DNA from: an uncultured Prevotellaceae bacterium | Lineage (GTDB): Bacteria > Bacteroidota > Bacteroidia > Bacteroidales > Bacteroidaceae | Length of the DNA stretch: 64,000 nt | NCBI GenBank assembly: GCA_902770635.1 | Contig: CACXTX010000030.1 | Coordinates: 2,467 to 66,466, forward strand | Direction of reading: 5' to 3' | Part shown: positions 1 through 64,000 of the stretch, in pieces | Layout of the letters: each line of letters begins with the position of its first letter | Numbering within the stretch: position 1 is the stretch's first letter | Made by a program: the position numbers and the translations under genes | The notes under the pieces: generated by a model | Told to the model about the DNA's origin: nothing | The model's input: the letters and a program-made list of their open reading frames with translations, nothing else | Databases searched by the model: none

Positions 1-1119
1 GTCAACAATGCGGTCGAAATGGCTCTCTTCCTTGATAATCAGCTGCTGGTTGCGGGCGATACGCTCAGAGAAGTCAGTAGCCTCCTCGTAAGGTGCATCG
101 AACGGAGTAACCACCATCGAGTGAACACTACCCAAAGCAGCACTCATAGCCTCGGTCTGCGAACGGAGCAGGTTGACATAACTGTCGAACAGCGTCTGAT
201 TATAAGTAGAGGTGGTAGCGTTGATAATCATCTTGCAAGCGCAATCGCACTTTGGCTCATACTGCTTCACAATCTGAGCCCACAACAGACGGGCGGCACG
301 GAACTTGGCAATCTCCATAAAGTAGTTCTCGCTAACGCCCATGTTGAACTTAATGCTCTTAGCTGCTGTATCAACATCAACGCCTGCATCGGTGAGCTGC
401 TGCAGATACTCGTTACCCCAAGCCAAAGCATAACCAAGCTCCTGCACGATATAAGCACCAGCATTGTTGAGCGCATCGGTGCTTACAGCGATACAACGGA
501 AGTTGGGATACTCCTTCAAAGTTTCTACGAGTTTAGGACCAAACTCCAGTATCGGAGTTACATCCTTGCCCTTCATCACCATCTTGGCCATGGGGTCGAA
601 CTCGATAGAACCTACTACCTTCTCCTTGTCGTAACCTTTCTTCTGGAAGAAATCAACCAAGATCTCAGCAAGTTCAACAGCATGCTTAGGACACGTAGCA
701 AAGTTAACTTCGATGATGTCGCAGAAGATGCCATCGAGCAAAGCCTCAACAGTATCCTTTGATACCAGTTTTCCTGGAATCTTGAAGCCCAGCGAGTCGA
801 TACCCTTATTCAGGATGTCGAGTGCCTTCGCATTGGCAGCCTTGGGATCGTCAACGACGATGTTCTGCCGCACATACCACTCGTTTGAGTCTTTTTTGTT
901 GCCTCGTACAAACGGGAACTCGCCCGGAAGGGCATCAGGTGTTTTCAAATTCGCCAAGTCTTCACGGCGATAGAAGGGCTGTACATTAAAGCCCTCATTG
1001 GTTCTCCATACGAGTCGCTTCTGGAAGTCGGCACCTTTCAGGTCAACCTCAATCTTGTCAAGCCACTCCTGCTTGGTGGGGGCTTGGAACTCGCTGAAGA
1101 GTTTTTCTTTGTTTGCCAT
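1..1119 (-). CDS. mutA: Methylmalonyl-CoA mutase small subunit (partial; 3' end runs off the window)
   Basis: Not in the ORF track. Manual translation from ATG at 1119 gives MANKEKLFSEFQAPTKQEWLDKIEVDLKGADFQKRLVWRTNEGFNVQPFYRRED...EIAKFRAARLLWAQIV...KEESHFDRIVD, open to position 1. TATCTTTG promoter box at 1175-1182. Confidence 0.92.
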   Translation of the reverse strand, partial: MANKEKLFSEFQAPTKQEWLDKIEVDLKGADFQKRLVWRTNEGFNVQPFYRREDLANLKTPDALPGEFPFVRGNKKDSNEWYVRQNIVVDDPKAANAKALDILNKGIDSLGFKIPGKLVSKDTVEALLDGIFCDIIEVNFATCPKHAVELAEILVDFFQKKGYDKEKVVGSIEFDPMAKMVMKGKDVTPILEFGPKLVETLKEYPNFRCIAVSTDALNNAGAYIVQELGYALAWGNEYLQQLTDAGVDVDTAAKSIKFNMGVSENYFMEIAKFRAARLLWAQIVKQYEPKCDCACKMIINATTSTYNQTLFDSYVNLLRSQTEAMSAALGSVHSMVVTPFDAPYEEATDFSERIARNQQLIIKEESHFDRIVD

Positions 1120-1307
1120 AAATTTAAATCAGTATTATTATAATAAGTGTTTTAAGTTACGAATTAACGATTTGCAAAGATAAGCAATATTTCTGAAATG
1201 ACGAAGGATTTAATAAATATTTCATTTTTACGAAAAATAGTTGCACAAAAATGCTTGTATTGTGCGGTTTTTTAGTAACTTTGCACAAATTTTCTACATA
1301 GTATATT

Positions 1308-2999
1308 ATGGAAACGTTTCAATGGTTGACTAATTTATTTACAACTACAGACTCTGTAGCACACATAGCATTGCTTTATGCTATGGTGATTGCCGTAGGT
1401 GTGTATTTGGGAAAAATTAAGATTGGAGGTATCTCTTTAGGTGTTACCTTTGTGTTGTTTGCAGGTATCGTAGCTGGGCACATCGGCTTAACTGCCCCCA
1501 CCCCTATCTTAACATTCGTACAGGATTTCGGACTGATTCTGTTCGTCTTCATGATTGGTATGCAGGTAGGTCCTGGCTTCTTTGAAAGCTTCGGCACCCA
1601 GGGCATCAAGCTCAATGGGTTGGCTGCCAGTGCCATCCTGCTGAACATCCTCGTGATGTTTGCCTGTTACTATATCTTCTTCGACACTAGTAACGTAACC
1701 AACCTGCCCATGATGGTGGGTACGCTCTATGGTGCCGTTACCAATACGCCAGGACTTGGTGCTGCCAACGAAGCATTAGGCTCCGTGTTCGACAGCAACG
1801 CCCCACAGATTGCATCAGCCTACGCCTGTGCCTATCCGTTAGGTGTGTTAGGCATTATCGGAGCTACTATATTAATTAGGTATATATGCAACGTGAAGTT
1901 GGAGAATGAAGAGGAGCGACTGAAAGCCCAAGAGGGTGTGAAGGCCAACCAAAAGCCTTATAAGATGCACTTGGAGGTGACCAACCAATACTTGGAGGGC
2001 AAGACCTTGTTGCAGGTGCACGACTTCCTGAATCGCGACTTCGTAGTATCACGACTGGTTCATGAGGGCGAGGTATGCATCCCTAACCGTAATACTTTGT
2101 TCCATGTGGGTGACCAGATGTTAATTGTTTGTGCCGAGGCCGACCATGAAGCTATTACAGCCTTCATCGGACCTAAGATTGATGTTGATTTTGAACAGCA
2201 AGACCAACCTATGATTTCCAAAGGTATCCTAATTACCAATCCGAAAATCAATGGAAAAACGCTGGCCTCGATGCATTTCTCAAGCGTACATGGTGTCAAC
2301 GTGACTCGTGTCACCCGTCATGGCATCGACCTCTTTGCCTCTGCCAGTCTTCCTCTGCAGGTGGGCGATAAGATTCGAGTGGTAGGTCCTGAGGATGCTG
2401 TCAACCGTGTGACCAACCTGATGGGTAACTCTTCGCGCAAACTAAACACACCCAACATTGCCACTATCTTCGTGGGAATCTTCCTGGGACTGATCTTCGG
2501 TTCACTGCCTATTGCCATTCCTGGCATGCCTGTTCCTGTGAAATTAGGTTTGGCTGGAGGTCCGTTGATTATTGCCATCCTGATTGGCCGCTATGGTTAT
2601 AAGATTCACCTAGTAACCTATACAACGACCTCAGCCAACATGATGATGCGCGAGATAGGACTAGTGCTATTCCTTGCTTCCGTAGGTATCAAAGCTGGCT
2701 CTACGTTCTTCTCCACGGTTGTTGAGGGCGATGGACTGCTCTATGTACTGACAGGTTTCTTCATCACTATCATCCCCATCCTCATCGTTGGTCCAATAGC
2801 ACGCATGAAGTTTAAATTCAACTACTTCACTATCGCAGGTATGATAGCTGGTACCTATACAGACCCCCCTGCCCTGGCCTATGCCAACAGCATCTGTTCG
2901 AAAGAGGCTCCTGCTTTGGGATATTCAACGGTCTATCCGCTTTCCATGTTCCTGCGCATTTTCACAGCTCAGATTGTGGTACTCTTCTTCTGCGGATAA
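1308..2999 (+). CDS. AspT/YidE/YbjL family transporter with two TrkA-C domains
   Basis: 563 aa with duplicated membrane domains ([12 protein letters not shown] and [12 protein letters not shown] motifs) flanking a soluble central region. Confidence 0.88.
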
Positions 3000-3042
3000 G
3001 GCTTAAAAATTAAAGAATATAATAATACACAATAGCAACGCA

Positions 3043-4080
3043 ATGAACAAATTCGGATTACTGATTGGTATCATGCTGATGGGAGCGACCCCGAAGATGT
3101 TTGCCCAAATGGACAGAAGCATCAAGCTGAACGAGGTCATGACCAACAATGTTACCAGTCTTCAGGACGAATACGGAAAGCACGAAGCATGGTTGGAGAT
3201 TGAAAACAACTCATACTCTACCTACAACATCCGTGGAATGTATATTACCACAGACCGTTCCGTATTAGACCGCAACATGAGTGTGCCTGAGCGTATCAAG
3301 CGAATGAGCATCATCCCTAATGGCGATGAGCGCACCAGCCTGAGCGGACAACAGCACCTGGTTCTTTTCCTTAACAGTCAGCCCCATCTGGGCTCTCTGC
3401 ATCTCACTGCCTTTGTTGATGCCACCCAACCCGTATGGATAGCACTCTACAATGGAAATGCCACTCAGTTGATAGACTCCATCACGGTGCCCGTACTGGG
3501 ACAAGACCAGTCGTTTGCCCGAATAGCTAACAACGGAACAGCAAAGGATTGGGAGGTTAAGTCGGCAGACCGTGTGACTCCTGGCATTGCCAATGTGACC
3601 ACCGTAAGCGAGTCGAAGGTGGACAAGTTCAAGCGCGAAGACCCCTATGGATTCGGCATGGCTCTGATGGCTATGGGTATTGTATTTTTCTGTCTGGCTT
3701 TGCTGTGGATTACCTTTACACTGTTCGGCATGCTGATGCGACACATGGACACTGCCAAGATGGTGGCTAACAAACAACCTATCAAGCCTATTACTAAAAC
3801 AGTGGAGAAGACGATGGAGGTTGGCCATAAGACGGGTGTCATCCTGAAAGAAGGTCTTAACACGAAAGGTATTGATCGCGAAGTTTACATGGCTGTTATC
3901 GGTCTGGCTCTGCGCCAATATGAAGATGATATTCACGACGTGGAGAGTGGTATCATCACCATCAAACCGAAGGATACGGGCTGGGATGACGAGTACAGCC
4001 AGATGACTCATCTGCATGAGGCATTCATCCCTACAAAGCCTACTACTCCCAACATTCCCAAAACACCAGAACTGCACTAA
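3043..4080 (+). CDS. OadG-family decarboxylase gamma/delta subunit with N-terminal lamin-tail-like domain
   Basis: Signal peptide, LTD-like start (IKLNEVMTNN...WLEIEN), one TM helix, and C-terminal AVIGLAL...HDVESGIITI motif. Sits directly upstream of the biotin carrier and beta subunit genes. Confidence 0.8.
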   Translation: MNKFGLLIGIMLMGATPKMFAQMDRSIKLNEVMTNNVTSLQDEYGKHEAWLEIENNSYSTYNIRGMYITTDRSVLDRNMSVPERIKRMSIIPNGDERTSLSGQQHLVLFLNSQPHLGSLHLTAFVDATQPVWIALYNGNATQLIDSITVPVLGQDQSFARIANNGTAKDWEVKSADRVTPGIANVTTVSESKVDKFKREDPYGFGMALMAMGIVFFCLALLWITFTLFGMLMRHMDTAKMVANKQPIKPITKTVEKTMEVGHKTGVILKEGLNTKGIDREVYMAVIGLALRQYEDDIHDVESGIITIKPKDTGWDDEYSQMTHLHEAFIPTKPTTPNIPKTPELH

Positions 4081-4111
4081 ACAGTCGAATCACTAAAAAC
4101 AGAAAGTAACA

Positions 4112-4597
4112 ATGAAAACATATCAATATAAAGTACAAGGCGTAGACTACGAAGTAGAAATCGTAGAAGTTGAAGGAAAAATCGCCAGAGTAAACGTAAA
4201 CGGCATCCCATTTGAGATTGAGATGCAGAAGCCCATTAATGCTGCCAAGCACCCCGTGCTGGCTGCTACGAAAAGAACAGCACCTGTGGCAGCTGCACCC
4301 GTAACACCTGTTGCGCCCACTGCTGCTGTTCAGTCTACTGCCGTTCAGTCGAAACCCACACAACCTGCCGCAGCAGCTGGGGCTGGCACTCCCGTCAAGG
4401 CACCACTGCCTGGCACGATCAATGCCATCAACGTGAAGGTGGGCGATACCGTTGCTGTAGGTGACGTTGTTATTGTATTGGAGGCCATGAAGATGCAGAA
4501 CAACATTGAGGCAGAGAATGCCGGTACTGTTACCTCTATCCTTGTTCAACAAGGCGACTCTGTCATGGAGGGTGCTGTGATGCTGACTATTGGATAA
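4112..4597 (+). CDS. Biotin carboxyl carrier protein of Na+-translocating decarboxylase
   Basis: EAMKM biotinylation motif, Ala/Pro-rich linker, APLPG motif. Confidence 0.93.
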   Translation: MKTYQYKVQGVDYEVEIVEVEGKIARVNVNGIPFEIEMQKPINAAKHPVLAATKRTAPVAAAPVTPVAPTAAVQSTAVQSKPTQPAAAAGAGTPVKAPLPGTINAINVKVGDTVAVGDVVIVLEAMKMQNNIEAENAGTVTSILVQQGDSVMEGAVMLTIG

Positions 4598-4619
4598 TAT
4601 AGAAACATCGTAAAAAGTT

Positions 4620-5771
4620 ATGTGGCAATTTATCGTAGAAAACTTCAATGAGTTCCTGACGTACACAGGCTTTGCCAACGTATCAGCAGGTAACCTCATC
4701 ATGATAGTTGTGGGTGCTTTCTTTATATGGCTAGCCATCAAGAAAGACTTTGAGCCCTTGCTGCTCATTCCCATTGGATTGGGCATTATTTTAGGTAACA
4801 TTCCCTTCCGTGCTGACGCAGGACTGGAAATTGGTCTCTATGAGGACAATTCTGTGCTGAACATCTTCTATCAAGGTGTGAGACAAGGTTGGTATCCGCC
4901 CCTTATCTTCTTGGGCATTGGTGCCATGACAGACTTCTCAGCCCTACTGGCTAATCCGAAATTGATGTTGATTGGTGCAGCTGCCCAGTTTGGTATCTTT
5001 GGTGCCTATATGTTTGCGCTGGCCTTAGGCTTTGAGCCCAATCAGGCTGCCGGTATCGCCATCATTGGCGGTGCCGATGGTCCTACGGCCATCTTCCTCA
5101 GTTCCAAGTTGTCACCCAACCTGATGGGTGCTATCGCAGTATGTGCCTACTCATACATGGCACTGGTACCGCTTATTCAACCACCATTGATGCGACTGCT
5201 GACTACCAAAAAGGAGCGTCTCATTAAGATGAAGCCTGCCCGTGAAGTTAGCCAGACGGAGCGTATCCTCTTCCCCATTGTAGGATTACTGCTCACAACA
5301 TTCATCGTACCATCAGGCCTTCCCTTGCTGGGTATGCTGTTTTTCGGAAACCTGTTGAAGGAAAGTGGTAAGACCACTCGTCTGGCTAAGACTGCCGGTG
5401 CTGCGCTGAACGACATCGTAGTCATGCTGTTGGGCTTGACAGTAGGTTGCTCTACACAGGCCTCAGAGTTCCTGACCATGAACACCATCTATATCTTTGC
5501 CATTGGTGCTGGCGCCTTTATTATCGCAACCATGAGTGGTGTTTGCTTTGTCAAGCTCATGAACCTGTTCCTGCCCAAAGACAAGAAACTGAATCCGTTA
5601 ATTGGTAATGCGGGTGTAAGTGCAGTTCCCATGGCAGCGAGAATATCTAACAACTTAGGACTGGAATACGATCGCCACAATTTCCTACTCATGCACGCCA
5701 TGGGTCCCAATGTGGCCGGTGTCATCGGTTCTGCTGTGGCAGCAGGTGCTCTCCTTGGCTTCCTGTCGTAA
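4620..5771 (+). CDS. Sodium ion-translocating decarboxylase subunit beta (OadB/MmdB family)
   Basis: IIGGADGPTAI, GVSAVPMAAR and HAMGPNVAGVIGSA motifs; polytopic membrane protein. Confidence 0.95.
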   Translation: MWQFIVENFNEFLTYTGFANVSAGNLIMIVVGAFFIWLAIKKDFEPLLLIPIGLGIILGNIPFRADAGLEIGLYEDNSVLNIFYQGVRQGWYPPLIFLGIGAMTDFSALLANPKLMLIGAAAQFGIFGAYMFALALGFEPNQAAGIAIIGGADGPTAIFLSSKLSPNLMGAIAVCAYSYMALVPLIQPPLMRLLTTKKERLIKMKPAREVSQTERILFPIVGLLLTTFIVPSGLPLLGMLFFGNLLKESGKTTRLAKTAGAALNDIVVMLLGLTVGCSTQASEFLTMNTIYIFAIGAGAFIIATMSGVCFVKLMNLFLPKDKKLNPLIGNAGVSAVPMAARISNNLGLEYDRHNFLLMHAMGPNVAGVIGSAVAAGALLGFLS

Positions 5772-5780
5772 CATCACACT

Positions 5781-6698
5781 ATGAGGAAATTCTGTGATTT
5801 CATAGCTCGTTGGATAGGGGTATTGGTACTGGTGATGGCCCTTGTTGCCCTTCAGTTTCCTGCACCACTGGGAGCTATTGACACTTGGTATATCAATCCC
5901 ATGCTTGGACTTATTATGTTCGGCATGGGATTGACGCTTTCTGCAAAAGATTTTCGTGTAGTTCTCAGTCGCCCTAAGGATATACTTCTGGGATGTCTGG
6001 CCCAGTTCACCATCATGCCCTTCATGGCATGGCTGCTATCACAGATTTTCTCACTCCCCAAAGAATTAACATTAGGTATGATTCTCGTAGGCTGTTGTCC
6101 TGGTGGAACTGCCTCTAATGTCATTACCTTTCTGGCACGTGGTGACCTTGCCCTTAGTGTAGGCATGACAGCCACCTCTACACTGCTTGCACCCGTTCTG
6201 ACCCCTCTGCTGGTTTGGTTGCTTGCTGGCACTATGGTTAATGTGGACACCATAGGTATGCTTCTTAGCATAGTCTATGTAGTTATTGCCCCTATTGTAA
6301 TAGGGCTTCTTTGCCAGCGCCATCTTCCCACCCTTACCCGTCGAATGGTTCCCTATCTGCCTGCTTTTTCCTCCATCATGATTACCCTTACGGTGGGTAT
6401 CGTTGTCTCACATACCTCCGACAAACTGTTAGCTGGTGGATTCATCGTGATTCTTGCGGTCATGCTCCACAATCTCAGTGGTTTAGCTTTTGGCTATACA
6501 TTAGGCAAACTGCTTCACCTCTCACGTGAGAAGTGTATTGCTGTCAGCATTGAGGTGGGCATGCAAAACTCAGGATTAGCCTCTAGTTTGGCCGTGTTAC
6601 ACTTCGCAGCCTTTCCTCTTGCCACCATTCCAGGAGCCATCTTCAGCGTATGGCATAACATCAGTGGTGCATTGGTTGCCAAGTGGTACACCAAATAA
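5781..6698 (+). CDS. Bile acid:sodium symporter (BASS) family transporter
   Basis: GCCPGGTASNV and SIEVGMQNSGLA motifs. Confidence 0.92.
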   Translation: MRKFCDFIARWIGVLVLVMALVALQFPAPLGAIDTWYINPMLGLIMFGMGLTLSAKDFRVVLSRPKDILLGCLAQFTIMPFMAWLLSQIFSLPKELTLGMILVGCCPGGTASNVITFLARGDLALSVGMTATSTLLAPVLTPLLVWLLAGTMVNVDTIGMLLSIVYVVIAPIVIGLLCQRHLPTLTRRMVPYLPAFSSIMITLTVGIVVSHTSDKLLAGGFIVILAVMLHNLSGLAFGYTLGKLLHLSREKCIAVSIEVGMQNSGLASSLAVLHFAAFPLATIPGAIFSVWHNISGALVAKWYTK

Positions 6699-6723
6699 AC
6701 TGTCGTTCTAAAAAGAAAGTATT

Positions 6724-7716
6724 CTATTCATTCACTGTACCACAATGAGGACAAGTCCCTTTGTGGCGAAGAGGCTTTCCACAATGTCCACAATGGTATG
6801 GGAAATGAGTAATGCGGAAATAGACGTGAAGGGCAAAATAGATATAGACTACAAGCAGGAGATAGCCTATATAATATAGGGTGGTAATACTGAATACAAC
6901 ATAATTGACAGCACAAACAGCGACAAGACCAATGAGATAAAAAAGGGCATCGGCAGTAGGCAAACGACGTACCGTCTCATCAAAGGCAGCAATACCGACA
7001 ATAATCATAGTCCACACGGAGGCTATAAAAATACCAAGATGCCACGGAAGAGCAAAGGGATTGAGCGAAGGATGATAGTAGAAATGCCGCCATGACTCTG
7101 CTCCAAACATCTGAATACTTGCATAAAGAGTAGCAGAAAAAGCAATCAACAGACAAAGAAGTGTAGGATAAGGTGTATCTATATCGTGAAAATGTACAAT
7201 ATAGGCATTGCGACGAAGCAATCGACGCATGGCATAAAGACCGGCTGCTACGACACAAAGTCCCATGAAAACCAGAAGATGGTTATTGGTGAACAAGTCG
7301 ATAAACTGGGAGATTGGATCATCAGGAGAGACGCCTTCCAACAATTCACTCTCGCGAATCCATCCCTGCGTTATTTGGTCACGGGCCACCTTAACCCAAA
7401 CGGAATCTATCGTATCAGTAGGTACCGTTTCAATGTCCGCAACAACAATTCGCTCACCACGAACTACATATAGGGTATCGAAAGCCATATCAGGCAATGC
7501 ATCAGCCAAAGGAAGCTGAGAAGCATTGACAACAAAATTGTAGTTTTGCGAATAATGGTGAGTGGTAGAGAAAGATATGGAGTCTATCTGCTGCTTTGTC
7601 AAGTCCCAAGCATCAGGAGTCTGCTGACCATGATTATAGCAGGAAACAAAAAGAAGCGACAGCCATAAGAAGCTGACAATCCGAATAACGCTATTATAAT
7701 AATTCCTACTCTGCAT
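6724..7716 (-). CDS. Conserved membrane protein with C-terminal zinc ribbon (start uncertain, 7716 or 7722)
   Basis: Lipoprotein-like N-terminus (LLFVSC), several TM helices, C-terminal CGHCG...CPHCG. Confidence 0.7.
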   Translation of the reverse strand: MQSRNYYNSVIRIVSFLWLSLLFVSCYNHGQQTPDAWDLTKQQIDSISFSTTHHYSQNYNFVVNASQLPLADALPDMAFDTLYVVRGERIVVADIETVPTDTIDSVWVKVARDQITQGWIRESELLEGVSPDDPISQFIDLFTNNHLLVFMGLCVVAAGLYAMRRLLRRNAYIVHFHDIDTPYPTLLCLLIAFSATLYASIQMFGAESWRHFYYHPSLNPFALPWHLGIFIASVWTMIIVGIAAFDETVRRLPTADALFYLIGLVAVCAVNYVVFSITTLYYIGYLLLVVYIYFALHVYFRITHFPYHCGHCGKPLRHKGTCPHCGTVNE

Positions 7717-9535
7717 AGACATTCATTTGACAATGACGACAATCAAATTCCAAACGGAAACGACGTCCATCTCCTAACCGCAAATAAAGCGGTTCTGACC
7801 ATTGGGGAGTACATCCCCCATGTTTGACACAATAGCCCAATGCATATCGCAAACAATGACGGCATTGCATAAGCAATCCACGACGCGGTGGCTGCAATTC
7901 AAAAGCGGGCTCTATCTGTTTCAATCCATGAACTTCATAGAAAGTACGTGCCTCCCGATTGGCAATGTTATATAGATAACCATAAGCATAGGTAGGAAGA
8001 TTAATAGAATTAGAATTAATAGTAGAACAAGAAACACTAGAGGAACCAGTATCTACACTAAGGACAGCCTCTACCCACTGATGACGAAGATCAGCCAACA
8101 AGCTACTGGGAATAAAATAGTTAAAGCCAGCAGGAAGGTCAACCCCACTGCATTCGAAAGGTGTTCCACCTAAACGGGACAATTGGCGTAGAATATTCTC
8201 CTGCTGTGGTTTTTCTGCTACCTGGTGTTCACAAGCAATGCTGACCTGACAACCTTCTGCACTCAGAGCAAAACCATCAGGAATAACCGTGAGAGAAAAA
8301 CTGACAGGAATCTTACGGGAACTGCTAGAGCGAGAGAGCAAACGTTCAAACTCTTGATCGTTATTTCGATATAACGCCATGCCTCGTTGTAAAGTGCGTG
8401 GCATCTGCTGAGGGAAAAGTCGGTTACCTTGTGCTCTGTTAACACGGAACCCCTGCAACTCTCGATTCGCATCAATATAACACAATCCATCTCCATTAGC
8501 AAAAGAGGCTGTTCCTGCCACATTAAAGGAGTCACGGCGTATTTCCTTTACCGTTCCTACAAATTCGCCCATAGCCTTGGGTGTATCTGGTGAGAAAATA
8601 TCAGGCTGACGACCATGCAGGAAATAGGTTGTAAAACCACGATTGAACGTCTTTCGCAAATTGGGAGTAAAACTATAAGTACAATGACCCTTGGAGGCTC
8701 GTTGATAGGTCTCAGGATGCTTCGCAATAAAAGCGTCTAGCTGCTGACTATAAGCTGCCACCACATTCTTGACATAGTTCACATCCTTCAACCGACCTTC
8801 TATCTTGAAGGAAGTAGCACCAGCAAGAATGAGCTCATCAACATGGTCCAACTGGTTCAAATCCTTCAATGACAACAAGTGGCGCTGATGTTCCAACTCC
8901 TGACCATTAGCATCCAGCAAATCAAACTTCATTCGACAAAACTGGGCACATGCTCCACGATTGGCTGAACGTGAGAAACAATGCTGAGAAGCATAGCAAA
9001 GACCACTATAACTGACACACAAGGCACCATGTACAAACACCTCTAACTCGACATCGGGTACCTCACGATGTATTTCAGCAATTTCCTCTGCTGATAACTC
9101 ACGTGCTAAAACAACACGACGGAAGCCCAAAGAGCGTAACCATCGAACTTTCTCAGGTGTCCGGTTGTCTGTCTGAGTGGAGGCATGAAGAGAAAGAGAG
9201 GACGATAGTTCTGGAATAGAAGACGTAAAGGAGAGAAGACCCATGTCTTGAATGAGGATAGCATCTACCCTAGCCTCTGCCAACTCACGTATGAGCGCAC
9301 CAGTTGCTTCCATCTCAGAATCATAAATGATGGTATTGACAGTAACATAAATGCGGGCACCATACTGATGGGCATATTGGCACAACTGACGAATATCGTC
9401 GACACTATTGCCAACAGCAGCACGAGCTCCAAAACGGGGAGCCCCAATATAGACAGCATCGGCACCATGGTCGATTGCAGCTATTCCACACTCAAGATTC
9501 TTGGCAGGTGCCAATAGCTCAAGACTCGTCATCAC
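7706..9535 (-). CDS. rlhA: U32-family protein, probable 23S rRNA 5-hydroxycytidine synthase
   Basis: LELLAPA, GADAVYIG, EVFVHGALCVSYSGLC, NRGACAQFCR and FKIEGR motifs plus the long C-terminal extension. Confidence 0.85.
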   Translation of the reverse strand: MMTSLELLAPAKNLECGIAAIDHGADAVYIGAPRFGARAAVGNSVDDIRQLCQYAHQYGARIYVTVNTIIYDSEMEATGALIRELAEARVDAILIQDMGLLSFTSSIPELSSSLSLHASTQTDNRTPEKVRWLRSLGFRRVVLARELSAEEIAEIHREVPDVELEVFVHGALCVSYSGLCYASQHCFSRSANRGACAQFCRMKFDLLDANGQELEHQRHLLSLKDLNQLDHVDELILAGATSFKIEGRLKDVNYVKNVVAAYSQQLDAFIAKHPETYQRASKGHCTYSFTPNLRKTFNRGFTTYFLHGRQPDIFSPDTPKAMGEFVGTVKEIRRDSFNVAGTASFANGDGLCYIDANRELQGFRVNRAQGNRLFPQQMPRTLQRGMALYRNNDQEFERLLSRSSSSRKIPVSFSLTVIPDGFALSAEGCQVSIACEHQVAEKPQQENILRQLSRLGGTPFECSGVDLPAGFNYFIPSSLLADLRHQWVEAVLSVDTGSSSVSCSTINSNSINLPTYAYGYLYNIANREARTFYEVHGLKQIEPAFELQPPRRGLLMQCRHCLRYALGYCVKHGGCTPQWSEPLYLRLGDGRRFRLEFDCRHCQMNVYAE

Positions 9536-10449
9536 TCAATCTGATTGATATCGTAAGGTGTCTCTTGATAGACGTAATAATTGATCCAGTTATTATAAAG
9601 CAGATTTGCATGAGCACGCCACGTAACCATCGGATGTTGGTCTGGGTCATCATGGAAATAATAATGGCGAGGCAATTCCACATCATCACGCACATCACGA
9701 TCACGACGATACTCACGATCAAGCGTATCTGGAGCATATTCCAAATGACCAGTTATGAAGAATTCACGACCATTGCGTGCCATCACCATACTGACACCAC
9801 ACTCAGGACTCTCAGCAATGAGGGTCAGATCGGGGTTACGAAGAATGTCATCACGATGAATCTCAGTATGCCGACTATGAGGCATCTGGAATACATCGTC
9901 GAAGCCACGGAAAATAGGCAACTGTGGTTCTAAGGTCCGTTGAGGGAAAATACCAAACATCTTCTTCTGTAACGGATACTTGGGAATACCATAATGATAA
10001 TAGAGTCCTGCCTGTGCAGCCCAACATATATATAAAGTACTAGTAACATGTGTTCGAGCCCATGAGAATATTTCTCTCATCTCGTTCCAATAGGTAACAT
10101 CTTCAAATTCTAGTTGTTCCACTGGGGCACCCGTTATAATCATACCATCAAACTTCTCTTTGCGCATCTCGGCAAAATCGCGATAAAACATCATCATGTG
10201 TTCGATGGGAGTATTCTTAGGAGTATGACTCTCCAGTTTCATGAAACTGATTTCCAACTGAAGAGGGGTGTTCGAAAGCAGACGAATCAGATCCGTCTCT
10301 GTTGTAATCTTCAGAGGCATGAGGTTCAGAATGACTATCTTTAGAGGACGGATATCCTGCATATGAGCACGGGTATCATCCATCACGAAGATATTCTCAT
10401 GTTTCAACAGCTCTATGGCTGGTAATTTATCGGGTAATCTTAAAGGCAT
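9532..10449 (-). CDS. metA: Homoserine O-acyltransferase (MetA family)
   Basis: ILNLMPLKITTE, IITGAPVE, YICWAAQAGLY and FITGHLEY motifs. Confidence 0.95.
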   Translation of the reverse strand: MPLRLPDKLPAIELLKHENIFVMDDTRAHMQDIRPLKIVILNLMPLKITTETDLIRLLSNTPLQLEISFMKLESHTPKNTPIEHMMMFYRDFAEMRKEKFDGMIITGAPVEQLEFEDVTYWNEMREIFSWARTHVTSTLYICWAAQAGLYYHYGIPKYPLQKKMFGIFPQRTLEPQLPIFRGFDDVFQMPHSRHTEIHRDDILRNPDLTLIAESPECGVSMVMARNGREFFITGHLEYAPDTLDREYRRDRDVRDDVELPRHYYFHDDPDQHPMVTWRAHANLLYNNWINYYVYQETPYDINQIE

Positions 10450-10464
10450 AAATTTTGATGTGTA

Positions 10465-11211
10465 CTAGTCAATATGGAAAACGCAGGTAGAAACGTTGTC
10501 AAAGCCTCCTGCCTCAATAGCTGCCTCACAAAGCTGATTAGCCGTCTTGTTGGCTACCATTAATTCCTGTATCTCTAAATCAGTAATCATATCGTTCAGG
10601 CCATCTGAGCAAAGGAGATATGTGTCCCCAGGAAGCACATCGTCAGTAAACTCATAGAAATCAAGATAGGAATCTTTGAAGCCTGCACCAATACAGTTGG
10701 TAATCACATTGGAATGACGTTGCGAACCATCATTTTTTGTCAACGAATGGTCTTCTGACAACTGTGTCAGTTGTCCGTCACGAAGACGATAAAGACGGCT
10801 ATCACCACAGTTCAACCAATAATAGTGTTCACCATAATAAAGAACCCCCACCAAAGTAGTACCCATATCAAACTTGGAGCTATCCATCAGTCCACGGGAA
10901 TTTATCGTCTTATTAATGGAATTAAGCCACTCGACCATCATTTCATTCATTTCACCAGGCGTCAGCCCACGAGGCAAGTCATGGATAAAATACTTGAGAT
11001 TAGAAAGAGTTTCCTCACTTGCAACCTCACCGGCATTATGACCGCCCATTCCATCTGCCAGAGCAATGATAAAACGGTCGGTATTCTCCGTCATGAACTC
11101 GGTCTTATATGCGTCACTTCGCAACAATTTGTCATAAGCCAGCACCATGTCTTCGTTATTACTCCTGACACAACCTATACGGCTGGCTGCTGTTAATACT
11201 ATTCTACTCAT
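10465..11211 (-). CDS. PP2C (PPM) family Ser/Thr protein phosphatase
   Basis: RSNNED, ADGMGGH, GDSR, LCSDGL and GGFDNVS metal-binding motifs. Confidence 0.95.
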   Translation of the reverse strand: MSRIVLTAASRIGCVRSNNEDMVLAYDKLLRSDAYKTEFMTENTDRFIIALADGMGGHNAGEVASEETLSNLKYFIHDLPRGLTPGEMNEMMVEWLNSINKTINSRGLMDSSKFDMGTTLVGVLYYGEHYYWLNCGDSRLYRLRDGQLTQLSEDHSLTKNDGSQRHSNVITNCIGAGFKDSYLDFYEFTDDVLPGDTYLLCSDGLNDMITDLEIQELMVANKTANQLCEAAIEAGGFDNVSTCVFHID

Positions 11212-11215
11212 TTAT

Positions 11216-11806
11216 TTAATTAATACTTACTTGCAAATTAATATTAGCAAGAGTGACGATATCACCACTCTTGAGGGACATTGGAACGTCTGGCTGAACC
11301 TCCCGTTGGTTAAGCTTTGTACCATTGGATGAATGCTTATCAATCACACACCATCCTGTATCTGGCTTATAAATCAGTTGGGCATGTACACCAGAGATGT
11401 ACATATTGCCTTCAAACAATTGCTGGTAGGGTCCTTGACGACGTCCGATAATAGCGCCATTAACACCTACCATACGGATGTCGAGCGTAGGATTATAGAG
11501 GGTAAGAGTAGGAATACCAGACTGGGCAGGTAACTGGGAGCCATCAGCAACTCGATGAGAAGTCGCAACAAAAGGCTCTCTATGGCTGGTTGCCATACCA
11601 ACATAGGACTGGGACACCTGTTGCTGGCGCTGATTGCGTTGTTGCTCCAATTCATTGTAGCTGACCATAAGGCCACCGCAATGAGTACAGCGACGTCCCA
11701 TACCCACACGTCCGCAATTACAGCAGTAAACGAGTTCCTGACCACACTGATCACAATAGCGTGAATCGTCCTCTATCTCTTCTTTACAACTTGGGCATAT
11801 AATCAT
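11216..11806 (-). CDS. Zinc-ribbon + FHA domain protein
   Basis: N-terminal CPSC/CDQC/CCNC/CTHC. C-terminal FHA with conserved GR (IIGRR), SxxH (ISGVHA) and NGT (SSNGT). Confidence 0.9.
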   Translation of the reverse strand: MIICPSCKEEIEDDSRYCDQCGQELVYCCNCGRVGMGRRCTHCGGLMVSYNELEQQRNQRQQQVSQSYVGMATSHREPFVATSHRVADGSQLPAQSGIPTLTLYNPTLDIRMVGVNGAIIGRRQGPYQQLFEGNMYISGVHAQLIYKPDTGWCVIDKHSSNGTKLNQREVQPDVPMSLKSGDIVTLANINLQVSIN

Positions 11807-11808
11807 AG

Positions 11809-14800
11809 TTATTCCTTAATATCTTCTGGCAAAATCAGTTGATAAGTCTCTTGCGTTACCTCCGACGGCGACATCAGGCTGACACGCAATGAGAGTTGTT
11901 GAATCGTTTCATCCAGCAGGTTGCGCATCTCACGAGCATTGCCAAAGTTCTTAGTCTTATTATAAACCATGTGAGCAATGACATCCATAAGTCTGGATTC
12001 TGCTTCTGGCGACAGTTTGTAGTTGTCTTTTGCAGCCATCTTTATGAATATTTCGCCCAGTTCGTCAGCCGTATAGTCATCGATGTGCATCTTATGAGAG
12101 AAGCGACTTGCCAACCCTGGATTGATAGAGAGGAAGGTCTCCATTTCTTCACGATACCCTGCTGCAATAACAACGAACTTACCACGATCGTCTTCCATAC
12201 GTTTCATCAGCGTGTCTATGGCCTCCTTACCATATGGATCATTCTCCGCAGAAAGTGTATATGCCTCGTCAATAAACAGGATGCCACCCATAGCCTTATC
12301 ACACATGTTATTGACTATCTTGGGTGTTTCACCCATGTATTTGCCAACAAGTGTTGCACGACTGGCTTCTATAACGCGACTGGTAGGCAAAATCTCCATA
12401 GACTGAAGTATCTCACCCATTTTACGAGCAACAGAAGTCTTACCCGTTCCAGGATTACCCGTAAGGATAAAGTTCATGGCCATCTGCTGAACCTTACCAG
12501 CACCCAATGCAGCACGTTGTTTCATAAACATGCTCTGAACGGCAAGGCGACGAATCAGATTCTTCACAGAAAGCATGCCGATAAATTCATCGAGTTCGTT
12601 AAGAACCTCGTCAAGAGGACGAATCTTTTCACTCTGCCCCACAGCCAAATCGGCAACGGTAATGCGATACATATCCGCACTGTTGAACGCAGGGTTGTTC
12701 ATCTCCGCAATTAAGCGTTGACTCTGCTTCTCAACGGCCTGATCAAAAATGCGACGTGCCTCACGAGCATTTCCAAAGTTTTTGTCACGACGCAGGTAGA
12801 GTTGCTCAAACTGGCGATGAATAGCTCCACGAGTTTCGTCATCAACAGTAAAGTTCTTGTCTTTGGCGAGATTAATGAATATTTGTGTCAACTCGTCTGG
12901 AGTATAATCCTCGAAATGAATTGTCTGTGTGAAACGACTCTTTAATCCAGGATTCGTATCAATGAAATCATGCATCTGGTCAGTATAACCTGCTACAATA
13001 CAAATAAACTTCCCACGATCATCTTCCAAACGTTTCAACAAAGTATCAATGGCCTCCGAACCAAAACTATCTTGATCATTCGATTTCAAGGTATAGGCCT
13101 CATCTATAAAGAGGACACCACCCATTGCCGAGTCAATGAGCTGATTAGTCTTAATGGCAGTCTGACCAGAATACCCAGCAACAAGTTTTGAACGATCTGC
13201 CTCAACCAACTGACCACGAGAAAGAATACCAAGACTACGGAATACATCAGCCATGATGCGGGCTACAGTGGTTTTACCCGTACCAGGATTGCCCGTAAAG
13301 ACATAATGCTTCCCTTGGAAAGTATTAGTCTCACCACGACGAATTTGCAAATTGAGGAAGGCAGCAAGATTGGAAATCTCTTTCTTGACAGAAGCCAGTC
13401 CCACCATACCATCGAGTTTTGCCAGACATTCGTTATAGTTGACTGCTTTAGGAGCCTCATAAGGAATATCGTCAACGGTTATGGTCATCAGCTGCTCGTC
13501 AGAAAGGGTAGAAATATCAACCTTCTGCAAGCGCTCTGCCTGTTTGGCCACAATCTTATCAAAGAGCTGACGCATGGTACGCCCATTGGCAAAGTCTTTC
13601 TCTCGAGCATTGTATATCTCAGTAATCATCTTGAGCGTCAATTCCCTAGCATCAGGTGCAAAACGGTACTTTTTCTCTTGAGCAAAGACTTCCATAATCT
13701 GATATAGCTGATCAGGTGTATAGTCGTCGATATTTAGGAAATAACTAAAGCGACTGCGGAAGCCAACATTAATACGGAAGAGATTCTCCATCTCCGTTCG
13801 ATAACCTGCGGCTATGACCACAAATTTTCCACGGTCGTCTTCCATACGCTTCATTAATTGCTCCAAAGCCTGAGCACCTTGATTATCACGCTCACCACTC
13901 TGACTAAGAGGTGCTAACGTGTAAGCTTCATCGACAAAGAGAATACCACCCATAGCCTTATCGCAAAGACTGTCAACCACCTTTGGCGTCTCACCCTGGT
14001 ACGGACTAACCATCTTAGAGCGGTCCACCTCAACTACATGTCCACTATCCAGATAACCAATAGACTCTAGGATCTCACCAAGTTTACGAGCTATGGTGGT
14101 CTTGCCTGTACCAGGATTACCAGTGAGAACAATGTGAATACCCATTTTCTGTTGCTCACCTAATCCGCGTTGGGCACGCTCAATATTGTTGTGAACAGTA
14201 AGGGCAATCTCGTGAACGGCCTGTTTAACCTCATCCATACCAATGTAATGGTCGAGATCGCTAAGGATATCCTCTAGAGAACGCTCCTCAGGTACATAGC
14301 CACGGATATCCTTTTCCTCAACCATAGAGGCTGCTGTTCCCCGACTGATGAAAGAGGTAAAGATATCTTCTGCTGTCTTGACAGCCACATGAGCATATCC
14401 AAACGTTTCATCCTTGATTTTCAGTTGATATTGGAAGAGACGTTGCAAACGCCGTTCAGCTTCAGGAGTATAGGCTGAAATTCCATATTTTGTGCGCAAT
14501 TCAAGCTTACAGATTTCGCAGAGTTCCTGAAAACCAGGAACAGGCAATCGGAATGTGTATTTAAATCGGTTCTGAGCAGCAGGGTTAGCAGCCAGAAAAT
14601 CATCAAGACCCTTGGGCAGACCCGCCATGATAACAATGGGGTTCTCATCCCATTTATCCATCTCAACAAACAGTTTATCAAGTGGATTAACTTGGTTGGA
14701 ATAACGATCTGGTAGCAATTTCTGAACATTATCAAAGAAAAGGATACCTCCCCTAGCCTTCTGCACGTTCTCGTCCCACTTATCAACAAAACGCTGATAG

Positions 14801-15120
14801 TCGACAGCATCGACCATAGTAAGCTGGGGTTTCTCTATAATCCTGTATTGATAAAAATAGTCGCGGATGATTTCTGCCAAGGCCGTCTTACCAGTACCTG
14901 TCTCACCAATGATGATGGTATTCACACTCAGACGGACATTAATCACGTCCTTTCGAGTATGCAGATAGGTATAGGTGTCAACAACATTTTTCAGCTGCCT
15001 CTTCACCTCGTCAAGCCCGACCATACGGTCTAGTACATTCTGCGATACAAGTGGCTGACCACAGTACTTACAGAACTTGGCTATCGATCGGTTTTCTTTT
15101 TGACAATGCTCACAAACCAT
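11809..15120 (-). CDS. Zinc-ribbon protein with four tandem CbbX/SpoVK/EccA-type AAA+ modules
   Basis: N-terminal CEHC...CKYC. Walker A GETGTGKT then GNPGTGKT three times. Walker B FFDNV, FVDEAY, FIDEAY, FIDEAY. Lid motifs (F)A/GNxRxxRxxF recur. Confidence 0.9.
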   Translation of the reverse strand: MVCEHCQKENRSIAKFCKYCGQPLVSQNVLDRMVGLDEVKRQLKNVVDTYTYLHTRKDVINVRLSVNTIIIGETGTGKTALAEIIRDYFYQYRIIEKPQLTMVDAVDYQRFVDKWDENVQKARGGILFFDNVQKLLPDRYSNQVNPLDKLFVEMDKWDENPIVIMAGLPKGLDDFLAANPAAQNRFKYTFRLPVPGFQELCEICKLELRTKYGISAYTPEAERRLQRLFQYQLKIKDETFGYAHVAVKTAEDIFTSFISRGTAASMVEEKDIRGYVPEERSLEDILSDLDHYIGMDEVKQAVHEIALTVHNNIERAQRGLGEQQKMGIHIVLTGNPGTGKTTIARKLGEILESIGYLDSGHVVEVDRSKMVSPYQGETPKVVDSLCDKAMGGILFVDEAYTLAPLSQSGERDNQGAQALEQLMKRMEDDRGKFVVIAAGYRTEMENLFRINVGFRSRFSYFLNIDDYTPDQLYQIMEVFAQEKKYRFAPDARELTLKMITEIYNAREKDFANGRTMRQLFDKIVAKQAERLQKVDISTLSDEQLMTITVDDIPYEAPKAVNYNECLAKLDGMVGLASVKKEISNLAAFLNLQIRRGETNTFQGKHYVFTGNPGTGKTTVARIMADVFRSLGILSRGQLVEADRSKLVAGYSGQTAIKTNQLIDSAMGGVLFIDEAYTLKSNDQDSFGSEAIDTLLKRLEDDRGKFICIVAGYTDQMHDFIDTNPGLKSRFTQTIHFEDYTPDELTQIFINLAKDKNFTVDDETRGAIHRQFEQLYLRRDKNFGNAREARRIFDQAVEKQSQRLIAEMNNPAFNSADMYRITVADLAVGQSEKIRPLDEVLNELDEFIGMLSVKNLIRRLAVQSMFMKQRAALGAGKVQQMAMNFILTGNPGTGKTSVARKMGEILQSMEILPTSRVIEASRATLVGKYMGETPKIVNNMCDKAMGGILFIDEAYTLSAENDPYGKEAIDTLMKRMEDDRGKFVVIAAGYREEMETFLSINPGLASRFSHKMHIDDYTADELGEIFIKMAAKDNYKLSPEAESRLMDVIAHMVYNKTKNFGNAREMRNLLDETIQQLSLRVSLMSPSEVTQETYQLILPEDIKE

Positions 15121-15124
15121 ATTC

Positions 15125-18079
15125 TTATTCTACGTCTTTCTGTATTTGTTTTATAACCCCAGATGGATTAATCTTAACGCTTCCGAAATCCGGGTGACGA
15201 TTCAAGAGTTTCGGACTAACAACTATCATTTCCAATACCAGCAAGGCAAATAGCATACTCCATAATATATAGTGAAGTACGGACTCACCACTGATGGATC
15301 GAATCTGGTTCGTCACGTCATCAAGCATATTGAACTTGGATCCCTTAAACTTAAACGACTTTTGCTTGAAAGTATAGTAAAGAGGTTCAAGGAGTTCTGA
15401 CTTGATATCGTCTTCCATCACTTCATTTACCAACTGATTGTCACCACGTGAATCTCCACGGAAATCTGTCAGATGACATATCAACATATATACTAACGTA
15501 ATAACGATAACGGCTGGAACCAACATGGTGGGATAGGTCGTATTGACAAACTTCAACACCAATACCGTAATATAGGACGAGAAGAAGCCTAATAGTCCCC
15601 ACAGACAGGAAAGAACAAAGCCATATCCGCGAAAGAATGCTCGCATACCTACAATGATGGCGGTCATACCACCAAGAGGCAGGGAGATGGTAAGGAGAGT
15701 GTGGCTAAAAACATAATCGCGATTGTTGATGCCTAACAAAGCAACCATAGCAATCCACAAGGCACTAAGCACATAGTAGGTAAGACGCCACGTATTCTCC
15801 TTAGCACGAGCACGATGATAATTCGTACGTACCTCCTTGTATTTTCTGGCAGTTTCCTCCTTGGCCGTGACATAACGCTTATAATATCTCTGATTATGGT
15901 CTATCTCACCAACGTCAAGTAGCCATTTTTCCAAAGTGCGTTCATAGCTATATGCCTCGTTGAAATGCTCATTGGGGTCTTCATGGAAAAACACAGACAT
16001 CCACTGGCTCAATGCACCACGCTTAATCTCAGGTATCAGAGCAGGACGATGAGCCAACTTGTCGAAATCACGTCCATCTCGCAACTCCAAGCCATCCTGA
16101 AGGACATAGGTAGGAAGAGCACCCAGAATACGGCAGAAACGATAAGCTGCCGTACGAAGATCATAGGCACTCAGTCGTTCACGGTTTTCCTCACTGCGTA
16201 AATCGAAGCATGCACGACACTGGCTAAGTGGCTCAAACCAGCCATGTAATTGAGCAAAATAGGCAAAGCGACCATCTGAACTTGAATAATCGCTAATCAC
16301 CTCAGCAAACTCTTCGTCTGTTAAATGTTGCCATTGCCTCATCTGTTCGCAAAGAATCTCACCCACCTTCAATGGTGTATCAGCTTCTCGAAGATCGTAA
16401 GCAGCATCACGGTCTATGTTATAAAGAACCTTATAACCCAAAGAACGGGTAGGTTTCTTACCTTGAGTCATGATACGAAGAGCTTCGCAAGCCATCTTAT
16501 CCTCATGACTATACATCCAAGACAGCAAACGCCCATCACACAGACTGGTCCACTCGTCCTCTGAACAGTCCTCATAACCAAACGAGTGTACTATCTCTGT
16601 AAGATTACTGGAAGGATATTTAGGCAAGAAAGGTATTTCGCTGTCTATCTCGTAGAGGGTTTTCAAGATGGCTATACGCATCTCGTATGGACTTTCTGAA
16701 TTGAAATATCCACGCAGTCGGTTTATATCTACCTTGGAATGTGACTCAATATACAGGAACAAAGAATCGTTAGGATTTCGTAATGCCAAGATATACTCTT
16801 CCTGATAGCTAAGCACCGAAATAGCAACACTGTGGATATCTTCGCAAAGGTTGCCATGAAGATCCTTATAGGGATAAGTAGGCTCCATCGCATAAACAGC
16901 AGCCATCAAGCCAGCTTTCTGGTCAACAGGATAACGGTTGGTCACAATATCCTTCACCGCAGAACTCAGTTTGATATTACCACTTTGCTCCAACCAACTG
17001 GCTATACGTCCATTGTATAAGTAACTGATAGCCAGTCGCTCATTATCAAGCAACAAGGGAATAAGCTCATGAACATTATCAGCCACAAGATTCTGCTCAG
17101 GGTCAACTACGAAACTGCGATATTTCAACAAAGGAGAAGAAACATCTACCTTGACATCCTCACCCAAGAACCAACGCTCTACCTCGTCGTACCCCCAACG
17201 GCTCTGAGGATTAACGGCTGTCAATCCCTGGACTATCATCTTCACACGGTCGGGCAGTTCATTGATACGAGGAAGACGTCCTTCGTTCTTCTTACGCATC
17301 ATGACACGTTCATTTTGGCTCAAAGGATTCTCACCCAGCCATAGCGCCATCAGCGTAATACCAAGAGAATAGAAGTCAACAGATGGAGTAATCTCGACCT
17401 CTCCATCAATCACATCTGTGTACATCTCAGGAGCAGCAAAAACCGGTGTTCGTGCCTGAGTGGTTCGATGCAAACGTTCTTCTCCCTCCATGATACTAGA
17501 AATGCCGAAATCGCCCAGAACAACCTCCTTATGGTCCTTATCACGGAAGAAATAGTTGCTAGGCTTAATATCCTTATGGATGATATTATTGTTGTGGCAA
17601 TAAGCCAAAGCAGCAGCGGCTTGAAGGGCTATACGACGGAATTGGACAAAATTACCGTTAAGGTCGTATTCTGCCAACGTACCACCACGGAGGTATTCCA
17701 TCAGTTCATAATCGCGATTCTTACCGTCAACATAGGTCTTGCCATAATCAACAACACGAACCAGCATCTCCATATTGAAGTTTTGGACAATACGCATCAG
17801 CTGTTTCTTAATCGTAAAATTGGGATAGTATATTTTCAATACCATCTCACCTTCTTCACCCTGAACCAGGTAAATCTGGGCTTCACCGGAATTATCACTA
17901 AGACACTTGATGCCACGATAGATGCGACCTTTCAGTATGAAATCGCCATCACCTGCTTGAGAGTTATCAGCAACACTACCTGGTCTAACCGTTGCATCGA
18001 CACTACGTTTAGAGATTGTCGGTGCATCACCTACTCGGATGGTTGCACCCATATCTGGTTTTCTTATGGTCTCGTCCAT
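15125..18079 (-). CDS. Hanks-type Ser/Thr protein kinase with helical middle region and C-terminal transmembrane helices
   Basis: VLK, HKDIKPSN, DFG, APE and SVDFYSLG motifs; about five hydrophobic segments near the C-terminus. Confidence 0.93.
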   Translation of the reverse strand: MDETIRKPDMGATIRVGDAPTISKRSVDATVRPGSVADNSQAGDGDFILKGRIYRGIKCLSDNSGEAQIYLVQGEEGEMVLKIYYPNFTIKKQLMRIVQNFNMEMLVRVVDYGKTYVDGKNRDYELMEYLRGGTLAEYDLNGNFVQFRRIALQAAAALAYCHNNNIIHKDIKPSNYFFRDKDHKEVVLGDFGISSIMEGEERLHRTTQARTPVFAAPEMYTDVIDGEVEITPSVDFYSLGITLMALWLGENPLSQNERVMMRKKNEGRLPRINELPDRVKMIVQGLTAVNPQSRWGYDEVERWFLGEDVKVDVSSPLLKYRSFVVDPEQNLVADNVHELIPLLLDNERLAISYLYNGRIASWLEQSGNIKLSSAVKDIVTNRYPVDQKAGLMAAVYAMEPTYPYKDLHGNLCEDIHSVAISVLSYQEEYILALRNPNDSLFLYIESHSKVDINRLRGYFNSESPYEMRIAILKTLYEIDSEIPFLPKYPSSNLTEIVHSFGYEDCSEDEWTSLCDGRLLSWMYSHEDKMACEALRIMTQGKKPTRSLGYKVLYNIDRDAAYDLREADTPLKVGEILCEQMRQWQHLTDEEFAEVISDYSSSDGRFAYFAQLHGWFEPLSQCRACFDLRSEENRERLSAYDLRTAAYRFCRILGALPTYVLQDGLELRDGRDFDKLAHRPALIPEIKRGALSQWMSVFFHEDPNEHFNEAYSYERTLEKWLLDVGEIDHNQRYYKRYVTAKEETARKYKEVRTNYHRARAKENTWRLTYYVLSALWIAMVALLGINNRDYVFSHTLLTISLPLGGMTAIIVGMRAFFRGYGFVLSCLWGLLGFFSSYITVLVLKFVNTTYPTMLVPAVIVITLVYMLICHLTDFRGDSRGDNQLVNEVMEDDIKSELLEPLYYTFKQKSFKFKGSKFNMLDDVTNQIRSISGESVLHYILWSMLFALLVLEMIVVSPKLLNRHPDFGSVKINPSGVIKQIQKDVE

Positions 18080-18084
18080 AAATA

Positions 18085-19023
18085 TTACTTGTCGTCCTTA
18101 ATTTCTTCCCTACTGTTCTTTCCTAACACAACCCACTTACCACCCAGATGGGGCTTTGCACATCCACAAGGGCTGCTGTGCATGGCATGCTTGTAATTGC
18201 AGACCCACGCCAAACGTACCCCTTGTGGCTTGCAGGCCATAGCATAGTTACGAGCCTTTACTGGCGATGATGTGGGAACGACAGCCAATTTGTCTAGAAT
18301 AGCCGACAACATTTTGATCTTGACCATCTTTTGCTCCTCCAATTCTTCACGAGTCATACGTTTCGACTCTACCTTGGGAATAACAGGGATTTCCACACCC
18401 TCATCCTTGGCCAAGAGAGTCAAGACACGCTCACGAAGCCTTGCATTCATCTGTTCTCGTACTATATCACGCTCAGAATTATAGGGAAGTGCATTTTCCA
18501 ATTTGGAGTAATCGCGAACAATTTCTAGCAGCTCCTGATAGTCAGGATTCAGTTGCAGTTGCTTCACCAAAAAACGGGCTTCATCTGTCAAGGCAGTACC
18601 ACACTTCTTACAGAAAGAAAATTCGTTCAGCGTGTGACAGGTAGGGCATACGATGCCTCCACGAGGGCTTCCGCAATCGGGGCAATAAGGTTCAATACCC
18701 GAAAGATGAGCTCCACAGAAAGAACATACATCTTTTTTGATATAGTGATGACATGACTCACAGAAATCTGCGTCTGGATCTATCTCTGCGCCACAATGTG
18801 GACAAATCATTTTACTAATAGGCTGACCGCATCGGGCACAAAACATAGCCTCAAGTTCATTGACAGCACCACAATAAGGGCAAGGACGCCCTGCTGCCTG
18901 AGCTTGTTTCTGAGCCATTTTCATCTGCATCGGCCCCTGCTCCAGGCGTATGCCACGCTCAAACATCTGCTGAGGTCTCAGTGTCCTTTGAGTTTTCTCG
19001 TTATCTGGGTTGTTATCAAACAT
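18085..19023 (-). CDS. Multi (double) zinc-ribbon protein with eight CxxC motifs
   Basis: CPYC, CARC, CPHC, CESC, CSFC, CPDC, CPTC, CKKC. Start moved to ATG 19023 because a TAACTTTG promoter box lies at 19044-19051, inside the ORF-track extension. Confidence 0.8.
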   Translation of the reverse strand: MFDNNPDNEKTQRTLRPQQMFERGIRLEQGPMQMKMAQKQAQAAGRPCPYCGAVNELEAMFCARCGQPISKMICPHCGAEIDPDADFCESCHHYIKKDVCSFCGAHLSGIEPYCPDCGSPRGGIVCPTCHTLNEFSFCKKCGTALTDEARFLVKQLQLNPDYQELLEIVRDYSKLENALPYNSERDIVREQMNARLRERVLTLLAKDEGVEIPVIPKVESKRMTREELEEQKMVKIKMLSAILDKLAVVPTSSPVKARNYAMACKPQGVRLAWVCNYKHAMHSSPCGCAKPHLGGKWVVLGKNSREEIKDDK

Positions 19024-19043
19024 AGTAGTAAGTATTATTGATG

Positions 19044-19051
19044 CAAAGTTA
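19044..19051 (-). promoter_or_regulatory. Bacteroidota primary-sigma -7 box (TAACTTTG) for the kinase/AAA operon
   Basis: Exact TAnnTTTG match 20 nt upstream of the first start codon and just downstream of the pepO terminator. Confidence 0.7.
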
Positions 19052-19073
19052 ACCATTTTTTCATAAACACACA

Positions 19074-19112
19074 AAAAACCGCCGTAAATTTTACATTTAC
19101 GACGGCATTTTT
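19074..19112 (-). terminator. Probable intrinsic terminator after pepO
   Basis: GCCGT(C)...ACGACGGC / AAAAACCGCCGTAAAT stem flanked by A/T runs, about 20 nt after the stop codon. Confidence 0.55.
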
Positions 19113-19132
19113 ATTAGTTTTTGCAACAATTA

Positions 19133-21160
19133 TTACCAAAGAGGCAGGCGTTCAGACTTTGGAACAAACATTTTATCGCCTTCCTTGACACCAAAAGCAT
19201 CGTACCACATGTCAATATGAGGCAATGCACCATTGACGCGGTAACGACCTAAGGAGTGAGGATCACTCTTGGTACGGTTACGGATTTCAGCCTCCGTGAT
19301 ATTGCCTGCCCATACTCCTGCATAAGCCAGGAAGAAACGCTGGTCAGGTGTCAGTCCGTCAATAACAGGAAGAGGGTTGCGCTTGGTAGCGTTTTTGTAT
19401 GCATACCAGGCCACCTGAAGTCCACCATGGTCAGCAAGGTTCTCACCAAGCGTCAGACGACCATTAGCATTAAGGTCGGGAAGAACCTTTATCTTCGAAA
19501 AGAAGTCTGCATATTTATCCGTCCGTAAAGTAAAGTTCTTTCCATCTTCTGCAGTCCACCAGTCGTGCATATTGCCGTCCTTGTCAAAGCGACGTCCCTG
19601 GTCATCAAATCCATGTGTCATCTCATGTCCGATTACAACACCAATGGCACCATAGTTAAAGGCATCGTCAGCAGTTGCATCAAAGAACGGAACTTGCAGA
19701 ATACCAGCGGGGAAACAAATCTCATTCGTCGTAGGATTATAATAGGCATTCACCGTCTGAGGAGTCATGTGCCAATCGTCACGATCCACAGGCTTTCCTG
19801 CTGTGTGATTGATGCGCCATGCAGTCCAGAAGCGGCGACACTCCTTTATATTCTCATAGTACGATTTTTTCGCATCAATTTTCAGACCGCTAATGTCCGT
19901 CCACTTATCTGGATAGCCTATCTTTACATAGAAAGTATTCAGCTTCAACAAAGCATTCACTTTCGTAGAATCGTCCATCCAATCCTGGGCAGCGATGCGC
20001 TCTCCAAGAGCAATACGGAGATTCTCTACGAGTGTCTTCATACGCTCCTTGGAAGAAGCAGGGAAATACTTCTTCACATAGATGCGGCCCAAGGCCTCAC
20101 CCATCACGCCCTGTACCTGATTGGTTGCACGACGCCACAGAGGATGATCCTGCTGACGACCAGAGAATACCTTTCCATAGAACTCGAAGTCCTCTGCACG
20201 AACAGCATCATTCAGATAGCCTGTTGACGAACCTATCAGTCCCCACTCCATCACGTCACGATACTCAGCGGCAGTCATCTCGGCAAAAATCTTATCTGCA
20301 GCAGCCATGAATTCAGGCTGTCCCACAACCATCTCTTGAATATATTCAGTCTTGATGCCCTTAGCATTCATCTGCTTCTCAAGTTGGAAGTGAGGATACT
20401 TGGCATCAAACTCCTTCAGAGTCATTTTGTGATAGTTGGCAATGGGATCGCGAAGTTCTGTACGCGACTTGGAAACCTTGGCAAGAGCCGTCTCAATCTT
20501 GAGAATGTTCTTCATCTTCTTCTCAGCAGCCCCTTTCTTAAAGCCAAAGAGCTGGAACATATTAACGATATGTTTCTTGTAGGCCTCACGGATTTTCTTA
20601 GTAGCCTCGTCATTCTCCAGATAGTAGTCCTTCTGTCCAAGGGTAAGACCACTCTGATAGATGTTCAGAATATTTTCCGAAGCGTTCTTATCATCAGCAC
20701 CGATATAAGCAGAGAAAAACTCTGATTCGCCATAAGGCATCATAGCGAGCTGCACGTTGAACAGCTGTTCTTTGTTTTTTGCATTCTCCAGGGTCTTCAG
20801 CTCACCCATTAAAGGAGCAACCCCTTCTTTCTCTCTGCGGGCAGAGTCCATAGCCAGTTTGTAGAGGTCGCTCAACTTCTGCTCTACACTTCCTTGCGAA
20901 TAGCTGTTCTCCAAGAGTTCTTTCAGGATACCATTGATACGCTTGTTGTTGTCTTCGGCCAAACGGTCAAAACTGCCATAACGTGAATAGGCAGCAGGCA
21001 GCGGATTGGCTTTCATCCATCCACCACAGGCATACTCATAGAAGTCGTCAGCAGGGCGCACACTTGTATTCAGGTCTTTCAGGTCGATACCTGAGCGCAG
21101 TTGTGCCGATGCTGCGACAGTCAATGTAGCTAATGCCATAACAGTCAATAATTTTTTCAT
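19133..21160 (-). CDS. pepO: M13 family metalloendopeptidase (PepO-like), secreted
   Basis: VNAYY, GHEMTHGFD (HExxH) and ENLAD motifs. True start MKKLLTVMALA (signal peptide) at 21160; the ORF-track extension overlaps the ABC-F gene. Confidence 0.92.
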   Translation of the reverse strand: MKKLLTVMALATLTVAASAQLRSGIDLKDLNTSVRPADDFYEYACGGWMKANPLPAAYSRYGSFDRLAEDNNKRINGILKELLENSYSQGSVEQKLSDLYKLAMDSARREKEGVAPLMGELKTLENAKNKEQLFNVQLAMMPYGESEFFSAYIGADDKNASENILNIYQSGLTLGQKDYYLENDEATKKIREAYKKHIVNMFQLFGFKKGAAEKKMKNILKIETALAKVSKSRTELRDPIANYHKMTLKEFDAKYPHFQLEKQMNAKGIKTEYIQEMVVGQPEFMAAADKIFAEMTAAEYRDVMEWGLIGSSTGYLNDAVRAEDFEFYGKVFSGRQQDHPLWRRATNQVQGVMGEALGRIYVKKYFPASSKERMKTLVENLRIALGERIAAQDWMDDSTKVNALLKLNTFYVKIGYPDKWTDISGLKIDAKKSYYENIKECRRFWTAWRINHTAGKPVDRDDWHMTPQTVNAYYNPTTNEICFPAGILQVPFFDATADDAFNYGAIGVVIGHEMTHGFDDQGRRFDKDGNMHDWWTAEDGKNFTLRTDKYADFFSKIKVLPDLNANGRLTLGENLADHGGLQVAWYAYKNATKRNPLPVIDGLTPDQRFFLAYAGVWAGNITEAEIRNRTKSDPHSLGRYRVNGALPHIDMWYDAFGVKEGDKMFVPKSERLPLW

Positions 21161-21173
21161 AAGTTTTTTATTA

Positions 21174-23129
21174 TTAAATAGATAATAGATCCAATTCTTC
21201 TGAGAGTTTCTCCCAGCGTTCCACTTCTTCGTCCAATGCTTTCTTCGTCGTAGTATATTCGGTGACAAACTCCATGTTGGAGGCATTCTCTGGTTTCATC
21301 AGCAGGTCGTCCAGTTCTTTTAGCCTGCGTTCCATATCACTTATTTTCCGTTCCGATTCCTCCACAGCCTTCTCAGCCTTGCGTATCCGCTTTTGCTGCT
21401 CTTTACGGTCAGCATAGCTCTGGGCATTCGCACTCGGCGAACTAGTAACAATAGAACTACTAGGATTATTAGAACTATTAGGATTACTAGCGCTTGGCAT
21501 ACTCTGCAACTGCGACAGTTCTGAGATATTCCTGCTTCGTAGGAAATCGTAGATCCCCCCAAGGTGTTCCTTTACCTTACCGCCTCCGAACTCATAGACC
21601 TTTGTCACCAGTCCATCCAAGAACTCACGGTCGTGACTGACCACTATCGCTGTTCCGTCAAAAGCACGGATAGCTTCTTTTAGTACATCCTTTGAGGCCA
21701 TGTCCAGATGGTTGGTAGGCTCGTCGAGTATCAAGAGGTTTACAGGTTCCAGCAACAGCCGAATCATAGCCAATCGACTGCGTTCACCACCACTCAGCAC
21801 CTTCACTTTCTTATCAGATTCCTCACCGCCAAACATAAAGGCACCTAAGATATCGTTGATTTTCAGGCGGATATCCCCCTTCGCCACATAGTCAATGGTC
21901 TGGAACACCGTCAGGTTCTCATCCAACAGCTGGGCTTGGTTCTGGGCAAAATAACCTATCTGTATGTTATGTCCCACCTTCAGGTTACCCTCGAATGGAA
22001 TCTCACCCATGATACATTTCACCAGCGTAGATTTACCCTCACCGTTCTTTCCCACAAAAGCCACCTTCTCCCCTCGCTTGATGGTCAGGTTGACATCAGA
22101 GAAAACAGTATGTGAACCATAGTTCTTAGCCACGTCCTCACAAATAATAGGATAATCACCTGAACGCAGGCAAGGCGGGAACTTCAAGTGCATGGCCGAA
22201 TTGTCAACATCATCAATCTCGATAGGTACTATTTTCTCCAACTGTTTGATTTTCTGTTGTACCTGAACGGCCTTTGTAGCCTGATAGCGGAAGCGTTCTA
22301 TGAACTGACGCATATCAGCTATTTCCTTCTGCTGGTTCTCGTAGGCTCGCAACTGCTGCTCACGACGTTCTTTGCGAAGGGTGACATATTCGTCATATTT
22401 CACCTTGTAGTCAACGATATGCCCACAGGAAATTTCAAGTGTACGGTTGGACACATTATTGATAAAGGCACGGTCGTGGCTGACCAGTACTACTGCCTTG
22501 GCACTCTGAGCCAGGAATTGCTCCAACCATTGTATGGATTCAATATCAAGGTGGTTGGTAGGCTCGTCAAGCAACAGCACATCGGGTTTCTGCAACAATA
22601 TCTTTGCCAACTCTATACGCATGCGCCACCCACCGCTAAACTCGCTGGTAGGTCTTTCCAAATCTGTACGCAGGAATCCAAGGCCTGTCAAGGTTCGTTC
22701 TATCTCTGCCTCATAGTTCTCTGCTCCCATCATCATATAGCGCTCATACTCCTGGGTGAATTTCTCCACCAAGGCCATATAGTCAGCACTCTCATAGTCT
22801 GTACGCTCAGCCAGTTGCTGGTTCATACGGTCTATGCGCTCCTTCATCTTGGTGATGTCAGCAAAGGCTTTCTGTGCCTCTTCCCGCACCGTCGTATCAT
22901 CCTGTAGAATCATGACCTGTGGCAGATAGCCTATCGTGGTATCGTTAGGAACACTCACCACCCCACTGGTTGGCTGCTGCTTGCCACAAAGTATTTTCAA
23001 CAGCGTTGACTTGCCTGCTCCGTTTTTACCCACCAGCGCTATACGGTCGCGATCATTGACCACGAAACTGGCATCTGTAAACAGGGGTTTAACACCAAAC
23101 TCTACATGCAAGGATTCTACTGAAATCAT
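21174..23129 (-). CDS. ABC-F family ATP-binding protein
   Basis: Two ABC cassettes (GKNGAGKST and GKNGEGKST; FSGGW and LSGGE; LDEPTNHLD twice), C-terminal coiled coil, no TM segments. Confidence 0.95.
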   Translation of the reverse strand: MISVESLHVEFGVKPLFTDASFVVNDRDRIALVGKNGAGKSTLLKILCGKQQPTSGVVSVPNDTTIGYLPQVMILQDDTTVREEAQKAFADITKMKERIDRMNQQLAERTDYESADYMALVEKFTQEYERYMMMGAENYEAEIERTLTGLGFLRTDLERPTSEFSGGWRMRIELAKILLQKPDVLLLDEPTNHLDIESIQWLEQFLAQSAKAVVLVSHDRAFINNVSNRTLEISCGHIVDYKVKYDEYVTLRKERREQQLRAYENQQKEIADMRQFIERFRYQATKAVQVQQKIKQLEKIVPIEIDDVDNSAMHLKFPPCLRSGDYPIICEDVAKNYGSHTVFSDVNLTIKRGEKVAFVGKNGEGKSTLVKCIMGEIPFEGNLKVGHNIQIGYFAQNQAQLLDENLTVFQTIDYVAKGDIRLKINDILGAFMFGGEESDKKVKVLSGGERSRLAMIRLLLEPVNLLILDEPTNHLDMASKDVLKEAIRAFDGTAIVVSHDREFLDGLVTKVYEFGGGKVKEHLGGIYDFLRSRNISELSQLQSMPSASNPNSSNNPSSSIVTSSPSANAQSYADRKEQQKRIRKAEKAVEESERKISDMERRLKELDDLLMKPENASNMEFVTEYTTTKKALDEEVERWEKLSEELDLLSI

Positions 23130-23135
23130 TACGCA

Positions 23136-23876
23136 CTATTTGAAAACGACCTTACTACGACAGCATTCTGTCCCATCGGTGCGGACTATGCGTACACAAT
23201 ATTCCGTATCGCCAGTCTGTTCACAATAGAAAGAAAGCTGGTCACCGGCATGGGCTTCAGCGACATAGGCAATCTCAAAGCGCTTAATCTGGTGGGCACG
23301 ATACCACTCCATGTCCCAGAGGTCAAGCACATGTTCGATATACTTCACGCTGTTGATGTGGCCATTGATGTCAACATCATTATAATAGGTGTCAATGGTG
23401 CGCACCAACTTGGCCTCGTCACTCATCTTCACTCGCCCACCCTTTTCTATCGGACATTCCTTATCGCTGACTATCCAGTTGTTGATGGCTCCATTGTCTA
23501 TGGCAAAGAGATCTGTTGGCTGACGAGTCTCTGTATCAATCATCGCCCATATAGAACGTCCATAGCCATAGGTGTGGCCATCTTCTCCCACAACGGCAAA
23601 GTTACGGGAAGTGAAAAAGCGCATGGCATTCTCCACCCATGTTTCCACACAGAACTTGGTGTATTGCATGGGCATCTCGTCCATCTCAATAGCCAGACGG
23701 GAAAGCACCCACGAGCGTTGAATAGTCATGAGGTATTTCATGCCAAAGCCACGGTCCGACGAATGGAAGTCGGCAGCATTCAGCATGTGGTTGCCCAAGT
23801 GGCCCATAAAGAGTCGTCCACTGAAATCACAATGGAACGGCTCAGCCATAAAGGCGTATTTTCCTACTTTATCCAT
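23136..23876 (-). CDS. Acyl-ACP thioesterase
   Basis: DVDINGHINSVKY motif and WVLSRL; typical position in the Bacteroidales ilv operon. Confidence 0.88.
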   Translation of the reverse strand: MDKVGKYAFMAEPFHCDFSGRLFMGHLGNHMLNAADFHSSDRGFGMKYLMTIQRSWVLSRLAIEMDEMPMQYTKFCVETWVENAMRFFTSRNFAVVGEDGHTYGYGRSIWAMIDTETRQPTDLFAIDNGAINNWIVSDKECPIEKGGRVKMSDEAKLVRTIDTYYNDVDINGHINSVKYIEHVLDLWDMEWYRAHQIKRFEIAYVAEAHAGDQLSFYCEQTGDTEYCVRIVRTDGTECCRSKVVFK

Positions 23877-24411
23877 TCATTTCCTCCCTCTGTTCCAAGA
23901 ACTTGCTTACTTCCTCCTGCTTACCACGGGTAACGGCAATACGTCCACTACGAGTGTACTGGAATACACAGCCAAACTCATCCAAAGCACGATATAGGGA
24001 AATAATCTGCTCTGTTACACCATGCTTCATCACGATGGTATAGGTTGGGTTCACCTCCGTAATACTGGCATCAAAACGACGGATGGTGCGCGAAATCTCA
24101 GGATTTGCCAGCACTTTGTTGGTATTCAGTTTGTAAAGACCTGTCTCACGGATAAACAACTGTTCGTCGGTGAAGTAATTGGCCTTTATCACATCTATCT
24201 TCTTCTCTATCTGCTTGGTAATCTTCACTATCTGGTCCTCGTCGCTCCATGCGGTGATGGTGTATTTGTGTACACCAGGAATGCTGGAAGCCGACACGTT
24301 CAGACTTTCAATGTTGACCTGGCGACGGGTGAACACCGCAGTAATCTGATTCAGAATACCAGCCACGTTCTCCGAATAAACCAACAGCGTATATAGTTTC
24401 TTTTCTTCCAT
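23869..24411 (-). CDS. ilvN: Acetolactate synthase small (regulatory) subunit
   Basis: ACT domain ENVAGILNQITAVFTRRQVNIESLNV and C-terminal TRSGRIAV. Start set to MEEKK at 24411. Confidence 0.92.
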   Translation of the reverse strand: MEEKKLYTLLVYSENVAGILNQITAVFTRRQVNIESLNVSASSIPGVHKYTITAWSDEDQIVKITKQIEKKIDVIKANYFTDEQLFIRETGLYKLNTNKVLANPEISRTIRRFDASITEVNPTYTIVMKHGVTEQIISLYRALDEFGCVFQYTRSGRIAVTRGKQEEVSKFLEQREEMNG

Positions 24412-24455
24412 TATAATTATCAATTATCCATTATCAATTAGCAATTAGCAAAGCG

Positions 24456-26130
24456 CTAAATCTCCAGCATCATATCGCTGACATTCATGCCTGGAGGAGT
24501 CATGGGCAGCACGTCATCGTCCTCCTTGATGGCACACTCCAAGAGGAATGGACCTTCTGTCTTCAGCATCTTCTCAACAGCAGCAGCCAAGTCCTTACGG
24601 TCTGTAACAGCCTCATAACCAATTCCATAGGCTTTGGCTATCAGTTCGTAACAAGGATTCATCATCTTGGTAAACGACTTGCGGCGCATCCAGAACATAT
24701 CCTGCCACTGGCGCACATTTCCCAAGTAATGGTTGTTCATCAGAATCATCTTCACGGGTGACTGTTGCTCCATGATGGTACCCAGTTCCTCGATACACAT
24801 CTGGAAACCACCGTCGCCCATGAAACAGCAAACGGTACGGTCGGTGGCAAAGGTGGCTCCAATAGCAGCGGGCAAGCCATAACCCATGGTGCCCAGACCT
24901 CCACTGGTACAGATGCTACGCTTCTGGTGATATTTGAAATAACGGGTGGCAAACAACTGGTTCTGTCCAACATCCGTCACGAGCACAGTACCTTCCGGAG
25001 CCTGCTCGGCAACAGCATTGACCACCTCGCCCATCAACAGCGGACCCTCCTTAGGATGGATGGCAGGCTCTATGACCTTTTCGCGCTCCTTCTGATCCAG
25101 TTCCTTGAACGAATCGCGCCACTCCTGATGGTCAGCCTTATCAAGCAAAGCGGTAAGGGCTGGCAACGACTGTTTACAGTCTGCCACAACAGCCACATCG
25201 GTCTTTACGTTCTTGTCAATCTCACTCTTGTCGATATCCAAATGTATAATCTTGGCCTGCTTGGCGTAGGTCTTCGTATTGCCTGTCACACGGTCAGAGA
25301 AGCGCATGCCAATGGCTATCAGCACGTCACATTCCTGTTCCTTCAGGTTAACGGCATAGTTGCCATGCATACCCAGCATACCCACATTCAGCGGATGGTT
25401 GGAAGGCAGGGCACTCAGTCCCAACATGGTACGACCGGCAGGGATATCGGCTTTCTCCAAGAATGCCTTCAGTTCCTCCTGGGCATTTCCCAGTTCCACG
25501 CCCTGTCCTACTAAGGCCAGAGGGCGCTTGGCATTGTTGATCAGTTCGGCGGCCTGCTTCACCAAATCCTCGTCCAGTTTGGGACTGGCAACGTATGAAC
25601 GTACAAAATCCACCTTCTTAGGCTCCCACTCTACCTCTTCCACCTGTGCATTACGGGGGAAGTCGAGTACGACAGGACCAGGACGGCCACTACGGGCAAT
25701 ATAGAAGGCACGGCTGACAGCCCATGCTATATCCTCGGCATGGCGAATCTGGTAGCTCCATTTGGAGATAGGCTGTGCCACACCCACAAGGTCAACCTCC
25801 TGGAAGGCATCGGTACCCAACGCATTGATAGCCACCTGACCTGCAATAACCACCATAGGTGTTGAGTCCAGCATGGCATCGGCCACACCTGTCAGCGTAT
25901 TGGTAGCACCAGGTCCGCTGGTGACCAGTGCGACACCTACCTCGCCACTGACGCGGGCATAGCCCTCAGCAGCATGTACGGCACCCTGTTCGTGGCGCAC
26001 CAATATATGGTCAAAACATTTCTTTTCACCTCATGATAGAGCCACCGGGATAGCCAAAGATGGTCTTTACCCCTTCTGCCTGCAAGGCCCGCATCAGCGC
26101 TTTCGATCCTGTTATTCTATCCTTCAACAT
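24456..26130 (-). pseudogene. ilvB: Acetolactate synthase large subunit, frameshifted near the 5' end (real or assembly artefact)
   Basis: ATG 26130 gives MLKDRITGSKALMRALQAEGVKTIFGYPGGSIMR then TGA at 26026-26028. The remainder (GEKKCFDHILVRHEQGAVHAAEGYAR...) is in another frame that is closed by TGA at 26031-26033. Confidence 0.8.
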
Positions 26131-26157
26131 AAATTGTCAATGTTCAATGTTCAATCT

Positions 26158-27963
26158 TCAATCTTCAATGATTCTCACTCCTCCCTTATCGGCTGATGAA
26201 ACACTCTGAGCGTATGCACGCAGGGCCTTTGACACCTCACGGTTGCGCTTCAAGGGCTGCTGGGGACGAGCCTCCAGCTCTGCATCGCTGAGTTTCACGT
26301 TAATCTTACGATTGGGAATATCTATCTCTATGATGTCGCCATCCTTAATCTTTCCTATATTACCACCAGCAGCTGCCTCCGGTGAGATATGTCCAATGCT
26401 CAAGCCACTGGTACCACCTGAGAAACGGCCATCGGTAATCAGGGCACACTCCTTACCCATGTGCATGCTCTTGATATAAGAGGTTGGGTAAAGCATCTCC
26501 TGCATACCAGGACCACCCTTCGGACCCTCGTGGGTTATGACCACACAGTCGCCCTTCTTCACTTTGCCACCCAGGATTCCCTCGCAGGCATCTTCCTGAG
26601 AGTCGAAGACAACGGCAGGACCTTCAAAGTGCCACAGGCTCTCATCGACACCGGCAGTCTTCACTACGCATCCGTCTTGGGCAATATTGCCAAACAGCAC
26701 AGCCAGTCCGCCATCCTTGGTGTAGGCATGTTCCAGGTCGCGGATACAGCCATTGGCACGGTCGGTATCCAGTGTTCCCCACTCTTCTGACTGGGAACCC
26801 ATCTTCGTGGAGAAGCGGTTGCCTGGAGCTGTCTGATAGATGCGGTTGGCTTCTGCATCCACAGCGCCATCTACAATGCTGTATTTCTTCATGGCCTCAC
26901 CCAGCGTCATACCATCCACGCGTGGGGCAGAGCCATCAATCAGCCCGCCTTTGGCCAGTTCGTTCATAATACCCAGGATGCCACCGGCACGTCCACACTC
27001 CTGCACACTATACTTCTGGGTGTTGGGTGCCAACTTGCAGAGACATGGGGTCTTACGGCTCAGGGCGTCGATATCCTTCATGGTGAAGTCGGCACCAGCC
27101 TCCTGAGCCACAGCCAGCAGGTGAAGCACGGTATTGGTCGAGCCACCCATGGCGATGTCCAGCGTCATGGCGTTCAGGAAAGCCTGGCGGGTGGCAATGT
27201 TACGAGGCAGCACGCTCTCGTCGCCATCCTCATAGTAGGCAAAGGCATTCTTCACCACCTGGCGGGCAGCAGCCTTGAACAGCTCTACACGATTGGTATG
27301 GGTGGCCAGAATGGTTCCGTTGCCTGGGAGTGAGAGTCCGATAGCCTCTGTCAGCGAGTTCATCGAATTGGCAGTAAACATACCTGAACAGCTTCCGCAA
27401 CCAGGACAGGCACAACCTTCTATCTCCCTCATTTCCTCATCGGTCACCGAGGGGTCTGCACCCTTAATCATGGCCGTAATCAGGTCGGCATTCTCACCAC
27501 GCCACTTGCCAGCCTCCATCGGGCCACCTGAGCAGAACACCGTGGGGATGTTCAGGCGCATCGAGGCCATCAGCATGCCTGGAGTCACCTTGTCACAGTT
27601 CGAGATGCAAATCATGGCATCGGCCTTATGGGCATTCACCATATATTCCACACTATCGGCTATGATGTCACGCGAGGGCAGGCTGTACAGCATACCGTCG
27701 TGTCCCATCGCAATACCGTCGTCAATGGCTATGGTATTGAACTCAGCCGCATAGCAGCCCATCTTCTCTATCTCTTCGCGTACTATCTGACCTATCTCAT
27801 GCAGATGAGTATGACCAGGAACAAACTGGGTGAACGAGTTGACAATGGCAATAATAGGCTTGCCAAACTGCTCGTGTTTCATACCTGTAGCTACCCAGAG
27901 CGCCCGCGCTCCAGCCATTCTTCTACCTTCTGTGCATACCGCACTACGCAATGGATGTTTCAT
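26158..27963 (-). CDS. ilvD: Dihydroxy-acid dehydratase
   Basis: [29 protein letters not shown] and [11 protein letters not shown] motifs. Confidence 0.97.
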
Positions 27964-27995
27964 ATCTCTAACTTAGTATTTGTCTATTTAGCCTG

Positions 27996-28003
27996 CAAAG
28001 GTA
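27996..28003 (-). promoter_or_regulatory. -7 promoter box (TACCTTTG) for the ilv operon
   Basis: Exact TAnnTTTG match about 30 nt upstream of ilvD. Confidence 0.65.
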
Positions 28004-28029
28004 CACCTTTTTATTATAAATACCAACGA

Positions 28030-28056
28030 AAAAGCGGATTTTCTGCAAATCCGCTT
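28030..28056 (-). terminator. Intrinsic terminator after the acid phosphatase gene
   Basis: AAGCGGATTT-GCAGA-AAATCCGCTT followed by TTTCG on the minus strand. Confidence 0.7.
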
Positions 28057-28069
28057 CCACTCTGTTGGG

Positions 28070-29539
28070 TTATTTCCTGTTTTTCTTTCTCAAATACTCC
28101 TGACGGGCAGCCTTCATATCCTCACGGAAGGTGGGACTAGCCTGCAAGGCTCCATAGCCTATACTGGCTCCCATACGACTGGCATCCACATCAGTCTGCC
28201 AGTGGGCTCCCACAATGACACGGCTCTCACCATAATCCCAGCCTCGTTTTAGAATCTGGTTGGCATTTTCAGGACACACCTCCGACAACAACAAGGCAGT
28301 AGCCCATCCGCGAGAAGTATGGCCAGAGGGATAAGAGCCCTCCTTGCCCAGTTCCACCTCGTCCTCTTCCTTGTCGTAAGTCAGGATATGCTCGTGAAAG
28401 CGGACATAGGGACGGGTACGATGATAGAATGCCTTAGGAGCCACACGCATCTGGTCGGTCGTCACCAGGCTACGAGTCAGCAGTTTCCAGATGGCAGGCG
28501 TATTCTCTTTGCTGATAGTCATCCCCAATGCCTCGTTAAAACTGGAGAACAGCGTATCTATAGGATTCCAAATACCATCTCGGCGAGCCATCTTGGCCCG
28601 TTCAGGATTGTTGACACGCTGGTCCTTACCCCAGAAGTAGCGCATCAGGTCGTAGGTAAAGTGCTCGTTCAAGGTGTCTGGAGGAGCAGGCAGACACTTA
28701 ATCAGGTTTGGCATCTCCTCTTTCGTGTAGTATTTCTCTATAACACCCTTCTGAACACTGGGCATGGTCTTACCCGTCAATCGGCAAAACTCCTTCTTGG
28801 CCTTCTCCAGCTGCTTCATAAACAACGGGTGGGTATGCATCTTACCATAAGCCACCGCAGCAGCCAGACGACCTGCATCCACATCGCTTTGCCAGTGGGC
28901 ACCCACAATGATACGGCTGTCGCCATACATGTAGGCCCGTGCAAACAAGGTGTCTGCACGCTCTGGGTTAATCTCTGAGAGCAACAAGGCTATACACCAT
29001 CCCTTCAGAGCATGAGAAGAGGGATAGGAATAAGAAGTGCCATTCGACATGAACTCCTCATCCTCTGGGGTAAGCGTAGGTTCCTGGAAACGCACAAAGG
29101 GGCGCTTGCGGGCATAGAAGTGCTTAACATCAGCACAGATGAAGCGAGCAGTAAAAGTGGCATCACGCAACAAGCGGAATATCTCCGGAGTCTCCTCACT
29201 CGTCACCTGCAAGCCAAAGGGAACGCTGAACTCCTTCATAATCCAATCCAAAGTAAATTTAGCATCTCTTTGGGCCATCTTGGCACGCTCAGGGTTCTTG
29301 ACACGCTGGTCCTTACCCCAGTAGTAGCGCATGATGTCGTGCGTCCACTGGATACCAAATGTGTCAGGAGGAGCAGGCAGAAACTGACGCATATCTGGCA
29401 TGTCCTTTTCCGTGAAATAAATAACCTCGGGTTTGTCACCAAACACCTGTGCCTGTACTCTTGTCGCTCCGCAAACCAGCATCATAGTAGCCAGCACGCC
29501 TACTACAAACCACATCTTCATTCTTTTCTTACCCATCAT
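28070..29539 (-). CDS. Secreted class A-type acid phosphatase with two tandem PAP2 domains
   Basis: Two full motif sets: KHFYARKRP/YPSSH/SRIIVGAHWQSD and KAFYHRTRP/YPSGH/SRVIVGAHWQTD; signal peptide. Confidence 0.88.
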   Translation of the reverse strand: MMGKKRMKMWFVVGVLATMMLVCGATRVQAQVFGDKPEVIYFTEKDMPDMRQFLPAPPDTFGIQWTHDIMRYYWGKDQRVKNPERAKMAQRDAKFTLDWIMKEFSVPFGLQVTSEETPEIFRLLRDATFTARFICADVKHFYARKRPFVRFQEPTLTPEDEEFMSNGTSYSYPSSHALKGWCIALLLSEINPERADTLFARAYMYGDSRIIVGAHWQSDVDAGRLAAAVAYGKMHTHPLFMKQLEKAKKEFCRLTGKTMPSVQKGVIEKYYTKEEMPNLIKCLPAPPDTLNEHFTYDLMRYFWGKDQRVNNPERAKMARRDGIWNPIDTLFSSFNEALGMTISKENTPAIWKLLTRSLVTTDQMRVAPKAFYHRTRPYVRFHEHILTYDKEEDEVELGKEGSYPSGHTSRGWATALLLSEVCPENANQILKRGWDYGESRVIVGAHWQTDVDASRMGASIGYGALQASPTFREDMKAARQEYLRKKNRK

Positions 29540-29559
29540 TTATTCATTTTTTGATTCTG

Positions 29560-29595
29560 CCTGCAAAGTTACGAAAATTTTCTGTATCTTTGCCG
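29560..29595. promoter_or_regulatory. Back-to-back divergent -7 boxes (TAACTTTG on minus, TATCTTTG on plus)
   Basis: Two exact TAnnTTTG matches between the divergent phosphatase and xpt-msrA genes. Confidence 0.65.
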
Positions 29596-29617
29596 ACAAA
29601 TTAAGAAAAAGCATAGC

Positions 29618-30709
29618 ATGATGAATCTAATCGAACAAAGAATCATAAGCGACGGCATTATTGAACCTGGCAACATCCTGAAGATTAACAATTTCCTGAA
29701 CCAGCAGATTGAGCCAGACGTTATCTACTTCTTAGCACAAGACCTCAAGAAGCGCTTTGAAGGTGTTGAGATGACCAAGATTCTCACCATCGAAATCAGC
29801 GGCATCCCCATTGCCACCATGCTGGGACATCTTCTCAACCTGCCTGTCGTCTTTGCCAGGAAGCAGGAAATCCTCAACACTACCGAAGGCATGTATTCCT
29901 CGCAAGCTTTCTCGTTTACCCATAAGCAGCAAAACAAAGTGTATGTCCCCATGCCTTTCATTTCATCTGCTGACAAGATACTGATTGTCGATGATTTCCT
30001 GGCTAACGGCGAGGCTTCCCGTGCCCTCATCGACATTGTCAACCAGGCAGGCGCCACCGTTGCTGGCATCGGCATTGCCATAGAGAAAGGCTTCATGAAA
30101 GGAGGTAGGGAACTGCGTGCCGAGGGCTATCGTGTGGAGTCGGTAGTCATTATTGACGAGATGGACTACGAAACCAAGACCATCCACTTCCGTCAGCAGA
30201 CCAAAGAGATATACCTGGCAGGAGGATGCTTCTGGGGAACGGAGCATTACTTCAAGCAGATAGAAGGGGTTGTGGAAACAGAAGTAGGCTTTGCCAACGG
30301 AAACACAGAGAATCCCACCTATAAGGAAGTCTATACCGACACCACGGGATATGCCGAGACCGTACATGTGAAATACCACCCTGATGTCGTAAGCCTGGAG
30401 TTCCTGTTGCAGATGTTCTTCAAGGCCATCGACCCCACAAGCCTCAACAAGCAGGGACACGACGAAGGCACCCGCTATCGTACAGGCATCTACTACACCG
30501 ACCCTGAGGACCTGCCCGTTATCGAAAAGGTGTTTGCCGAAGAACAGAAAAACCACCAGCAGCCACTGGCCGTAGAGAAACTTCCCCTCAAGAACTTCTA
30601 TACCGCTGAAGAATATCATCAGGACTATCTCGACAAGAACCCCACAGGCTACTGTCACCTACCCCTGTCACTCTTCGAGTTTGCAAGGAAAGCGAAAGAG
30701 AAGAAGTAA
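29618..30709 (+). CDS. Fusion of xanthine phosphoribosyltransferase-like domain and methionine sulfoxide reductase MsrA
   Basis: N-terminal Xpt-like domain ([27 protein letters not shown]) continues in frame into MsrA ([13 protein letters not shown]-like [21 protein letters not shown]). Confidence 0.88.
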
Positions 30710-30773
30710 AAACTGTCATCTGTCATTTGTCATTTTTTATCAAGGATGCGGAAACGACTAGATTAACCCTTGG

Positions 30774-30830
30774 TTATTGCCGGATAACATGCCCTTATTG
30801 CGCAATAACATGCCCTTATTGCCAGATTAT
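30774..30830. repeat. Three 21-bp-period units with TTATTGC cores
   Basis: TTATTGC at 30774, 30795 and 30816; the middle unit is the perfect palindrome TTATTGCGCAATAA. Confidence 0.75.
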
Positions 30831-30963
30831 TTCACGAAAGGATTAAGAGGTTGGACTCTTTATCATTAAGGGAAAAACTTGCTAGCATTAAATCTAGCAA
30901 TTGTTACCATTAATAGTAGCAATTTTTTCTATTAATGTACCTTTTAGCTAACAAATTTATTTC

Positions 30964-33900
30964 CTACCGCGAGGCTTCCGTAAAGGCTTCCATGATGGCG
31001 GTGGGTTGACCGTCCTTGAAGGCACCTAAGGGATAGCGGCCCTCCAATTCGGGAGCCCAGTAGAAGACGCCTTTGCAATGGCCATTTGTCTTGTTTTTTG
31101 ATGCCTCGATGACGGCAGCCATAATCTGCTTGCCCTCCACGGGACTCTTGACCTCTGTTCCCGTCTCTACCACCATGAGGGGCTTGTGGTATTTCTGCCA
31201 CATGCGATTGATATTGGCGGTGAACTTCTCGACAGATTCCTGCCAGGATGTTGTTAATTTTGCCTGGATGTCCCAATAGGGATAGACGCTCAGACCTATC
31301 ATGTCGAAACGGGCATTGTATTGCTTCAGACCATCGAAGATGAAGTCGTAACGTTTGGGGTCACAGCCACCATCCAGATGGATGATGACCTCTGCCTGGG
31401 GATAGACGGACTTGACGGCCTCATAGCCTGCATCGGTCAGTCCTGCATACTGTTGCATGTTCTCCTCAGCACGTCCTACAGGCCAAAGGAAGCCATGAGT
31501 GGTCTCATTACCCACCTGTACCCAACGCACCTCTACCCCAGCCTGCCGGAGGGCTGCCAGCACCTCGTGGGTGTGGTCATAGAGTGCCTGTTTCATTTCC
31601 TTGTAAGTCATTGATTTCCACTGGGCTGGAATGTTCTGCTTACCAGGGTCTGCCCACCAGTCGCTATAGTGGAAGTCTATCATCAGCGCCATACCACGCT
31701 CTTTGGCTCGCAAAGCCATACGCACCACATCTTCCTTGTTGCAGAAGTTGTCGTGCTCCACAGGATTGACCCATACACGCAGGCGAACAGCATTCAGTCC
31801 CAGTTCGCGCATGAGGGCCGTATTCTCACGGGGCTCTCCCTTGGCATTTCGCAACTGCTTGCCCTTAGCCTCCAGTTCCGTTGTACCACTGATGTCTGCT
31901 CCCAGCCAGAATTCTTGGGTGCTGATGGTCAGTACGGCAGGCTTGATGCGTCCACGCTGGTCCTTTACGGTCAGCGTGATTTTGCCAGCCTTCGTGGTGG
32001 GACGAAGTATCACTACCAACTCGCCATTGAACAGTTTCATTTTAGGCTGCTTGAACGACTCCAGGGAGGTGGCATCGCCATTGCAGACTGCCTCGAAAGT
32101 AGCCTCGCCACTGACGCTGAAGGTCAGGGCTTCTTGGCAGGTGGGAACAGGCACCCCGTTCTTGTCATTGACATGGACGCGAACATAGATCAGGCTCTCG
32201 CCATCAGCCTTGAAGTCGTTGGTTTCGGGCTCAGCCACCAACTGTACTGGCTTGCCGGCAGTCCTGCGCACATCCTCACCAATCTTGTTGCCTTGCTCGT
32301 CATAGACAACCACTTTGATTTCGCCTGGCTCATACTTGACATCATTCCAACGCAGACGGTAGCGGTCCAGACGATTGTCATTGACCATTGACGATTGACC
32401 ATTGACCTTATCTGCCTGTTTACGAATTCGCCCCTGACTTTTTCCGTTGACAAAGAGCTCGCCCTCTACCCCATCGGTATAGCAATAAACGGGTGTCACC
32501 TGCCCTTTGCGGTTTGGCCAAGTCCAGTGAGGCAAGAGATGGACGGTATGCACGTTCTTGTTCCAATGGCTCCGATACAGATAATAGCGGTCCTTAGGCA
32601 GACCCGCCAAGTCGCAGATGCCAAAATAGCTGGAGCGTGAAGGCCAGTATTCATCGTAGGGAGAAGGCTCGCCCAGATAGTCATAGCCGGTCCACACAAA
32701 CTCACCAATCACCCAGTCGTAGTCATCCTGCCATCGCCAGTCGTCATCAGGCAGGTTAGACCAGGGACAATACTCCACATCATAGCTGGAACACTGGCCG
32801 TCGGCAGTAAGGACAGCCTTGGGGTCGTACTGCTCACACCATGAGGAGAAACGCCCGTTGTCATCAGGAACGACAGGGAACTTATAGACACCACGCGAAG
32901 AAACGGTAGAACAGGTTTCAGAACCCAGCAGGAAGCCCTGGGGCAAACGCTTGATGTTATCGGCATACTTGTGAACACGATAGTTGAAACCTGGCACATC
33001 CATCGACTGAGGCGTGCCACCATGGATGGAGCCGTCGGGATTGTCAAGACCCTGGGTAACAGGACGTGTGGGGTCGAGTGAGTGGCAGAGACCCTGCAAC
33101 TGGATGGTCAGCTGGCGTCCCTCCTCACTCCACTGTTCAGGAATCTCATTGCCTATGGACCACATCACGATAGAGGGATGGTTGCGATGGTTCAGAATAA
33201 GGTTGGTGATATCCTGATGGGCCCACTCTTTAAAGAAACGGGCATAGCCATTCTTACACTTCGGATAAATCCACATGTCGAACGATTCAGCCATCACCAT
33301 CATACCCAGCGAGTCGCATAGCTCCATCTGCCACGTAGAAGGCATGTTGTGAGAGGTACGGATGGCATTGCACCCCATCTCCTTCATCATCTTAATCTGG
33401 CGAGTCAGCGCACTCTTGTTAATGGCAGCACCCAGAGGCCCAAGGTCGTGATGCAGGCATACGCCCTTGAACTTCATGGTCTTACCATTCAGCTGGAAAC
33501 CATGTTCGCGAGAGACACGAATGGTACGGATGCCGGTCTTGATGGTCTTGCTGTCAAGTATCTCATGATGTCCCTGATATACCTCCACCTTGACTTGATA
33601 CAAATAAGGTGTCTCAGGCGACCACAACTGGGGATTCTTCACCTTGAACTGGGCATATACCTTGCCGTCGCCCTCAATGCGGGTGTCACCACTTGAAGCA
33701 ACGACCTTACCGTTAGGAGCCTTCAGGAAAAACTGCGCAGTACCCTTCACAGGATTAACGATGCGAGCCTCTACCTCAACAGTAGCCTCGCCCTTGTCAA
33801 TGCTCATCGTGCGGGCAAAGATGCTCCAATCGTCAATATAGGTCTTCTGCCTAAGTATCAGCGTGACAGGACGATACAGCCCGGCACCAGGATACCAACG

Positions 33901-34380
33901 GGAACTCTCCTCCACGTTTTGGAGATGGACACCGATATCCAGCTTGCCAGCTTTCAGATACGGAGTGGCATCAATGCGGAAAGCATTATAGCCGTAAGCC
34001 CAATAGCCAGCCTCCTGACCATTTATAGAAACGCGAGGTTCAGACATGGCACCATCGAACACCAGTTCGGCAGTCTCGTAACCGGCAGGAACCTTGATAC
34101 TGGTCTTGTACCAACCTTCGCCAATCCAAGGCAGGGCACCACTACGCCCAGACTTCTCGGAAGCCTCCGTCTCCCCATTCTGTGCGATAGCCACTCTCTG
34201 TAAATCCCATTTCTTGTCAAACGGTCCGGCAATAGCCCAGTCGTGAGGGATATCAACCTGCTTCCACGACTTGTTGTCACGTGAGAATTCCCACGTCTTC
34301 AAATTGATTTCACGTCGAGTCTGAGCAACAGCCACCAGGCTGAATAGTAGTAATGATAGAAGTAGTTTTGTTTTCATCAT
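30964..34380 (-). CDS. GH2 beta-galactosidase fused to C-terminal GH53 endo-1,4-beta-galactanase
   Basis: GH2 motifs (GVCLHHDLG, NAIRTSHN, WSIGNE, FVWTGYDYLGEP) followed by GH53 motifs (LGADIS, AVRLRVWVNP, DFHYSDWWADPGKQ, VQVGNE, VVETG). Confidence 0.9.
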   Translation of the reverse strand: MMKTKLLLSLLLFSLVAVAQTRREINLKTWEFSRDNKSWKQVDIPHDWAIAGPFDKKWDLQRVAIAQNGETEASEKSGRSGALPWIGEGWYKTSIKVPAGYETAELVFDGAMSEPRVSINGQEAGYWAYGYNAFRIDATPYLKAGKLDIGVHLQNVEESSRWYPGAGLYRPVTLILRQKTYIDDWSIFARTMSIDKGEATVEVEARIVNPVKGTAQFFLKAPNGKVVASSGDTRIEGDGKVYAQFKVKNPQLWSPETPYLYQVKVEVYQGHHEILDSKTIKTGIRTIRVSREHGFQLNGKTMKFKGVCLHHDLGPLGAAINKSALTRQIKMMKEMGCNAIRTSHNMPSTWQMELCDSLGMMVMAESFDMWIYPKCKNGYARFFKEWAHQDITNLILNHRNHPSIVMWSIGNEIPEQWSEEGRQLTIQLQGLCHSLDPTRPVTQGLDNPDGSIHGGTPQSMDVPGFNYRVHKYADNIKRLPQGFLLGSETCSTVSSRGVYKFPVVPDDNGRFSSWCEQYDPKAVLTADGQCSSYDVEYCPWSNLPDDDWRWQDDYDWVIGEFVWTGYDYLGEPSPYDEYWPSRSSYFGICDLAGLPKDRYYLYRSHWNKNVHTVHLLPHWTWPNRKGQVTPVYCYTDGVEGELFVNGKSQGRIRKQADKVNGQSSMVNDNRLDRYRLRWNDVKYEPGEIKVVVYDEQGNKIGEDVRRTAGKPVQLVAEPETNDFKADGESLIYVRVHVNDKNGVPVPTCQEALTFSVSGEATFEAVCNGDATSLESFKQPKMKLFNGELVVILRPTTKAGKITLTVKDQRGRIKPAVLTISTQEFWLGADISGTTELEAKGKQLRNAKGEPRENTALMRELGLNAVRLRVWVNPVEHDNFCNKEDVVRMALRAKERGMALMIDFHYSDWWADPGKQNIPAQWKSMTYKEMKQALYDHTHEVLAALRQAGVEVRWVQVGNETTHGFLWPVGRAEENMQQYAGLTDAGYEAVKSVYPQAEVIIHLDGGCDPKRYDFIFDGLKQYNARFDMIGLSVYPYWDIQAKLTTSWQESVEKFTANINRMWQKYHKPLMVVETGTEVKSPVEGKQIMAAVIEASKNKTNGHCKGVFYWAPELEGRYPLGAFKDGQPTAIMEAFTEASR

Positions 34381-34413
34381 GAGTTTTAGTTATTATTTTG
34401 GCTTCAAAGGTAC

Positions 34414-34455
34414 AAAAAAATCCCCACAGAACCAAATCTGCGGGGACTTCTTTTT
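34414..34455 (-). terminator. Intrinsic terminator after the ompA-like gene
   Basis: TCCCCACAGA...TCTGCGGGGA stem flanked by A and T runs. Confidence 0.65.
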
Positions 34456-34472
34456 ATTCTAATGTCTGTTGA

Positions 34473-35678
34473 TTACTTAGTAGTAGTGTCAACGAACATA
34501 GCTACGCGGTTGAAGTCGTTCTCAGAAGAGAGCTTGTCAGTTGCGCCCAGACCCTCAACAGTGATGCGGTCAGCAGCAATCTTATATCTCTTGATCAGAG
34601 CGTTCTTAACAACGTTAGCGCGCTCCTCAGAAAGCTTCTGGTTGAGCTCAGCCTTACCCTCGGGTGAAGCATAACCCAGAACCTTAACCTTAGCGTCCTT
34701 GTGGTTTCTCATGTACTTAGCAACCATCTCGATGCTAGCATACTGAGCAGGATCGATAGTGCTCTTACCCTGACGGAAGATTACGTGTGGCTGAAGAACG
34801 TTCTCAGTCTTCTCAACAACAGCAGCGGTCTGAGGACGAGCCTCGCAGTCAGCCAGCTTCTTCTGGAGGTCAGCGATAGTGCGAGCGTCAGAAGCAATCT
34901 GGTTGTCCTTAGCGTTGTTGTCAGCACGGAGCTCGTTGATCTTAGCGTTCAGACCATCAATCTCGGCCTGGTCGCGGAGCTGAGCAACAGCATAGTTGTG
35001 AGTACCGTTGCTGTTACCGAACTTGTAGTTAAAACCAGCCTTCAGAGAGAAGTATGCACGGTTAACATCATACTTGAAACCAGGATCATTAATACCAACA
35101 ACAGCAGCAACAGCAGCCTCATCAACACCACCAATCCAAGACTTCAGATTGTAGTTCAGAGATGGCTCGATGTAAAGCTGCCAAGCCTTATTAGCACCCA
35201 GATTGAAAGCAAAGTCAAGAGCTACCTTAGAAGTGACGGCATTGCTTTTGGGAAGATGATTGAAGTCGTGGCCCCAACCAAAACCATAAAGAGCAATCAC
35301 CTCGAAAGGACGGGGCTCACCTTTGTAACCAGCGAAGAGGTTTGACATGTTGAAAGTACCCAGCAGGCTAACGTTAATATCCTCAATGAAGGTCTTAGAA
35401 CCAGCATACCACTTCTCGTTTGACTTGAAGCACATGTCAGCATCCAAAGCCAGACCGAATACAGTTGTCAGATTCTTACCAACGCGTACACCGAAAGTAG
35501 GAGCGAGAGACTTGAAGAAACCATCTTTACCACCCTGTTCCTTTAAGTAGGTGCTTACACCAGCGTTAGCGCCAATGTACCAGTTGTCACCAGCCTTGTT
35601 AGCGGTGATAGTTGTGTTCTGTGCATTCACAGAAACTGCCATAAAGCCGGCAGCGAGCATTAAAAATAACTTTTTCAT
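34473..35678 (-). CDS. OmpA family outer membrane protein
   Basis: Signal peptide, N-terminal barrel, coiled-coil linker, C-terminal GYASPEG...NQKLSEERA...NR peptidoglycan-binding domain. Confidence 0.92.
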   Translation of the reverse strand: MKKLFLMLAAGFMAVSVNAQNTTITANKAGDNWYIGANAGVSTYLKEQGGKDGFFKSLAPTFGVRVGKNLTTVFGLALDADMCFKSNEKWYAGSKTFIEDINVSLLGTFNMSNLFAGYKGEPRPFEVIALYGFGWGHDFNHLPKSNAVTSKVALDFAFNLGANKAWQLYIEPSLNYNLKSWIGGVDEAAVAAVVGINDPGFKYDVNRAYFSLKAGFNYKFGNSNGTHNYAVAQLRDQAEIDGLNAKINELRADNNAKDNQIASDARTIADLQKKLADCEARPQTAAVVEKTENVLQPHVIFRQGKSTIDPAQYASIEMVAKYMRNHKDAKVKVLGYASPEGKAELNQKLSEERANVVKNALIKRYKIAADRITVEGLGATDKLSSENDFNRVAMFVDTTTK

Positions 35679-36071
35679 CTTTTTACAAGTTTATAAAATT
35701 ACTACCTTAAGTTTTCTACTTTTTTAAGCTTTAACTAAAATTTAATTTAATTTCGAGTGCAAAATAACAAAAAATAATCATACGTTCCAAGTTTTTTCGC
35801 AAAAATCTAACAAAAAAAGTGCATTTTTTAACCTTTTAGCCCCAAATAGGGCAAAAAACGGGTGTTTTTTACGTAAACATGACTTACATTATGAGTGAAA
35901 TGTACACCTTTATTTACTCCTTTTACGATGGTTCTCTATCATATAATAAATAATGTACGCGCGAGAAAATGCGTCCTTTTCCGCTTAACATTATTTATTA
36001 GTTAGGTCATAAACGAAACACCCTACCCTTCGTCTTACTTTTAGAAATAATGACGAACTAAAACAAATTCT

Positions 36072-38201
36072 ATGAACAAACGACTTACTATTATTCTTTT
36101 GGCTGTCTTGACAGTAGTGACGGCAATGGCCCAGCAACAACGTCCGAATGGCAGTCAGATGCAACGCATGCGCAATCCAATGAGACAAACGGATCCGGCA
36201 TTCTTCAAGACCCCAGAAGCGATGAAAGTTGGCGAACAGATTCTGCTCTACCAACGAGTAACAGGTGGTTGGCCTAAGAACATCAATATGGCTCAACCAC
36301 TGACAGACCAAGAGAAAGAAAAGGTGCTGAAAGACAAACAACGTCGCGACGATTCCACTACCGACAATGGTGCCACTTCTATGCAGATGGCCTATCTGGC
36401 TCGTTTGTATGAAGCCACCAAAGACACCCGTTTCCGTGATGCCTTCCAGAAAGCGGTAGAATATCTGCTGAGCGGACAATATGAGAATGGAGGGTGGCCC
36501 CAGTTCTGGCCCGAGATGCACGGATATCAAGTCCATATCACCTTCAACGACGATGCAATGGTCAACACATTGGAACTGCTGAAGGCTATTGTTGACGAAA
36601 AAGCCCCCTACTCTGCAGAATTGACAACACCTCAACTTCGCCAGCATGCAGCTGAAGCTTTCGACAAAGGTATAGAATGTATTCTCAAATGCCAGATTCG
36701 CAAGAATGGGAAACTGACTGTATGGTGCCAGCAGCACTATCGTGACACCTACGAACCAGCACCAGCCCGTGCCTTTGAACTTCCGTCCTATTGTTCTATG
36801 GAGAGTGCAAGCATTGTAAGACTGCTCATGTCGCTGCCTCATCCTGACAAACGAGTAAAGCAGGCTATTCATGCGGCTATGCAGTGGTTTGACAAATACA
36901 AGTTGACGGGGCTGCGCATCCAACGTTCAGGCGGTAGGAACAGTTCTGACCGTAACACCCAGTTAGTCAACGATCCCAATGGCGAACCCTTATGGGGACG
37001 ATTCTACGATTTGAAATACTGTGAGCCTTTTGTCTGCGACCGAGATGGTATTCCCCGTAGGCATTTGGAGGATATCGGACCAGAGCGTCGCAATGGTTAT
37101 TCCTGGTATGGCAATCGTCCTGCTTCCCTGTATCCTCTTTACGAGCAATGGGCTGACAAGTATGACCCTAAGCACAAGGTGAAAATCAGTCTGCAAACCA
37201 AGGGAGCCAACGAGAATGGTACGATAGACATGTTCCGTAAGCCCAAACCTGACCTGAAGGCTTTTGACGCTGTGGTTAAGCCTGGACAAAGTATTCAGGC
37301 TGCCATAGAGAAAGCCCCTGAGAAGCCTGCCCAACCCTATAAGATACTGATTAAGAAAGGCACGTATAACGAGAAAGTCATCATTGACCGTCCTAACATC
37401 GTGCTGGTGGGCGAACAGCGCGACAGTACTATGATTGTACTGGCCGAACTGTCGAAGAAACAGACTATCAAGGAATACAAAGGCAAACCCGTTGGCAATG
37501 GTGTCATCGTATTGCAAGAAGGTGCTGACGACTGTATCATCAGCGGACTAACCGTATATAACAACTATGGCACAACGGTAGAACCTGGCAATACTGCCCA
37601 TCAGATGAGTATCTTCGGACGAGCCACACGAACCATCGTTATCAACAGCAATGTATGGGCTGACGGCAACGATGCGCTATCTCTTTGGGCTCCAGGGGGT
37701 AATGGCATGTACTACCACTCCGACCTTTACCTGCGCTGCTGGGGTGTTGACTTCCTCTGTCCACGAGGCTGGTGCTATGCTACCCGTTGTCGTTTTGAGG
37801 GAGACGGACATGCGCTGATTTGGCACGACGGACGTGGTGACCGTTCCAAGAAGTTGGTTATCACCAACTCCACCTTTGATGCCAAAAGTCCTACCCAACT
37901 GGGGCGTTATCATCACGATTCCCAGTTCTTCATCGTCAACTGTAAGATGACAAAGAACATTCTCAACAACAATATCAGTTATGCTTATAGTGACAAAGTG
38001 CTCGACCCATGTCCTTGGGGACAGCGTGTCTATTACTATGGCTGTACCCGCGAAGGAGGCAACACGGGATGGCTGAAAGACAACTTGAAGGAGTCAGAAG
38101 AAAAGCCAGAGTTCCATGGGGTCACGGCACTCTGGACTTTCAATAAGAAATGGGACCCGGAGAAACGCATCCGGGACCTATGGGATGTTCTAGCCTACTA
38201 A
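36072..38201 (+). CDS. PL10 (PelA-type) pectate lyase fused to CE8 pectin methylesterase
   Basis: GGWPKN, TTDNGAT, NGGWPQF, ITFNDDAM and ERRNGYSW (PL10), then SIQAAI...IKKGTYNEKVII (CE8). Confidence 0.88.
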   Translation: MNKRLTIILLAVLTVVTAMAQQQRPNGSQMQRMRNPMRQTDPAFFKTPEAMKVGEQILLYQRVTGGWPKNINMAQPLTDQEKEKVLKDKQRRDDSTTDNGATSMQMAYLARLYEATKDTRFRDAFQKAVEYLLSGQYENGGWPQFWPEMHGYQVHITFNDDAMVNTLELLKAIVDEKAPYSAELTTPQLRQHAAEAFDKGIECILKCQIRKNGKLTVWCQQHYRDTYEPAPARAFELPSYCSMESASIVRLLMSLPHPDKRVKQAIHAAMQWFDKYKLTGLRIQRSGGRNSSDRNTQLVNDPNGEPLWGRFYDLKYCEPFVCDRDGIPRRHLEDIGPERRNGYSWYGNRPASLYPLYEQWADKYDPKHKVKISLQTKGANENGTIDMFRKPKPDLKAFDAVVKPGQSIQAAIEKAPEKPAQPYKILIKKGTYNEKVIIDRPNIVLVGEQRDSTMIVLAELSKKQTIKEYKGKPVGNGVIVLQEGADDCIISGLTVYNNYGTTVEPGNTAHQMSIFGRATRTIVINSNVWADGNDALSLWAPGGNGMYYHSDLYLRCWGVDFLCPRGWCYATRCRFEGDGHALIWHDGRGDRSKKLVITNSTFDAKSPTQLGRYHHDSQFFIVNCKMTKNILNNNISYAYSDKVLDPCPWGQRVYYYGCTREGGNTGWLKDNLKESEEKPEFHGVTALWTFNKKWDPEKRIRDLWDVLAY

Positions 38202-38735
38202 GGTGATAATCTTACCACCCTCTTCGATGGCTTGCATGTTGAGGGGAATCAACCCATGATGGCGCTCGGGAAGTGTTTTCTTGAGCGCTTTTTCTACGCC
38301 GTCGGTACTTACCACCGGAGCCACCTTCAACAGTCCACCCAGCACAATCATGTTAAACACCTTGCCGTTCTTCATCTCGGCAGCCTTGTCCATCGCGTCA
38401 ATGCGATAGATGGTGATGTCCTTACGTGTTGGCGGGTTCAGAATGCCATAGCCATCGTAAATCAGGATGCCACCCGGCTTCAACTTGGGTTCAAACTTCT
38501 CCAGTGAAGGCTGGTTCAGCACAATGGCTATATCGAACTTACTGAGGATAGGCGAACTGATTTTCTCGTCGCTCACAATAACAGTCACGTTGGCTGTACC
38601 ACCACGTTGTTCTGGTCCGTAAGCAGGCATCCAGGTCACCTCCTTGTCGTCCATCAGTCCCGAATATGCCAGGATTTTACCCATTGAGAGCACTCCCTGA
38701 CCACCAAAACCGCTTATAATGATTTCCTTTTTCAT
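38190..38735 (-). CDS. 2-oxoacid:ferredoxin oxidoreductase gamma subunit
   Basis: GFGGQGVL, YGPEQRGG and NMIVLGG motifs. Confidence 0.92.
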   Translation of the reverse strand: MKKEIIISGFGGQGVLSMGKILAYSGLMDDKEVTWMPAYGPEQRGGTANVTVIVSDEKISSPILSKFDIAIVLNQPSLEKFEPKLKPGGILIYDGYGILNPPTRKDITIYRIDAMDKAAEMKNGKVFNMIVLGGLLKVAPVVSTDGVEKALKKTLPERHHGLIPLNMQAIEEGGKIITLVG

Positions 38736-38800
38736 CGTTTTATTTCACTATTTTACTATTTCACCATTTCACAATTGTCAAATCGTAAATTGTCCAATTG

Positions 38801-39565
38801 TCAAATCGTAGTGTCTTTGAGATCACCTTTCGGATAGAAAGGAACCATGTTTTCTTTCATCCACTCATTAGCCTGAACAGGAGTCAGTTTCCAACCACTG
38901 TTACAGGTAGAGACAATCTCCACCAACGAAGAGCCCTTACCAGCCATCGAAGCCTCAAAAGCCTTACGGATAGCCTTCTTTGCCTTGTTGATAGAAGCTA
39001 CGCTCTCCACACTTTGACGGGTCACATAGCAGGTACCCTCCAGACTGGCAGCGATATCTGCAATCTTCAAGGGATAGCCGTGAATCTTAGGGTCACGACC
39101 ATAAGGACAGGTGGATGTCTTCTGACCAATCAGCGTGGTAGGTGCCATCTGTCCACCCGTCATACCATAGATGGCATTGTTGATGAAGATGATGACAATG
39201 TTCTCACCACGATTCAGCGCATGGATGGTCTCACAGGTTCCAATACATGCCAAGTCGCCATCACCCTGATAGGTGAACACCAAACGGTCGGGCCACAGAC
39301 GCTTGATAGCCGTAGCCACAGCAGGTGCACGACCGTGGGCAGCCTCCTGCCAGTCGATGTCCAGATAGTTATAGGCAAACACGGCGCATCCCACAGGACT
39401 CACACCGATGGTTTTTTCTTCCATGCCCATCTCCTCGATGACCTCAGCCACGAGTTTATGCACCACACCATGCGAACAGCCAGGACAATAGTGCATGTGG
39501 TTGTCGTTCATCAGCGTAGGCTTATGATATACCAGATTCTCTGGTGCTATGATATTGTTTTCCAT
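38801..39565 (-). CDS. 2-oxoacid:ferredoxin oxidoreductase beta (TPP-binding) subunit
   Basis: YCPGCSHG, HGRAPAVATA and GDGD...NNAIYGMTGGQ motifs. Confidence 0.92.
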   Translation of the reverse strand: MENNIIAPENLVYHKPTLMNDNHMHYCPGCSHGVVHKLVAEVIEEMGMEEKTIGVSPVGCAVFAYNYLDIDWQEAAHGRAPAVATAIKRLWPDRLVFTYQGDGDLACIGTCETIHALNRGENIVIIFINNAIYGMTGGQMAPTTLIGQKTSTCPYGRDPKIHGYPLKIADIAASLEGTCYVTRQSVESVASINKAKKAIRKAFEASMAGKGSSLVEIVSTCNSGWKLTPVQANEWMKENMVPFYPKGDLKDTTI

Positions 39566-39577
39566 ATCTTCTTACCT

Positions 39578-40666
39578 CTAACCTCTTACTTCTAACTTCT
39601 TCAATGCTTCCACAATCTCTTCGGGCTCTGGCACGATACCACCCAGACGGCCAAACTGCTCAACGGGTAATGCACCGTTGATGGCCAGACGGACATCTTG
39701 AACCATCTGTCCTGCGTTAATCTCTACAACCAGCACACCCTTCTTACCTTGCGCCATCTCGGCAATAGCCTTTGAGGGGAACGGCCACAAAGTGATGGGA
39801 CGCAACAGTCCAACCTTGATGCCTTCCTCGCGAGCCATCTCAATAGCCTTCTGGGTTAAGCGGGCAGCAGAACCAAAAGCAACAATAACGTACTCAGCAT
39901 CCTCGCAATAAAGAGTTTCATAGCGCACCTCTTTTTCGCGAATCTCTGCATATTTAGCCTGCAGGTGCAGGTTACGAGCCTCCATCGCCTCTGGCTTCAG
40001 TTCCAGCGAGGTAATGATATTGGGCTTACGATCCTTGGTACGGCCAATGGTAGCCCAAGGACACTGCTCACGGATTTCCTCTTCTGTACGACGGGGCTTA
40101 TAAGGAGGCAACACGATTTTCTCCATCATCTGACCTATCACACCATCTGCCAGAATCATGGCTGGATTGCGGTATTTGAAGGCCAGTTCGAAAGCCAAGT
40201 CAACGAAATCGGCCATCTCCTGTACAGAGTTTGGAGCCAGTACTATCACATTGTAGTCACCATTACCACCACCACGTGTAGCCTGGAAATAGTCTCCCTG
40301 TGAAGGCTGGATAGTACCCAGGCCGGGACCACCACGCTGCACATTCACGAAAACACCAGGCAGTTCAGCACCGGCCATATAGGTTATACCTTCCTGCATC
40401 AACGCGATGCCAGGACTTGACGATGAGGTCAGCACCTTCTTACCAGCTGCAGCACCTCCATAAATCATGTTGATACTGGCCACCTCACTTTCGGCCTGCA
40501 GGACTACCATACCAGTAGTCTCCCAAGGTTTCAGCTCTGCCAGCGTTTCAATCACCTCACTTTGTGGTGTAATAGGATAGCCAAAATATCCATCGGCACC
40601 ACAGCGAATGGCAGCATGGGCTATCGCCTCATTGCCTTTCATCAAAGTCACCTCTTTTTCTGCCAT
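39578..40666 (-). CDS. vorB: 2-oxoacid:ferredoxin oxidoreductase alpha subunit (VorB-like, 2-oxoisovalerate type)
   Basis: GYPITPQSE, QAESEVAS, TSSSSPGIALMQE and RGGPGLGTIQPSQGDY motifs. Confidence 0.88.
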   Translation of the reverse strand: MAEKEVTLMKGNEAIAHAAIRCGADGYFGYPITPQSEVIETLAELKPWETTGMVVLQAESEVASINMIYGGAAAGKKVLTSSSSPGIALMQEGITYMAGAELPGVFVNVQRGGPGLGTIQPSQGDYFQATRGGGNGDYNVIVLAPNSVQEMADFVDLAFELAFKYRNPAMILADGVIGQMMEKIVLPPYKPRRTEEEIREQCPWATIGRTKDRKPNIITSLELKPEAMEARNLHLQAKYAEIREKEVRYETLYCEDAEYVIVAFGSAARLTQKAIEMAREEGIKVGLLRPITLWPFPSKAIAEMAQGKKGVLVVEINAGQMVQDVRLAINGALPVEQFGRLGGIVPEPEEIVEALKKLEVRG

Positions 40667-40670
40667 CTTG

Positions 40671-40901
40671 TTACTCCTCCACTTTTTTACGATAAACCGT
40701 GATACATCCGTCAGGACAAACCACAGCGCACGAGGTACAACCCGTACACTTGTCTATCTGCGCAGGCTCCACATAGGGATAGCCACGCATGTTAACACGA
40801 TTAGCCAGTGCGATGACACCCTGTGGACAAGCGTTCACACAGAGCACACAACCTTTGCAACGGTCGGTATTCACCACAATGGCACCTTTCATCTTAGCCA
40901 T
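40671..40901 (-). CDS. 2x[4Fe-4S] ferredoxin (delta subunit)
   Basis: CKGCVLCVNACP and CTGCTSCAVVCP. Confidence 0.93.
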   Translation of the reverse strand: MAKMKGAIVVNTDRCKGCVLCVNACPQGVIALANRVNMRGYPYVEPAQIDKCTGCTSCAVVCPDGCITVYRKKVEE

Positions 40902-40916
40902 TTCTTTAGTATTTGT

Positions 40917-41096
40917 TTATGGATTATAATTATCTTTATTGTAATACGCCATGATGTCGTCGAGCATCCGTTTTGCCTCCACAGCAGGACTGTCCGCATC
41001 AAGCTCTATGGCCTGAATATAGCAGTTGATAGCCTCTCCAAACTGCCCTTGCTTTCTTAAAGCATTGCCTTGCTCGTACCACTCCTGCGCCGTCAT
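40917..41096 (-). CDS. Small TPR-repeat protein (59 aa; missing from the ORF track)
   Basis: Manual translation MTAQEWYEQGNALRKQGQFGEAINCYIQAIELDADSPAVEAKRMLDDIMAYYNKDNYNP; TPR consensus spacing; fills the gap between folD and the ferredoxin gene. Confidence 0.8.
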   Translation of the reverse strand: MTAQEWYEQGNALRKQGQFGEAINCYIQAIELDADSPAVEAKRMLDDIMAYYNKDNYNP

Positions 41097-41128
41097 TTCA
41101 TCATTTCTTCATTTATATTTCACACTTC

Positions 41129-42007
41129 TCATTTTTCATTTCTCATTTGCGAAGCAAGAAGCGTATTCTTCATCAGCGAGCAGATAGTCATGGGACCAAC
41201 GCCACCAGGTACAGGCGTGATGAATGAGCATTTAGGAGCAACCTCGTCAAACTTCACATCACCGTTCAGGCGGAAACCGCTCTTGCGGCTAGCATCAGGA
41301 ACACGAGTAGTACCCACGTCAATGATAACTGCACCCTCCTTCACCATATCGGCTGTTACGAAGTCAGGCTTTCCAATGGCAGCAATGATGATGTCTGCCT
41401 TCTGGCACTCTTCTTTGAGTGTCTTCGAACGAGAGTGGCACACGGTCACCGTGGCGTCGCCATACTGTTTCTGCATCATCAGCTGTGCCATCGGTTTACC
41501 CACAATGTTCGAGCGACCCAGAATGACACACTTCTTACCACTGGTCTCGATGTTATAGCGCTTCAACAGGGTAATAATGCCCAGAGGGGTTGCCGAGATA
41601 AAGCAAGGCAGACCTATCGCCATACGTCCCACATTGATAGGATGGAAACCATCCACGTCCTTACGATAGTCGATGGCCTCGATAATCTTCTGTTCGTCAA
41701 TATGCTTGGGTAAAGGCAGCTGGACGATAAAGCCGTCAACATCGGCATCCTTGTTCAGCTTATCGACACACGCCAGCAGTTCCTCCTCGGTGATGTTATC
41801 CTCAAAGCGTATCAGGGTGCTCTTGAAACCACAGGCCTCGCAAGCCAGCACCTTGTTCTTCACATACGTCTCCGAGCCACCGTCGTGACCTACCAATACG
41901 GCAGCCAGATGGGGCTGTTTGCCACCCTTGGCCACAATCTCTTTTACCTCTTCAGCTATCTCGGCCTTAATGGCTGTTGCTGTTGCTTTTCCGTCAATCA
42001 GTTGCAT
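41129..42007 (-). CDS. folD: Bifunctional methylenetetrahydrofolate dehydrogenase/cyclohydrolase
   Basis: [23 protein letters not shown] and [10 protein letters not shown] motifs. Confidence 0.97.
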
Positions 42008-42074
42008 ATCTCTTATCCCTTTTTACTTTCAATGGCGGTAGCCAATTTTTCACTTTTCCTTTTTCACTTTTCCC

Positions 42075-43418
42075 TTAAAAAGGTTTCTTCCCTCTCATCA
42101 TGTTAGCCATCTGCATCATCTTCGAGTTGCCTCCGCCAGCTACCATGCGCATCACCTTACGAGTCTGGTCAAACTGCTTCATCAGTCGGTTCACCTCCTC
42201 TATCTTGGTACCACTACCTTTGGCAATACGCATTCTGCGACTTTGGTTAATGATGTCGGGATTAGCACGCTCCTTGGGTGTCATCGAGTTAATGATAGCC
42301 TCAATACCCTTGAAGGCATTATCATCGATATCCACGTCTTTCAGCGCTTTGCCCACACCAGGAATCATCGAAGCCAGGTCCTTGATGTTACCCATCTTCT
42401 TGATTTGCTGAATCTGACCCATGAAGTCGTCGAAGTCAAACTTGTTCTTACGGATCTTCTTCTCCAGACGCTTGGCTTCCTCCTCGTCAAACTGCTGCTG
42501 GGCACGCTCCACCAGTGAAACGATATCACCCATACCCAGAATACGGTCGGCCATACGCTCGGGGTGAAACACGTCGATGGCCTCCATCTTCTCGCCCGTG
42601 CCCACAAACTTGATGGGTTTCGTAACGACCGTTCGGATGGAGAGCGCTGCGCCACCGCGCGTATCACCGTCGAGCTTGGTCAGTACAACGCCGTCGAAAT
42701 CCAGACGGTCGTTGAACTCCTTAGCCGTATTCACTGCGTCCTGACCCGTCATCGAGTCCACTACAAACAGCGTCTCGTCGGGGTTGACAGCCTCTTTCAG
42801 GTTTGCTATCTCGTCCATCATCTCCTCGTCAACGGCCAGACGACCGGCGGTATCGATGATGACGACATTATAATTCTTCTGTTTGGCCTCACGGATAGCA
42901 TTGTTGGCTATCTCCACCACATTCTTGTTCTCTGGCTCTGAGTAAACGGGTACGCCAATGCTTTCACCCACCACGTGCAACTGCTGGATGGCAGCAGGAC
43001 GATAGACGTCACAAGCCACCAGCAACGGGTTCTTGTGCTGTTGCTTCTTCAGCAGGTTGGCCAACTTACCAGAGAACGTGGTCTTACCAGAGCCCTGCAG
43101 ACCTGACATCAGGATAATAGCAGGACGGCCTTCCAACTTCAACTCCGAAGCCTTGCCACCCATCAGTTCAGCCAGCTCGTCGTGTACAATCTTCACCATC
43201 AGCTGGCTGGGCTTCACGGCAGTAAGCACGTTCATACCCATTGCCTTCTGCTTGACGGTATCCGTGAATGTCTTGGCAACCTTATAGTTTACGTCAGCAT
43301 CCAACAGGGCCTTACGGACATCCTTCAGTGTCTCGGCCACATTAATCTCGGTGATCTTTCCTTCACCTTTCAGTATCTTGAACGACCGTTCAAGTCTGTC
43401 ACTTAAGTTTTCAAACAT
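42075..43418 (-). CDS. ffh: Signal recognition particle protein
   Basis: GLQGSGKTT, DTAGRLA, TKLDGDTRGGAALS and M domain; TACCTTTG box at 43458-43465. Confidence 0.98.
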   Translation of the reverse strand: MFENLSDRLERSFKILKGEGKITEINVAETLKDVRKALLDADVNYKVAKTFTDTVKQKAMGMNVLTAVKPSQLMVKIVHDELAELMGGKASELKLEGRPAIILMSGLQGSGKTTFSGKLANLLKKQQHKNPLLVACDVYRPAAIQQLHVVGESIGVPVYSEPENKNVVEIANNAIREAKQKNYNVVIIDTAGRLAVDEEMMDEIANLKEAVNPDETLFVVDSMTGQDAVNTAKEFNDRLDFDGVVLTKLDGDTRGGAALSIRTVVTKPIKFVGTGEKMEAIDVFHPERMADRILGMGDIVSLVERAQQQFDEEEAKRLEKKIRKNKFDFDDFMGQIQQIKKMGNIKDLASMIPGVGKALKDVDIDDNAFKGIEAIINSMTPKERANPDIINQSRRMRIAKGSGTKIEEVNRLMKQFDQTRKVMRMVAGGGNSKMMQMANMMRGKKPF

Positions 43419-43470
43419 ATATGTAACTTACTTTTCTACAATCTACAATTTGGCGTACAAAGGTACAATA

Positions 43471-43506
43471 AAAAAACGAGACGTGCAAACATTACGTCCC
43501 GTTTTT
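43471..43506 (-). terminator. Probable terminator after djlA
   Basis: AAAAACG(A)GACGT...ACGTCCCGTTTTT stem with flanking A/T runs. Confidence 0.55.
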
Positions 43507-43531
43507 ACCTTATTTATAAATATCCTTGACT

Positions 43532-44326
43532 TTACAGCCCGCGGGCCTTCCAAATCTTGTCTTTGGCAGCATTAATTTCCTGGAACTTCTTCTCAGCAGC
43601 CCTGCGGATGTCCTCGCCCAGGGCTGCTACTTTGTCTGGATGGTGCTCAAGAGCCAAACGACGATATGCCTTTTTCACCTCATCGTCAGAAGCATTCGGA
43701 CTGACACCCAACACCTTATAGGCACTATCCAGGTCGTCCTTGCCCAGTCCCAGCATCGAATCTACTTCATCTACAGACATCTGCATCCACTGGGCACACT
43801 CCTTCATGGCCGTCACCTCGGTAGCATCCACACGTCCGTCGGCCTGCGAAATCATGACCAGGAAGTTCAGCAACTGCAAACGCTGGGCATATTCCATGTT
43901 CATGGCTATCTGCTGACAACATTGCATAACGGTTTGGCGGAACTGATAACTTCCAACCCTTTTCTGCTCGTCAAACAGTCGGCGAAGAATCTCCTCGCCT
44001 TGCTGCTGAGCCACATTGCCGAAGTTCTGGCGCAACATGTTACGCACCAGTTCCATCTCAGAGTGCATCACCTTGCCGTCAGCCCTGATGATGTAGGATG
44101 CCAGCACCAGCATCGAGAACAAAAAGCTGTTCCGTTGTCCCTGATAGGCACGCTGCTGAGCCTGTTGTTGTCCAAAGGGAGATTCAAATGTCCCCTGTGT
44201 CTCAGGCGTATTCACCGCATCGAGCACAGAATCAAGAAAACCACCCAGCACAATACCAGCCAGTGCACCCAACGGTCCACCACTCATAAAGCCGAGAACA
44301 CCACCAATCCACTTTCCTAATGCCAT
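43532..44326 (-). CDS. djlA: DjlA-like co-chaperone (TM + TerB-like + J domain)
   Basis: N-terminal [11 protein letters not shown] segment, IIRADGKV TerB-like region, J domain with HHPDK. Confidence 0.88.
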
Positions 44327-44350
44327 TGCCTTAACTTTTCACTTTTTCCC

Positions 44351-45013
44351 TTAATAATCGTACCACCATACCTTGCCTTCGCGCTCCTCACGCTCCAGGT
44401 CATCAATCAAGCACTCAGCCAGTCTGAGCACCGTTTCCTGTGGCAGCTTGAAACGCGAATCGTCACTATGCGGATTGATACATTGCAGGAAGTGAGGCAT
44501 CTCGCCCTTATAAACCTCCCTCATCCGTCTGCTATCGGAATTGTCTGCCGAGCAACTGAAGGTGATGTTAGCCAGTCGGTCACACAACTTGACAAACGGA
44601 GCGTATGGAGTCTCGCGTATTCCTTGATAATACTTCTCTCCCGCTCTTTCAGCACGTGAGCGACCCTTGTCATTAGTTAGTGCATAGGCTATCTCGGTAG
44701 CCATAACTGCCTGTTCCTCAGACAAAAAGCTACGAGCCACTTTCATCACATCGTTATACGTCAGACGCGCATCCTCGATACTGTCGTGATAATAGCCTCC
44801 GAAGAACAAAGGTAGCACATCTTCCTCCCTTGCACACACCAGATGACCAAAATCCCGAATGCCCTGCACCACCATATCCAGATGATATCCATAGGGCAAA
44901 TCATCGCCATAAGTCTGGTTAACACTCTGATGCAAATCATGAGCCGACTGCCTGATTTGCTCTATCTTTCCTTCATACTTTTTCAAGTACGATTCAAATT
45001 CTTTTCTCTCCAT
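44351..45013 (-). CDS. Stand-alone HD hydrolase resembling RelA/SpoT hydrolase domain (small alarmone hydrolase-like)
   Basis: LPYGYHLDMV, YHDSIED and VKLCDRLANI motifs; TAACTTTG box at 45042-45049. Confidence 0.7.
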   Translation of the reverse strand: MERKEFESYLKKYEGKIEQIRQSAHDLHQSVNQTYGDDLPYGYHLDMVVQGIRDFGHLVCAREEDVLPLFFGGYYHDSIEDARLTYNDVMKVARSFLSEEQAVMATEIAYALTNDKGRSRAERAGEKYYQGIRETPYAPFVKLCDRLANITFSCSADNSDSRRMREVYKGEMPHFLQCINPHSDDSRFKLPQETVLRLAECLIDDLEREEREGKVWWYDY

Positions 45014-45111
45014 AGAGTTAGCTGCTTCAGAAATTATTCGACAAAGTTACGAAAAAACGAAGAAAAAGCCAAATTTATTTGGATTTTTTTGAGTGCAAAA
45101 AAAACAACCTT

Positions 45112-45311
45112 AGGCTATTTTTCCAATAACGCAAGAGTATTTTTGAATACTCCGAAAGTATTTTTGAATACTCCGAAAGTATTTTTGAATAAGGCAGGGT
45201 TATTGTTCAATAAGGTTTGGTTATTGCAAAATAAGGCTTGGTTATTGCAAAATAAGGCTTGGTTATTGCAAAATAAGGCTTGGTTATTGCAAAATAAGGC
45301 TTGGTTATTGT
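45112..45311. repeat. Tandem array of about ten 21-bp palindromic units
   Basis: TATT cores exactly every 21 nt from 45138 to 45306. Four identical TTGGTTATTGCAAAATAAGGC copies at 45217-45300. Confidence 0.9.
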
Positions 45312-45342
45312 CGATTTTTTGTTGCTTTTCTCCAAAAATCGG

Positions 45343-45426
45343 AATTTGCTGCCACCCTGCTGCCACCAAAAAAGTGCCTAAATACTGGCATTACAGAAGA
45401 TTGGTGGCAGGGTGGCAGCAGAAATT
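45343..45426. repeat. Imperfect inverted repeat with arms of about 26 bp
   Basis: AATTTGCTGCCACCCTGCTGCCACCAA ... TTGGTGGCAGGGTGGCAGCAGAAATT. Confidence 0.8.
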
Positions 45427-45666
45427 AAAAATTAAAAATTTCATAGTCACTTCAAAACACATCACTCAATACATAGCAGCTAGGTTGAAATCTAGTCATC
45501 AACTGACCCTATACAAACACCGCCTTTGCAGTCTGCTCTTGCAAAGGCGGTGTTTGTCCAGCTGACGCACATATTTTTGCTGATACTCTATTTCTTTCAT
45601 TGTTTTCTTTGATTATTCAAATATTATTCTTAATTTTGCACGCAGAAATCAAAACGTTTTGAAGAT

Positions 45667-45906
45667 ATGACTGCATTACAATTGAATGCGGAGTTGTTCC
45701 GTGAACTGAGCATCATTGCAGAAGATGAAGGTCTGATGAAGAAAGCATTGAAGGCCCTCAAGAAGTTATCTGCCAAGAAGCAGGCAATGGACGAGACAGA
45801 GTACATCATGTCCTCGCCAGAAATGGTGAAAATCCTGCGCGAAGGAGATGAAGAAATTGCCAAAGGAAATTTTGAACCTATTGCCATTGATGATCTATGG
45901 AAGTAG
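45667..45906 (+). CDS. Antitoxin partner of Txe/YoeB toxin (Axe/YefM-like C-terminus)
   Basis: 79 aa with DETEYIMSSPEMVKILREG motif; overlaps the toxin start; TAATTTTG box at 45631-45638. Confidence 0.8.
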   Translation: MTALQLNAELFRELSIIAEDEGLMKKALKALKKLSAKKQAMDETEYIMSSPEMVKILREGDEEIAKGNFEPIAIDDLWK

Positions 45907-46163
45907 TTCTGCTTAAACAAGCAAAAGCCGACCGAGATTATTGGAAGAGCACAGGCAACACACGTATTCTTAAACGCATCACAGCCTTGCTTAAAGATAT
46001 AGATCAGCACCCTTTTTCTGGTATTGGCAAGCCAGAACCATTGAAGGGTGAAAATGGTAAGTGGAGCCGACGAATTACCGATGAGCACCGCTTGGTATAC
46101 TCTATCAGTAATGGTCGTATTTACATATTTGTATTTTCCATGCGTTATCATTACTCCAAGTAA
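45897..46163 (+). CDS. yoeB: Txe/YoeB family mRNA interferase toxin
   Basis: PFSGIGKPEPLKG, WSRRITDEHRLVY and C-terminal RYHY. Confidence 0.93.
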   Translation: MEVVLLKQAKADRDYWKSTGNTRILKRITALLKDIDQHPFSGIGKPEPLKGENGKWSRRITDEHRLVYSISNGRIYIFVFSMRYHYSK

Positions 46164-46396
46164 TTTATACTCCCTGCCAAACAATCGGTTTATATATTGA
46201 ATATAGAATGAAGGAATATAAACAGACATTCCCGTCGGGCTTCTTCTGTGGTTAAAGTGAATCAAACCGCCCCACCCTTTTATAGCGTTGGAACAGGTAC
46301 CAGTCCCTGCCGTTTCTAGTGTTCCCAATTTAGTTGAAACATCGTATATCTTGACAAATTAACGAGTATCTTTTCAGTGAAGCAACTCATTAAATC

Positions 46397-46460
46397 GATT
46401 GACTCGAGTCATTTTACCGATTGACTCGAGCTATTTCATGATTTGACTCGAGTCATTTTT
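46397..46460. repeat. Three 22-bp-period units with palindromic TGACTCGAGTCA cores
   Basis: GACTCGAG starts at 46401, 46423 and 46445; the first and third are full TGACTCGAGTCA palindromes. Confidence 0.85.
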
Positions 46461-46690
46461 TTGAGGGCCTTGAAGTACTGAAATGATGTCCCTCTGAAAT
46501 CTTGACACTATAAAACGTAATATTTCCCGTTCATTGCCTCAAAAATCAAAAAACTGTGATTCGCAAGAATAACTTATATACTTTTCCATCGTAACCTATA
46601 TACTTACAGAGCATAAGCCATATACTTATCCTGAAACCACCATGTTTTTAGAGCAACTTTTATTCTTCCATCTTCCGTCAAACCCGCATA

Positions 46691-46723
46691 CATCTTCCGT
46701 CAGACTTCAGATGTCACTCACCC
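46691..46723 (+). repeat. 33-bp direct repeat, copy 1 (copy 2 at 47598-47630)
   Basis: CATCTTCCGTCAGACTTCAGATGTCACTCACCC versus CATCTTCCATCAGACTTCAGATGTCACTCACCC, one mismatch. Confidence 0.9.
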
Positions 46724-46839
46724 TATGGCATTGATATACAAGATGGTCGATTCCAGATTCTAAAGCAGATTACAGGAACCGTCCGTTTTTTAGGAGTGAA
46801 ACGCTGACCTGTCCCTAGTGTTCCAGACTAGACGGTCGG

Positions 46840-47241
46840 TTATACCGCTATCAATTCTTTACCTATTTCACGTACAGCATCAAGGATCAGCGTAACCCTT
46901 GCTTCGCCAGCCTTCTTCTTACCACTGATATACTGTGCCATCAGACTCTGAGAAATTCCCAAGCGGCGTGCGATAGCAGAGACATTCAACTCTGGGTGAG
47001 CCATAAAGACTTTGTAGAGTTGAGTCGTCTCTCGCTTATCAAAGAACCCTTCAAAGCTCAAGTCTTCATCAATGTCCTCCCAATGCAGTCCGTACTCATC
47101 AGCCTCATAATTTGCACGTTGTTCTTTGGTTGCATATCTTAGGCGAGGATAGTCTGCGAACTTCTCGCATGCCTCACGTCCTTCAGCAGTCCTAATCCAA
47201 ACCGCATCGTCAGTCAGCCAAATCTTCTCAATCTTCTCCAT
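46840..47241 (-). CDS. DUF2442-like protein with C-terminal HTH (putative antitoxin)
   Basis: YPRLRYATKEQRANYE...GLHWEDIDEDLSFEGF followed by HTH NVSAIARRLGISQSLMAQYISG. Start MEKIEK at 47241 has a GAGG RBS. Confidence 0.75.
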   Translation of the reverse strand: MEKIEKIWLTDDAVWIRTAEGREACEKFADYPRLRYATKEQRANYEADEYGLHWEDIDEDLSFEGFFDKRETTQLYKVFMAHPELNVSAIARRLGISQSLMAQYISGKKKAGEARVTLILDAVREIGKELIAV

Positions 47242-47254
47242 AGTTACCTCCTTT

Positions 47255-47494
47255 TTATTTTGCATTATTAAAAAACGTATTCCAATGCTGGGCTATAATC
47301 TCTTCGTTATCCTCCAAGATTGCCTCTATCATTTTCAGTTCAGACGGTTTGAAACCATGATTATAAACCAATGAAATGGGTAGGATGTTATATTTTGCCA
47401 CCGCTCCACCTTTCTTCACGTGAATATGGATGGGCGTATGGTCGTTCCCATAGAACCAAAATCTGAAACCTAATAGCGTAAATACTGTCGGCAT
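47255..47494 (-). CDS. DUF4160-like protein (putative toxin)
   Basis: MPTVF...GFRFWFYGNDHTPIHIHV...AKYNI...WNTFF pattern; TATCTTTG box at 47521-47528. Confidence 0.78.
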   Translation of the reverse strand: MPTVFTLLGFRFWFYGNDHTPIHIHVKKGGAVAKYNILPISLVYNHGFKPSELKMIEAILEDNEEIIAQHWNTFFNNAK

Positions 47495-47597
47495 ATCACT
47501 CAATCATTGCATTACTGCTGCAAAGATAGGTAATTATTTTATTACCTCCAAATTTTGGAACAACTTTTTTGTTTTCCATCTTCCTTCAACCATCATC

Positions 47598-47630
47598 CAT
47601 CTTCCATCAGACTTCAGATGTCACTCACCC
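47598..47630 (+). repeat. 33-bp direct repeat, copy 2
   Basis: Matches 46691-46723 at 32 of 33 positions. Confidence 0.9.
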
Positions 47631-47735
47631 GTCCCCGTGGCACCGAGAGAACTGTCCTTTTTATTCTTTATGTCAAAATGAATAAAAAATCCTATTTTTG
47701 AACGTAGGTGAAACAGTGCCACTAACAGCGTTTTC

Positions 47736-48440
47736 CTACCATCTCATTTTATTAGGGTCAACATCATCCAGAGCAAATAAGTCTGTAAACTTCTCATACG
47801 AATCATAGTGGCAAAAGAGGCTCTTCTGCTCTCTTAAAGCCTTACGAATAACCTCCGCTACTTCTGGAATGGTTGATTTTGGACCATCGCAATAAATGAA
47901 TTCATTGAGTTCCTTAACTGATTCCTTGTCGAATACACATTTCGCCAAGTCTATCATTTGTGTGTCTGTCAGTTGGTCAATTGTCCTAGGTGTAAAGGGA
48001 GGGTACTGTAAAGCCTCGCCTTTCATGAATTTCCATTGTTCTGCATTAAAGAATTCCTCATAAGCTATAGGGAAATCTTCGTTTTTTGCATGTTCTGCAA
48101 TAACTTTGAACCATTCCACATATTCCCTGTCCTCACCTTCAGCCAAATTGATAAAACTCTCGTATTCTCTCATGAAGTCATTAGCTGTTTTCATCCCTTC
48201 TCCTTCTTTAGGAAACGCAGCGCCTGTCGAGCCATAAGGACAATTGAATGGGATACAATCACTATGACGCTCAAATAAATTGCTGTCCTTCATCAAAACT
48301 TTTGGATATACCGCCCATCGCCAACAGCATCCGTTGGGCGACATACCTGGAAATAACCTCAGTTGTTCATATCCCCACTGATGGAGTTGATGAACAATCA
48401 TCACAATTTCATAAGCGCTGCAAGTATATAACAATTCCAT
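47736..48440 (-). CDS. Hypothetical protein
   Basis: 234-aa ORF co-oriented with and 18 bp from the upstream zinc-ribbon gene; no family recognised. Confidence 0.7.
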   Translation of the reverse strand: MELLYTCSAYEIVMIVHQLHQWGYEQLRLFPGMSPNGCCWRWAVYPKVLMKDSNLFERHSDCIPFNCPYGSTGAAFPKEGEGMKTANDFMREYESFINLAEGEDREYVEWFKVIAEHAKNEDFPIAYEEFFNAEQWKFMKGEALQYPPFTPRTIDQLTDTQMIDLAKCVFDKESVKELNEFIYCDGPKSTIPEVAEVIRKALREQKSLFCHYDSYEKFTDLFALDDVDPNKMRW

Positions 48441-48458
48441 AGCATCGAGGTATTTTCG

Positions 48459-48743
48459 TCAGTCAACCATCATCACCATACCGGTCTCTTCAAGCTTACC
48501 TCCACATTTTGGGCATTTTCCTTTTCTTGGATTCCATAATTCAAGCTTTTCAGAACCACATTCAGGACATTTTATCTTTTCAGCTTTCTCACCAAGAGGA
48601 AATGTCAGAACGTCAACAATCTCACGACACCCCTTGCACAGGTATGTGTACACTTCACCAGCCATCATTAAGTCATGTCCTTTTGGATTAGCCTCTACGG
48701 TATAACCGCAATGTTTGCATTGATATTGTTTGTAAGTAGCCAT
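48459..48743 (-). CDS. Small zinc-ribbon protein (four CxxC)
   Basis: CKHC, CKGC, CPEC, CPKC in 94 aa; starts 7 bp after the RM gene stop. Confidence 0.75.
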   Translation of the reverse strand: MATYKQYQCKHCGYTVEANPKGHDLMMAGEVYTYLCKGCREIVDVLTFPLGEKAEKIKCPECGSEKLELWNPRKGKCPKCGGKLEETGMVMMVD

Positions 48744-48750
48744 ACTCTAT

Positions 48751-51700
48751 TTAATTGTTTAATACGATTTCACGTTCTTCTGGTGTTAAGCCATAGAGGT
48801 CGAACACCTTGTTGTCTATCTCGTTGTCTGTAGCCTTTATCTGCTCTGAGAGTTCTTGGCAGGCTTGGCGATATTGGTTAAAGTAGTCTTCCCACTCGTC
48901 TTGCTGAACCAGTGTGAGTTTTATCTTCTGTTTCTTCAGTTCTGCCACGAAGCCCTTGAAGTCTAACTGGTCAAATGACTGCAAAGCTGTTGTTATTTTG
49001 ATGCTCTCAAAGTTCTCACTCAGACGATGGAGGAAACGAGTGCGTTTCTCTTGAAGCTGGGAGTTGAGGGAAAGCATCGTATCGGCGAGTGTAATGAAAG
49101 GTAGTTGGGATTCCTTAGGAATAACCTTTATTGGAAACAGCCTTAAATCATTTAGGATAATCTTGGGAAATAGTTTTCTCTCAGCTTTTGCTGTATTCTT
49201 TTTAAAATAGAAAGAGAGCAAAGAACTATTTAGAAGTACAAGAATATATTTAAGACTAACATTCTGTCCTTCTCGCTTTACTACAGCAATATTACTGCGA
49301 TTATATAAATAGGTATCTTCTGTATAGACAGCATTTAAGCAATGAGGAAACTCACTTGTAATCTCGCGAACAATTATCTTTTCATCAGTAAATAAGTTTA
49401 ATGTCCTTGGGGCTGCAAGATGATTCCCATACCAGAGCCATTGCCCTGTCCAATTAACAGCGTATCTCAACACATTGCTTCCATCAAGGTACTTATACGT
49501 GTCTTCATTAAACTGATAAGTATAATCATAGGGGCGAGACTTCACATCTTCTGCACTTTGCTTTGGTATTCCTTTGCCTTTTTCGTAAGCTTGAAGTCCT
49601 GCTTTTACACAAGCTACTTCATCAAGGTCTCGACATCCCTCTCTTAATTTCTCAGTTAATGATTCACTTAAGTCATCTTGAAATACAAGAAACTCATAAC
49701 CGGGATTATGCGAAAAAACATTTTGCTTTTTGTAATGAAGAAAATCAAATGAACTACTTTTTTCGTCTGTTTTTAAGATTTCAATTGTATGGTTTGTGTC
49801 TGCAACACTTTTCTTCATAATGGAAATAACAGTTTCGACATTTGCATCTTCAAATGATTTTCCATACAAATTAACAATTTTATCCACAGAAGCCCTTTCA
49901 ATGAAGATTTTACGTAAGGCTTCTCCAGAATATGTCATTAGCCATGAGTTTGGGACGATAAGACCAATAATGCCATCCTTTTTCGCGAGCAGTAATGATT
50001 GCTCCATGAAGATAATATATGTGTTTACTTGGTACTTAGCAGACTCATAGACTTGTGAATAATAGGCTTTATCTTCTTCAGAGACTTTTTCTCTTGCAAA
50101 TACATACGGCGGATTACCAATCACCACATCGAAGCCTCCTTTTTCGAATACCTTGGGGAATTGCTCTTGCCAGTTGAAGGCTTTTTCGCCAGCAATAGCA
50201 GGATCGCTAATCAGCGAGTTTCCACATTTGATATTCTCATTGAGTGAGTTCAGCTTACGATGTGGTTTGGCTGTACGTAGCCACAGCGCTAACTGGGCTA
50301 TCTCAACACTTTCTTCATTGATGTCAACACCATAGAGGTTATGCTCTAAGATGCTGTTCTCCACATCCTGGAATACAATAGCAGAACCTGCTACCTTTGC
50401 CTCCATCTCATCTATCAGTTTATGCTCTGCCATCAAAAACTGCAAGGCAGCATTTAGGAAAGCTCCACTACCACAGGCAGGATCGAGAATCGTAATCTGG
50501 AGCAACCAATCACGATATTGTTGCAACTGATCCAATAAACGCTTCTTGGTTTGCAGCTGGCGACGTTGATCTGAGAAATATTCATCCTCAACGATATTTA
50601 GCTGCTGTTTATTTTCAGCACAAAGACGCCCAACGGTATTCTCCACAATGTATTTTGTGATATACTGAGGCGTATAGAACACACCGTCCTGCTTACGCTT
50701 CGAGGTTTGGGGAGTCTCGCCACTATTGATTTGCTGAGTAACCTCTTCAATCTCTGAAAGCGAGTTCTCAAAGATATGCCCCAAGATGTTCACATCCACA
50801 TCGCTCTCAAAGTCGTATTCTGACAGTTTGCGAGTGTGTGCAACCAAAAGGTCGTCGCTAATCTTGATATTGTCCAGTACTTCATCAGGCTTAAATAGTC
50901 CACCGTTATAGGCAAATATCTCATACTTCTTGCCCTGATAGCCAGTGTTCATGTAGCCGAAGTACTTCTTTACTCTGTCGTAGAAAGGCCGATATTCGTC
51001 CATCTCCTTGAGGCTCTCCCACTGGTCAATAATCTGCACCATCGAATTGGGAGGCAGAAGTCCACAATCCTCAGCAAAGAAGATAAACAGCAGACGGTCA
51101 AGCAGTTTCTGGGTCTTCTTAAAAAGAAGCAGTTGCCATTCTTTTTCATCCTTGTCTTCTGGAGTTGGATTTAGTTTCAAGATGTTGGCAAAGAGTACTC
51201 GCTTGAACTGCGAATAGTCTTTATAAAGTGCCTTGGTAATCTGGTCTTCACTCGACACAGACTCCTGTTTCATCTGCAAAGCCACACCTCGCTCAACCTG
51301 CTTCCAAGCGAGGCAGAGAAATAGTTCTCGGAAGTCTTCTTCCGCCAGATGAAACAGGTTCCATTCGCGATATTCTACAGCATTGTCTATATAGAGACGA
51401 AGTTTCTCGAAATTAGAAATAACAACATAGCGTGCATCAGGATGCTGGCTTTTGTAGTTGAAGGCCTGCGGCTCCACTTTAGAAAGGTCTGTGGTCTTAT
51501 GGTCTTTCAGCTCAATCACACCAATCACCTTACCGTCTTTCTGAATAGCACCATCAGCTTTCTTCGAGTTTGTCTCATTCTTTTTCTCTGTAATCAAGTT
51601 GAAGTTAGGCGAAGGGTTTAGCGTATAGCCTAACACCTTCACAAACAATTCGCGAAGGAAACCTTCCTGGAATTGTTCTTCTTTCGATTGCTGAATATTG

Positions 51701-51813
51701 GCTTGTATCTGTGCATCAAGAAAATAAGCCTGAAATTGTTTCCAAGCCACAATGACAATTTCTTCATCAATCAGACCCAAGTATTTCTTGAGAATAGTTT
51801 TCTGAAGTAGCAT
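48751..51813 (-). CDS. Type IIG (Eco57I/TaqI-like) restriction endonuclease-N6-adenine methyltransferase fusion
   Basis: N-terminal PD-(D/E)xK-like ADGAI...IELK, GVFYTP, LDPACGSGAFL (motif I), GNPPY (motif IV), C-terminal TRD-like region. Start set to MLLQK at 51813. Confidence 0.88.
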   Translation of the reverse strand: MLLQKTILKKYLGLIDEEIVIVAWKQFQAYFLDAQIQANIQQSKEEQFQEGFLRELFVKVLGYTLNPSPNFNLITEKKNETNSKKADGAIQKDGKVIGVIELKDHKTTDLSKVEPQAFNYKSQHPDARYVVISNFEKLRLYIDNAVEYREWNLFHLAEEDFRELFLCLAWKQVERGVALQMKQESVSSEDQITKALYKDYSQFKRVLFANILKLNPTPEDKDEKEWQLLLFKKTQKLLDRLLFIFFAEDCGLLPPNSMVQIIDQWESLKEMDEYRPFYDRVKKYFGYMNTGYQGKKYEIFAYNGGLFKPDEVLDNIKISDDLLVAHTRKLSEYDFESDVDVNILGHIFENSLSEIEEVTQQINSGETPQTSKRKQDGVFYTPQYITKYIVENTVGRLCAENKQQLNIVEDEYFSDQRRQLQTKKRLLDQLQQYRDWLLQITILDPACGSGAFLNAALQFLMAEHKLIDEMEAKVAGSAIVFQDVENSILEHNLYGVDINEESVEIAQLALWLRTAKPHRKLNSLNENIKCGNSLISDPAIAGEKAFNWQEQFPKVFEKGGFDVVIGNPPYVFAREKVSEEDKAYYSQVYESAKYQVNTYIIFMEQSLLLAKKDGIIGLIVPNSWLMTYSGEALRKIFIERASVDKIVNLYGKSFEDANVETVISIMKKSVADTNHTIEILKTDEKSSSFDFLHYKKQNVFSHNPGYEFLVFQDDLSESLTEKLREGCRDLDEVACVKAGLQAYEKGKGIPKQSAEDVKSRPYDYTYQFNEDTYKYLDGSNVLRYAVNWTGQWLWYGNHLAAPRTLNLFTDEKIIVREITSEFPHCLNAVYTEDTYLYNRSNIAVVKREGQNVSLKYILVLLNSSLLSFYFKKNTAKAERKLFPKIILNDLRLFPIKVIPKESQLPFITLADTMLSLNSQLQEKRTRFLHRLSENFESIKITTALQSFDQLDFKGFVAELKKQKIKLTLVQQDEWEDYFNQYRQACQELSEQIKATDNEIDNKVFDLYGLTPEEREIVLNN

Positions 51814-51874
51814 AGTAATATTCGGTTTTAGCGCACTCACTGACTTATCGGGCTTTGTAACGGACAAAACCAAC

Positions 51875-52110
51875 GGGACCTCAGAACATAGAAAAGGCGT
51901 GAACCGCCTTATCTACATCTTGAGGCCCTAGGATTGCCCGAATTACCAGATAAGTCATGTCCACACCCTAAGGTGCAGAACTAGAGACTATTTTGGTAAT
52001 TCATATCATTGAAATTTCCTAGGTTTCAAGATGTACCGAATAATCAGCTAATGCTGTTATTGTTTTTACCCACAAAAATCGCTCCGCTCGGCTTGCACTC
52101 AAGCCATTGT
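51875..52110 (-). ncRNA. Candidate structured 5' leader RNA of the RM operon
   Basis: Nested perfect arms 51914-51923/52026-52035, 51927-51933/52017-52023 and 51940-51948/51994-52002, plus hairpins at 51894-51910 and 52090-52105. TACTTTTG promoter box at 52126-52133. Confidence 0.5.
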
Positions 52111-52425
52111 GAACAAAGCTTGTTGCAAAAGTACAAAAATAAAATGATATACAAATGTTTTTCACTAAAAAATCTACGAGAATTGGGTAAAAGGGGTATT
52201 TCAGAAGGGCAATGAAAATCGGAACACTGGTACACGTGAATTGTCTTTTGAATGTATATTTTTGCTAGATAAAACGGCAAAAAGAAGGGGTAATTGATTC
52301 TGATTAGAAAAAAAAAACTCATAAAAGTTTGGAAGTTATTGAAAAACAATGTATTTTTGCAAAATGAATGTCGTATGACATTTGACATCAGAGAGAATAA
52401 TTTAAGGACTTAATTCCAAAAGCTT

Positions 52426-53427
52426 ATGAAAAAGAAAAGTATTATCTTATGTTCGCTGGTAGCAATATGCGCCATCGGATTGATTACCTCCCTCTATGTT
52501 GATTGGCCGGTAGATTTCAGCAAGTCAGATGGCGACATTGCCAAGGCTGCTAAATTCTCTCGTGAAGAAGTTTCTAAGGACCTTTCTAATATGGAAGAGC
52601 TCCTTAAGACCGATTCAGCATTTAAGGATGGTATTGTGGTAGCCCAGGTGGTGATGCAGACACGCACCGTCCAGTTCGGCACGCTGGTTAACTTGTCAAA
52701 TGAGGTAGCAGGCAACATCCCTGCATTTGCCGAGGTGCTCAAGGAGATGAATGCCAAGCGTGAGATGGTGGACAACGTTGCCAGTTCGCTGGCAGAGTCA
52801 GCCGACAACCTGAATGCAGCCCTGAGTGGTGAAGAGTGTCCCGACCTGGCCCAGTCCTCCATCAACGCCTCACTGGCTTACATGACGCTGCAGAAGCAGA
52901 ACAACTTGGCAACCCGTTTCATTGAGACCACCGACAAGTATTTGGAGACAGCCCAGGGTGATGACAAACTGAAGCTTGTCCGCGACCAGTGGCTGGAGTA
53001 CCAGAAGACGACTGCTGCCATCGAGGGTGATAAGGCAAGTGCTGAAGCTTTGGCCAAGAAGAGTTACCTGCTTAGTGGCGAAAAGGCTCTTGCAGCTGTG
53101 GAAAATCTTGACCTTAATGCCAAGGTCGCTTTGCTGCAAAGCTGCGAGATGGCCCAGAGGATAAAAGTTCCCAGCCAGATTAGAAGCGACATTTCGTCAA
53201 AGGCACTCGAAAAAGCCCAAAAGCTCTTTAGTGTTCAGGATGTTGTTCTTTCCGCTAAACCACCTAAGAAGGAAAAATATAATGCGATGATAGGTAGCGC
53301 CAGCAGGGTTATGGCGGCTTACAGCAACGCGCTGAATAATGTCGTTAATAATCCTGCCCTGAATCAGAGCCAGAATATCGGCCTCGACCAAACGATTGGC
53401 TACATCAGCAGCATTAAACAACAGTGA
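52426..53427 (+). CDS. Hypothetical exported/membrane-anchored helical protein
   Basis: Basic N-terminus plus hydrophobic segment; TATTTTTG box at 52352-52359. Confidence 0.75.
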   Translation: MKKKSIILCSLVAICAIGLITSLYVDWPVDFSKSDGDIAKAAKFSREEVSKDLSNMEELLKTDSAFKDGIVVAQVVMQTRTVQFGTLVNLSNEVAGNIPAFAEVLKEMNAKREMVDNVASSLAESADNLNAALSGEECPDLAQSSINASLAYMTLQKQNNLATRFIETTDKYLETAQGDDKLKLVRDQWLEYQKTTAAIEGDKASAEALAKKSYLLSGEKALAAVENLDLNAKVALLQSCEMAQRIKVPSQIRSDISSKALEKAQKLFSVQDVVLSAKPPKKEKYNAMIGSASRVMAAYSNALNNVVNNPALNQSQNIGLDQTIGYISSIKQQ

Positions 53428-53481
53428 AATGCTGAACAAAAAGAAGCCCAATGGCCCCCCTAAAGAAAAATAATCATAGAG

Positions 53482-56478
53482 TTGTATATGCGTAACTGGA
53501 TTGCTGTCATTCTATTGTCGATGATTCCCTGTATATCCAGGGGGCAGACGCAGACCTATTACCAGTATAAGACGGACGAAGTCACGCTGGTGTTCTTTGA
53601 CAAGAACCTGTCGCGCTACATCCCTCACATGATACGCATGTACCAGAACGGCAAAGCGCTTCATGAGCAGATATGGACCAGTGATTCTATCTATCAGCCA
53701 GAAGCACCCTTGCTGTTATTGACAGACTGGGAGGACGACGGTAATGGCGGAGCAACGCCATTACCGCGTTCTCTTATACAGATCGGCATGGCTCCGTTGA
53801 ACATGTCGTATTATATCAACCCTTCAAGTGAACGATACCGTCAGTTGTTCAAGCACGAATATACGCACACCGTCATGACTGACAAGTACAATCGGCGCGA
53901 CCTCAACTGGCGTCGTTTTTTTGGTACTAAGGTGGACACCGACAAGTCTCAGCCCATCTCTGCCCTATGGAGCTACCTGAGCGTGCCCCGTTGGTATGCA
54001 CCTCGATGGTACCACGAGGGCATCGCCTGTTTCATGGAAACCTGGCTCGACGGTGGCGTCGGACGTGCCTTAGGTGGCTACGACGAGATGTACTTCCGCA
54101 GTATCATTGACGAGGGCGACAAGCTCTACTCGGTAGTGGGGCTGGAGACGGAAGGTTCGACGATGGACTTCCAGGTGGGCGCCAATGCCTATCTATATGG
54201 TACCCGTTTCGTGAACTACCTCACCAAGACCTACGGCTACGAGAAGATGATCCAGTTCTACAACCGTACAGCCGATAGCAAGACGTTCTTCGGCAAACAG
54301 TTTAAGAAGGTCTATGGACAGTCGCTCAGAAAAGTATGGAACGACTGGAAGGAGGACGAGAAGCAGCATCAGGAAGAGAACCTTGCTGCCATCCGCCAAT
54401 ATCCCATCACAGAAACCAAACCGCTGACCAAGGATCCGCTGGGTTCTGTGTCACCATTCGTCTATGACCCTGCCACCCAAAAGGCTTATGCCGCCATGAA
54501 TGCTCCCGGCGATTTTGCACACATGACGGAGATAGACCTGCAGACAGGCGAGCAGAAGCGGCTGAACGACATCTACGGCATCCAGCTCTATGACCCTGCT
54601 TACGTAGCACTCGACCGTAAGGGCCAGCGCCTCATCTATACGTCGAACAATTCGAAGATGCGTGGTTTGGAAATCTATGACATCCAGCAGAAGAAGGTGG
54701 TGAAGAAAAAAAAGTTCCAGCGCATCGGCAGTATCGTGTATGACAATACTCACGACTGTCTCTACGGTCTGTTCTCCAACCGCGGTACACAGTCGATTGT
54801 GCGTATGGACCGAGATTTGGAGAATCCGGAAGTAATCTACGCCTTTCCGTTTGGTGTGAGTGTGTTCGACACGGACATCAGTCACGACGGCAAATGGCTG
54901 TCGTTCACCAGCCAAGGCGACAACGGCGAGCACACACTTTTGCTGTTTAATACCGAGGAACTGGCTAAGGCCATCTTCAAGCCCGTGAAACTGATAACTT
55001 GGAAAGACAGCAACTTAGGACAGTTCCGCTTCTCGCTCGATGACAAGTATCTGATTGGTAGCTCTTACTATACTGGCGTCTCCAACCTCTGGCAGATCAA
55101 CATAGAGACACGCGAGATGGAGATGCTTACCAATACCGACATCGGCCTCTTTGCACCCTTGGAGATTACGCCAGGACAGCTGCTGGCGCTCCAGTTCAAG
55201 CGCGACGGACTGCAACCCGTACTGCTCTCCCGCGAGGTGGTGAAGGATGCCAATGCCGTGAAGCTATACGGCCAGATTGCCTATGAGAACAACAGGGAGG
55301 CAATGGATCAGGTCGGGCTGCTCAGAAGCCCACTGCCCAGAAAGAACTTTGGCGATGTATATAACAACATCACATCCTACAATGTCTTGAAAGAGATGAG
55401 GTTCGCAGGAGCCTACCCTATCATCAGCGGTTTTACCGATTCCAAAGCCTGGAATCACATGACCCCTGTTTTAGGCTATCATTTCAACGTGAACGACCCC
55501 GTAGGACTGAGCAGCATGAAAATGTCTGTCGGCCTCTCCCCTTGGAGCAACAACGCCTGGAAGAACAAATTCCATGTTGACTTCGATTGGAAATACTACT
55601 TCTGGAACCTCAAGGCCGCCTGGAACCATACTGACTTCTACGACCTCTTCGGTCCGATGCGCAAAAGCCGTAAGGGTTATGTGGTGCAATTGGCCTACGA
55701 CTACACCAATACATTGATTACGCCGTATAACAAATCATGGGGCTTCTCAGTGGCTGCCTATGGCGACATGGATGCACTGCCTTTGTATCAGGAGATTGAG
55801 GTGCAGGATGTCAGGTCGATGCAGACGGCATCGGTTTACGGAAAGTGGGCAAAGACCCGCACCTCGTTGGGTGGTGTGATGAAAGAGCAGGGCTACGAGT
55901 TAGGCATTGAAGGCTACGGCTATCTGGCCGGCGGACGGGTTTATCCCTCTGTAGAAGCTACAGGTAACTTCGGCACATTGGTGCCTTTTGACAGAAACAC
56001 CTCGTTCTGGCTCCGTACGGCAGCAGGACACAACTTTGGTGATGATGAGTCGGTGTTTGGCACTACCTATTTCGGTGGTTTCCGCAATAACTATGTTGAC
56101 AATAGGAATGCCTTCCAATATCGTACGACCTTGGCAATGCCCGGTGCTGCCATCGATGCTATCCCAGCACACTCCTTTGCCAAGGCGACGGCAGAGCTCA
56201 ACCTGCGCCCCCTCCGACTGAATAACTTCGGTGCCCTGTTCTGCTATCCGACGTGGATTCAGTGCTCACTCTTCGGAACAGGGCTCTCCACCTGGAATCC
56301 CAACGCATCTCACAAGATGTACTACAGCACAGGTATCCAGTTGACCACCGAACTGGTGTTCCTGAATTATCTCAAGACAACGCTGTCTATTGGTTACGGC
56401 CACCTGTTTGCACCAGCAGGATTCGATGGTGGAAAACGTGGAAATAATGAATTTATGATCTCACTCAAATTGTTGTAA
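53482..56478 (+). CDS. Large outer-membrane-type protein: gluzincin-like domain + beta-propeller-like repeats + probable beta-barrel
   Basis: Signal peptide, HEYTH plus downstream WYHEGIA, TolB-like repeats (DISHDGKWLSF, FSLDDKYL), and amphipathic beta-strand-rich C-terminal half. Confidence 0.7.
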   Translation: MYMRNWIAVILLSMIPCISRGQTQTYYQYKTDEVTLVFFDKNLSRYIPHMIRMYQNGKALHEQIWTSDSIYQPEAPLLLLTDWEDDGNGGATPLPRSLIQIGMAPLNMSYYINPSSERYRQLFKHEYTHTVMTDKYNRRDLNWRRFFGTKVDTDKSQPISALWSYLSVPRWYAPRWYHEGIACFMETWLDGGVGRALGGYDEMYFRSIIDEGDKLYSVVGLETEGSTMDFQVGANAYLYGTRFVNYLTKTYGYEKMIQFYNRTADSKTFFGKQFKKVYGQSLRKVWNDWKEDEKQHQEENLAAIRQYPITETKPLTKDPLGSVSPFVYDPATQKAYAAMNAPGDFAHMTEIDLQTGEQKRLNDIYGIQLYDPAYVALDRKGQRLIYTSNNSKMRGLEIYDIQQKKVVKKKKFQRIGSIVYDNTHDCLYGLFSNRGTQSIVRMDRDLENPEVIYAFPFGVSVFDTDISHDGKWLSFTSQGDNGEHTLLLFNTEELAKAIFKPVKLITWKDSNLGQFRFSLDDKYLIGSSYYTGVSNLWQINIETREMEMLTNTDIGLFAPLEITPGQLLALQFKRDGLQPVLLSREVVKDANAVKLYGQIAYENNREAMDQVGLLRSPLPRKNFGDVYNNITSYNVLKEMRFAGAYPIISGFTDSKAWNHMTPVLGYHFNVNDPVGLSSMKMSVGLSPWSNNAWKNKFHVDFDWKYYFWNLKAAWNHTDFYDLFGPMRKSRKGYVVQLAYDYTNTLITPYNKSWGFSVAAYGDMDALPLYQEIEVQDVRSMQTASVYGKWAKTRTSLGGVMKEQGYELGIEGYGYLAGGRVYPSVEATGNFGTLVPFDRNTSFWLRTAAGHNFGDDESVFGTTYFGGFRNNYVDNRNAFQYRTTLAMPGAAIDAIPAHSFAKATAELNLRPLRLNNFGALFCYPTWIQCSLFGTGLSTWNPNASHKMYYSTGIQLTTELVFLNYLKTTLSIGYGHLFAPAGFDGGKRGNNEFMISLKLL

Positions 56479-57462
56479 TGTTATTTGTCGCTGCCCTACT
56501 CCCTGTTATCATCTACATCTTTATGGTCTATAAGATTGACAATTTCTCACTCATCAGCATCAAGAACCTCCTCTTGCAGGTGACGTGCGGCATGGTGGCG
56601 GCATTGGTTTGCTTCGGCCTGTTCCAGTTAACTGGGTCTATCCTCTCCGAAGACCAGTCTGAATTCTTCAATCCTGTTTTGGAAGAAATCATCAAGGCCA
56701 TCCCACTCCTTTGGTTAGCTACCCGAAAGAAGATTGTATTCTTCATCGACAGTATCATCTGCGGTGCTGCCGTAGGTGGTGGATTCTCCATCCTTGAGAA
56801 CATCTTCTACCTGGTGTTTGGCAATGAGATGGGCATTGGCACCATACTGTTCCGAGGTTTGGAGGTGGCATTGATCCACATGGGTTGCAGTGCCATTGTC
56901 GCTGCTGGACTCATGCTGGCATTTCGTATCATTGAACGTTCCCGTTCTCGACTAAGCATCAAAAAGAGCGATATTGGAATGTCTATATTTCTGTTATTGG
57001 AAGCCCCTGTGCTGCACGTGTTCCACAATACCATCCATTTCGTGCCGCTGGTGCAGTTCATTTTCGTATTCGGCACCTTGAGCGGGCTTCTGATGTGGAC
57101 ATATTACTACGATGTAGATATGATTCACCGTTGGCTTGACAAAGGTCTCGACAAACAGTTCGCTTTGCTTGACTCCATCAAGAGCGGTCAGCTGGACAAT
57201 ACCACAACAGGCAGGTTCTTGTTATCTGTCAAAGAGAAATTTCCGCCAGAGGACTTTTTCGACATTATCTGTTATGCTGGTGAAAGATCTTCCTTTGACG
57301 GAGGAAAATAAGACGTTAATCCTCTCTCAATATGAAGAATACAAAATTCTTGAGCAGAAATTAGGGAAGGTGGCTAGAATGACCATTGCCCCCATCGTGA
57401 AATATTATCCTGCTGATTATAAAGCACTAGAAGCCCTTCGGGCTGAATGCAAGAAGAATTGA
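56478..57462 (+). pseudogene. prsW: PrsW-family intramembrane metalloprotease, apparently frameshifted near 57276
   Basis: PVLEEIIKA, GFSILEN and IHMG motifs. The main frame stops at 57311, while a protein-like tail (DLPLTEENKTLILSQYEEY...ECKKN) continues in the +1 frame to 57462. Confidence 0.6.
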
Positions 57463-57528
57463 AATCCCCAAACATTTGGTATTTTGCTCGCTTATTCGTA
57501 CCTTTGCAACCATAATAACAAATAAATC

Positions 57529-59001
57529 ATGAAGACTATGCCCACAACAGAACGTGTATTCCAGATATTCAAGGAATTGAACCAGATTCCACGTCCCTCA
57601 CACCATGAGGAACGGGTGGCTGACTATCTATGCCAGTTTGCAGAACGACTGCACTTACCCTACAAGCGCGACAAGGAGAACTGTGTGGTGATTAGCAAAC
57701 CTGCGACACCAGGACATGAGGGTGCTGACCCCATCGTGCTGCTGAACCACATGGATATGGTTTGCGTGGGAATGAAGAATCCCCTCTCCGACCCTATTGA
57801 GGCGTATGTGGAGAACGGGTGGATGAAGGCGCGAGGCACCTCGCTGGGTGCAGACAACGGCATCGGACTGTCGATGGCACTGGCTGTGCTGGAAGACGAC
57901 AGTATCGTGCATCCGGCACTGGAGGTGATGACTACCACCAACGAGGAAGATGGTATGTCGGGAGCCTCACAGTTGAGCACGGACTTCCTGAAAGGACGCA
58001 AGGTGATTAACCTGGATTCAGAAGACTACGATACCATTACTACAGGTGCGGCAGGTGCCTGTCTGCAGTTCCATCGCATCCCCGTGCAACGCAAAGCGGC
58101 ACCAGGTGGCAAGCGTCGCTGGTATCGCATTCGCTTTGAGGGTGGACTGGGTGGCCACTCGGGTGTGGACATCAACAAAGGTCGCTGTAGTGCGGTAGTG
58201 CCTGCATGGGCTATCTTAGCCACCATCTACAATGAGTATGAGTTCGATGTGGCTTCCATTAAGATTGGTGAAGCCAATGCCTCGATAGCCTCATCGGCTG
58301 AAATCATTCTCACCATTCCCTCTGGCGAGGGCGCTGAATTTGTAAAACAGCAGCAGGAGATGATGAACGAATGGTTGCGCGAGGAATATGGTGACAACGA
58401 TCCCAACATGCATTGCACCATAGAGAAGTGCGAGCCCCAGGAAACGGTGATCAACCCAGAGGCACTGGAAGCCCTGCTGACCTGTCTGGAGCAGATTCCA
58501 CAAGGTGTGGTAAAGATGAGCGAGGTGATGAAAGACACGGTGGAAACTTCGAATAACGTGGGGCGCATCGTGACTGAAAGGCAACGGGTAGGCGACGGTA
58601 CGTCAGGAATGGCTGACCACATCTTCGTTTCCACCCACACACGCAGTTTCATAGACAGTGAGATGAAGGAACTGAGCAAGGACATCGCCAACGTCTTTGA
58701 GGCTTGTGGTGCCAAGAGTGAGACCATCATGTCGGCACCTGCCTGGCAGGAGGACCAGGAATCGGACTTCCTGCGTCTGACCTCAGACACTTTCAACGAT
58801 GTGCTGGGCTGGCGTCCACGCATGGTAGCCATGCACTTTGTACTGGAGGCAGGATTCTTCGTTCAACACTATCCTGGCATACAGATGGCGAGCATCGGTC
58901 CCCGCATCGTGGAGCCCCACTCCACCAGCGAGCGCGTTGAATTATCCACCATCGAAGACATTTGGAAGGTACTTCTTGAAATGCTAAGAAGGCTGGCATA
59001 A
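57529..59001 (+). CDS. pepD: Aminoacyl-histidine dipeptidase (M20C)
   Basis: HMDMVC, LGADNGIG, TNEEDGM, NLDSED, GGHSGVDI and HST motifs; TACCTTTG box at 57499-57506. Confidence 0.9.
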   Translation: MKTMPTTERVFQIFKELNQIPRPSHHEERVADYLCQFAERLHLPYKRDKENCVVISKPATPGHEGADPIVLLNHMDMVCVGMKNPLSDPIEAYVENGWMKARGTSLGADNGIGLSMALAVLEDDSIVHPALEVMTTTNEEDGMSGASQLSTDFLKGRKVINLDSEDYDTITTGAAGACLQFHRIPVQRKAAPGGKRRWYRIRFEGGLGGHSGVDINKGRCSAVVPAWAILATIYNEYEFDVASIKIGEANASIASSAEIILTIPSGEGAEFVKQQQEMMNEWLREEYGDNDPNMHCTIEKCEPQETVINPEALEALLTCLEQIPQGVVKMSEVMKDTVETSNNVGRIVTERQRVGDGTSGMADHIFVSTHTRSFIDSEMKELSKDIANVFEACGAKSETIMSAPAWQEDQESDFLRLTSDTFNDVLGWRPRMVAMHFVLEAGFFVQHYPGIQMASIGPRIVEPHSTSERVELSTIEDIWKVLLEMLRRLA

Positions 59002-59049
59002 AACATACACCAGCCTTCTCAAAAAAGAATATTGGACGAGATATGGAGA

Positions 59050-59844
59050 TTACTTTTTAATCTCTATGTCTCGTTTGACATTATTTCGAATCTTCGTCAG
59101 ATAGCCCTTCATACCCTCGGCATCCTTGTTGTCGATAATCTCCAAGAGCTCCTTCAATTCCGTACGGATCTGTGCCACCTGGTCATGGGTATAGGGGTTG
59201 AACAGGATTTCCTGTAACAAATAATCGTCCTCGTTCAACACTCCCTTTGCAATACGCATGTGACGTTTGAAGGTTGTTCCAGGAGCATCCTGATGCTTCA
59301 TGACAGCTGCAAAGACAAAAGTGGAGACGAAAGGAATACTCAGCGAGTAAGCCACCGTCTTATCGTGCTCCTCGAAGGTATATTCGTAGATGTTGAGCCC
59401 TAACTTCTGATAGAGGTCCTTGAAGAAGATACGCCCCATATAGTCGCCCTCGCTGATAATGATGGCATTCTCCTCGGAGAGCTGCTGTAGATTAGCAAAC
59501 GTAGGTCCGAACATGGGGTGTGTGGACACATATCTGCGGCCCGACTTCTCATAGAATTCTTTCAAGTCGGTTTTGACGGAGGCGATATCGCTGATGATGC
59601 AGTCCTCTGGTAAATAAGGCATCACCTGTTCGAACACGGGGATGGTATATTTCAGGGTGACGGCATTAATCAACAACTCTGGCTTGAACGCCTTGATTTC
59701 CTCGAAGGTTGTAAAGCGCTGACAGTTATAAGTGAAGCGCATGCGCTTGGCATCCCGTTCATAGACAGCCACCTCGTGGTCAAAGCTCAGCAGGTCGATG
59801 AAGAAACTGCCCATCTTGCCTGCTCCTAATACAAGAATTTTCAT
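59050..59844 (-). CDS. tyrA: Prephenate dehydrogenase
   Basis: GAGKMG Rossmann motif, SDIASVK and THPMFGP. Confidence 0.92.
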   Translation of the reverse strand: MKILVLGAGKMGSFFIDLLSFDHEVAVYERDAKRMRFTYNCQRFTTFEEIKAFKPELLINAVTLKYTIPVFEQVMPYLPEDCIISDIASVKTDLKEFYEKSGRRYVSTHPMFGPTFANLQQLSEENAIIISEGDYMGRIFFKDLYQKLGLNIYEYTFEEHDKTVAYSLSIPFVSTFVFAAVMKHQDAPGTTFKRHMRIAKGVLNEDDYLLQEILFNPYTHDQVAQIRTELKELLEIIDNKDAEGMKGYLTKIRNNVKRDIEIKK

Positions 59845-59872
59845 ATTCTAAGGAATATAGGAATAAAGGAGG

Positions 59873-60937
59873 TTATTTGTTGACGATTTCTATCTGCTGA
59901 CGAACACTTTCTTCGTGAATGCTCTCAAACACCTTGGCGACGAACTCCGGAGCCATACCCGTCAGAGAGCCTTGTACACCACGCTTTTCCAAAATCTCGT
60001 TGTAACGCGAAGCCTGCAGCACGGTCATATTATGTTCCTTCTTGTACTCACCTATCTGACGACATACATTCATGCGCTTGGCCAATAATTCCATCAACTG
60101 GTTGTCAAGTTCGTCAATCTGCTTACGCAACTGCTGAATGCCCTCTGTCGTCACATGCTCATCGCGGATAATCAGCAGCGAGAGGATGTAGTCAAGCACA
60201 TCAGGTGTCACCTGCTGCTTGGCATCACTCCATGCCTTGTCGGGGTCACAGTGGCTCTCCACAATCAAGCCGTCGAAACCTAAGTCCATGGCCTGTTGGC
60301 ACAACGGGGCAATCAGCTCACGACGGCCTCCGATATGCGAAGGGTCACAGATAATGGGCAGTGCAGGAATGCGACGATGCAGCTCAATGGGAATCTGCCA
60401 CATAGGAGCATTGCGGTATATCTTCTGCTCGAAGCTGGAGAAGCCACGATGGATAGCACCCAGGCGCTTCACGCCAGCCTGGTTCAGGCGTTCCATAGCA
60501 CCAATCCACAGTTCCAAATCGGGGTTGACTGGATTCTTCACAAATACAGGCACATCCACACCCTTCAAGGCATCAGCCAACGCCTGCATGGCAAAAGGAT
60601 TGGCTGTGGTACGGGCACCTATCCACAGAATATCCATATCATATTTCAACGCTAGCTCAACATGCTCTGGGGTAGCCACCTCGGTAGAAATCAACATGTG
60701 GGTTTCTTCCTTCACCTGCTTCATCCAAGGCAGAGCTTTCTCGCCATTACCCTCAAAGCCACCAGGTTTCGTTCGTGGTTTCCACACACCAGCACGGAAA
60801 TTATGGCAACCCTTCATGGCCAATTGGCGGGCTGTGTTCATCACTTGCTCCTCAGTCTCTGCACTACAGGGACCTGCAATGACAAAGGGGCGTTCGTTGT
60901 CACTCGGAAGATTCAGTTTCTCTAATTCTAATTCCAT
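59873..60937 (-). CDS. Bifunctional DAHP synthase (class I-beta) / chorismate mutase
   Basis: IAGPCSAE, WKPRT, WIGART, DPSHIGG and C-terminal LRKQIDELDNQL chorismate mutase domain. Confidence 0.93.
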   Translation of the reverse strand: MELELEKLNLPSDNERPFVIAGPCSAETEEQVMNTARQLAMKGCHNFRAGVWKPRTKPGGFEGNGEKALPWMKQVKEETHMLISTEVATPEHVELALKYDMDILWIGARTTANPFAMQALADALKGVDVPVFVKNPVNPDLELWIGAMERLNQAGVKRLGAIHRGFSSFEQKIYRNAPMWQIPIELHRRIPALPIICDPSHIGGRRELIAPLCQQAMDLGFDGLIVESHCDPDKAWSDAKQQVTPDVLDYILSLLIIRDEHVTTEGIQQLRKQIDELDNQLMELLAKRMNVCRQIGEYKKEHNMTVLQASRYNEILEKRGVQGSLTGMAPEFVAKVFESIHEESVRQQIEIVNK

Positions 60938-60983
60938 ATAGCATTTAATTATAATTCTACGGAGTAATACTTTCTTTTTCTGT

Positions 60984-61047
60984 CTAAGGAATCTGGGAAT
61001 TTAGGAATATTTTGGCATCTGCATTCCTTGATTCCTTGGTTCCTTAG
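60984..61047. repeat. Intercistronic palindromic element built from 8-mers, copy A
   Basis: CTAAGGAATCTGGGAATTTAGGAAT...ATTCCTTGATTCCTTGGTTCCTTAG; near-identical to 62246-62308. Confidence 0.85.
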
Positions 61048-61061
61048 AATAAAACCAATCC

Positions 61062-62228
61062 TTAGGCATAAACATTCTTTATCCTTAGCAGGGCCTCTTG
61101 GATTTTGTCTTCCTTAGCACAAAGCGAGATGCGGATATAACGCTCGCCATTGCTTCCAAAGATAAAGCCTGGAGTGATGAAGACTCGGGCCTCATGCAAC
61201 ACCCGTTCCGTCAAGTCTTCCACATTCTTTATTTGTGCTGGTATCTTGCCCCAGAGGAACATGCCCACCTGACTCTTGTCGTAAGTACAGCCTAACACAT
61301 CCATAATCTTCTCAGCCCACTGGCGACGACGCTGATAGGTATTGATATTGTATTCCCTGTGCCAAGCCTCATCGTTCTTATATGCCTCAGCAGCAGCCAG
61401 TTGGATGCCACGGAAGGTACCACTCTCTATGTTTGATTGCACTTTGAGAATCCATTGGATAAACTGGGCATTCGAGGCACAGAGGCCCACACGCCATCCT
61501 GGCATGTTATGGCTCTTCGACATCGAATTGAACTCAATGCAGCAGTCCTTGGCACCAGGTACCTGCAGGATGCTCAGATGCTCCTCGCTGAGGATGAAGC
61601 TGTAAGGGTTATCGTTGACTACGACAATACTGTGGTCTCTTGCAAACTGCACCAAACGCTCGTAGGTCTTACGCTGAGCCCTGCTACCAGTAGGCATATT
61701 GGGATAGTTGGTCCACATCAGTTTTACTTTCGAAAGATCCTTCTTCTCAAGTTCTTCGAAATCAGGCTGCCAACCATTGTCCTCACGCAGGTCGTAGTTC
61801 ACAATCTTGGCCCCCAGAATCTTGCTCAAAGAGGTATAGGTTGGATAGCCAGGATTGGGCACCAACACCTCATCGCCAGGGTTGACAAAAGCCAACGTAA
61901 CATGCAAGATACCCTCTTTGGAACCAATGAGGGGCAATACTTCACTCTTGGCATCCAGGTCAACACCATACCATCGCTTGTAGAATCCTGCCATCGCCTC
62001 ACGGAGCTCTGGTGTTCCCTGTGTGGGCTGATAGCCGTGGGCATTCGGCTGTTGGGCTATCTCACACAACTTATTAATGGTTTGCTGAGACGGGGGCATA
62101 TCGGGACTGCCTATGGCCAGGCTGATAATATCCTTCCCTTCGGCATTCATTTGAGCCACCTCTTTCAGTTTTCTACTGAAATAGTACTCTTGTACTAAAT
62201 TTAATCTTTCTGCTGGTTGTATCATCAT
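61062..62228 (-). CDS. Class I/II PLP-dependent aminotransferase (aromatic amino-acid pathway)
   Basis: GSKEGI, NYPNMPTG, DNPY and SMSKSHNMPGWRVG (PLP lysine). Confidence 0.92.
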   Translation of the reverse strand: MMIQPAERLNLVQEYYFSRKLKEVAQMNAEGKDIISLAIGSPDMPPSQQTINKLCEIAQQPNAHGYQPTQGTPELREAMAGFYKRWYGVDLDAKSEVLPLIGSKEGILHVTLAFVNPGDEVLVPNPGYPTYTSLSKILGAKIVNYDLREDNGWQPDFEELEKKDLSKVKLMWTNYPNMPTGSRAQRKTYERLVQFARDHSIVVVNDNPYSFILSEEHLSILQVPGAKDCCIEFNSMSKSHNMPGWRVGLCASNAQFIQWILKVQSNIESGTFRGIQLAAAEAYKNDEAWHREYNINTYQRRRQWAEKIMDVLGCTYDKSQVGMFLWGKIPAQIKNVEDLTERVLHEARVFITPGFIFGSNGERYIRISLCAKEDKIQEALLRIKNVYA

Positions 62229-62245
62229 CTCTTTTCTATTTTATT

Positions 62246-62308
62246 CTAAGGAATCTGGGAATTCAGGAATATTTGGCACCAGCCTTCCTTGATTCCTTAG
62301 TTCCTTAG
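62246..62308. repeat. Intercistronic palindromic element built from 8-mers, copy B
   Basis: CTAAGGAATCTGGGAATTCAGGAAT...TTCCTTGATTCCTTAGTTCCTTAG. Confidence 0.85.
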
Positions 62309-62347
62309 ACAAAAAACATCTTGGTTCTCTATACAAATAATTATTCC

Positions 62348-63190
62348 TTAGTTGGTCTGTTTTCCGTCTTTATATTCTCCTAGAATCTTAAAGTCCTTCG
62401 TCAAAGGAATGATGGCATCTATAGACTGACGGTATCGCGTCAAATCGTCATACATCAGGTCAACATAGAACAGGTATTCCCATTCTCGACCGATAATAGG
62501 AAGTGACTGAATCTTAGTCAGGTTGATCTTGTAGAACGAAAGAATGGCTAACACATGACTCAAAGAACCCTCTTCGTGAGGCAATGAGAATACAATGCTC
62601 GACTTGTTAGTCTCCGTCAGCGGGCGCAACAGGTCTGCCTTGTTGGGATTAGAAACTACCAGGAAGCGTGTAAAGTTGTGTTTGTTGTCCTCGATATGGT
62701 CTTCCAGTATCTTCATGCCATAGAGCTTGGCAGCTGCCGAACTGCAGATAGCAGCCCAGTGCTCGTGATGCTCCTCTTGTATCATCTTGGCAGCTCCTGC
62801 AGTATCTTCTGCCTCCACATTCTTCAGCTGTGGATGCTGAGCCAGAAACTGACGACACTGCATGAGGGCAACCGGATGGGAATGAACCTCGGTAATGGTG
62901 TCCCAATCATCGTCGGGCAGACAACAAATGCAATGGGAGATATGCAACTTATGCTCTCCAACGATGGTTGTCCCCGACTCTCGCAACAGTTCGTAGTTGT
63001 GCAACAGGGAGCCTGCTATGGTATTTTCAATGGCAGTCATACCAATCATGGTGGGGTCTTTCTTGATGTGGTCGAACACCTCCTCGAATGTAGCACAGCA
63101 CACCAGCTGTATCTGCTCTCCTTCGAAATACAGATGTGCAGCTATGTCGTGGAACGACCCTATCAGTCCTTGTATCGCTATTCTCTTCAT
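62348..63190 (-). CDS. pheA: Prephenate dehydratase
   Basis: AIENTIAGS, SHPVALMQC, NFTRF and ACT domain LTKIQSLP. Confidence 0.95.
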   Translation of the reverse strand: MKRIAIQGLIGSFHDIAAHLYFEGEQIQLVCCATFEEVFDHIKKDPTMIGMTAIENTIAGSLLHNYELLRESGTTIVGEHKLHISHCICCLPDDDWDTITEVHSHPVALMQCRQFLAQHPQLKNVEAEDTAGAAKMIQEEHHEHWAAICSSAAAKLYGMKILEDHIEDNKHNFTRFLVVSNPNKADLLRPLTETNKSSIVFSLPHEEGSLSHVLAILSFYKINLTKIQSLPIIGREWEYLFYVDLMYDDLTRYRQSIDAIIPLTKDFKILGEYKDGKQTN

Positions 63191-63199
63191 AATCCTAAT

Positions 63200-63234
63200 A
63201 AAAATCCCGCTTTCACTTTTTCTGTGAAGCGGGA
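63200..63234 (-). terminator. Attenuator terminator upstream of pheA
   Basis: Minus strand TCCCGC-TTCAC-AGAAAAA-GTGAA-AGCGGGA followed by TTTTT, 10 nt before the pheA start. Confidence 0.8.
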
Positions 63235-63270
63235 CTGTATTTCATTTTTTATCTTTCAATTGTTCTTTTC

Positions 63271-63348
63271 TTACATACGGCCTTCCGCTCCACAGGTTTC
63301 TGCAAAGTAAAAATAAAAGCCGTAAAAGTAAGCGTTCAACATGTTCAT
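63271..63348 (-). CDS. Phe/Tyr-rich attenuator leader peptide (25 aa)
   Basis: MNMLNAYFYGFYFYFAETCGAEGRM has 8 Phe/Tyr codons in a 9-codon run; TACTTTTG promoter box at 63376-63383. Confidence 0.85.
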   Translation of the reverse strand: MNMLNAYFYGFYFYFAETCGAEGRM

Positions 63349-63455
63349 TGTCTTGATATTTACGTTTATCGCCTGCAAAAGTATAACTTTTCCACGAATT
63401 CACCAAACAAATTGAAAGAAATTTTGCGTTTGTGGCAATATTTTGTCAATATATG

Positions 63456-64000
63456 CTATTTTGATTTAATATGTATCGTTTTGGTGGTTTGGGGAGTGGT
63501 GCTGGTCTTACCGACTTTTGTGGTTTTACCTGAACCACCTTTATAATATCTCAGCGCCTCGGGCATCCATTCCTGTATCTGCTTGATACGAGTAGCATCA
63601 CTGGGGTGGTCACTATAAATATCCGACTTCTGACTGTTACCACTCTGGGCTGCCATACGTTGCCAGAAGTTCACAGCCACCTGCGGGTCATAGCCAGCCA
63701 TTGCAGCAAAGATCAATCCCAGATGATCAGCCTCACTCTCATGGCTACGCGAATATTTCAGGTTCTTGAAATTAAACTGCTGTGACAAAGCCCACTGACC
63801 GATAGACTGTGCCTTGGCTCCTACGCCAATAGCACCAGCCACGGCTGAACCAATCTGCAAGCCATACTGTTGCTTCATCTGTGTACTCATCTGCTCAGCA
63901 GAGTGGCGTGCCACAGCATGAGCTATCTCATGCCCCAGCACAATAGCCAGCGAAGCCTCGTTCTGAGTAACGGGTAGCAGTCCCTCATACACACAAATCA
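63456..64000 (-). CDS. M48 family metallopeptidase (partial; 5' end off the window)
   Basis: GHEIAHAVARH, YSRSHESEAD and SDHPSDATRI motifs; frame open to the window edge. Confidence 0.9.
   Translation of the reverse strand, partial: ICVYEGLLPVTQNEASLAIVLGHEIAHAVARHSAEQMSTQMKQQYGLQIGSAVAGAIGVGAKAQSIGQWALSQQFNFKNLKYSRSHESEADHLGLIFAAMAGYDPQVAVNFWQRMAAQSGNSQKSDIYSDHPSDATRIKQIQEWMPEALRYYKGGSGKTTKVGKTSTTPQTTKTIHIKSK

Follow-up and report, generated by a model that had tools for sequence, protein, structure and literature searches.

A zinc-ribbon AAA+ ATPase with four tandem modules, the first of them degenerate, in a conserved kinase/FHA/PP2C cassette of rumen Prevotella

Results

The 64,000-nucleotide stretch of DNA analyzed here (the window), from an uncultured Prevotellaceae bacterium, contains a five-gene cassette on the reverse strand, in the order multi-zinc-ribbon protein, membrane Ser/Thr kinase, ATPase with a zinc ribbon and four AAA+ modules, zinc-ribbon FHA protein, and PP2C phosphatase. 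The features are as follows, in the direction of transcription.

19078..19106, reverse strand: terminator-like hairpin of 12 pairs followed by a T-run, in the gap that separates the cassette from the M13 peptidase gene (consensus scan)
18085..19074, reverse strand: first cassette gene, a soluble protein with four zinc ribbons (8 CxxC; Pfam DZR, 4e-22)
15125..18079, reverse strand: upstream partner, a Hanks-type Ser/Thr kinase of 984 aa (Pfam Pkinase, 9.8e-30)
11809..15120, reverse strand: whole ATPase gene, zinc ribbon and four AAA+ modules, 1103 aa (open reading frame, Pfam, 80 full-length orthologues)
15046..15120, reverse strand: N-terminal zinc ribbon, residues 1-25, motif CxxCxxxNRxxAx[FY]CxxCG
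14266..15045, reverse strand: module 1, residues 26-285, a degenerate AAA+ module with the P-loop intact and no catalytic Glu
14884..14907, reverse strand: Walker A of module 1, GETGTGKT, invariant in 81/81 sequences
14722..14745, reverse strand: Walker B of module 1, ILFFDNVQ, with Asp130-Asn131 replacing Asp-Glu
13435..14265, reverse strand: module 2, residues 286-562, catalytic set complete
12607..13434, reverse strand: module 3, residues 563-838, catalytic set complete
11809..12606, reverse strand: module 4, residues 839-1103 and the stop codon, catalytic set complete
11216..11806, reverse strand: downstream partner, a protein of 196 aa with a double zinc ribbon, a variable S/T/Q-rich linker and an FHA domain (Pfam FHA, 8.3e-13, and DZR)
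10465..11211, reverse strand: last cassette gene, a PP2C-type Ser/Thr phosphatase of 248 aa (Pfam PP2C_2)

Architecture of the ATPase

In the 1103-residue chain Pfam recognizes four AAA stretches (PF00004, E = 3e-64) and three AAA_lid_6 stretches, and every motif quoted in the preliminary description of this DNA was found in the open reading frame. Module 1 has Walker A at residue 72, Walker B at 126-133, and an NRF arginine motif at 184. Module 2 has GNPGTGKT at 334, ILFVDEAY at 393, sensor-1 AAGY, NVGFRSRF (SRFSY at 456), sensor-2 FANGR, and the pore loop YQGET; module 3 has GNPGTGKT at 610, VLFIDEAY at 669, VAGY, NPGLKSRF (SRFTQ at 728), FGNAR, and the pore loop YSGQT; and module 4 has GNPGTGKT at 888, ILFIDEAY at 947, AAGY, NPGLASRF (SRFSH at 1005), FGNAR, and the pore loop YMGET. 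Judged by pairwise identity, which is 40-47% among modules 2-4 and 23-25% between these and module 1, the modules resemble each other far above chance. The N-terminal zinc ribbon has its CxxC pairs at residues 3-6 and 17-20; C3, C6, N10, A14, C17, C20, and G21 are invariant in the alignment, and the motif is common to 43 subfamily representatives. The current annotation of the protein is merely 'AAA family ATPase'.

Each of 80 species-level Prevotella genomes encodes an orthologue that is 78-95% identical and aligns along 1099-1103 of the 1103 residues; with the window protein, these make up the 81-sequence Prevotella set used throughout. Assembly can shorten or lengthen a series of internal repeats, and the four-module frame could have been an artefact of repeat mis-assembly or of fusion between adjacent genes. 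No support for this was found, and there is next to no chance of it being correct: the full-length orthologues come from 80 independent genomes, RNA contigs are co-linear over the module boundaries, and modules with so low a protein identity (40-47%) are too divergent to mis-assemble.

Module 1 is predicted by AlphaFold to consist of an alpha/beta core and a helical lid. It retains the P-loop, the Walker B Asp, and one SRH Arg; it has neither the sensor-1 Tyr (AGL instead), nor the sensor-2 Arg (FGYAH), nor a pore loop. Its mean column conservation across the 81 Prevotella sequences is 0.87, versus 0.88-0.91 for modules 2-4. The preliminary description had proposed that module 1 binds ATP without hydrolyzing it, and had named in advance a variable Asn among orthologues as the observation that would speak against this. 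The Asn is present in all 81 sequences, within a DNVQ that is preceded by ILFF in 79 and by LLFF in 2, and with the P-loop equally invariant and the sensor-2 Arg and pore loop absent, the proposal looks correct. In the wider subfamily, DN is the commonest state at the module 1 Walker B (21 of 43 representatives), and about 39 of the 43 have a residue other than Glu at the catalytic position. An Asn that is invariant in Prevotella and commonest beyond it indicates that module 1 is an ancient pseudo-ATPase module.

An alternative is that module 1 is a structural spacer that binds no nucleotide, so that the protein is effectively an ATPase of three modules preceded by a large N-terminal domain. 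The simultaneous loss of the sensor-1 Tyr, sensor-2 Arg, and pore loop is in keeping with a spacer, as is the failure of Pfam to recognize AAA_lid_6 in module 1, and about a third of the wider subfamily has a non-canonical P-loop there: about 14 of 43 members depart from GxxxxGK[ST], which means that nucleotide binding by module 1 is not universally required. We nevertheless regard the spacer as unlikely for the Prevotella protein, where GETGTGKT and the Walker B Asp are kept in 81 of 81 sequences despite the overall identity of 78-95%, an invariance not easily accounted for unless the module binds nucleotide or Mg. The standard trap mutation of AAA+ proteins is E-to-Q, which blocks hydrolysis and keeps binding, and by analogy the change from Glu to Asn would be a conservative one of the same hydrolysis-blocking, binding-sparing kind.

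Module number across relatives

Diversity was sampled with representatives clustered at 50% identity, as a plain homologue search gave only proteins at least 94% identical, and modules were counted with HMMs, as a regular-expression count missed degenerate modules. Among the best 150 such representatives, 80 have three modules, 52 have four, 13 have five, 3 have six, and 1 has eight. The four-module count by itself is therefore not special, and the suggestion in the preliminary description that four modules are an unusual architecture has to be dropped. The subfamily spans 3-8 modules, single modules having been lost and two-module units duplicated, around a constant N-terminal unit of zinc ribbon and module 1. 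That constancy, set beside the varying number of active modules, makes plausible the earlier idea that the zinc ribbon and module 1 may be regulatory or recruiting. The literature searched gave no sign that any multi-module relative has been characterized, and described neither the five-gene cassette nor multi-module CbbX-type chains.

The cassette and its surroundings

The genes of the cassette are separated by gaps of 2-5 nt, with 4 nt between kinase and ATPase and 2 nt between ATPase and FHA protein. The kinase has intact HKDIKPSN, DFG, and APE motifs and five C-terminal TM-like segments within residues 766-949, and the FHA protein has the phosphothreonine-binding residues GR, SxxH, and NGT. 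The phosphatase has intact DGMGG, SDGL, and GGFDN motifs, and its match to NCBIfam Stp1_PP2C (1.2e-45) lies below the model cut-off. The DZR protein, whose true start is probably an internal ATG, has no TM segments, and its C-terminal half is without domain assignment. A duplicated ATSHR in the linker of the FHA protein was considered as the phospho-acceptor and rejected, because it is absent from 75 of the 81 orthologues.

Synteny with the ATPase gene holds in 80/80 Prevotella loci for the kinase, 80/80 for the FHA protein, and 79/80 for the PP2C, and the DZR gene was found in 78/78 loci with sufficient flank. Relatives with 3, 4, 5, 6, and 8 modules are surrounded by the same set of genes; two multi-module relatives that have no zinc ribbon are found in unrelated gene contexts. 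One close relative at the same locus has no module 2, and no PP2C gene at the usual position. The neighbors of the cassette are genes for an M13 peptidase, ABC-F, ilv functions, metA, and a U32 peptidase; at least 72 of 80 species have it at this fixed position between the M13 peptidase gene and metA, it is conserved to a degree similar to MetA, and no mobile-element genes adjoin it. The operon context, which the preliminary description did not include, is the strongest functional clue to the ATPase.

The hairpin at 19078..19106 is likely to mark the 5' boundary of the transcription unit. A sigma-70 promoter scan, which does not cover Bacteroidota promoters, did no better on the window than on shuffled sequence, and Rfam and tRNA scans of the window gave no matches. 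The cassette is covered by metatranscriptome contigs from rumen and sheep gut, with both the kinase/ATPase and the ATPase/FHA junctions bridged, which suggests co-transcription, these being assembled contigs that carry no strand information and possibly contain DNA.

Discussion

What might a chain of four AAA+ modules be doing between a kinase and an FHA protein? Its most likely function is that of a dedicated protein remodeller gated by threonine phosphorylation. We hold, with slightly better than even confidence, that five conserved genes of rumen Prevotella form a threonine-phosphorylation cassette and that this gene provides its ATPase, working as a phospho-gated remodeller of a client. 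An envelope or membrane signal would be passed through the kinase to a threonine on a cassette partner or on the client, the FHA protein would read the phosphothreonine and recruit or gate the ATPase, the ATPase would remodel a specific client near the membrane, and the PP2C would reset the switch. Within the chain, module 1 would bind nucleotide without hydrolysis and act as a fixed scaffold or adaptor platform, and the mechanical work would be done by modules 2-4.

A kinase encoded with a multi-AAA+ protein could also bring to mind an anti-phage or conflict system, in which the kinase senses infection and the ATPase is sensor or effector, and PADLOC and NCBIfam do return domain-level matches to mad6, PD-T4-6, IetA, and TRIP13; other multi-module relatives, which have no zinc ribbon, have as neighbors lipase or JAB/ThiF genes of the sort usually seen in conflict systems. 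These matches, however, are to generic kinase and AAA domains and lie far under the cut-offs (IetA 71 bits versus 510, MAD6 74 versus 460), PADLOC returns nothing for the FHA and PP2C proteins, and in PADLOC-DB v2 the cassette proteins gave no specific match to the components of any one system. A housekeeping locus that is fixed in at least 72 of 80 species, conserved like MetA and free of adjacent mobile-element genes, also argues against defence, which we consider improbable. We think it just as improbable that the ATPase is an EccA- or ClpV-like secretion chaperone for a T7SS-, T6SS-, or T9SS-type apparatus under threonine-phosphorylation control. The trio of kinase, FHA protein, and PP2C is indeed the regulatory logic of the T6SS (PMC6213207), there is a weak match between the FHA protein and the TagH FHA model of the T6SS, and TIGR03922 (EccA) reaches 707 bits when summed over the four modules. 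Yet there are no apparatus genes within about 10 kb on either side, nor in related contigs, the EccA TPR domain is absent, and the ClpV model TIGR03345 gives 42.5 bits against a cut-off of 885, with no T6SS core genes at the locus.

How a phospho-gated remodeller of this architecture might assemble is a matter for more tentative suggestions. The full-chain AlphaFold model has good domains and a pTM of 0.51, which gives no structural support for any particular packing of the modules, be it the pseudo-hexamer or the stacked rings suggested in the preliminary description, and two-module Foldseek matches to Drg1, Rix7, and Cdc48, at an rmsd of ~8 A, do not discriminate between stacked and side-by-side arrangements. 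A hexamer closed by the active modules might take 3+3 from two chains and leave module 1 outside the ring, although this is speculative. In a broader version, which we consider quite unlikely, the whole family of zinc ribbon, pseudo-module, and n active modules would form phospho-gated rings that are partly or wholly single-chain: the number of linked active modules would set the oligomeric state, as three chains of 2, two of 3, or one of 6, and the dead module 1 and zinc ribbon would dock the FHA/kinase switch from outside the ring. The counts lean in that direction, in that 38 of 45 subfamily members (44 representatives and the window protein, a score-ranked and hence biased sample) have 2, 3, or 6 active modules. 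Relatives with 4 and 5 active modules do not fit; since these numbers do not divide six, they weaken a simple hexamer rule. Were the linked rings real, prokaryotes would have their own counterpart of dynein- or midasin-style rings, one that controls a core envelope process of Prevotella and other Bacteroidota.

The mechanism of AAA+ proteins is known mostly from homohexamers, in which the roles of single subunits have been probed with artificially linked constructs. Natural linked chains with one fixed dead module and 2-6 live ones lend themselves to the question of how many active sites a ring requires, and in which order. The cassette is probably an unrecognized core regulatory module of a dominant rumen genus, given its biosynthetic-enzyme-like conservation in at least 80 Prevotella species, its in vivo coverage in rumen metatranscriptomes, and the bare annotation of its ATPase. 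It would be among the few Ser/Thr-kinase circuits of Bacteroidota with an obvious output enzyme.

By its motifs, the ATPase is a member of the SpoVK/CbbX/EccA clade of classical AAA+ proteins. The SpoVK-EccA-like clade has as its signature a sensor-1 GY Tyr, an Asn upstream of the SRH Arg, and a retained sensor-2 Arg (PMC11513918). The classical core with Walker A and Walker B is present, the sensor-1 GY is found in three of the four modules (2-4), with G and Y invariant in the alignment, and the sensor-2 Arg is kept in the same three modules and lost in module 1. The Asn precedes the SRH Arg in all four modules, in module 1 as NPAAQNRF. The residue at N+4 is Arg in module 2 only, being Lys in module 3, Ala in module 4, and Gln in module 1, and an invariant Arg is found at N+6 (SRF or NRF); the 'first' Arg of PMC11513918 could mean either position. 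Characterized members of the clade are dedicated chaperones with one client each. The preliminary description took it as established that this family works as hexamers of one- to three-module chains, which is overstated, the solved relatives that we found being only the single-module CbbX and EccA1.

CbbX (PDB 3SYL, 3ZUH) is the best structural match to a single module (TM 0.71-0.76, 39% identity; sequence E = 2.7e-48), and shares with it the GY sensor-1, NPGxxSRF, the retained sensor-2 Arg, and AAA_lid_6; the 629 bits for TIGR02880 (CbbX) are a sum of four stretches. Unlike the four-module, zinc-ribbon protein described here, CbbX has one module per chain, assembles into a homohexamer, and is encoded with, and acts on, red-type Rubisco. 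No Rubisco genes are present in the surrounding 20 kb, and the host is a fermentative rumen Prevotella. Among solved sequences the closest is EccA1 of ESX-1 type VII secretion (PDB 9LUR, E = 2.5e-51), another member of the clade. EccA is encoded in ESX loci and combines one AAA module with a TPR/beta-helix domain at its N-terminus, whereas Pfam gives no TPR match in the ATPase and no ESX/T7SS genes are nearby. The top NCBIfam score is to TIGR02881 (SpoVK): the four modules together give 781 bits, and only this addition brings the protein over the equivalog cut-off. SpoVK is a sporulation AAA+ protein of Bacillus that promotes MurG function, is found only in sporulating Bacillota, and has one module and a short beta-rich N-terminal domain (PMC11513918). 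The ATPase here shares with SpoVK the higher-order clade and the idea of a dedicated chaperone for one envelope-related client, but it comes from a bacterium of the Bacteroidota and has four modules and a zinc-ribbon N-terminus.

Several AAA+ modules are likewise carried on one polypeptide in dynein, midasin/Rea1, RNF213, and engineered linked ClpX trimers and hexamers, and in those systems, as here, some modules are degenerate and non-hydrolyzing. The natural chains among these have exactly six modules that close one ring, and the linked ClpX chains are artificial constructs. The ATPase described here differs in having four modules and in belonging to another clade, with a copy number of 3-8 among its relatives, some of which reach 6-8 modules. 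The H1-T6SS PpkA/Fha1/PppA system of Pseudomonas aeruginosa has the same logic as that proposed for the cassette: a membrane Hanks kinase, an FHA scaffold, reset by a PP2C, and an AAA+ output. Recruitment of ClpV1 in this threonine-phosphorylation pathway was reportedly described by Mougous et al. 2007. PpkA phosphorylates Fha1 and PppA reverses the modification (PMC6213207). As in that pathway, the Hanks kinase, PP2C, and FHA protein of the Prevotella cassette are encoded together; in the T6SS pathway, however, ClpV1 is a two-ring protein of the Clp/Hsp100 type, whereas the cassette has a CbbX-type multi-module chain as its ATPase, partners with zinc ribbons, and a multi-zinc-ribbon protein as an extra component.

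Architecture of the four-module ATPase

The minus-strand ORF 11809..15120 encodes a 1103-residue ATPase in which Pfam identifies four AAA domains (PF00004, E = 3e-64) and three copies of AAA_lid_6. A motif scan found every motif quoted in the preliminary description.

Table. Elements of the ATPase from the motif scan (motif positions in parentheses)
N-terminal zinc ribbon, CxxC pairs at residues 3-6 and 17-20
Module 1, residues 26-285: Walker A GETGTGKT (72), Walker B ILFFDNVQ (126), Arg motif NRF (184)
Module 2, residues 286-562: Walker A GNPGTGKT (334), Walker B ILFVDEAY (393), Arg motif SRFSY (456)
Module 3, residues 563-838: Walker A GNPGTGKT (610), Walker B VLFIDEAY (669), Arg motif SRFTQ (728)
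Module 4, residues 839-1103: Walker A GNPGTGKT (888), Walker B ILFIDEAY (947), Arg motif SRFSH (1005)

Identity among modules 2-4 is 40-47%, but they share only 23-25% with module 1. The SpoVK-EccA-like clade has three defining features: a sensor-1 GY signature, a conserved Asn preceding the arginine finger, and preservation of the sensor-2 Arg (PMC11513918). Modules 2-4 are members of this clade, exhibiting AAGY/VAGY, NxGxxSRF and F[GA]N[GA]R in the motif comparison, together with a YxGxT pore loop. Module 1 retains the P-loop, the Walker B Asp, and the Asn and SRH Arg (NPAAQNRF), while the catalytic Glu has become Asn, the sensor-1 Tyr has become Leu and the sensor-2 Arg has become His; the same comparison detected no pore loop in this module. 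Replacement of the Glu by Asn alongside a preserved P-loop supports the earlier reading that module 1 lacks the catalytic glutamate and probably binds ATP without hydrolysing it.

In the AlphaFold model of the ATPase (mean pLDDT 85, pTM 0.51), module 1 consists of an alpha/beta core and a helical lid. The nearest solved structures are single-module proteins, with EccA1 (9LUR) matching at E = 2.5e-51 in a sequence comparison against the structure database; CbbX (3SYL, 3ZUH) matches at E = 2.7e-48 by sequence and with a Foldseek TM of 0.71-0.76 at 39% identity. Foldseek matches to multi-module proteins were poor, and no solved multi-module chain from the SpoVK-EccA-like clade was found.

A subfamily with an ancient dead first module

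Homologues were sought among 1.84 billion 50%-identity representatives, giving 23,673 matches at E <= 1e-3, of which 11,194 reached E <= 1e-30. Modules were counted in the best 150 with two kinds of HMM, one built for modules like module 1 and one for active modules.

Table. Module counts in the best 150 of 23,673 matches; these are not population frequencies, because the ranking favours long proteins
2 modules: 2 representatives
3 modules: 80 representatives
4 modules: 52 representatives
5 modules: 13 representatives
6 modules: 3 representatives
8 modules: 1 representative

The suggestion that four linked modules are unusual is not supported: 52 of these 150 have four, and even with this ranking bias, dozens of distinct 50% clusters are four-module chains. 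Multi-module chains are common, yet common is not the same as characterized: full-text searches found no literature on multi-module members, and in databases the relatives go under no more specific name than "AAA family ATPase" or "SpoVK/Ycf46/Vps4 family AAA+-type ATPase".

The N-terminal design of the window protein is common to 44 of the 150 representatives and defines a subfamily, in which a zinc ribbon (CxxCxxxNRxxAx[FY]CxxCG) precedes a degenerate first module, after which come 2-7 more modules. With the window protein included (n = 45), the total is three modules in 18 members, four in 19, five in 6, six in 1 and eight in 1. Across the 43 units of the N-terminal alignment, the second position of the module-1 Walker B is Asn in 21 and Glu in only about 4, with His, Lys, Ser, Ala or a different residue in most of the others. 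Sensor-1 reads GL in place of GY, most units have lost the sensor-2 Arg, and about 14 P-loops depart from GxxxxGK[ST]. These features mark the dead first module as ancient and as the constant part of the family.

Closer orthologues were collected from one genome per GTDB species, in which 239 stretches encode a relative. The best 80 of these, two of them carrying the label Bacteroidales, all come from Prevotella/Prevotellaceae of the rumen or gut; their alignments run from residue 1 to residue 1099-1103, with identities of 78-95%. With the window protein added, the module-1 P-loop and NRF Arg are invariant, as are all three DEAY boxes, and all 81 of 81 sequences have [IL]LFFDNVQ as the module-1 Walker B, so that the Asn is conserved among orthologues. 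Mean column conservation is 0.87 for module 1 and 0.88-0.91 for modules 2-4, so purifying selection acts on module 1 nearly as strongly as on the live modules. Judged by its sequence, module 1 is a conserved, dead module with an intact P-loop. It is possible that module 1 is a spacer that holds no nucleotide, but its invariant P-loop in Prevotella argues against this; nucleotide binding by module 1 seems to be maintained in Prevotella, although not everywhere in the subfamily.

Module number is plastic

The P0126 homologue (835 aa), from a related Bacteroidales genome, has counterparts of module 1 (59% identity), module 3 (68%) and module 4 (66%) but not of module 2, and is found at the same chromosomal position, adjoining metA and the U32 peptidase gene. 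This locus is a natural deletion variant of the system. On its contig, L084, no PP2C gene is present between the FHA gene and metA. In the five-module P0122 (1400 aa, contig L083) and the eight-module P0121 (2233 aa, contig L082), M2-like and M3-like modules alternate after module 1; within P0121, identity is 79% between modules 3 and 5 and 72% between modules 4 and 6. Identities this high between alternating modules of one protein indicate that two-module units were recently duplicated in tandem. In P0121 the Walker A is missing from the last module. The system survives the gain or loss of an entire live module.

In a sample ranked by similarity to a four-module query, 38 of 45 subfamily members have two, three or six active modules, the exceptions being six representatives with four and one with five, whereas the total number of modules is three or six in only 19 of 45. 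If hexamers are assumed, these counts favour a position for module 1 outside the ring, and the simplest model for the window protein would be a dimer giving a 3+3 ring.

The ATPase belongs to a conserved kinase/FHA/phosphatase cassette

The main clue to ATPase function is its operon, a cassette of five genes at 10465..19106 on the minus strand, 2-5 nt apart, with the ATPase gene third.

18085..19074 (-), soluble four-zinc-ribbon protein (Pfam DZR, 4e-22)
15125..18079 (-), Hanks kinase, 984 aa; HKD, DFG and APE intact; five C-terminal TM-like segments
11809..15120 (-), ATPase
11216..11806 (-), double zinc ribbon, variable linker and FHA domain; GR, SxxH and NG residues intact
10465..11211 (-), PP2C phosphatase; metal-binding motifs intact
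19078..19106 (-), strong terminator-like hairpin with 12-bp stem and T-run; it follows the M13 peptidase gene directly and closely precedes the cassette

With these residues in place, the kinase, FHA protein and PP2C look catalytically competent. The part of the kinase that links its catalytic domain to the five TM-like segments (about 460 residues, ~300-760) has no Pfam assignment, and the C-terminal half of the four-zinc-ribbon protein is Cys/His-rich and unassigned; either could be a sensor or client-binding part. In the window FHA protein, ATSHR occurs twice in the S/T/Q-rich linker (residues 71-85); it is absent from 75 of 81 FHA orthologues and is thus not a conserved site.

Housekeeping genes flank the cassette; one flank holds M13 peptidase, ABC-F and ilv genes, the opposite flank metA and a U32 peptidase gene. 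Among the 80 Prevotella loci, kinase, ATPase and FHA genes are syntenic in all and PP2C in 79; the zinc-ribbon protein is present in all 78 loci with enough flank, metA was found in 78 and the M13 peptidase in 72. Conservation of the ATPase (78-95% identity) is close to that of MetA (79-96%), and the cassette behaves as core genome. Distant members of the subfamily have the same set of genes around them.

Table. Neighbourhoods of multi-module relatives
P0123 (58% identical, Bacteroides sp.), 4 modules: cassette and second kinase
P0121, 8 modules: cassette
P0122, 5 modules: cassette
P0126, 3 modules: cassette, PP2C missing from that position
P0142, 4 modules: cassette, gene order rearranged
P0131, 6 modules: cassette, adjoining Mfa2-type fimbrial genes
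P0145, 4 modules: DZR, FHA and PP2C; no Pfam kinase match in called genes
P0151, 3 modules: cassette

P0124 and P0147, which are multi-module proteins without the zinc ribbon, have neighbourhoods unrelated to the cassette. Assembled contigs of four rumen or sheep-gut metatranscriptomes cover the cassette, and some of them span two genes: X3 record 23 and X2 record 14 join kinase to ATPase, and X4 record 26 and X3 record 20 join ATPase to FHA. Such contigs carry no strand information and may include DNA carry-over. The cassette is conserved, tightly packed and apparently transcribed. The divergence of the modules, the 80 orthologues and the metatranscriptome contigs exclude an assembly artefact as the source of the four-module ORF.

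Could the cassette be a defence system? PADLOC and NCBIfam matched only generic domains, well below their cut-offs, and the cassette sits at a fixed core locus free of mobile-element genes, making this unlikely. A role for the ATPase as a secretion chaperone, which its kinship with EccA might bring to mind, is also unlikely, because secretion apparatus genes are absent from every context examined.

Other features of the window

The stretch ~44000..52000 is low in GC (0.39-0.43 vs about 0.48-0.52 in its flanks) and is probably a small acquired defence islet; it encodes a DUF2442 protein and, at 48751..51873, a 1040-aa MmeI-like type IIG restriction-modification enzyme, and also holds several small ORFs without Pfam match. 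At 43532..44326 (-) is a 264-aa protein with a TerB domain and, at its C terminus, a DnaJ (J) domain. Genes for branched-chain amino-acid biosynthesis form a block at 23869..27963 (-), which encodes an ilvD-like dehydratase and both subunits of acetolactate synthase, large and small. The ORF of the large subunit starts at TTG, losing the first ~43 TPP_enzyme_N positions, and the true start is therefore probably upstream.

A proposed phospho-gated remodelling model

What might such an ATPase do? It is better described as one member of an uncharacterized CbbX/SpoVK/EccA-clade subfamily, whose proteins combine a zinc ribbon and a pseudo-module with live modules that vary in number, and which is connected to a switch made up of a Ser/Thr kinase, an FHA protein and PP2C. 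Characterized members of the clade are dedicated chaperones with narrow clients: CbbX for Rubisco, SpoVK for MurG and EccA for T7SS substrates (PMC11513918). The Pseudomonas H1-T6SS employs a kinase, FHA, PP2C logic in PpkA/Fha1/PppA (PMC6213207). Taking the two together, we propose a phospho-gated remodelling model. The membrane kinase would phosphorylate a Thr on a partner or client, and the FHA protein would read the phosphorylated Thr and recruit or gate the ATPase. Modules 2-4 would then carry out the remodelling of a specific client at the membrane; resetting the switch would fall to PP2C. Module 1 and the zinc ribbon may form a fixed docking or scaffold unit, and the SRH Arg kept by module 1 could complete an adjacent ATP site. 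Three of the five cassette proteins carry zinc ribbons, which suggests, speculatively, a shared docking surface. The proposed arrangement is reminiscent of PpkA/Fha1/PppA in the Pseudomonas H1-T6SS, in that a kinase, an FHA protein and a PP2C would gate an AAA+ machine; the AAA+ machine linked to that switch is ClpV1.

Follow-up and report, generated by a model that had tools for sequence, protein, structure and literature searches.

Restriction-modification (R-M) enzymes present at the wrong level or at the wrong time can kill their own host, and the known safeguards include controller proteins, antisense RNAs and promoter methylation. For single-chain Type IIG enzymes, we know of no control mechanism. 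In the window (the whole 64,000-nt stretch of DNA that was analysed), a gene for such an enzyme lies on the minus strand behind a leader of roughly 310 untranslated nucleotides, which raises the question of what this leader is and what it does to the gene that follows. The initial annotation had estimated the gap between promoter box and start codon at about 300 nt; measured on the minus strand, it is 313 nt from the −7 box (52133-52126) to the ATG (51813). The elements that frame the leader are:

52126-52133, minus strand: TACTTTTG, a −7 box of Bacteroidetes type that fits TAnnTTTG; putative promoter
51811-51832, minus strand: A/U-rich stretch and ATG, directly before the 1020-aa open reading frame
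48751-51813, minus strand: Type IIG R-M gene, 1020 aa, recognised by Pfam and PADLOC

TAnnTTTG is the consensus of Bacteroidetes/Bacteroides −7 promoter boxes, and a box of this form is found at the equivalent place in 28 of the 30 homologous leaders long enough to include that site, where the region reads TATCTTTG, followed by CA..CAAGTA. The 1020-aa product matches Eco57I (5e-46), N6_Mtase, TaqI_C and MmeI_N/hel/Mtase in Pfam and REase_MTase_IIG in PADLOC (7e-245). Its domains are arranged as a nuclease N-terminus, a helicase-like spacer, a gamma-class N6-adenine methyltransferase and a TaqI_C-like specificity domain. Homologues of the gene share 80-93% DNA identity in its first ~1.7 kb and final ~0.3 kb, and have no DNA similarity over about 1 kb between them (49100-50101); the dissimilar segment is where the target is recognised, so otherwise near-identical Type IIG genes have likely exchanged specificity domains. 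Directly downstream lie genes for a 94-aa zinc-ribbon protein (48459-48743, minus strand) and a 234-aa protein without family match (47736-48440, minus strand), which may be accessory genes of the R-M cassette. The same pair lies 3′ of the R-M gene in locus L091, and a zinc-ribbon gene does so in L105, which ends there. A DUF4160/DUF2442 gene pair (46840-47503, minus strand) completes the neighbourhood downstream of the cassette, and a similar pair is found just upstream of the leader in L103. A 114-aa open reading frame (52044-52388, minus strand) shares sequence with both the promoter and the leader's 5′ domain and is probably no gene, since it contains the conserved promoter and is unconserved in the other loci.

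Is the leader structured beyond chance, and is it a known RNA? The minimum free energy of the minus-strand RNA is −111.6 kcal/mol, compared with −77.8 ± 5.0 for 100 shuffled sequences, none of which folds as well (z = −6.8). For the plus strand, the fold is weaker (−93, z = −5.4). The structure of the leader thus exceeds chance. Rfam 15 at its gathering thresholds gave no match in the whole window or in six homologous loci, and at E ≤ 10 (stretches of 1.1 and 0.3 kb) returned only noise (snoRNA, miRNA and viral pseudoknot models scoring 14-19 bits, where the thresholds are 36-74). A scan for tRNA and tmRNA genes found none, and a search of the literature found no description of such a leader. 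The short open reading frames of the leader are unconserved (an ATG is lost in L037, and a stop follows five codons in L056), and a leader peptide was rejected.

We found 35 homologues of the leader in rumen Prevotellaceae genomes and metagenomes. Six of 80 genome loci that encode relatives of the R-M protein carry it at 85-94% identity (L002, L003, L015, L033, L037 and L056), all from rumen Prevotella/Prevotellaceae and one of them, L037, from the cultured Xylanibacter brevis ATCC 19188 (leader at 2699-3001); an exact-word scan of metagenome contigs added 29 further loci. A covariance model of the Fold A domain described below found no leader upstream of the other 74 R-M loci, and none lies on the contigs retrieved for the protein homologues P0004 and P0057. 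Compared with the window, the six genome homologues are 88.4-94.5% identical in the leader core, while the first 1500 nt of the adjacent coding sequence are 54-73% identical at third positions and 91-97% at positions 1 and 2. The leader is therefore under purifying selection and evolves about as slowly as the codon positions that determine amino acids. Together, the Rfam result, the homologues, their covariation and their conservation bear out the idea that this is an uncatalogued structured RNA family, here of rumen Prevotellaceae.

The family is associated with R-M genes, and not with one of them only. Across the 29 metagenome loci, the leader precedes three unrelated cassette types: Eco57I-like Type IIG enzymes, true MmeI-family Type IIG enzymes with all five MmeI domains, and operons of an EcoRI_methylase-family methyltransferase (matches of 2e-57 to 5e-133) with a GmrSD_N/HNH nuclease. 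Metatranscriptome contigs likewise connect it to alternative genes (a loose end at 51813, MVKRTARLQG...). Promoter box, leader and ATG are co-oriented at every locus that extends into the gene behind it (L087, L104 and L106 stop within the leader), so that the leader occupies the place expected of an attenuation leader: within the 5′ UTR, in gene orientation and 3′ of the putative promoter. Downstream of the cassette there is often a gene for a DUF4268/DUF4357 protein, with other recurrent genes beyond it, including one with DUF4417, and the upstream flanks vary between loci. Because the same leader stands before unrelated cassettes, it is a portable module rather than part of one gene. Conversely, the enzyme does not require it, since the same R-M gene occurs without the leader: in L017, L028 and L030, which encode very close R-M homologues but lack the core, similarity to the window starts at the start codon, and the UTR of L028 is roughly 25 nt.

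Some of these loci are of interest in their own right. L017 (2890-3003), whose R-M homologue is 93% identical in DNA, has the same promoter box and the same start of the 5′ stem-loop (TAACTTTGCATTCAAGTACTG...) with a UTR of only ~100 nt lacking the bistable core, and is thus a natural core-deleted variant. The metagenome loci L098, L099 and L101 are 99.85% identical over a block of at least 7.5 kb that holds the leader, EcoRI-type methylase, GmrSD/HNH nuclease, DUF4268 protein and further genes. The block starts 361 nt upstream of the leader core, beyond which L098 enters a different flank, whereas L099 and L101 share ~42 nt more and then diverge; since the flanks diverge beyond it, the block may move or recombine as a whole. 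A related Type IIG gene (P0004, on 18 contigs) is split into overlapping open reading frames of 405 and 607 aa in at least nine places (L115-L123); this split gene, frameshifted or phase-variable, has a short UTR and no leader.

What does the leader RNA look like? The initial annotation had described the arms of one fold and the hairpin of a second, and both descriptions hold; it did not mention that unrelated R-M cassettes share the leader, nor three structural elements, namely a 5′ stem-loop domain, the helix P1 that closes the core, and H1, a weak hairpin. The general framework consists of:

52081-52119, minus strand: 5′ stem-loop domain, closing stem GCUUUGUUC/GAGCGGAGC around the hairpin GGCUUG-AGUG-CAAGCC
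52036-52054, minus strand: P1 5′ strand GCAUUAGCUGAUUAUUCGG, preceded by the conserved A-rich AAAACAAUAACA
51862-51874, minus strand: U-rich stretch GUUGGUUUUGUCC, 3′ of Fold B; its UUGUCC pairs with GGGCAA (51939-51934)
51833-51851, minus strand: P1 3′ strand CCGAUAAGUCAGUGAGUGC, which closes the 215-nt core

The 5′ domain has in every homologue a closing stem of 8-9 bp around one to three hairpins, the last of which carries an AGYG-type tetraloop. The sequence of the stem differs by lineage (GUAUCGGC/GCCGGUAU, GUACUGGC/GCUGGUAU and GCAUUGCC/GGCAGUGC, among others). P1 (52054-52036 with 51851-51833) closes the core ~20 nt before the ATG and is paired in 99.3% of alignment cells; its 5′ strand is nearly invariant, and substitutions affect one side only (G-C replaces G-U in 12 sequences). 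Its 3′ strand, which lies downstream of both candidate terminators considered below, is retained even in divergent members known from loose ends in metagenome contigs. The helix UUGUCC/GGGCAA is 95% paired, again with one-sided changes only, and the linker that contains GUUGGUUUUGUCC is the most variable part of the family. G-U pairs are conserved in P1, P3 and Fold B, and are possible on the minus strand only. Complementarity between ACCGAAUA (51826-51819) and UAUUCGGU (52042-52035) is conserved at 97%, without informative covariation, and raises the possibility of a helix that would sequester the RBS; as a covariation-backed helix the candidate fails, since its sole informative column (52035) covaries with Fold A instead.

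Fold A is the part of the structure on which compensatory changes converge. Its three arms of 10, 7 and 9 bp were recovered at the coordinates first described by an inverted-repeat scan:

51914-51923 with 52026-52035, minus strand: Fold A arm 1, perfect 10 bp
51927-51933 with 52017-52023, minus strand: Fold A arm 2, perfect 7 bp
51940-51948 with 51994-52002, minus strand: third arm of Fold A, 9 bp, GAATTACCA/TGGTAATTC, within the repeat 51940-51956/51986-52002
52017-52035, minus strand: 5′ strands of Fold A, arm 1 at 52035-52026 and arm 2 at 52023-52017
51914-51933, minus strand: 3′ strands of Fold A, arm 2 at 51933-51927 and arm 1 at 51923-51914
51940-52002, minus strand: P3 domain, with the variable and covarying basal stem GAAUUACCA/UGGUAAUUC

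In an alignment of 32 distinct leaders, from which all pair counts were taken, arms 1 and 2 are paired in 100% of cells, with changes on both sides in 4 of 10 and 3 of 7 pairs, respectively (7/17). Examples are CCUAGG/CCUAGG, CCUGAG/CUCAGG, CGUGAG/CUCACG and CGUAGG/CCUACG, and the replacement of UACAUC/GAUGUA by CAUAUC/GAUAUG. The basal stem of P3 shows double changes in five of nine pairs, and its distal part (51989-51953, UAGUCNCUAGUUCUGCACCUNAGGGUGUGGACAUGACUUAUC) is invariant, the distal 40 nt being the same in 31 sequences save for three to four single positions. Arms and P3 together have 12 doubly changed pairs with 96.4% of cells paired, and none of 500 shuffles matches the observed score; for the whole structure, the covariation score is 0.120, compared with 0.062 ± 0.004 for shuffled alignments and 0.019-0.032 for slid partners. 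This covariation argues strongly for the predicted Fold A, and the arms and P3 form a conserved domain with covariation support of the kind expected of an attenuation leader. The search for homologues and covariation thus turned up both, where their lack would have spoken against the interpretation in the initial annotation.

The second fold and the hairpin that accompanies it are:

51875-51928, minus strand: Fold B, extended hairpin, −33.1 kcal/mol, tip AAGGCG-GUUCA-CGCCUU (51910-51894), then UUUUCUAUGUU
52005-52032, minus strand: H1, weak local hairpin, AUCUUGAAA/UUUCAA(U)GAU, about −3 kcal/mol

Fold B pairs 51876-51899 with 51905-51928, which are 75% complementary as DNA, and four of its mismatches become G-U pairs in the minus-strand RNA, as had been proposed. 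Segment 51914-51928 is indeed used by both folds, and read as 51928-51914 it is the outer 5′ arm of Fold B. Across the alignment, 97.8% of Fold B cells are paired; ten pairs vary on one side and always still pair (G-U to G-C or A-U, A-U to G-U), and none varies on both. All nine kinds of substitution in its arms preserve or improve pairing. A divergent metagenome variant has the 3′ arm GUCUUGAAGCC instead of GUUCUGAGGUCC, and of the four differences, three give better pairing with a 5′ arm that has stayed the same. Support for Fold B, from conservation and compatibility, amounts to roughly p = 0.03-0.1 by our own rough estimate. H1 competes with arm 1 of Fold A and holds the 5′ strand of arm 2 in its loop. 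In 27 of 28 homologues it has 9 bp and a single bulged nucleotide, and in L093 it has 8 bp. The change of U to A at 52029 occurs only where 52008 is U (7/7, versus 8/23 in the remainder), as H1 requires, and is compensated in Fold A at 51920. Among the aligned homologues, Fold B and H1 thus show pair-preserving changes only, with no double compensation.

Do the two folds compete? With each state enforced in 27 homologues, the difference in predicted energy ranges from −6 to +10 kcal/mol, with a median of about 2, on totals of about −90. When the growing transcript is folded as far as the tip hairpin with its U-tract (about 51886), Fold A has the lowest energy in 27/27 homologues; Fold B displaces arm 1 once its 3′ arm is present, again in 27/27. 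In the full-length leader, Fold B beats arm 1 in 26 of the 27; after the loss of arm 1, H1 appears, and P1 forms in most full-length molecules. The hairpins themselves are predicted at −33.1 (Fold B), −10.8 (arm 1) and −8.4 kcal/mol (tip). Because Fold B outcompetes arm 1, Fold A should persist in the full leader only if it is stabilised. Our main argument that the alternative pairings are functional follows: Fold A, the fold that covaries best, is the predicted fold of the nascent or 3′-shortened RNA. The folding calculations thus indicate competition between Fold A and Fold B. Of the proposed switch between mutually exclusive folds, the exclusivity is borne out in these models and the switching is plausible, with Fold A backed by covariation and Fold B by conservation, pair-preserving substitutions and thermodynamic dominance.

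Together, these observations lead us to favour, with slightly better than even confidence, a portable cis-acting leader in which the transition from Fold A to Fold B gates read-through or translation of the R-M genes. The leader RNA of roughly 310 nt would be transcribed on the minus strand from the conserved Bacteroidetes-type promoter, and the nascent RNA would first form Fold A, with arms 1 and 2, the P3 domain and the small hairpin at the tip. As the next ~20 nt are transcribed, the more stable Fold B would capture the 3′ strand of arm 1; the freed 5′ strand would form the weak H1, P1 would close, and the A/U-rich stretch before the ATG would be left open. The balance or timing of the two folds may then set read-through at the tip hairpin and U-tract or at Fold B and its U-rich site, as well as translation, and the outcome would be limited or conditional expression of nuclease and methylase. 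That the leader controls the amount of R-M enzymes is probable, given that a conserved folded family with two competing shapes precedes unrelated R-M operons. The data show the family, its link to R-M genes, the selection on it, the structure of Fold A and the competition between the folds; that the leader regulates, that it switches in vivo, what would trigger it and whether its output is termination, translation or stability are matters of inference.

The same folds could belong to a leader that does not switch, which we regard as rather unlikely. Fold A, P1 and P3 would then be the sole functional fold of an mRNA stabiliser, a translation-tuning element or a protein-binding platform, with Fold B and H1 as by-products of constraints on the sequence or as harmless folding intermediates. 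Such a static leader would account for the confinement of double compensation to Fold A and P3, with none in Fold B; furthermore, the 5′ domain resembles a 5′-terminal protective stem-loop, and the invariant distal P3 could be a protein site. It sits poorly with the energies, where Fold B (−33) beats arm 1 (−10.8) in 26/27 homologues and Fold A needs stabilising or a shorter RNA, with the recurrence of near-equal state energies among homologues, and with the conservation of the Fold B 3′ arm and H1 through pair-preserving changes only.

The opposite extension, that the leader is a true sensor, riboswitch-like or responsive to a protein or RNA, which couples interchangeable R-M cassettes to a cellular signal, is also unlikely in our estimate. 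The signal would be received by the Fold A domain with the invariant tip of P3, and Fold B would serve as the output; candidate signals include the methyl-donor pool, entry into a new host and phage attack. If true, it would be the first case of an RNA sensor that serves a defence-gene slot. The loci compared have no common trans-factor gene beside the leader, and no conserved opposite-strand promoter was seen by eye; no evidence was found for the antisense control that the initial annotation had offered as one option.

How the leader is expressed bears on whether it might act as an RNA of its own. Leader words occur in dozens of rumen metatranscriptomes, and the depth of core words reaches 500-1100x in two RNA runs of 0.3-0.7 Gb (assembled contigs without strand information), compared with 60-360x in DNA runs of 1.3-2.2 Gb. 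The leader is therefore transcribed, probably strongly. The RNA runs show a sharp 10-100-fold drop in depth near 51885. In addition, the promoter/terminator scan found the tip hairpin followed by UUUUCU to be terminator-like, with the hairpin invariant, although as a terminator it is weak (6 bp, −8.4 kcal/mol); the U-rich run after Fold B is absent from divergent variants. These features could mark an independent trans-acting small RNA of roughly 230 nt that mostly ends at the tip hairpin and U-tract (about 51890), is folded as Fold A, exposes the conserved 5′ strand of P1, and leaves the R-M genes to be expressed by read-through only. Fold A is the predicted fold of that shorter RNA in 27/27 homologues, which would explain its strong covariation, and per gigabase the RNA depth over the core is high. 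Nevertheless, we hold this to be quite improbable. The depth profile is largely repeated in DNA metagenomes, and the drop was rejected as the 3′ end of an abundant terminated RNA, since the DNA control behaves alike; it rather reflects the variable linker among many family members. Indeed, loose ends reveal many further members that diverge in the linker (51875-51853) and keep the Fold B 3′ arm, the pairing of GCCC with GGGC, and CCGAUAAGUCAG. The ratio of core to linker is steeper in RNA (15-46 fold) than in DNA (1.6-13 fold), which as a sign of an RNA end is only suggestive. The 75 nt 3′ of the tip hairpin, which hold the Fold B 3′ arm and the P1 3′ strand, are conserved like the core and are always directly followed by the R-M start codon.

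The leader might instead act mainly at the level of DNA, as the left boundary or a homology arm of a slot for exchangeable defence genes or as a mobile-element end, and owe its conservation to recombination copying (a role that can coexist with an RNA function). This reading would suit the different cassettes between leader and recurrent DUF4268/DUF4357 gene, the varying upstream flanks, and the start of similarity at the ATG in leaderless close R-M homologues, and is nonetheless highly improbable, given compensatory double changes that maintain helices, the strand asymmetry of the conserved G-U pairs, a leader far more conserved than linked synonymous sites (for which recombination spread is inadequate), and the lack of a second copy, terminal repeat or nearby recombinase and of phage, plasmid or viral matches. 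The leader proved to be neither a repeat nor an element end in the window, where blastn, nhmmer and the covariance model found no second copy, and it was not found in phage collections, 72,556 plasmids or IMG/VR. An end of a mobile element, attC-like site or IS was rejected on its single copy, the absence of an adjacent recombinase and the conserved G-U pairs that favour one strand. Five IMG/VR matches to an 18-mer are chance hits in unrelated coding sequence. An Frpo-type single-stranded DNA promoter was rejected as well, the promoter box being upstream of and outside the structure, with 0 matches in 72,556 plasmids.

If the portable leader is regulatory, it would be a new control module for defence genes in a highly abundant rumen genus, and, regulatory or not, it is predicted to be a compact, naturally bistable RNA with rich natural compensatory variants. 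The cultured carrier Xylanibacter brevis ATCC 19188 makes the question directly testable.

Among known systems, the leader resembles in layout the riboswitch and attenuator leaders such as the T-box and other ON riboswitch platforms. Like these, it lies between promoter and start codon and contains a large conserved domain whose helices covary and whose loops are invariant. As in antiterminator-terminator leaders, the 3′ strand of arm 1 also belongs to a stronger hairpin downstream, after which the sequence is U-rich, an upstream hairpin (H1) competes for the other strand of arm 1, and the states are near-equal in predicted energy. Unlike riboswitches, it matches no Rfam class, and it precedes R-M enzymes instead of metabolic or transport genes. 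Unlike attenuators, its U-tract after Fold B is weak and unconserved in divergent members, and P1 spans the candidate terminators.

Control of R-M genes, according to a review by Mruk and Kobayashi, reportedly operates through C proteins and through antisense RNAs or reverse promoters, for example in EcoRI and Eco29kI. The presumed purpose of the leader would be similar, namely to limit or time a potentially self-toxic nuclease encoded by genes that move from host to host. The means would differ, since the leader is a long structured RNA on the sense strand. No C-protein-type controller gene or C-box was found by the R-M gene, where the neighbours are the zinc-ribbon protein, the 234-aa protein and the DUF4160/DUF2442 pair, and no controller recurs across loci. 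Furthermore, the leader is common to single-chain Type IIG enzymes and a two-gene methylase/nuclease operon.

Finally, the leader can be compared with ROOL, GOLLD and raiA, orphan large structured RNAs from rumen and other metagenomes (PMC5737381, PMC10861870). Like them, it is found in the rumen, is strongly structured with covariation, often lies near mobile or defence genes, and is without a known biochemical function. In contrast to them, it is much smaller (core about 215 nt), has so far been seen in Prevotellaceae/Bacteroidales only, always stands directly 5′ of a co-oriented start codon, and has clear alternative pairings.
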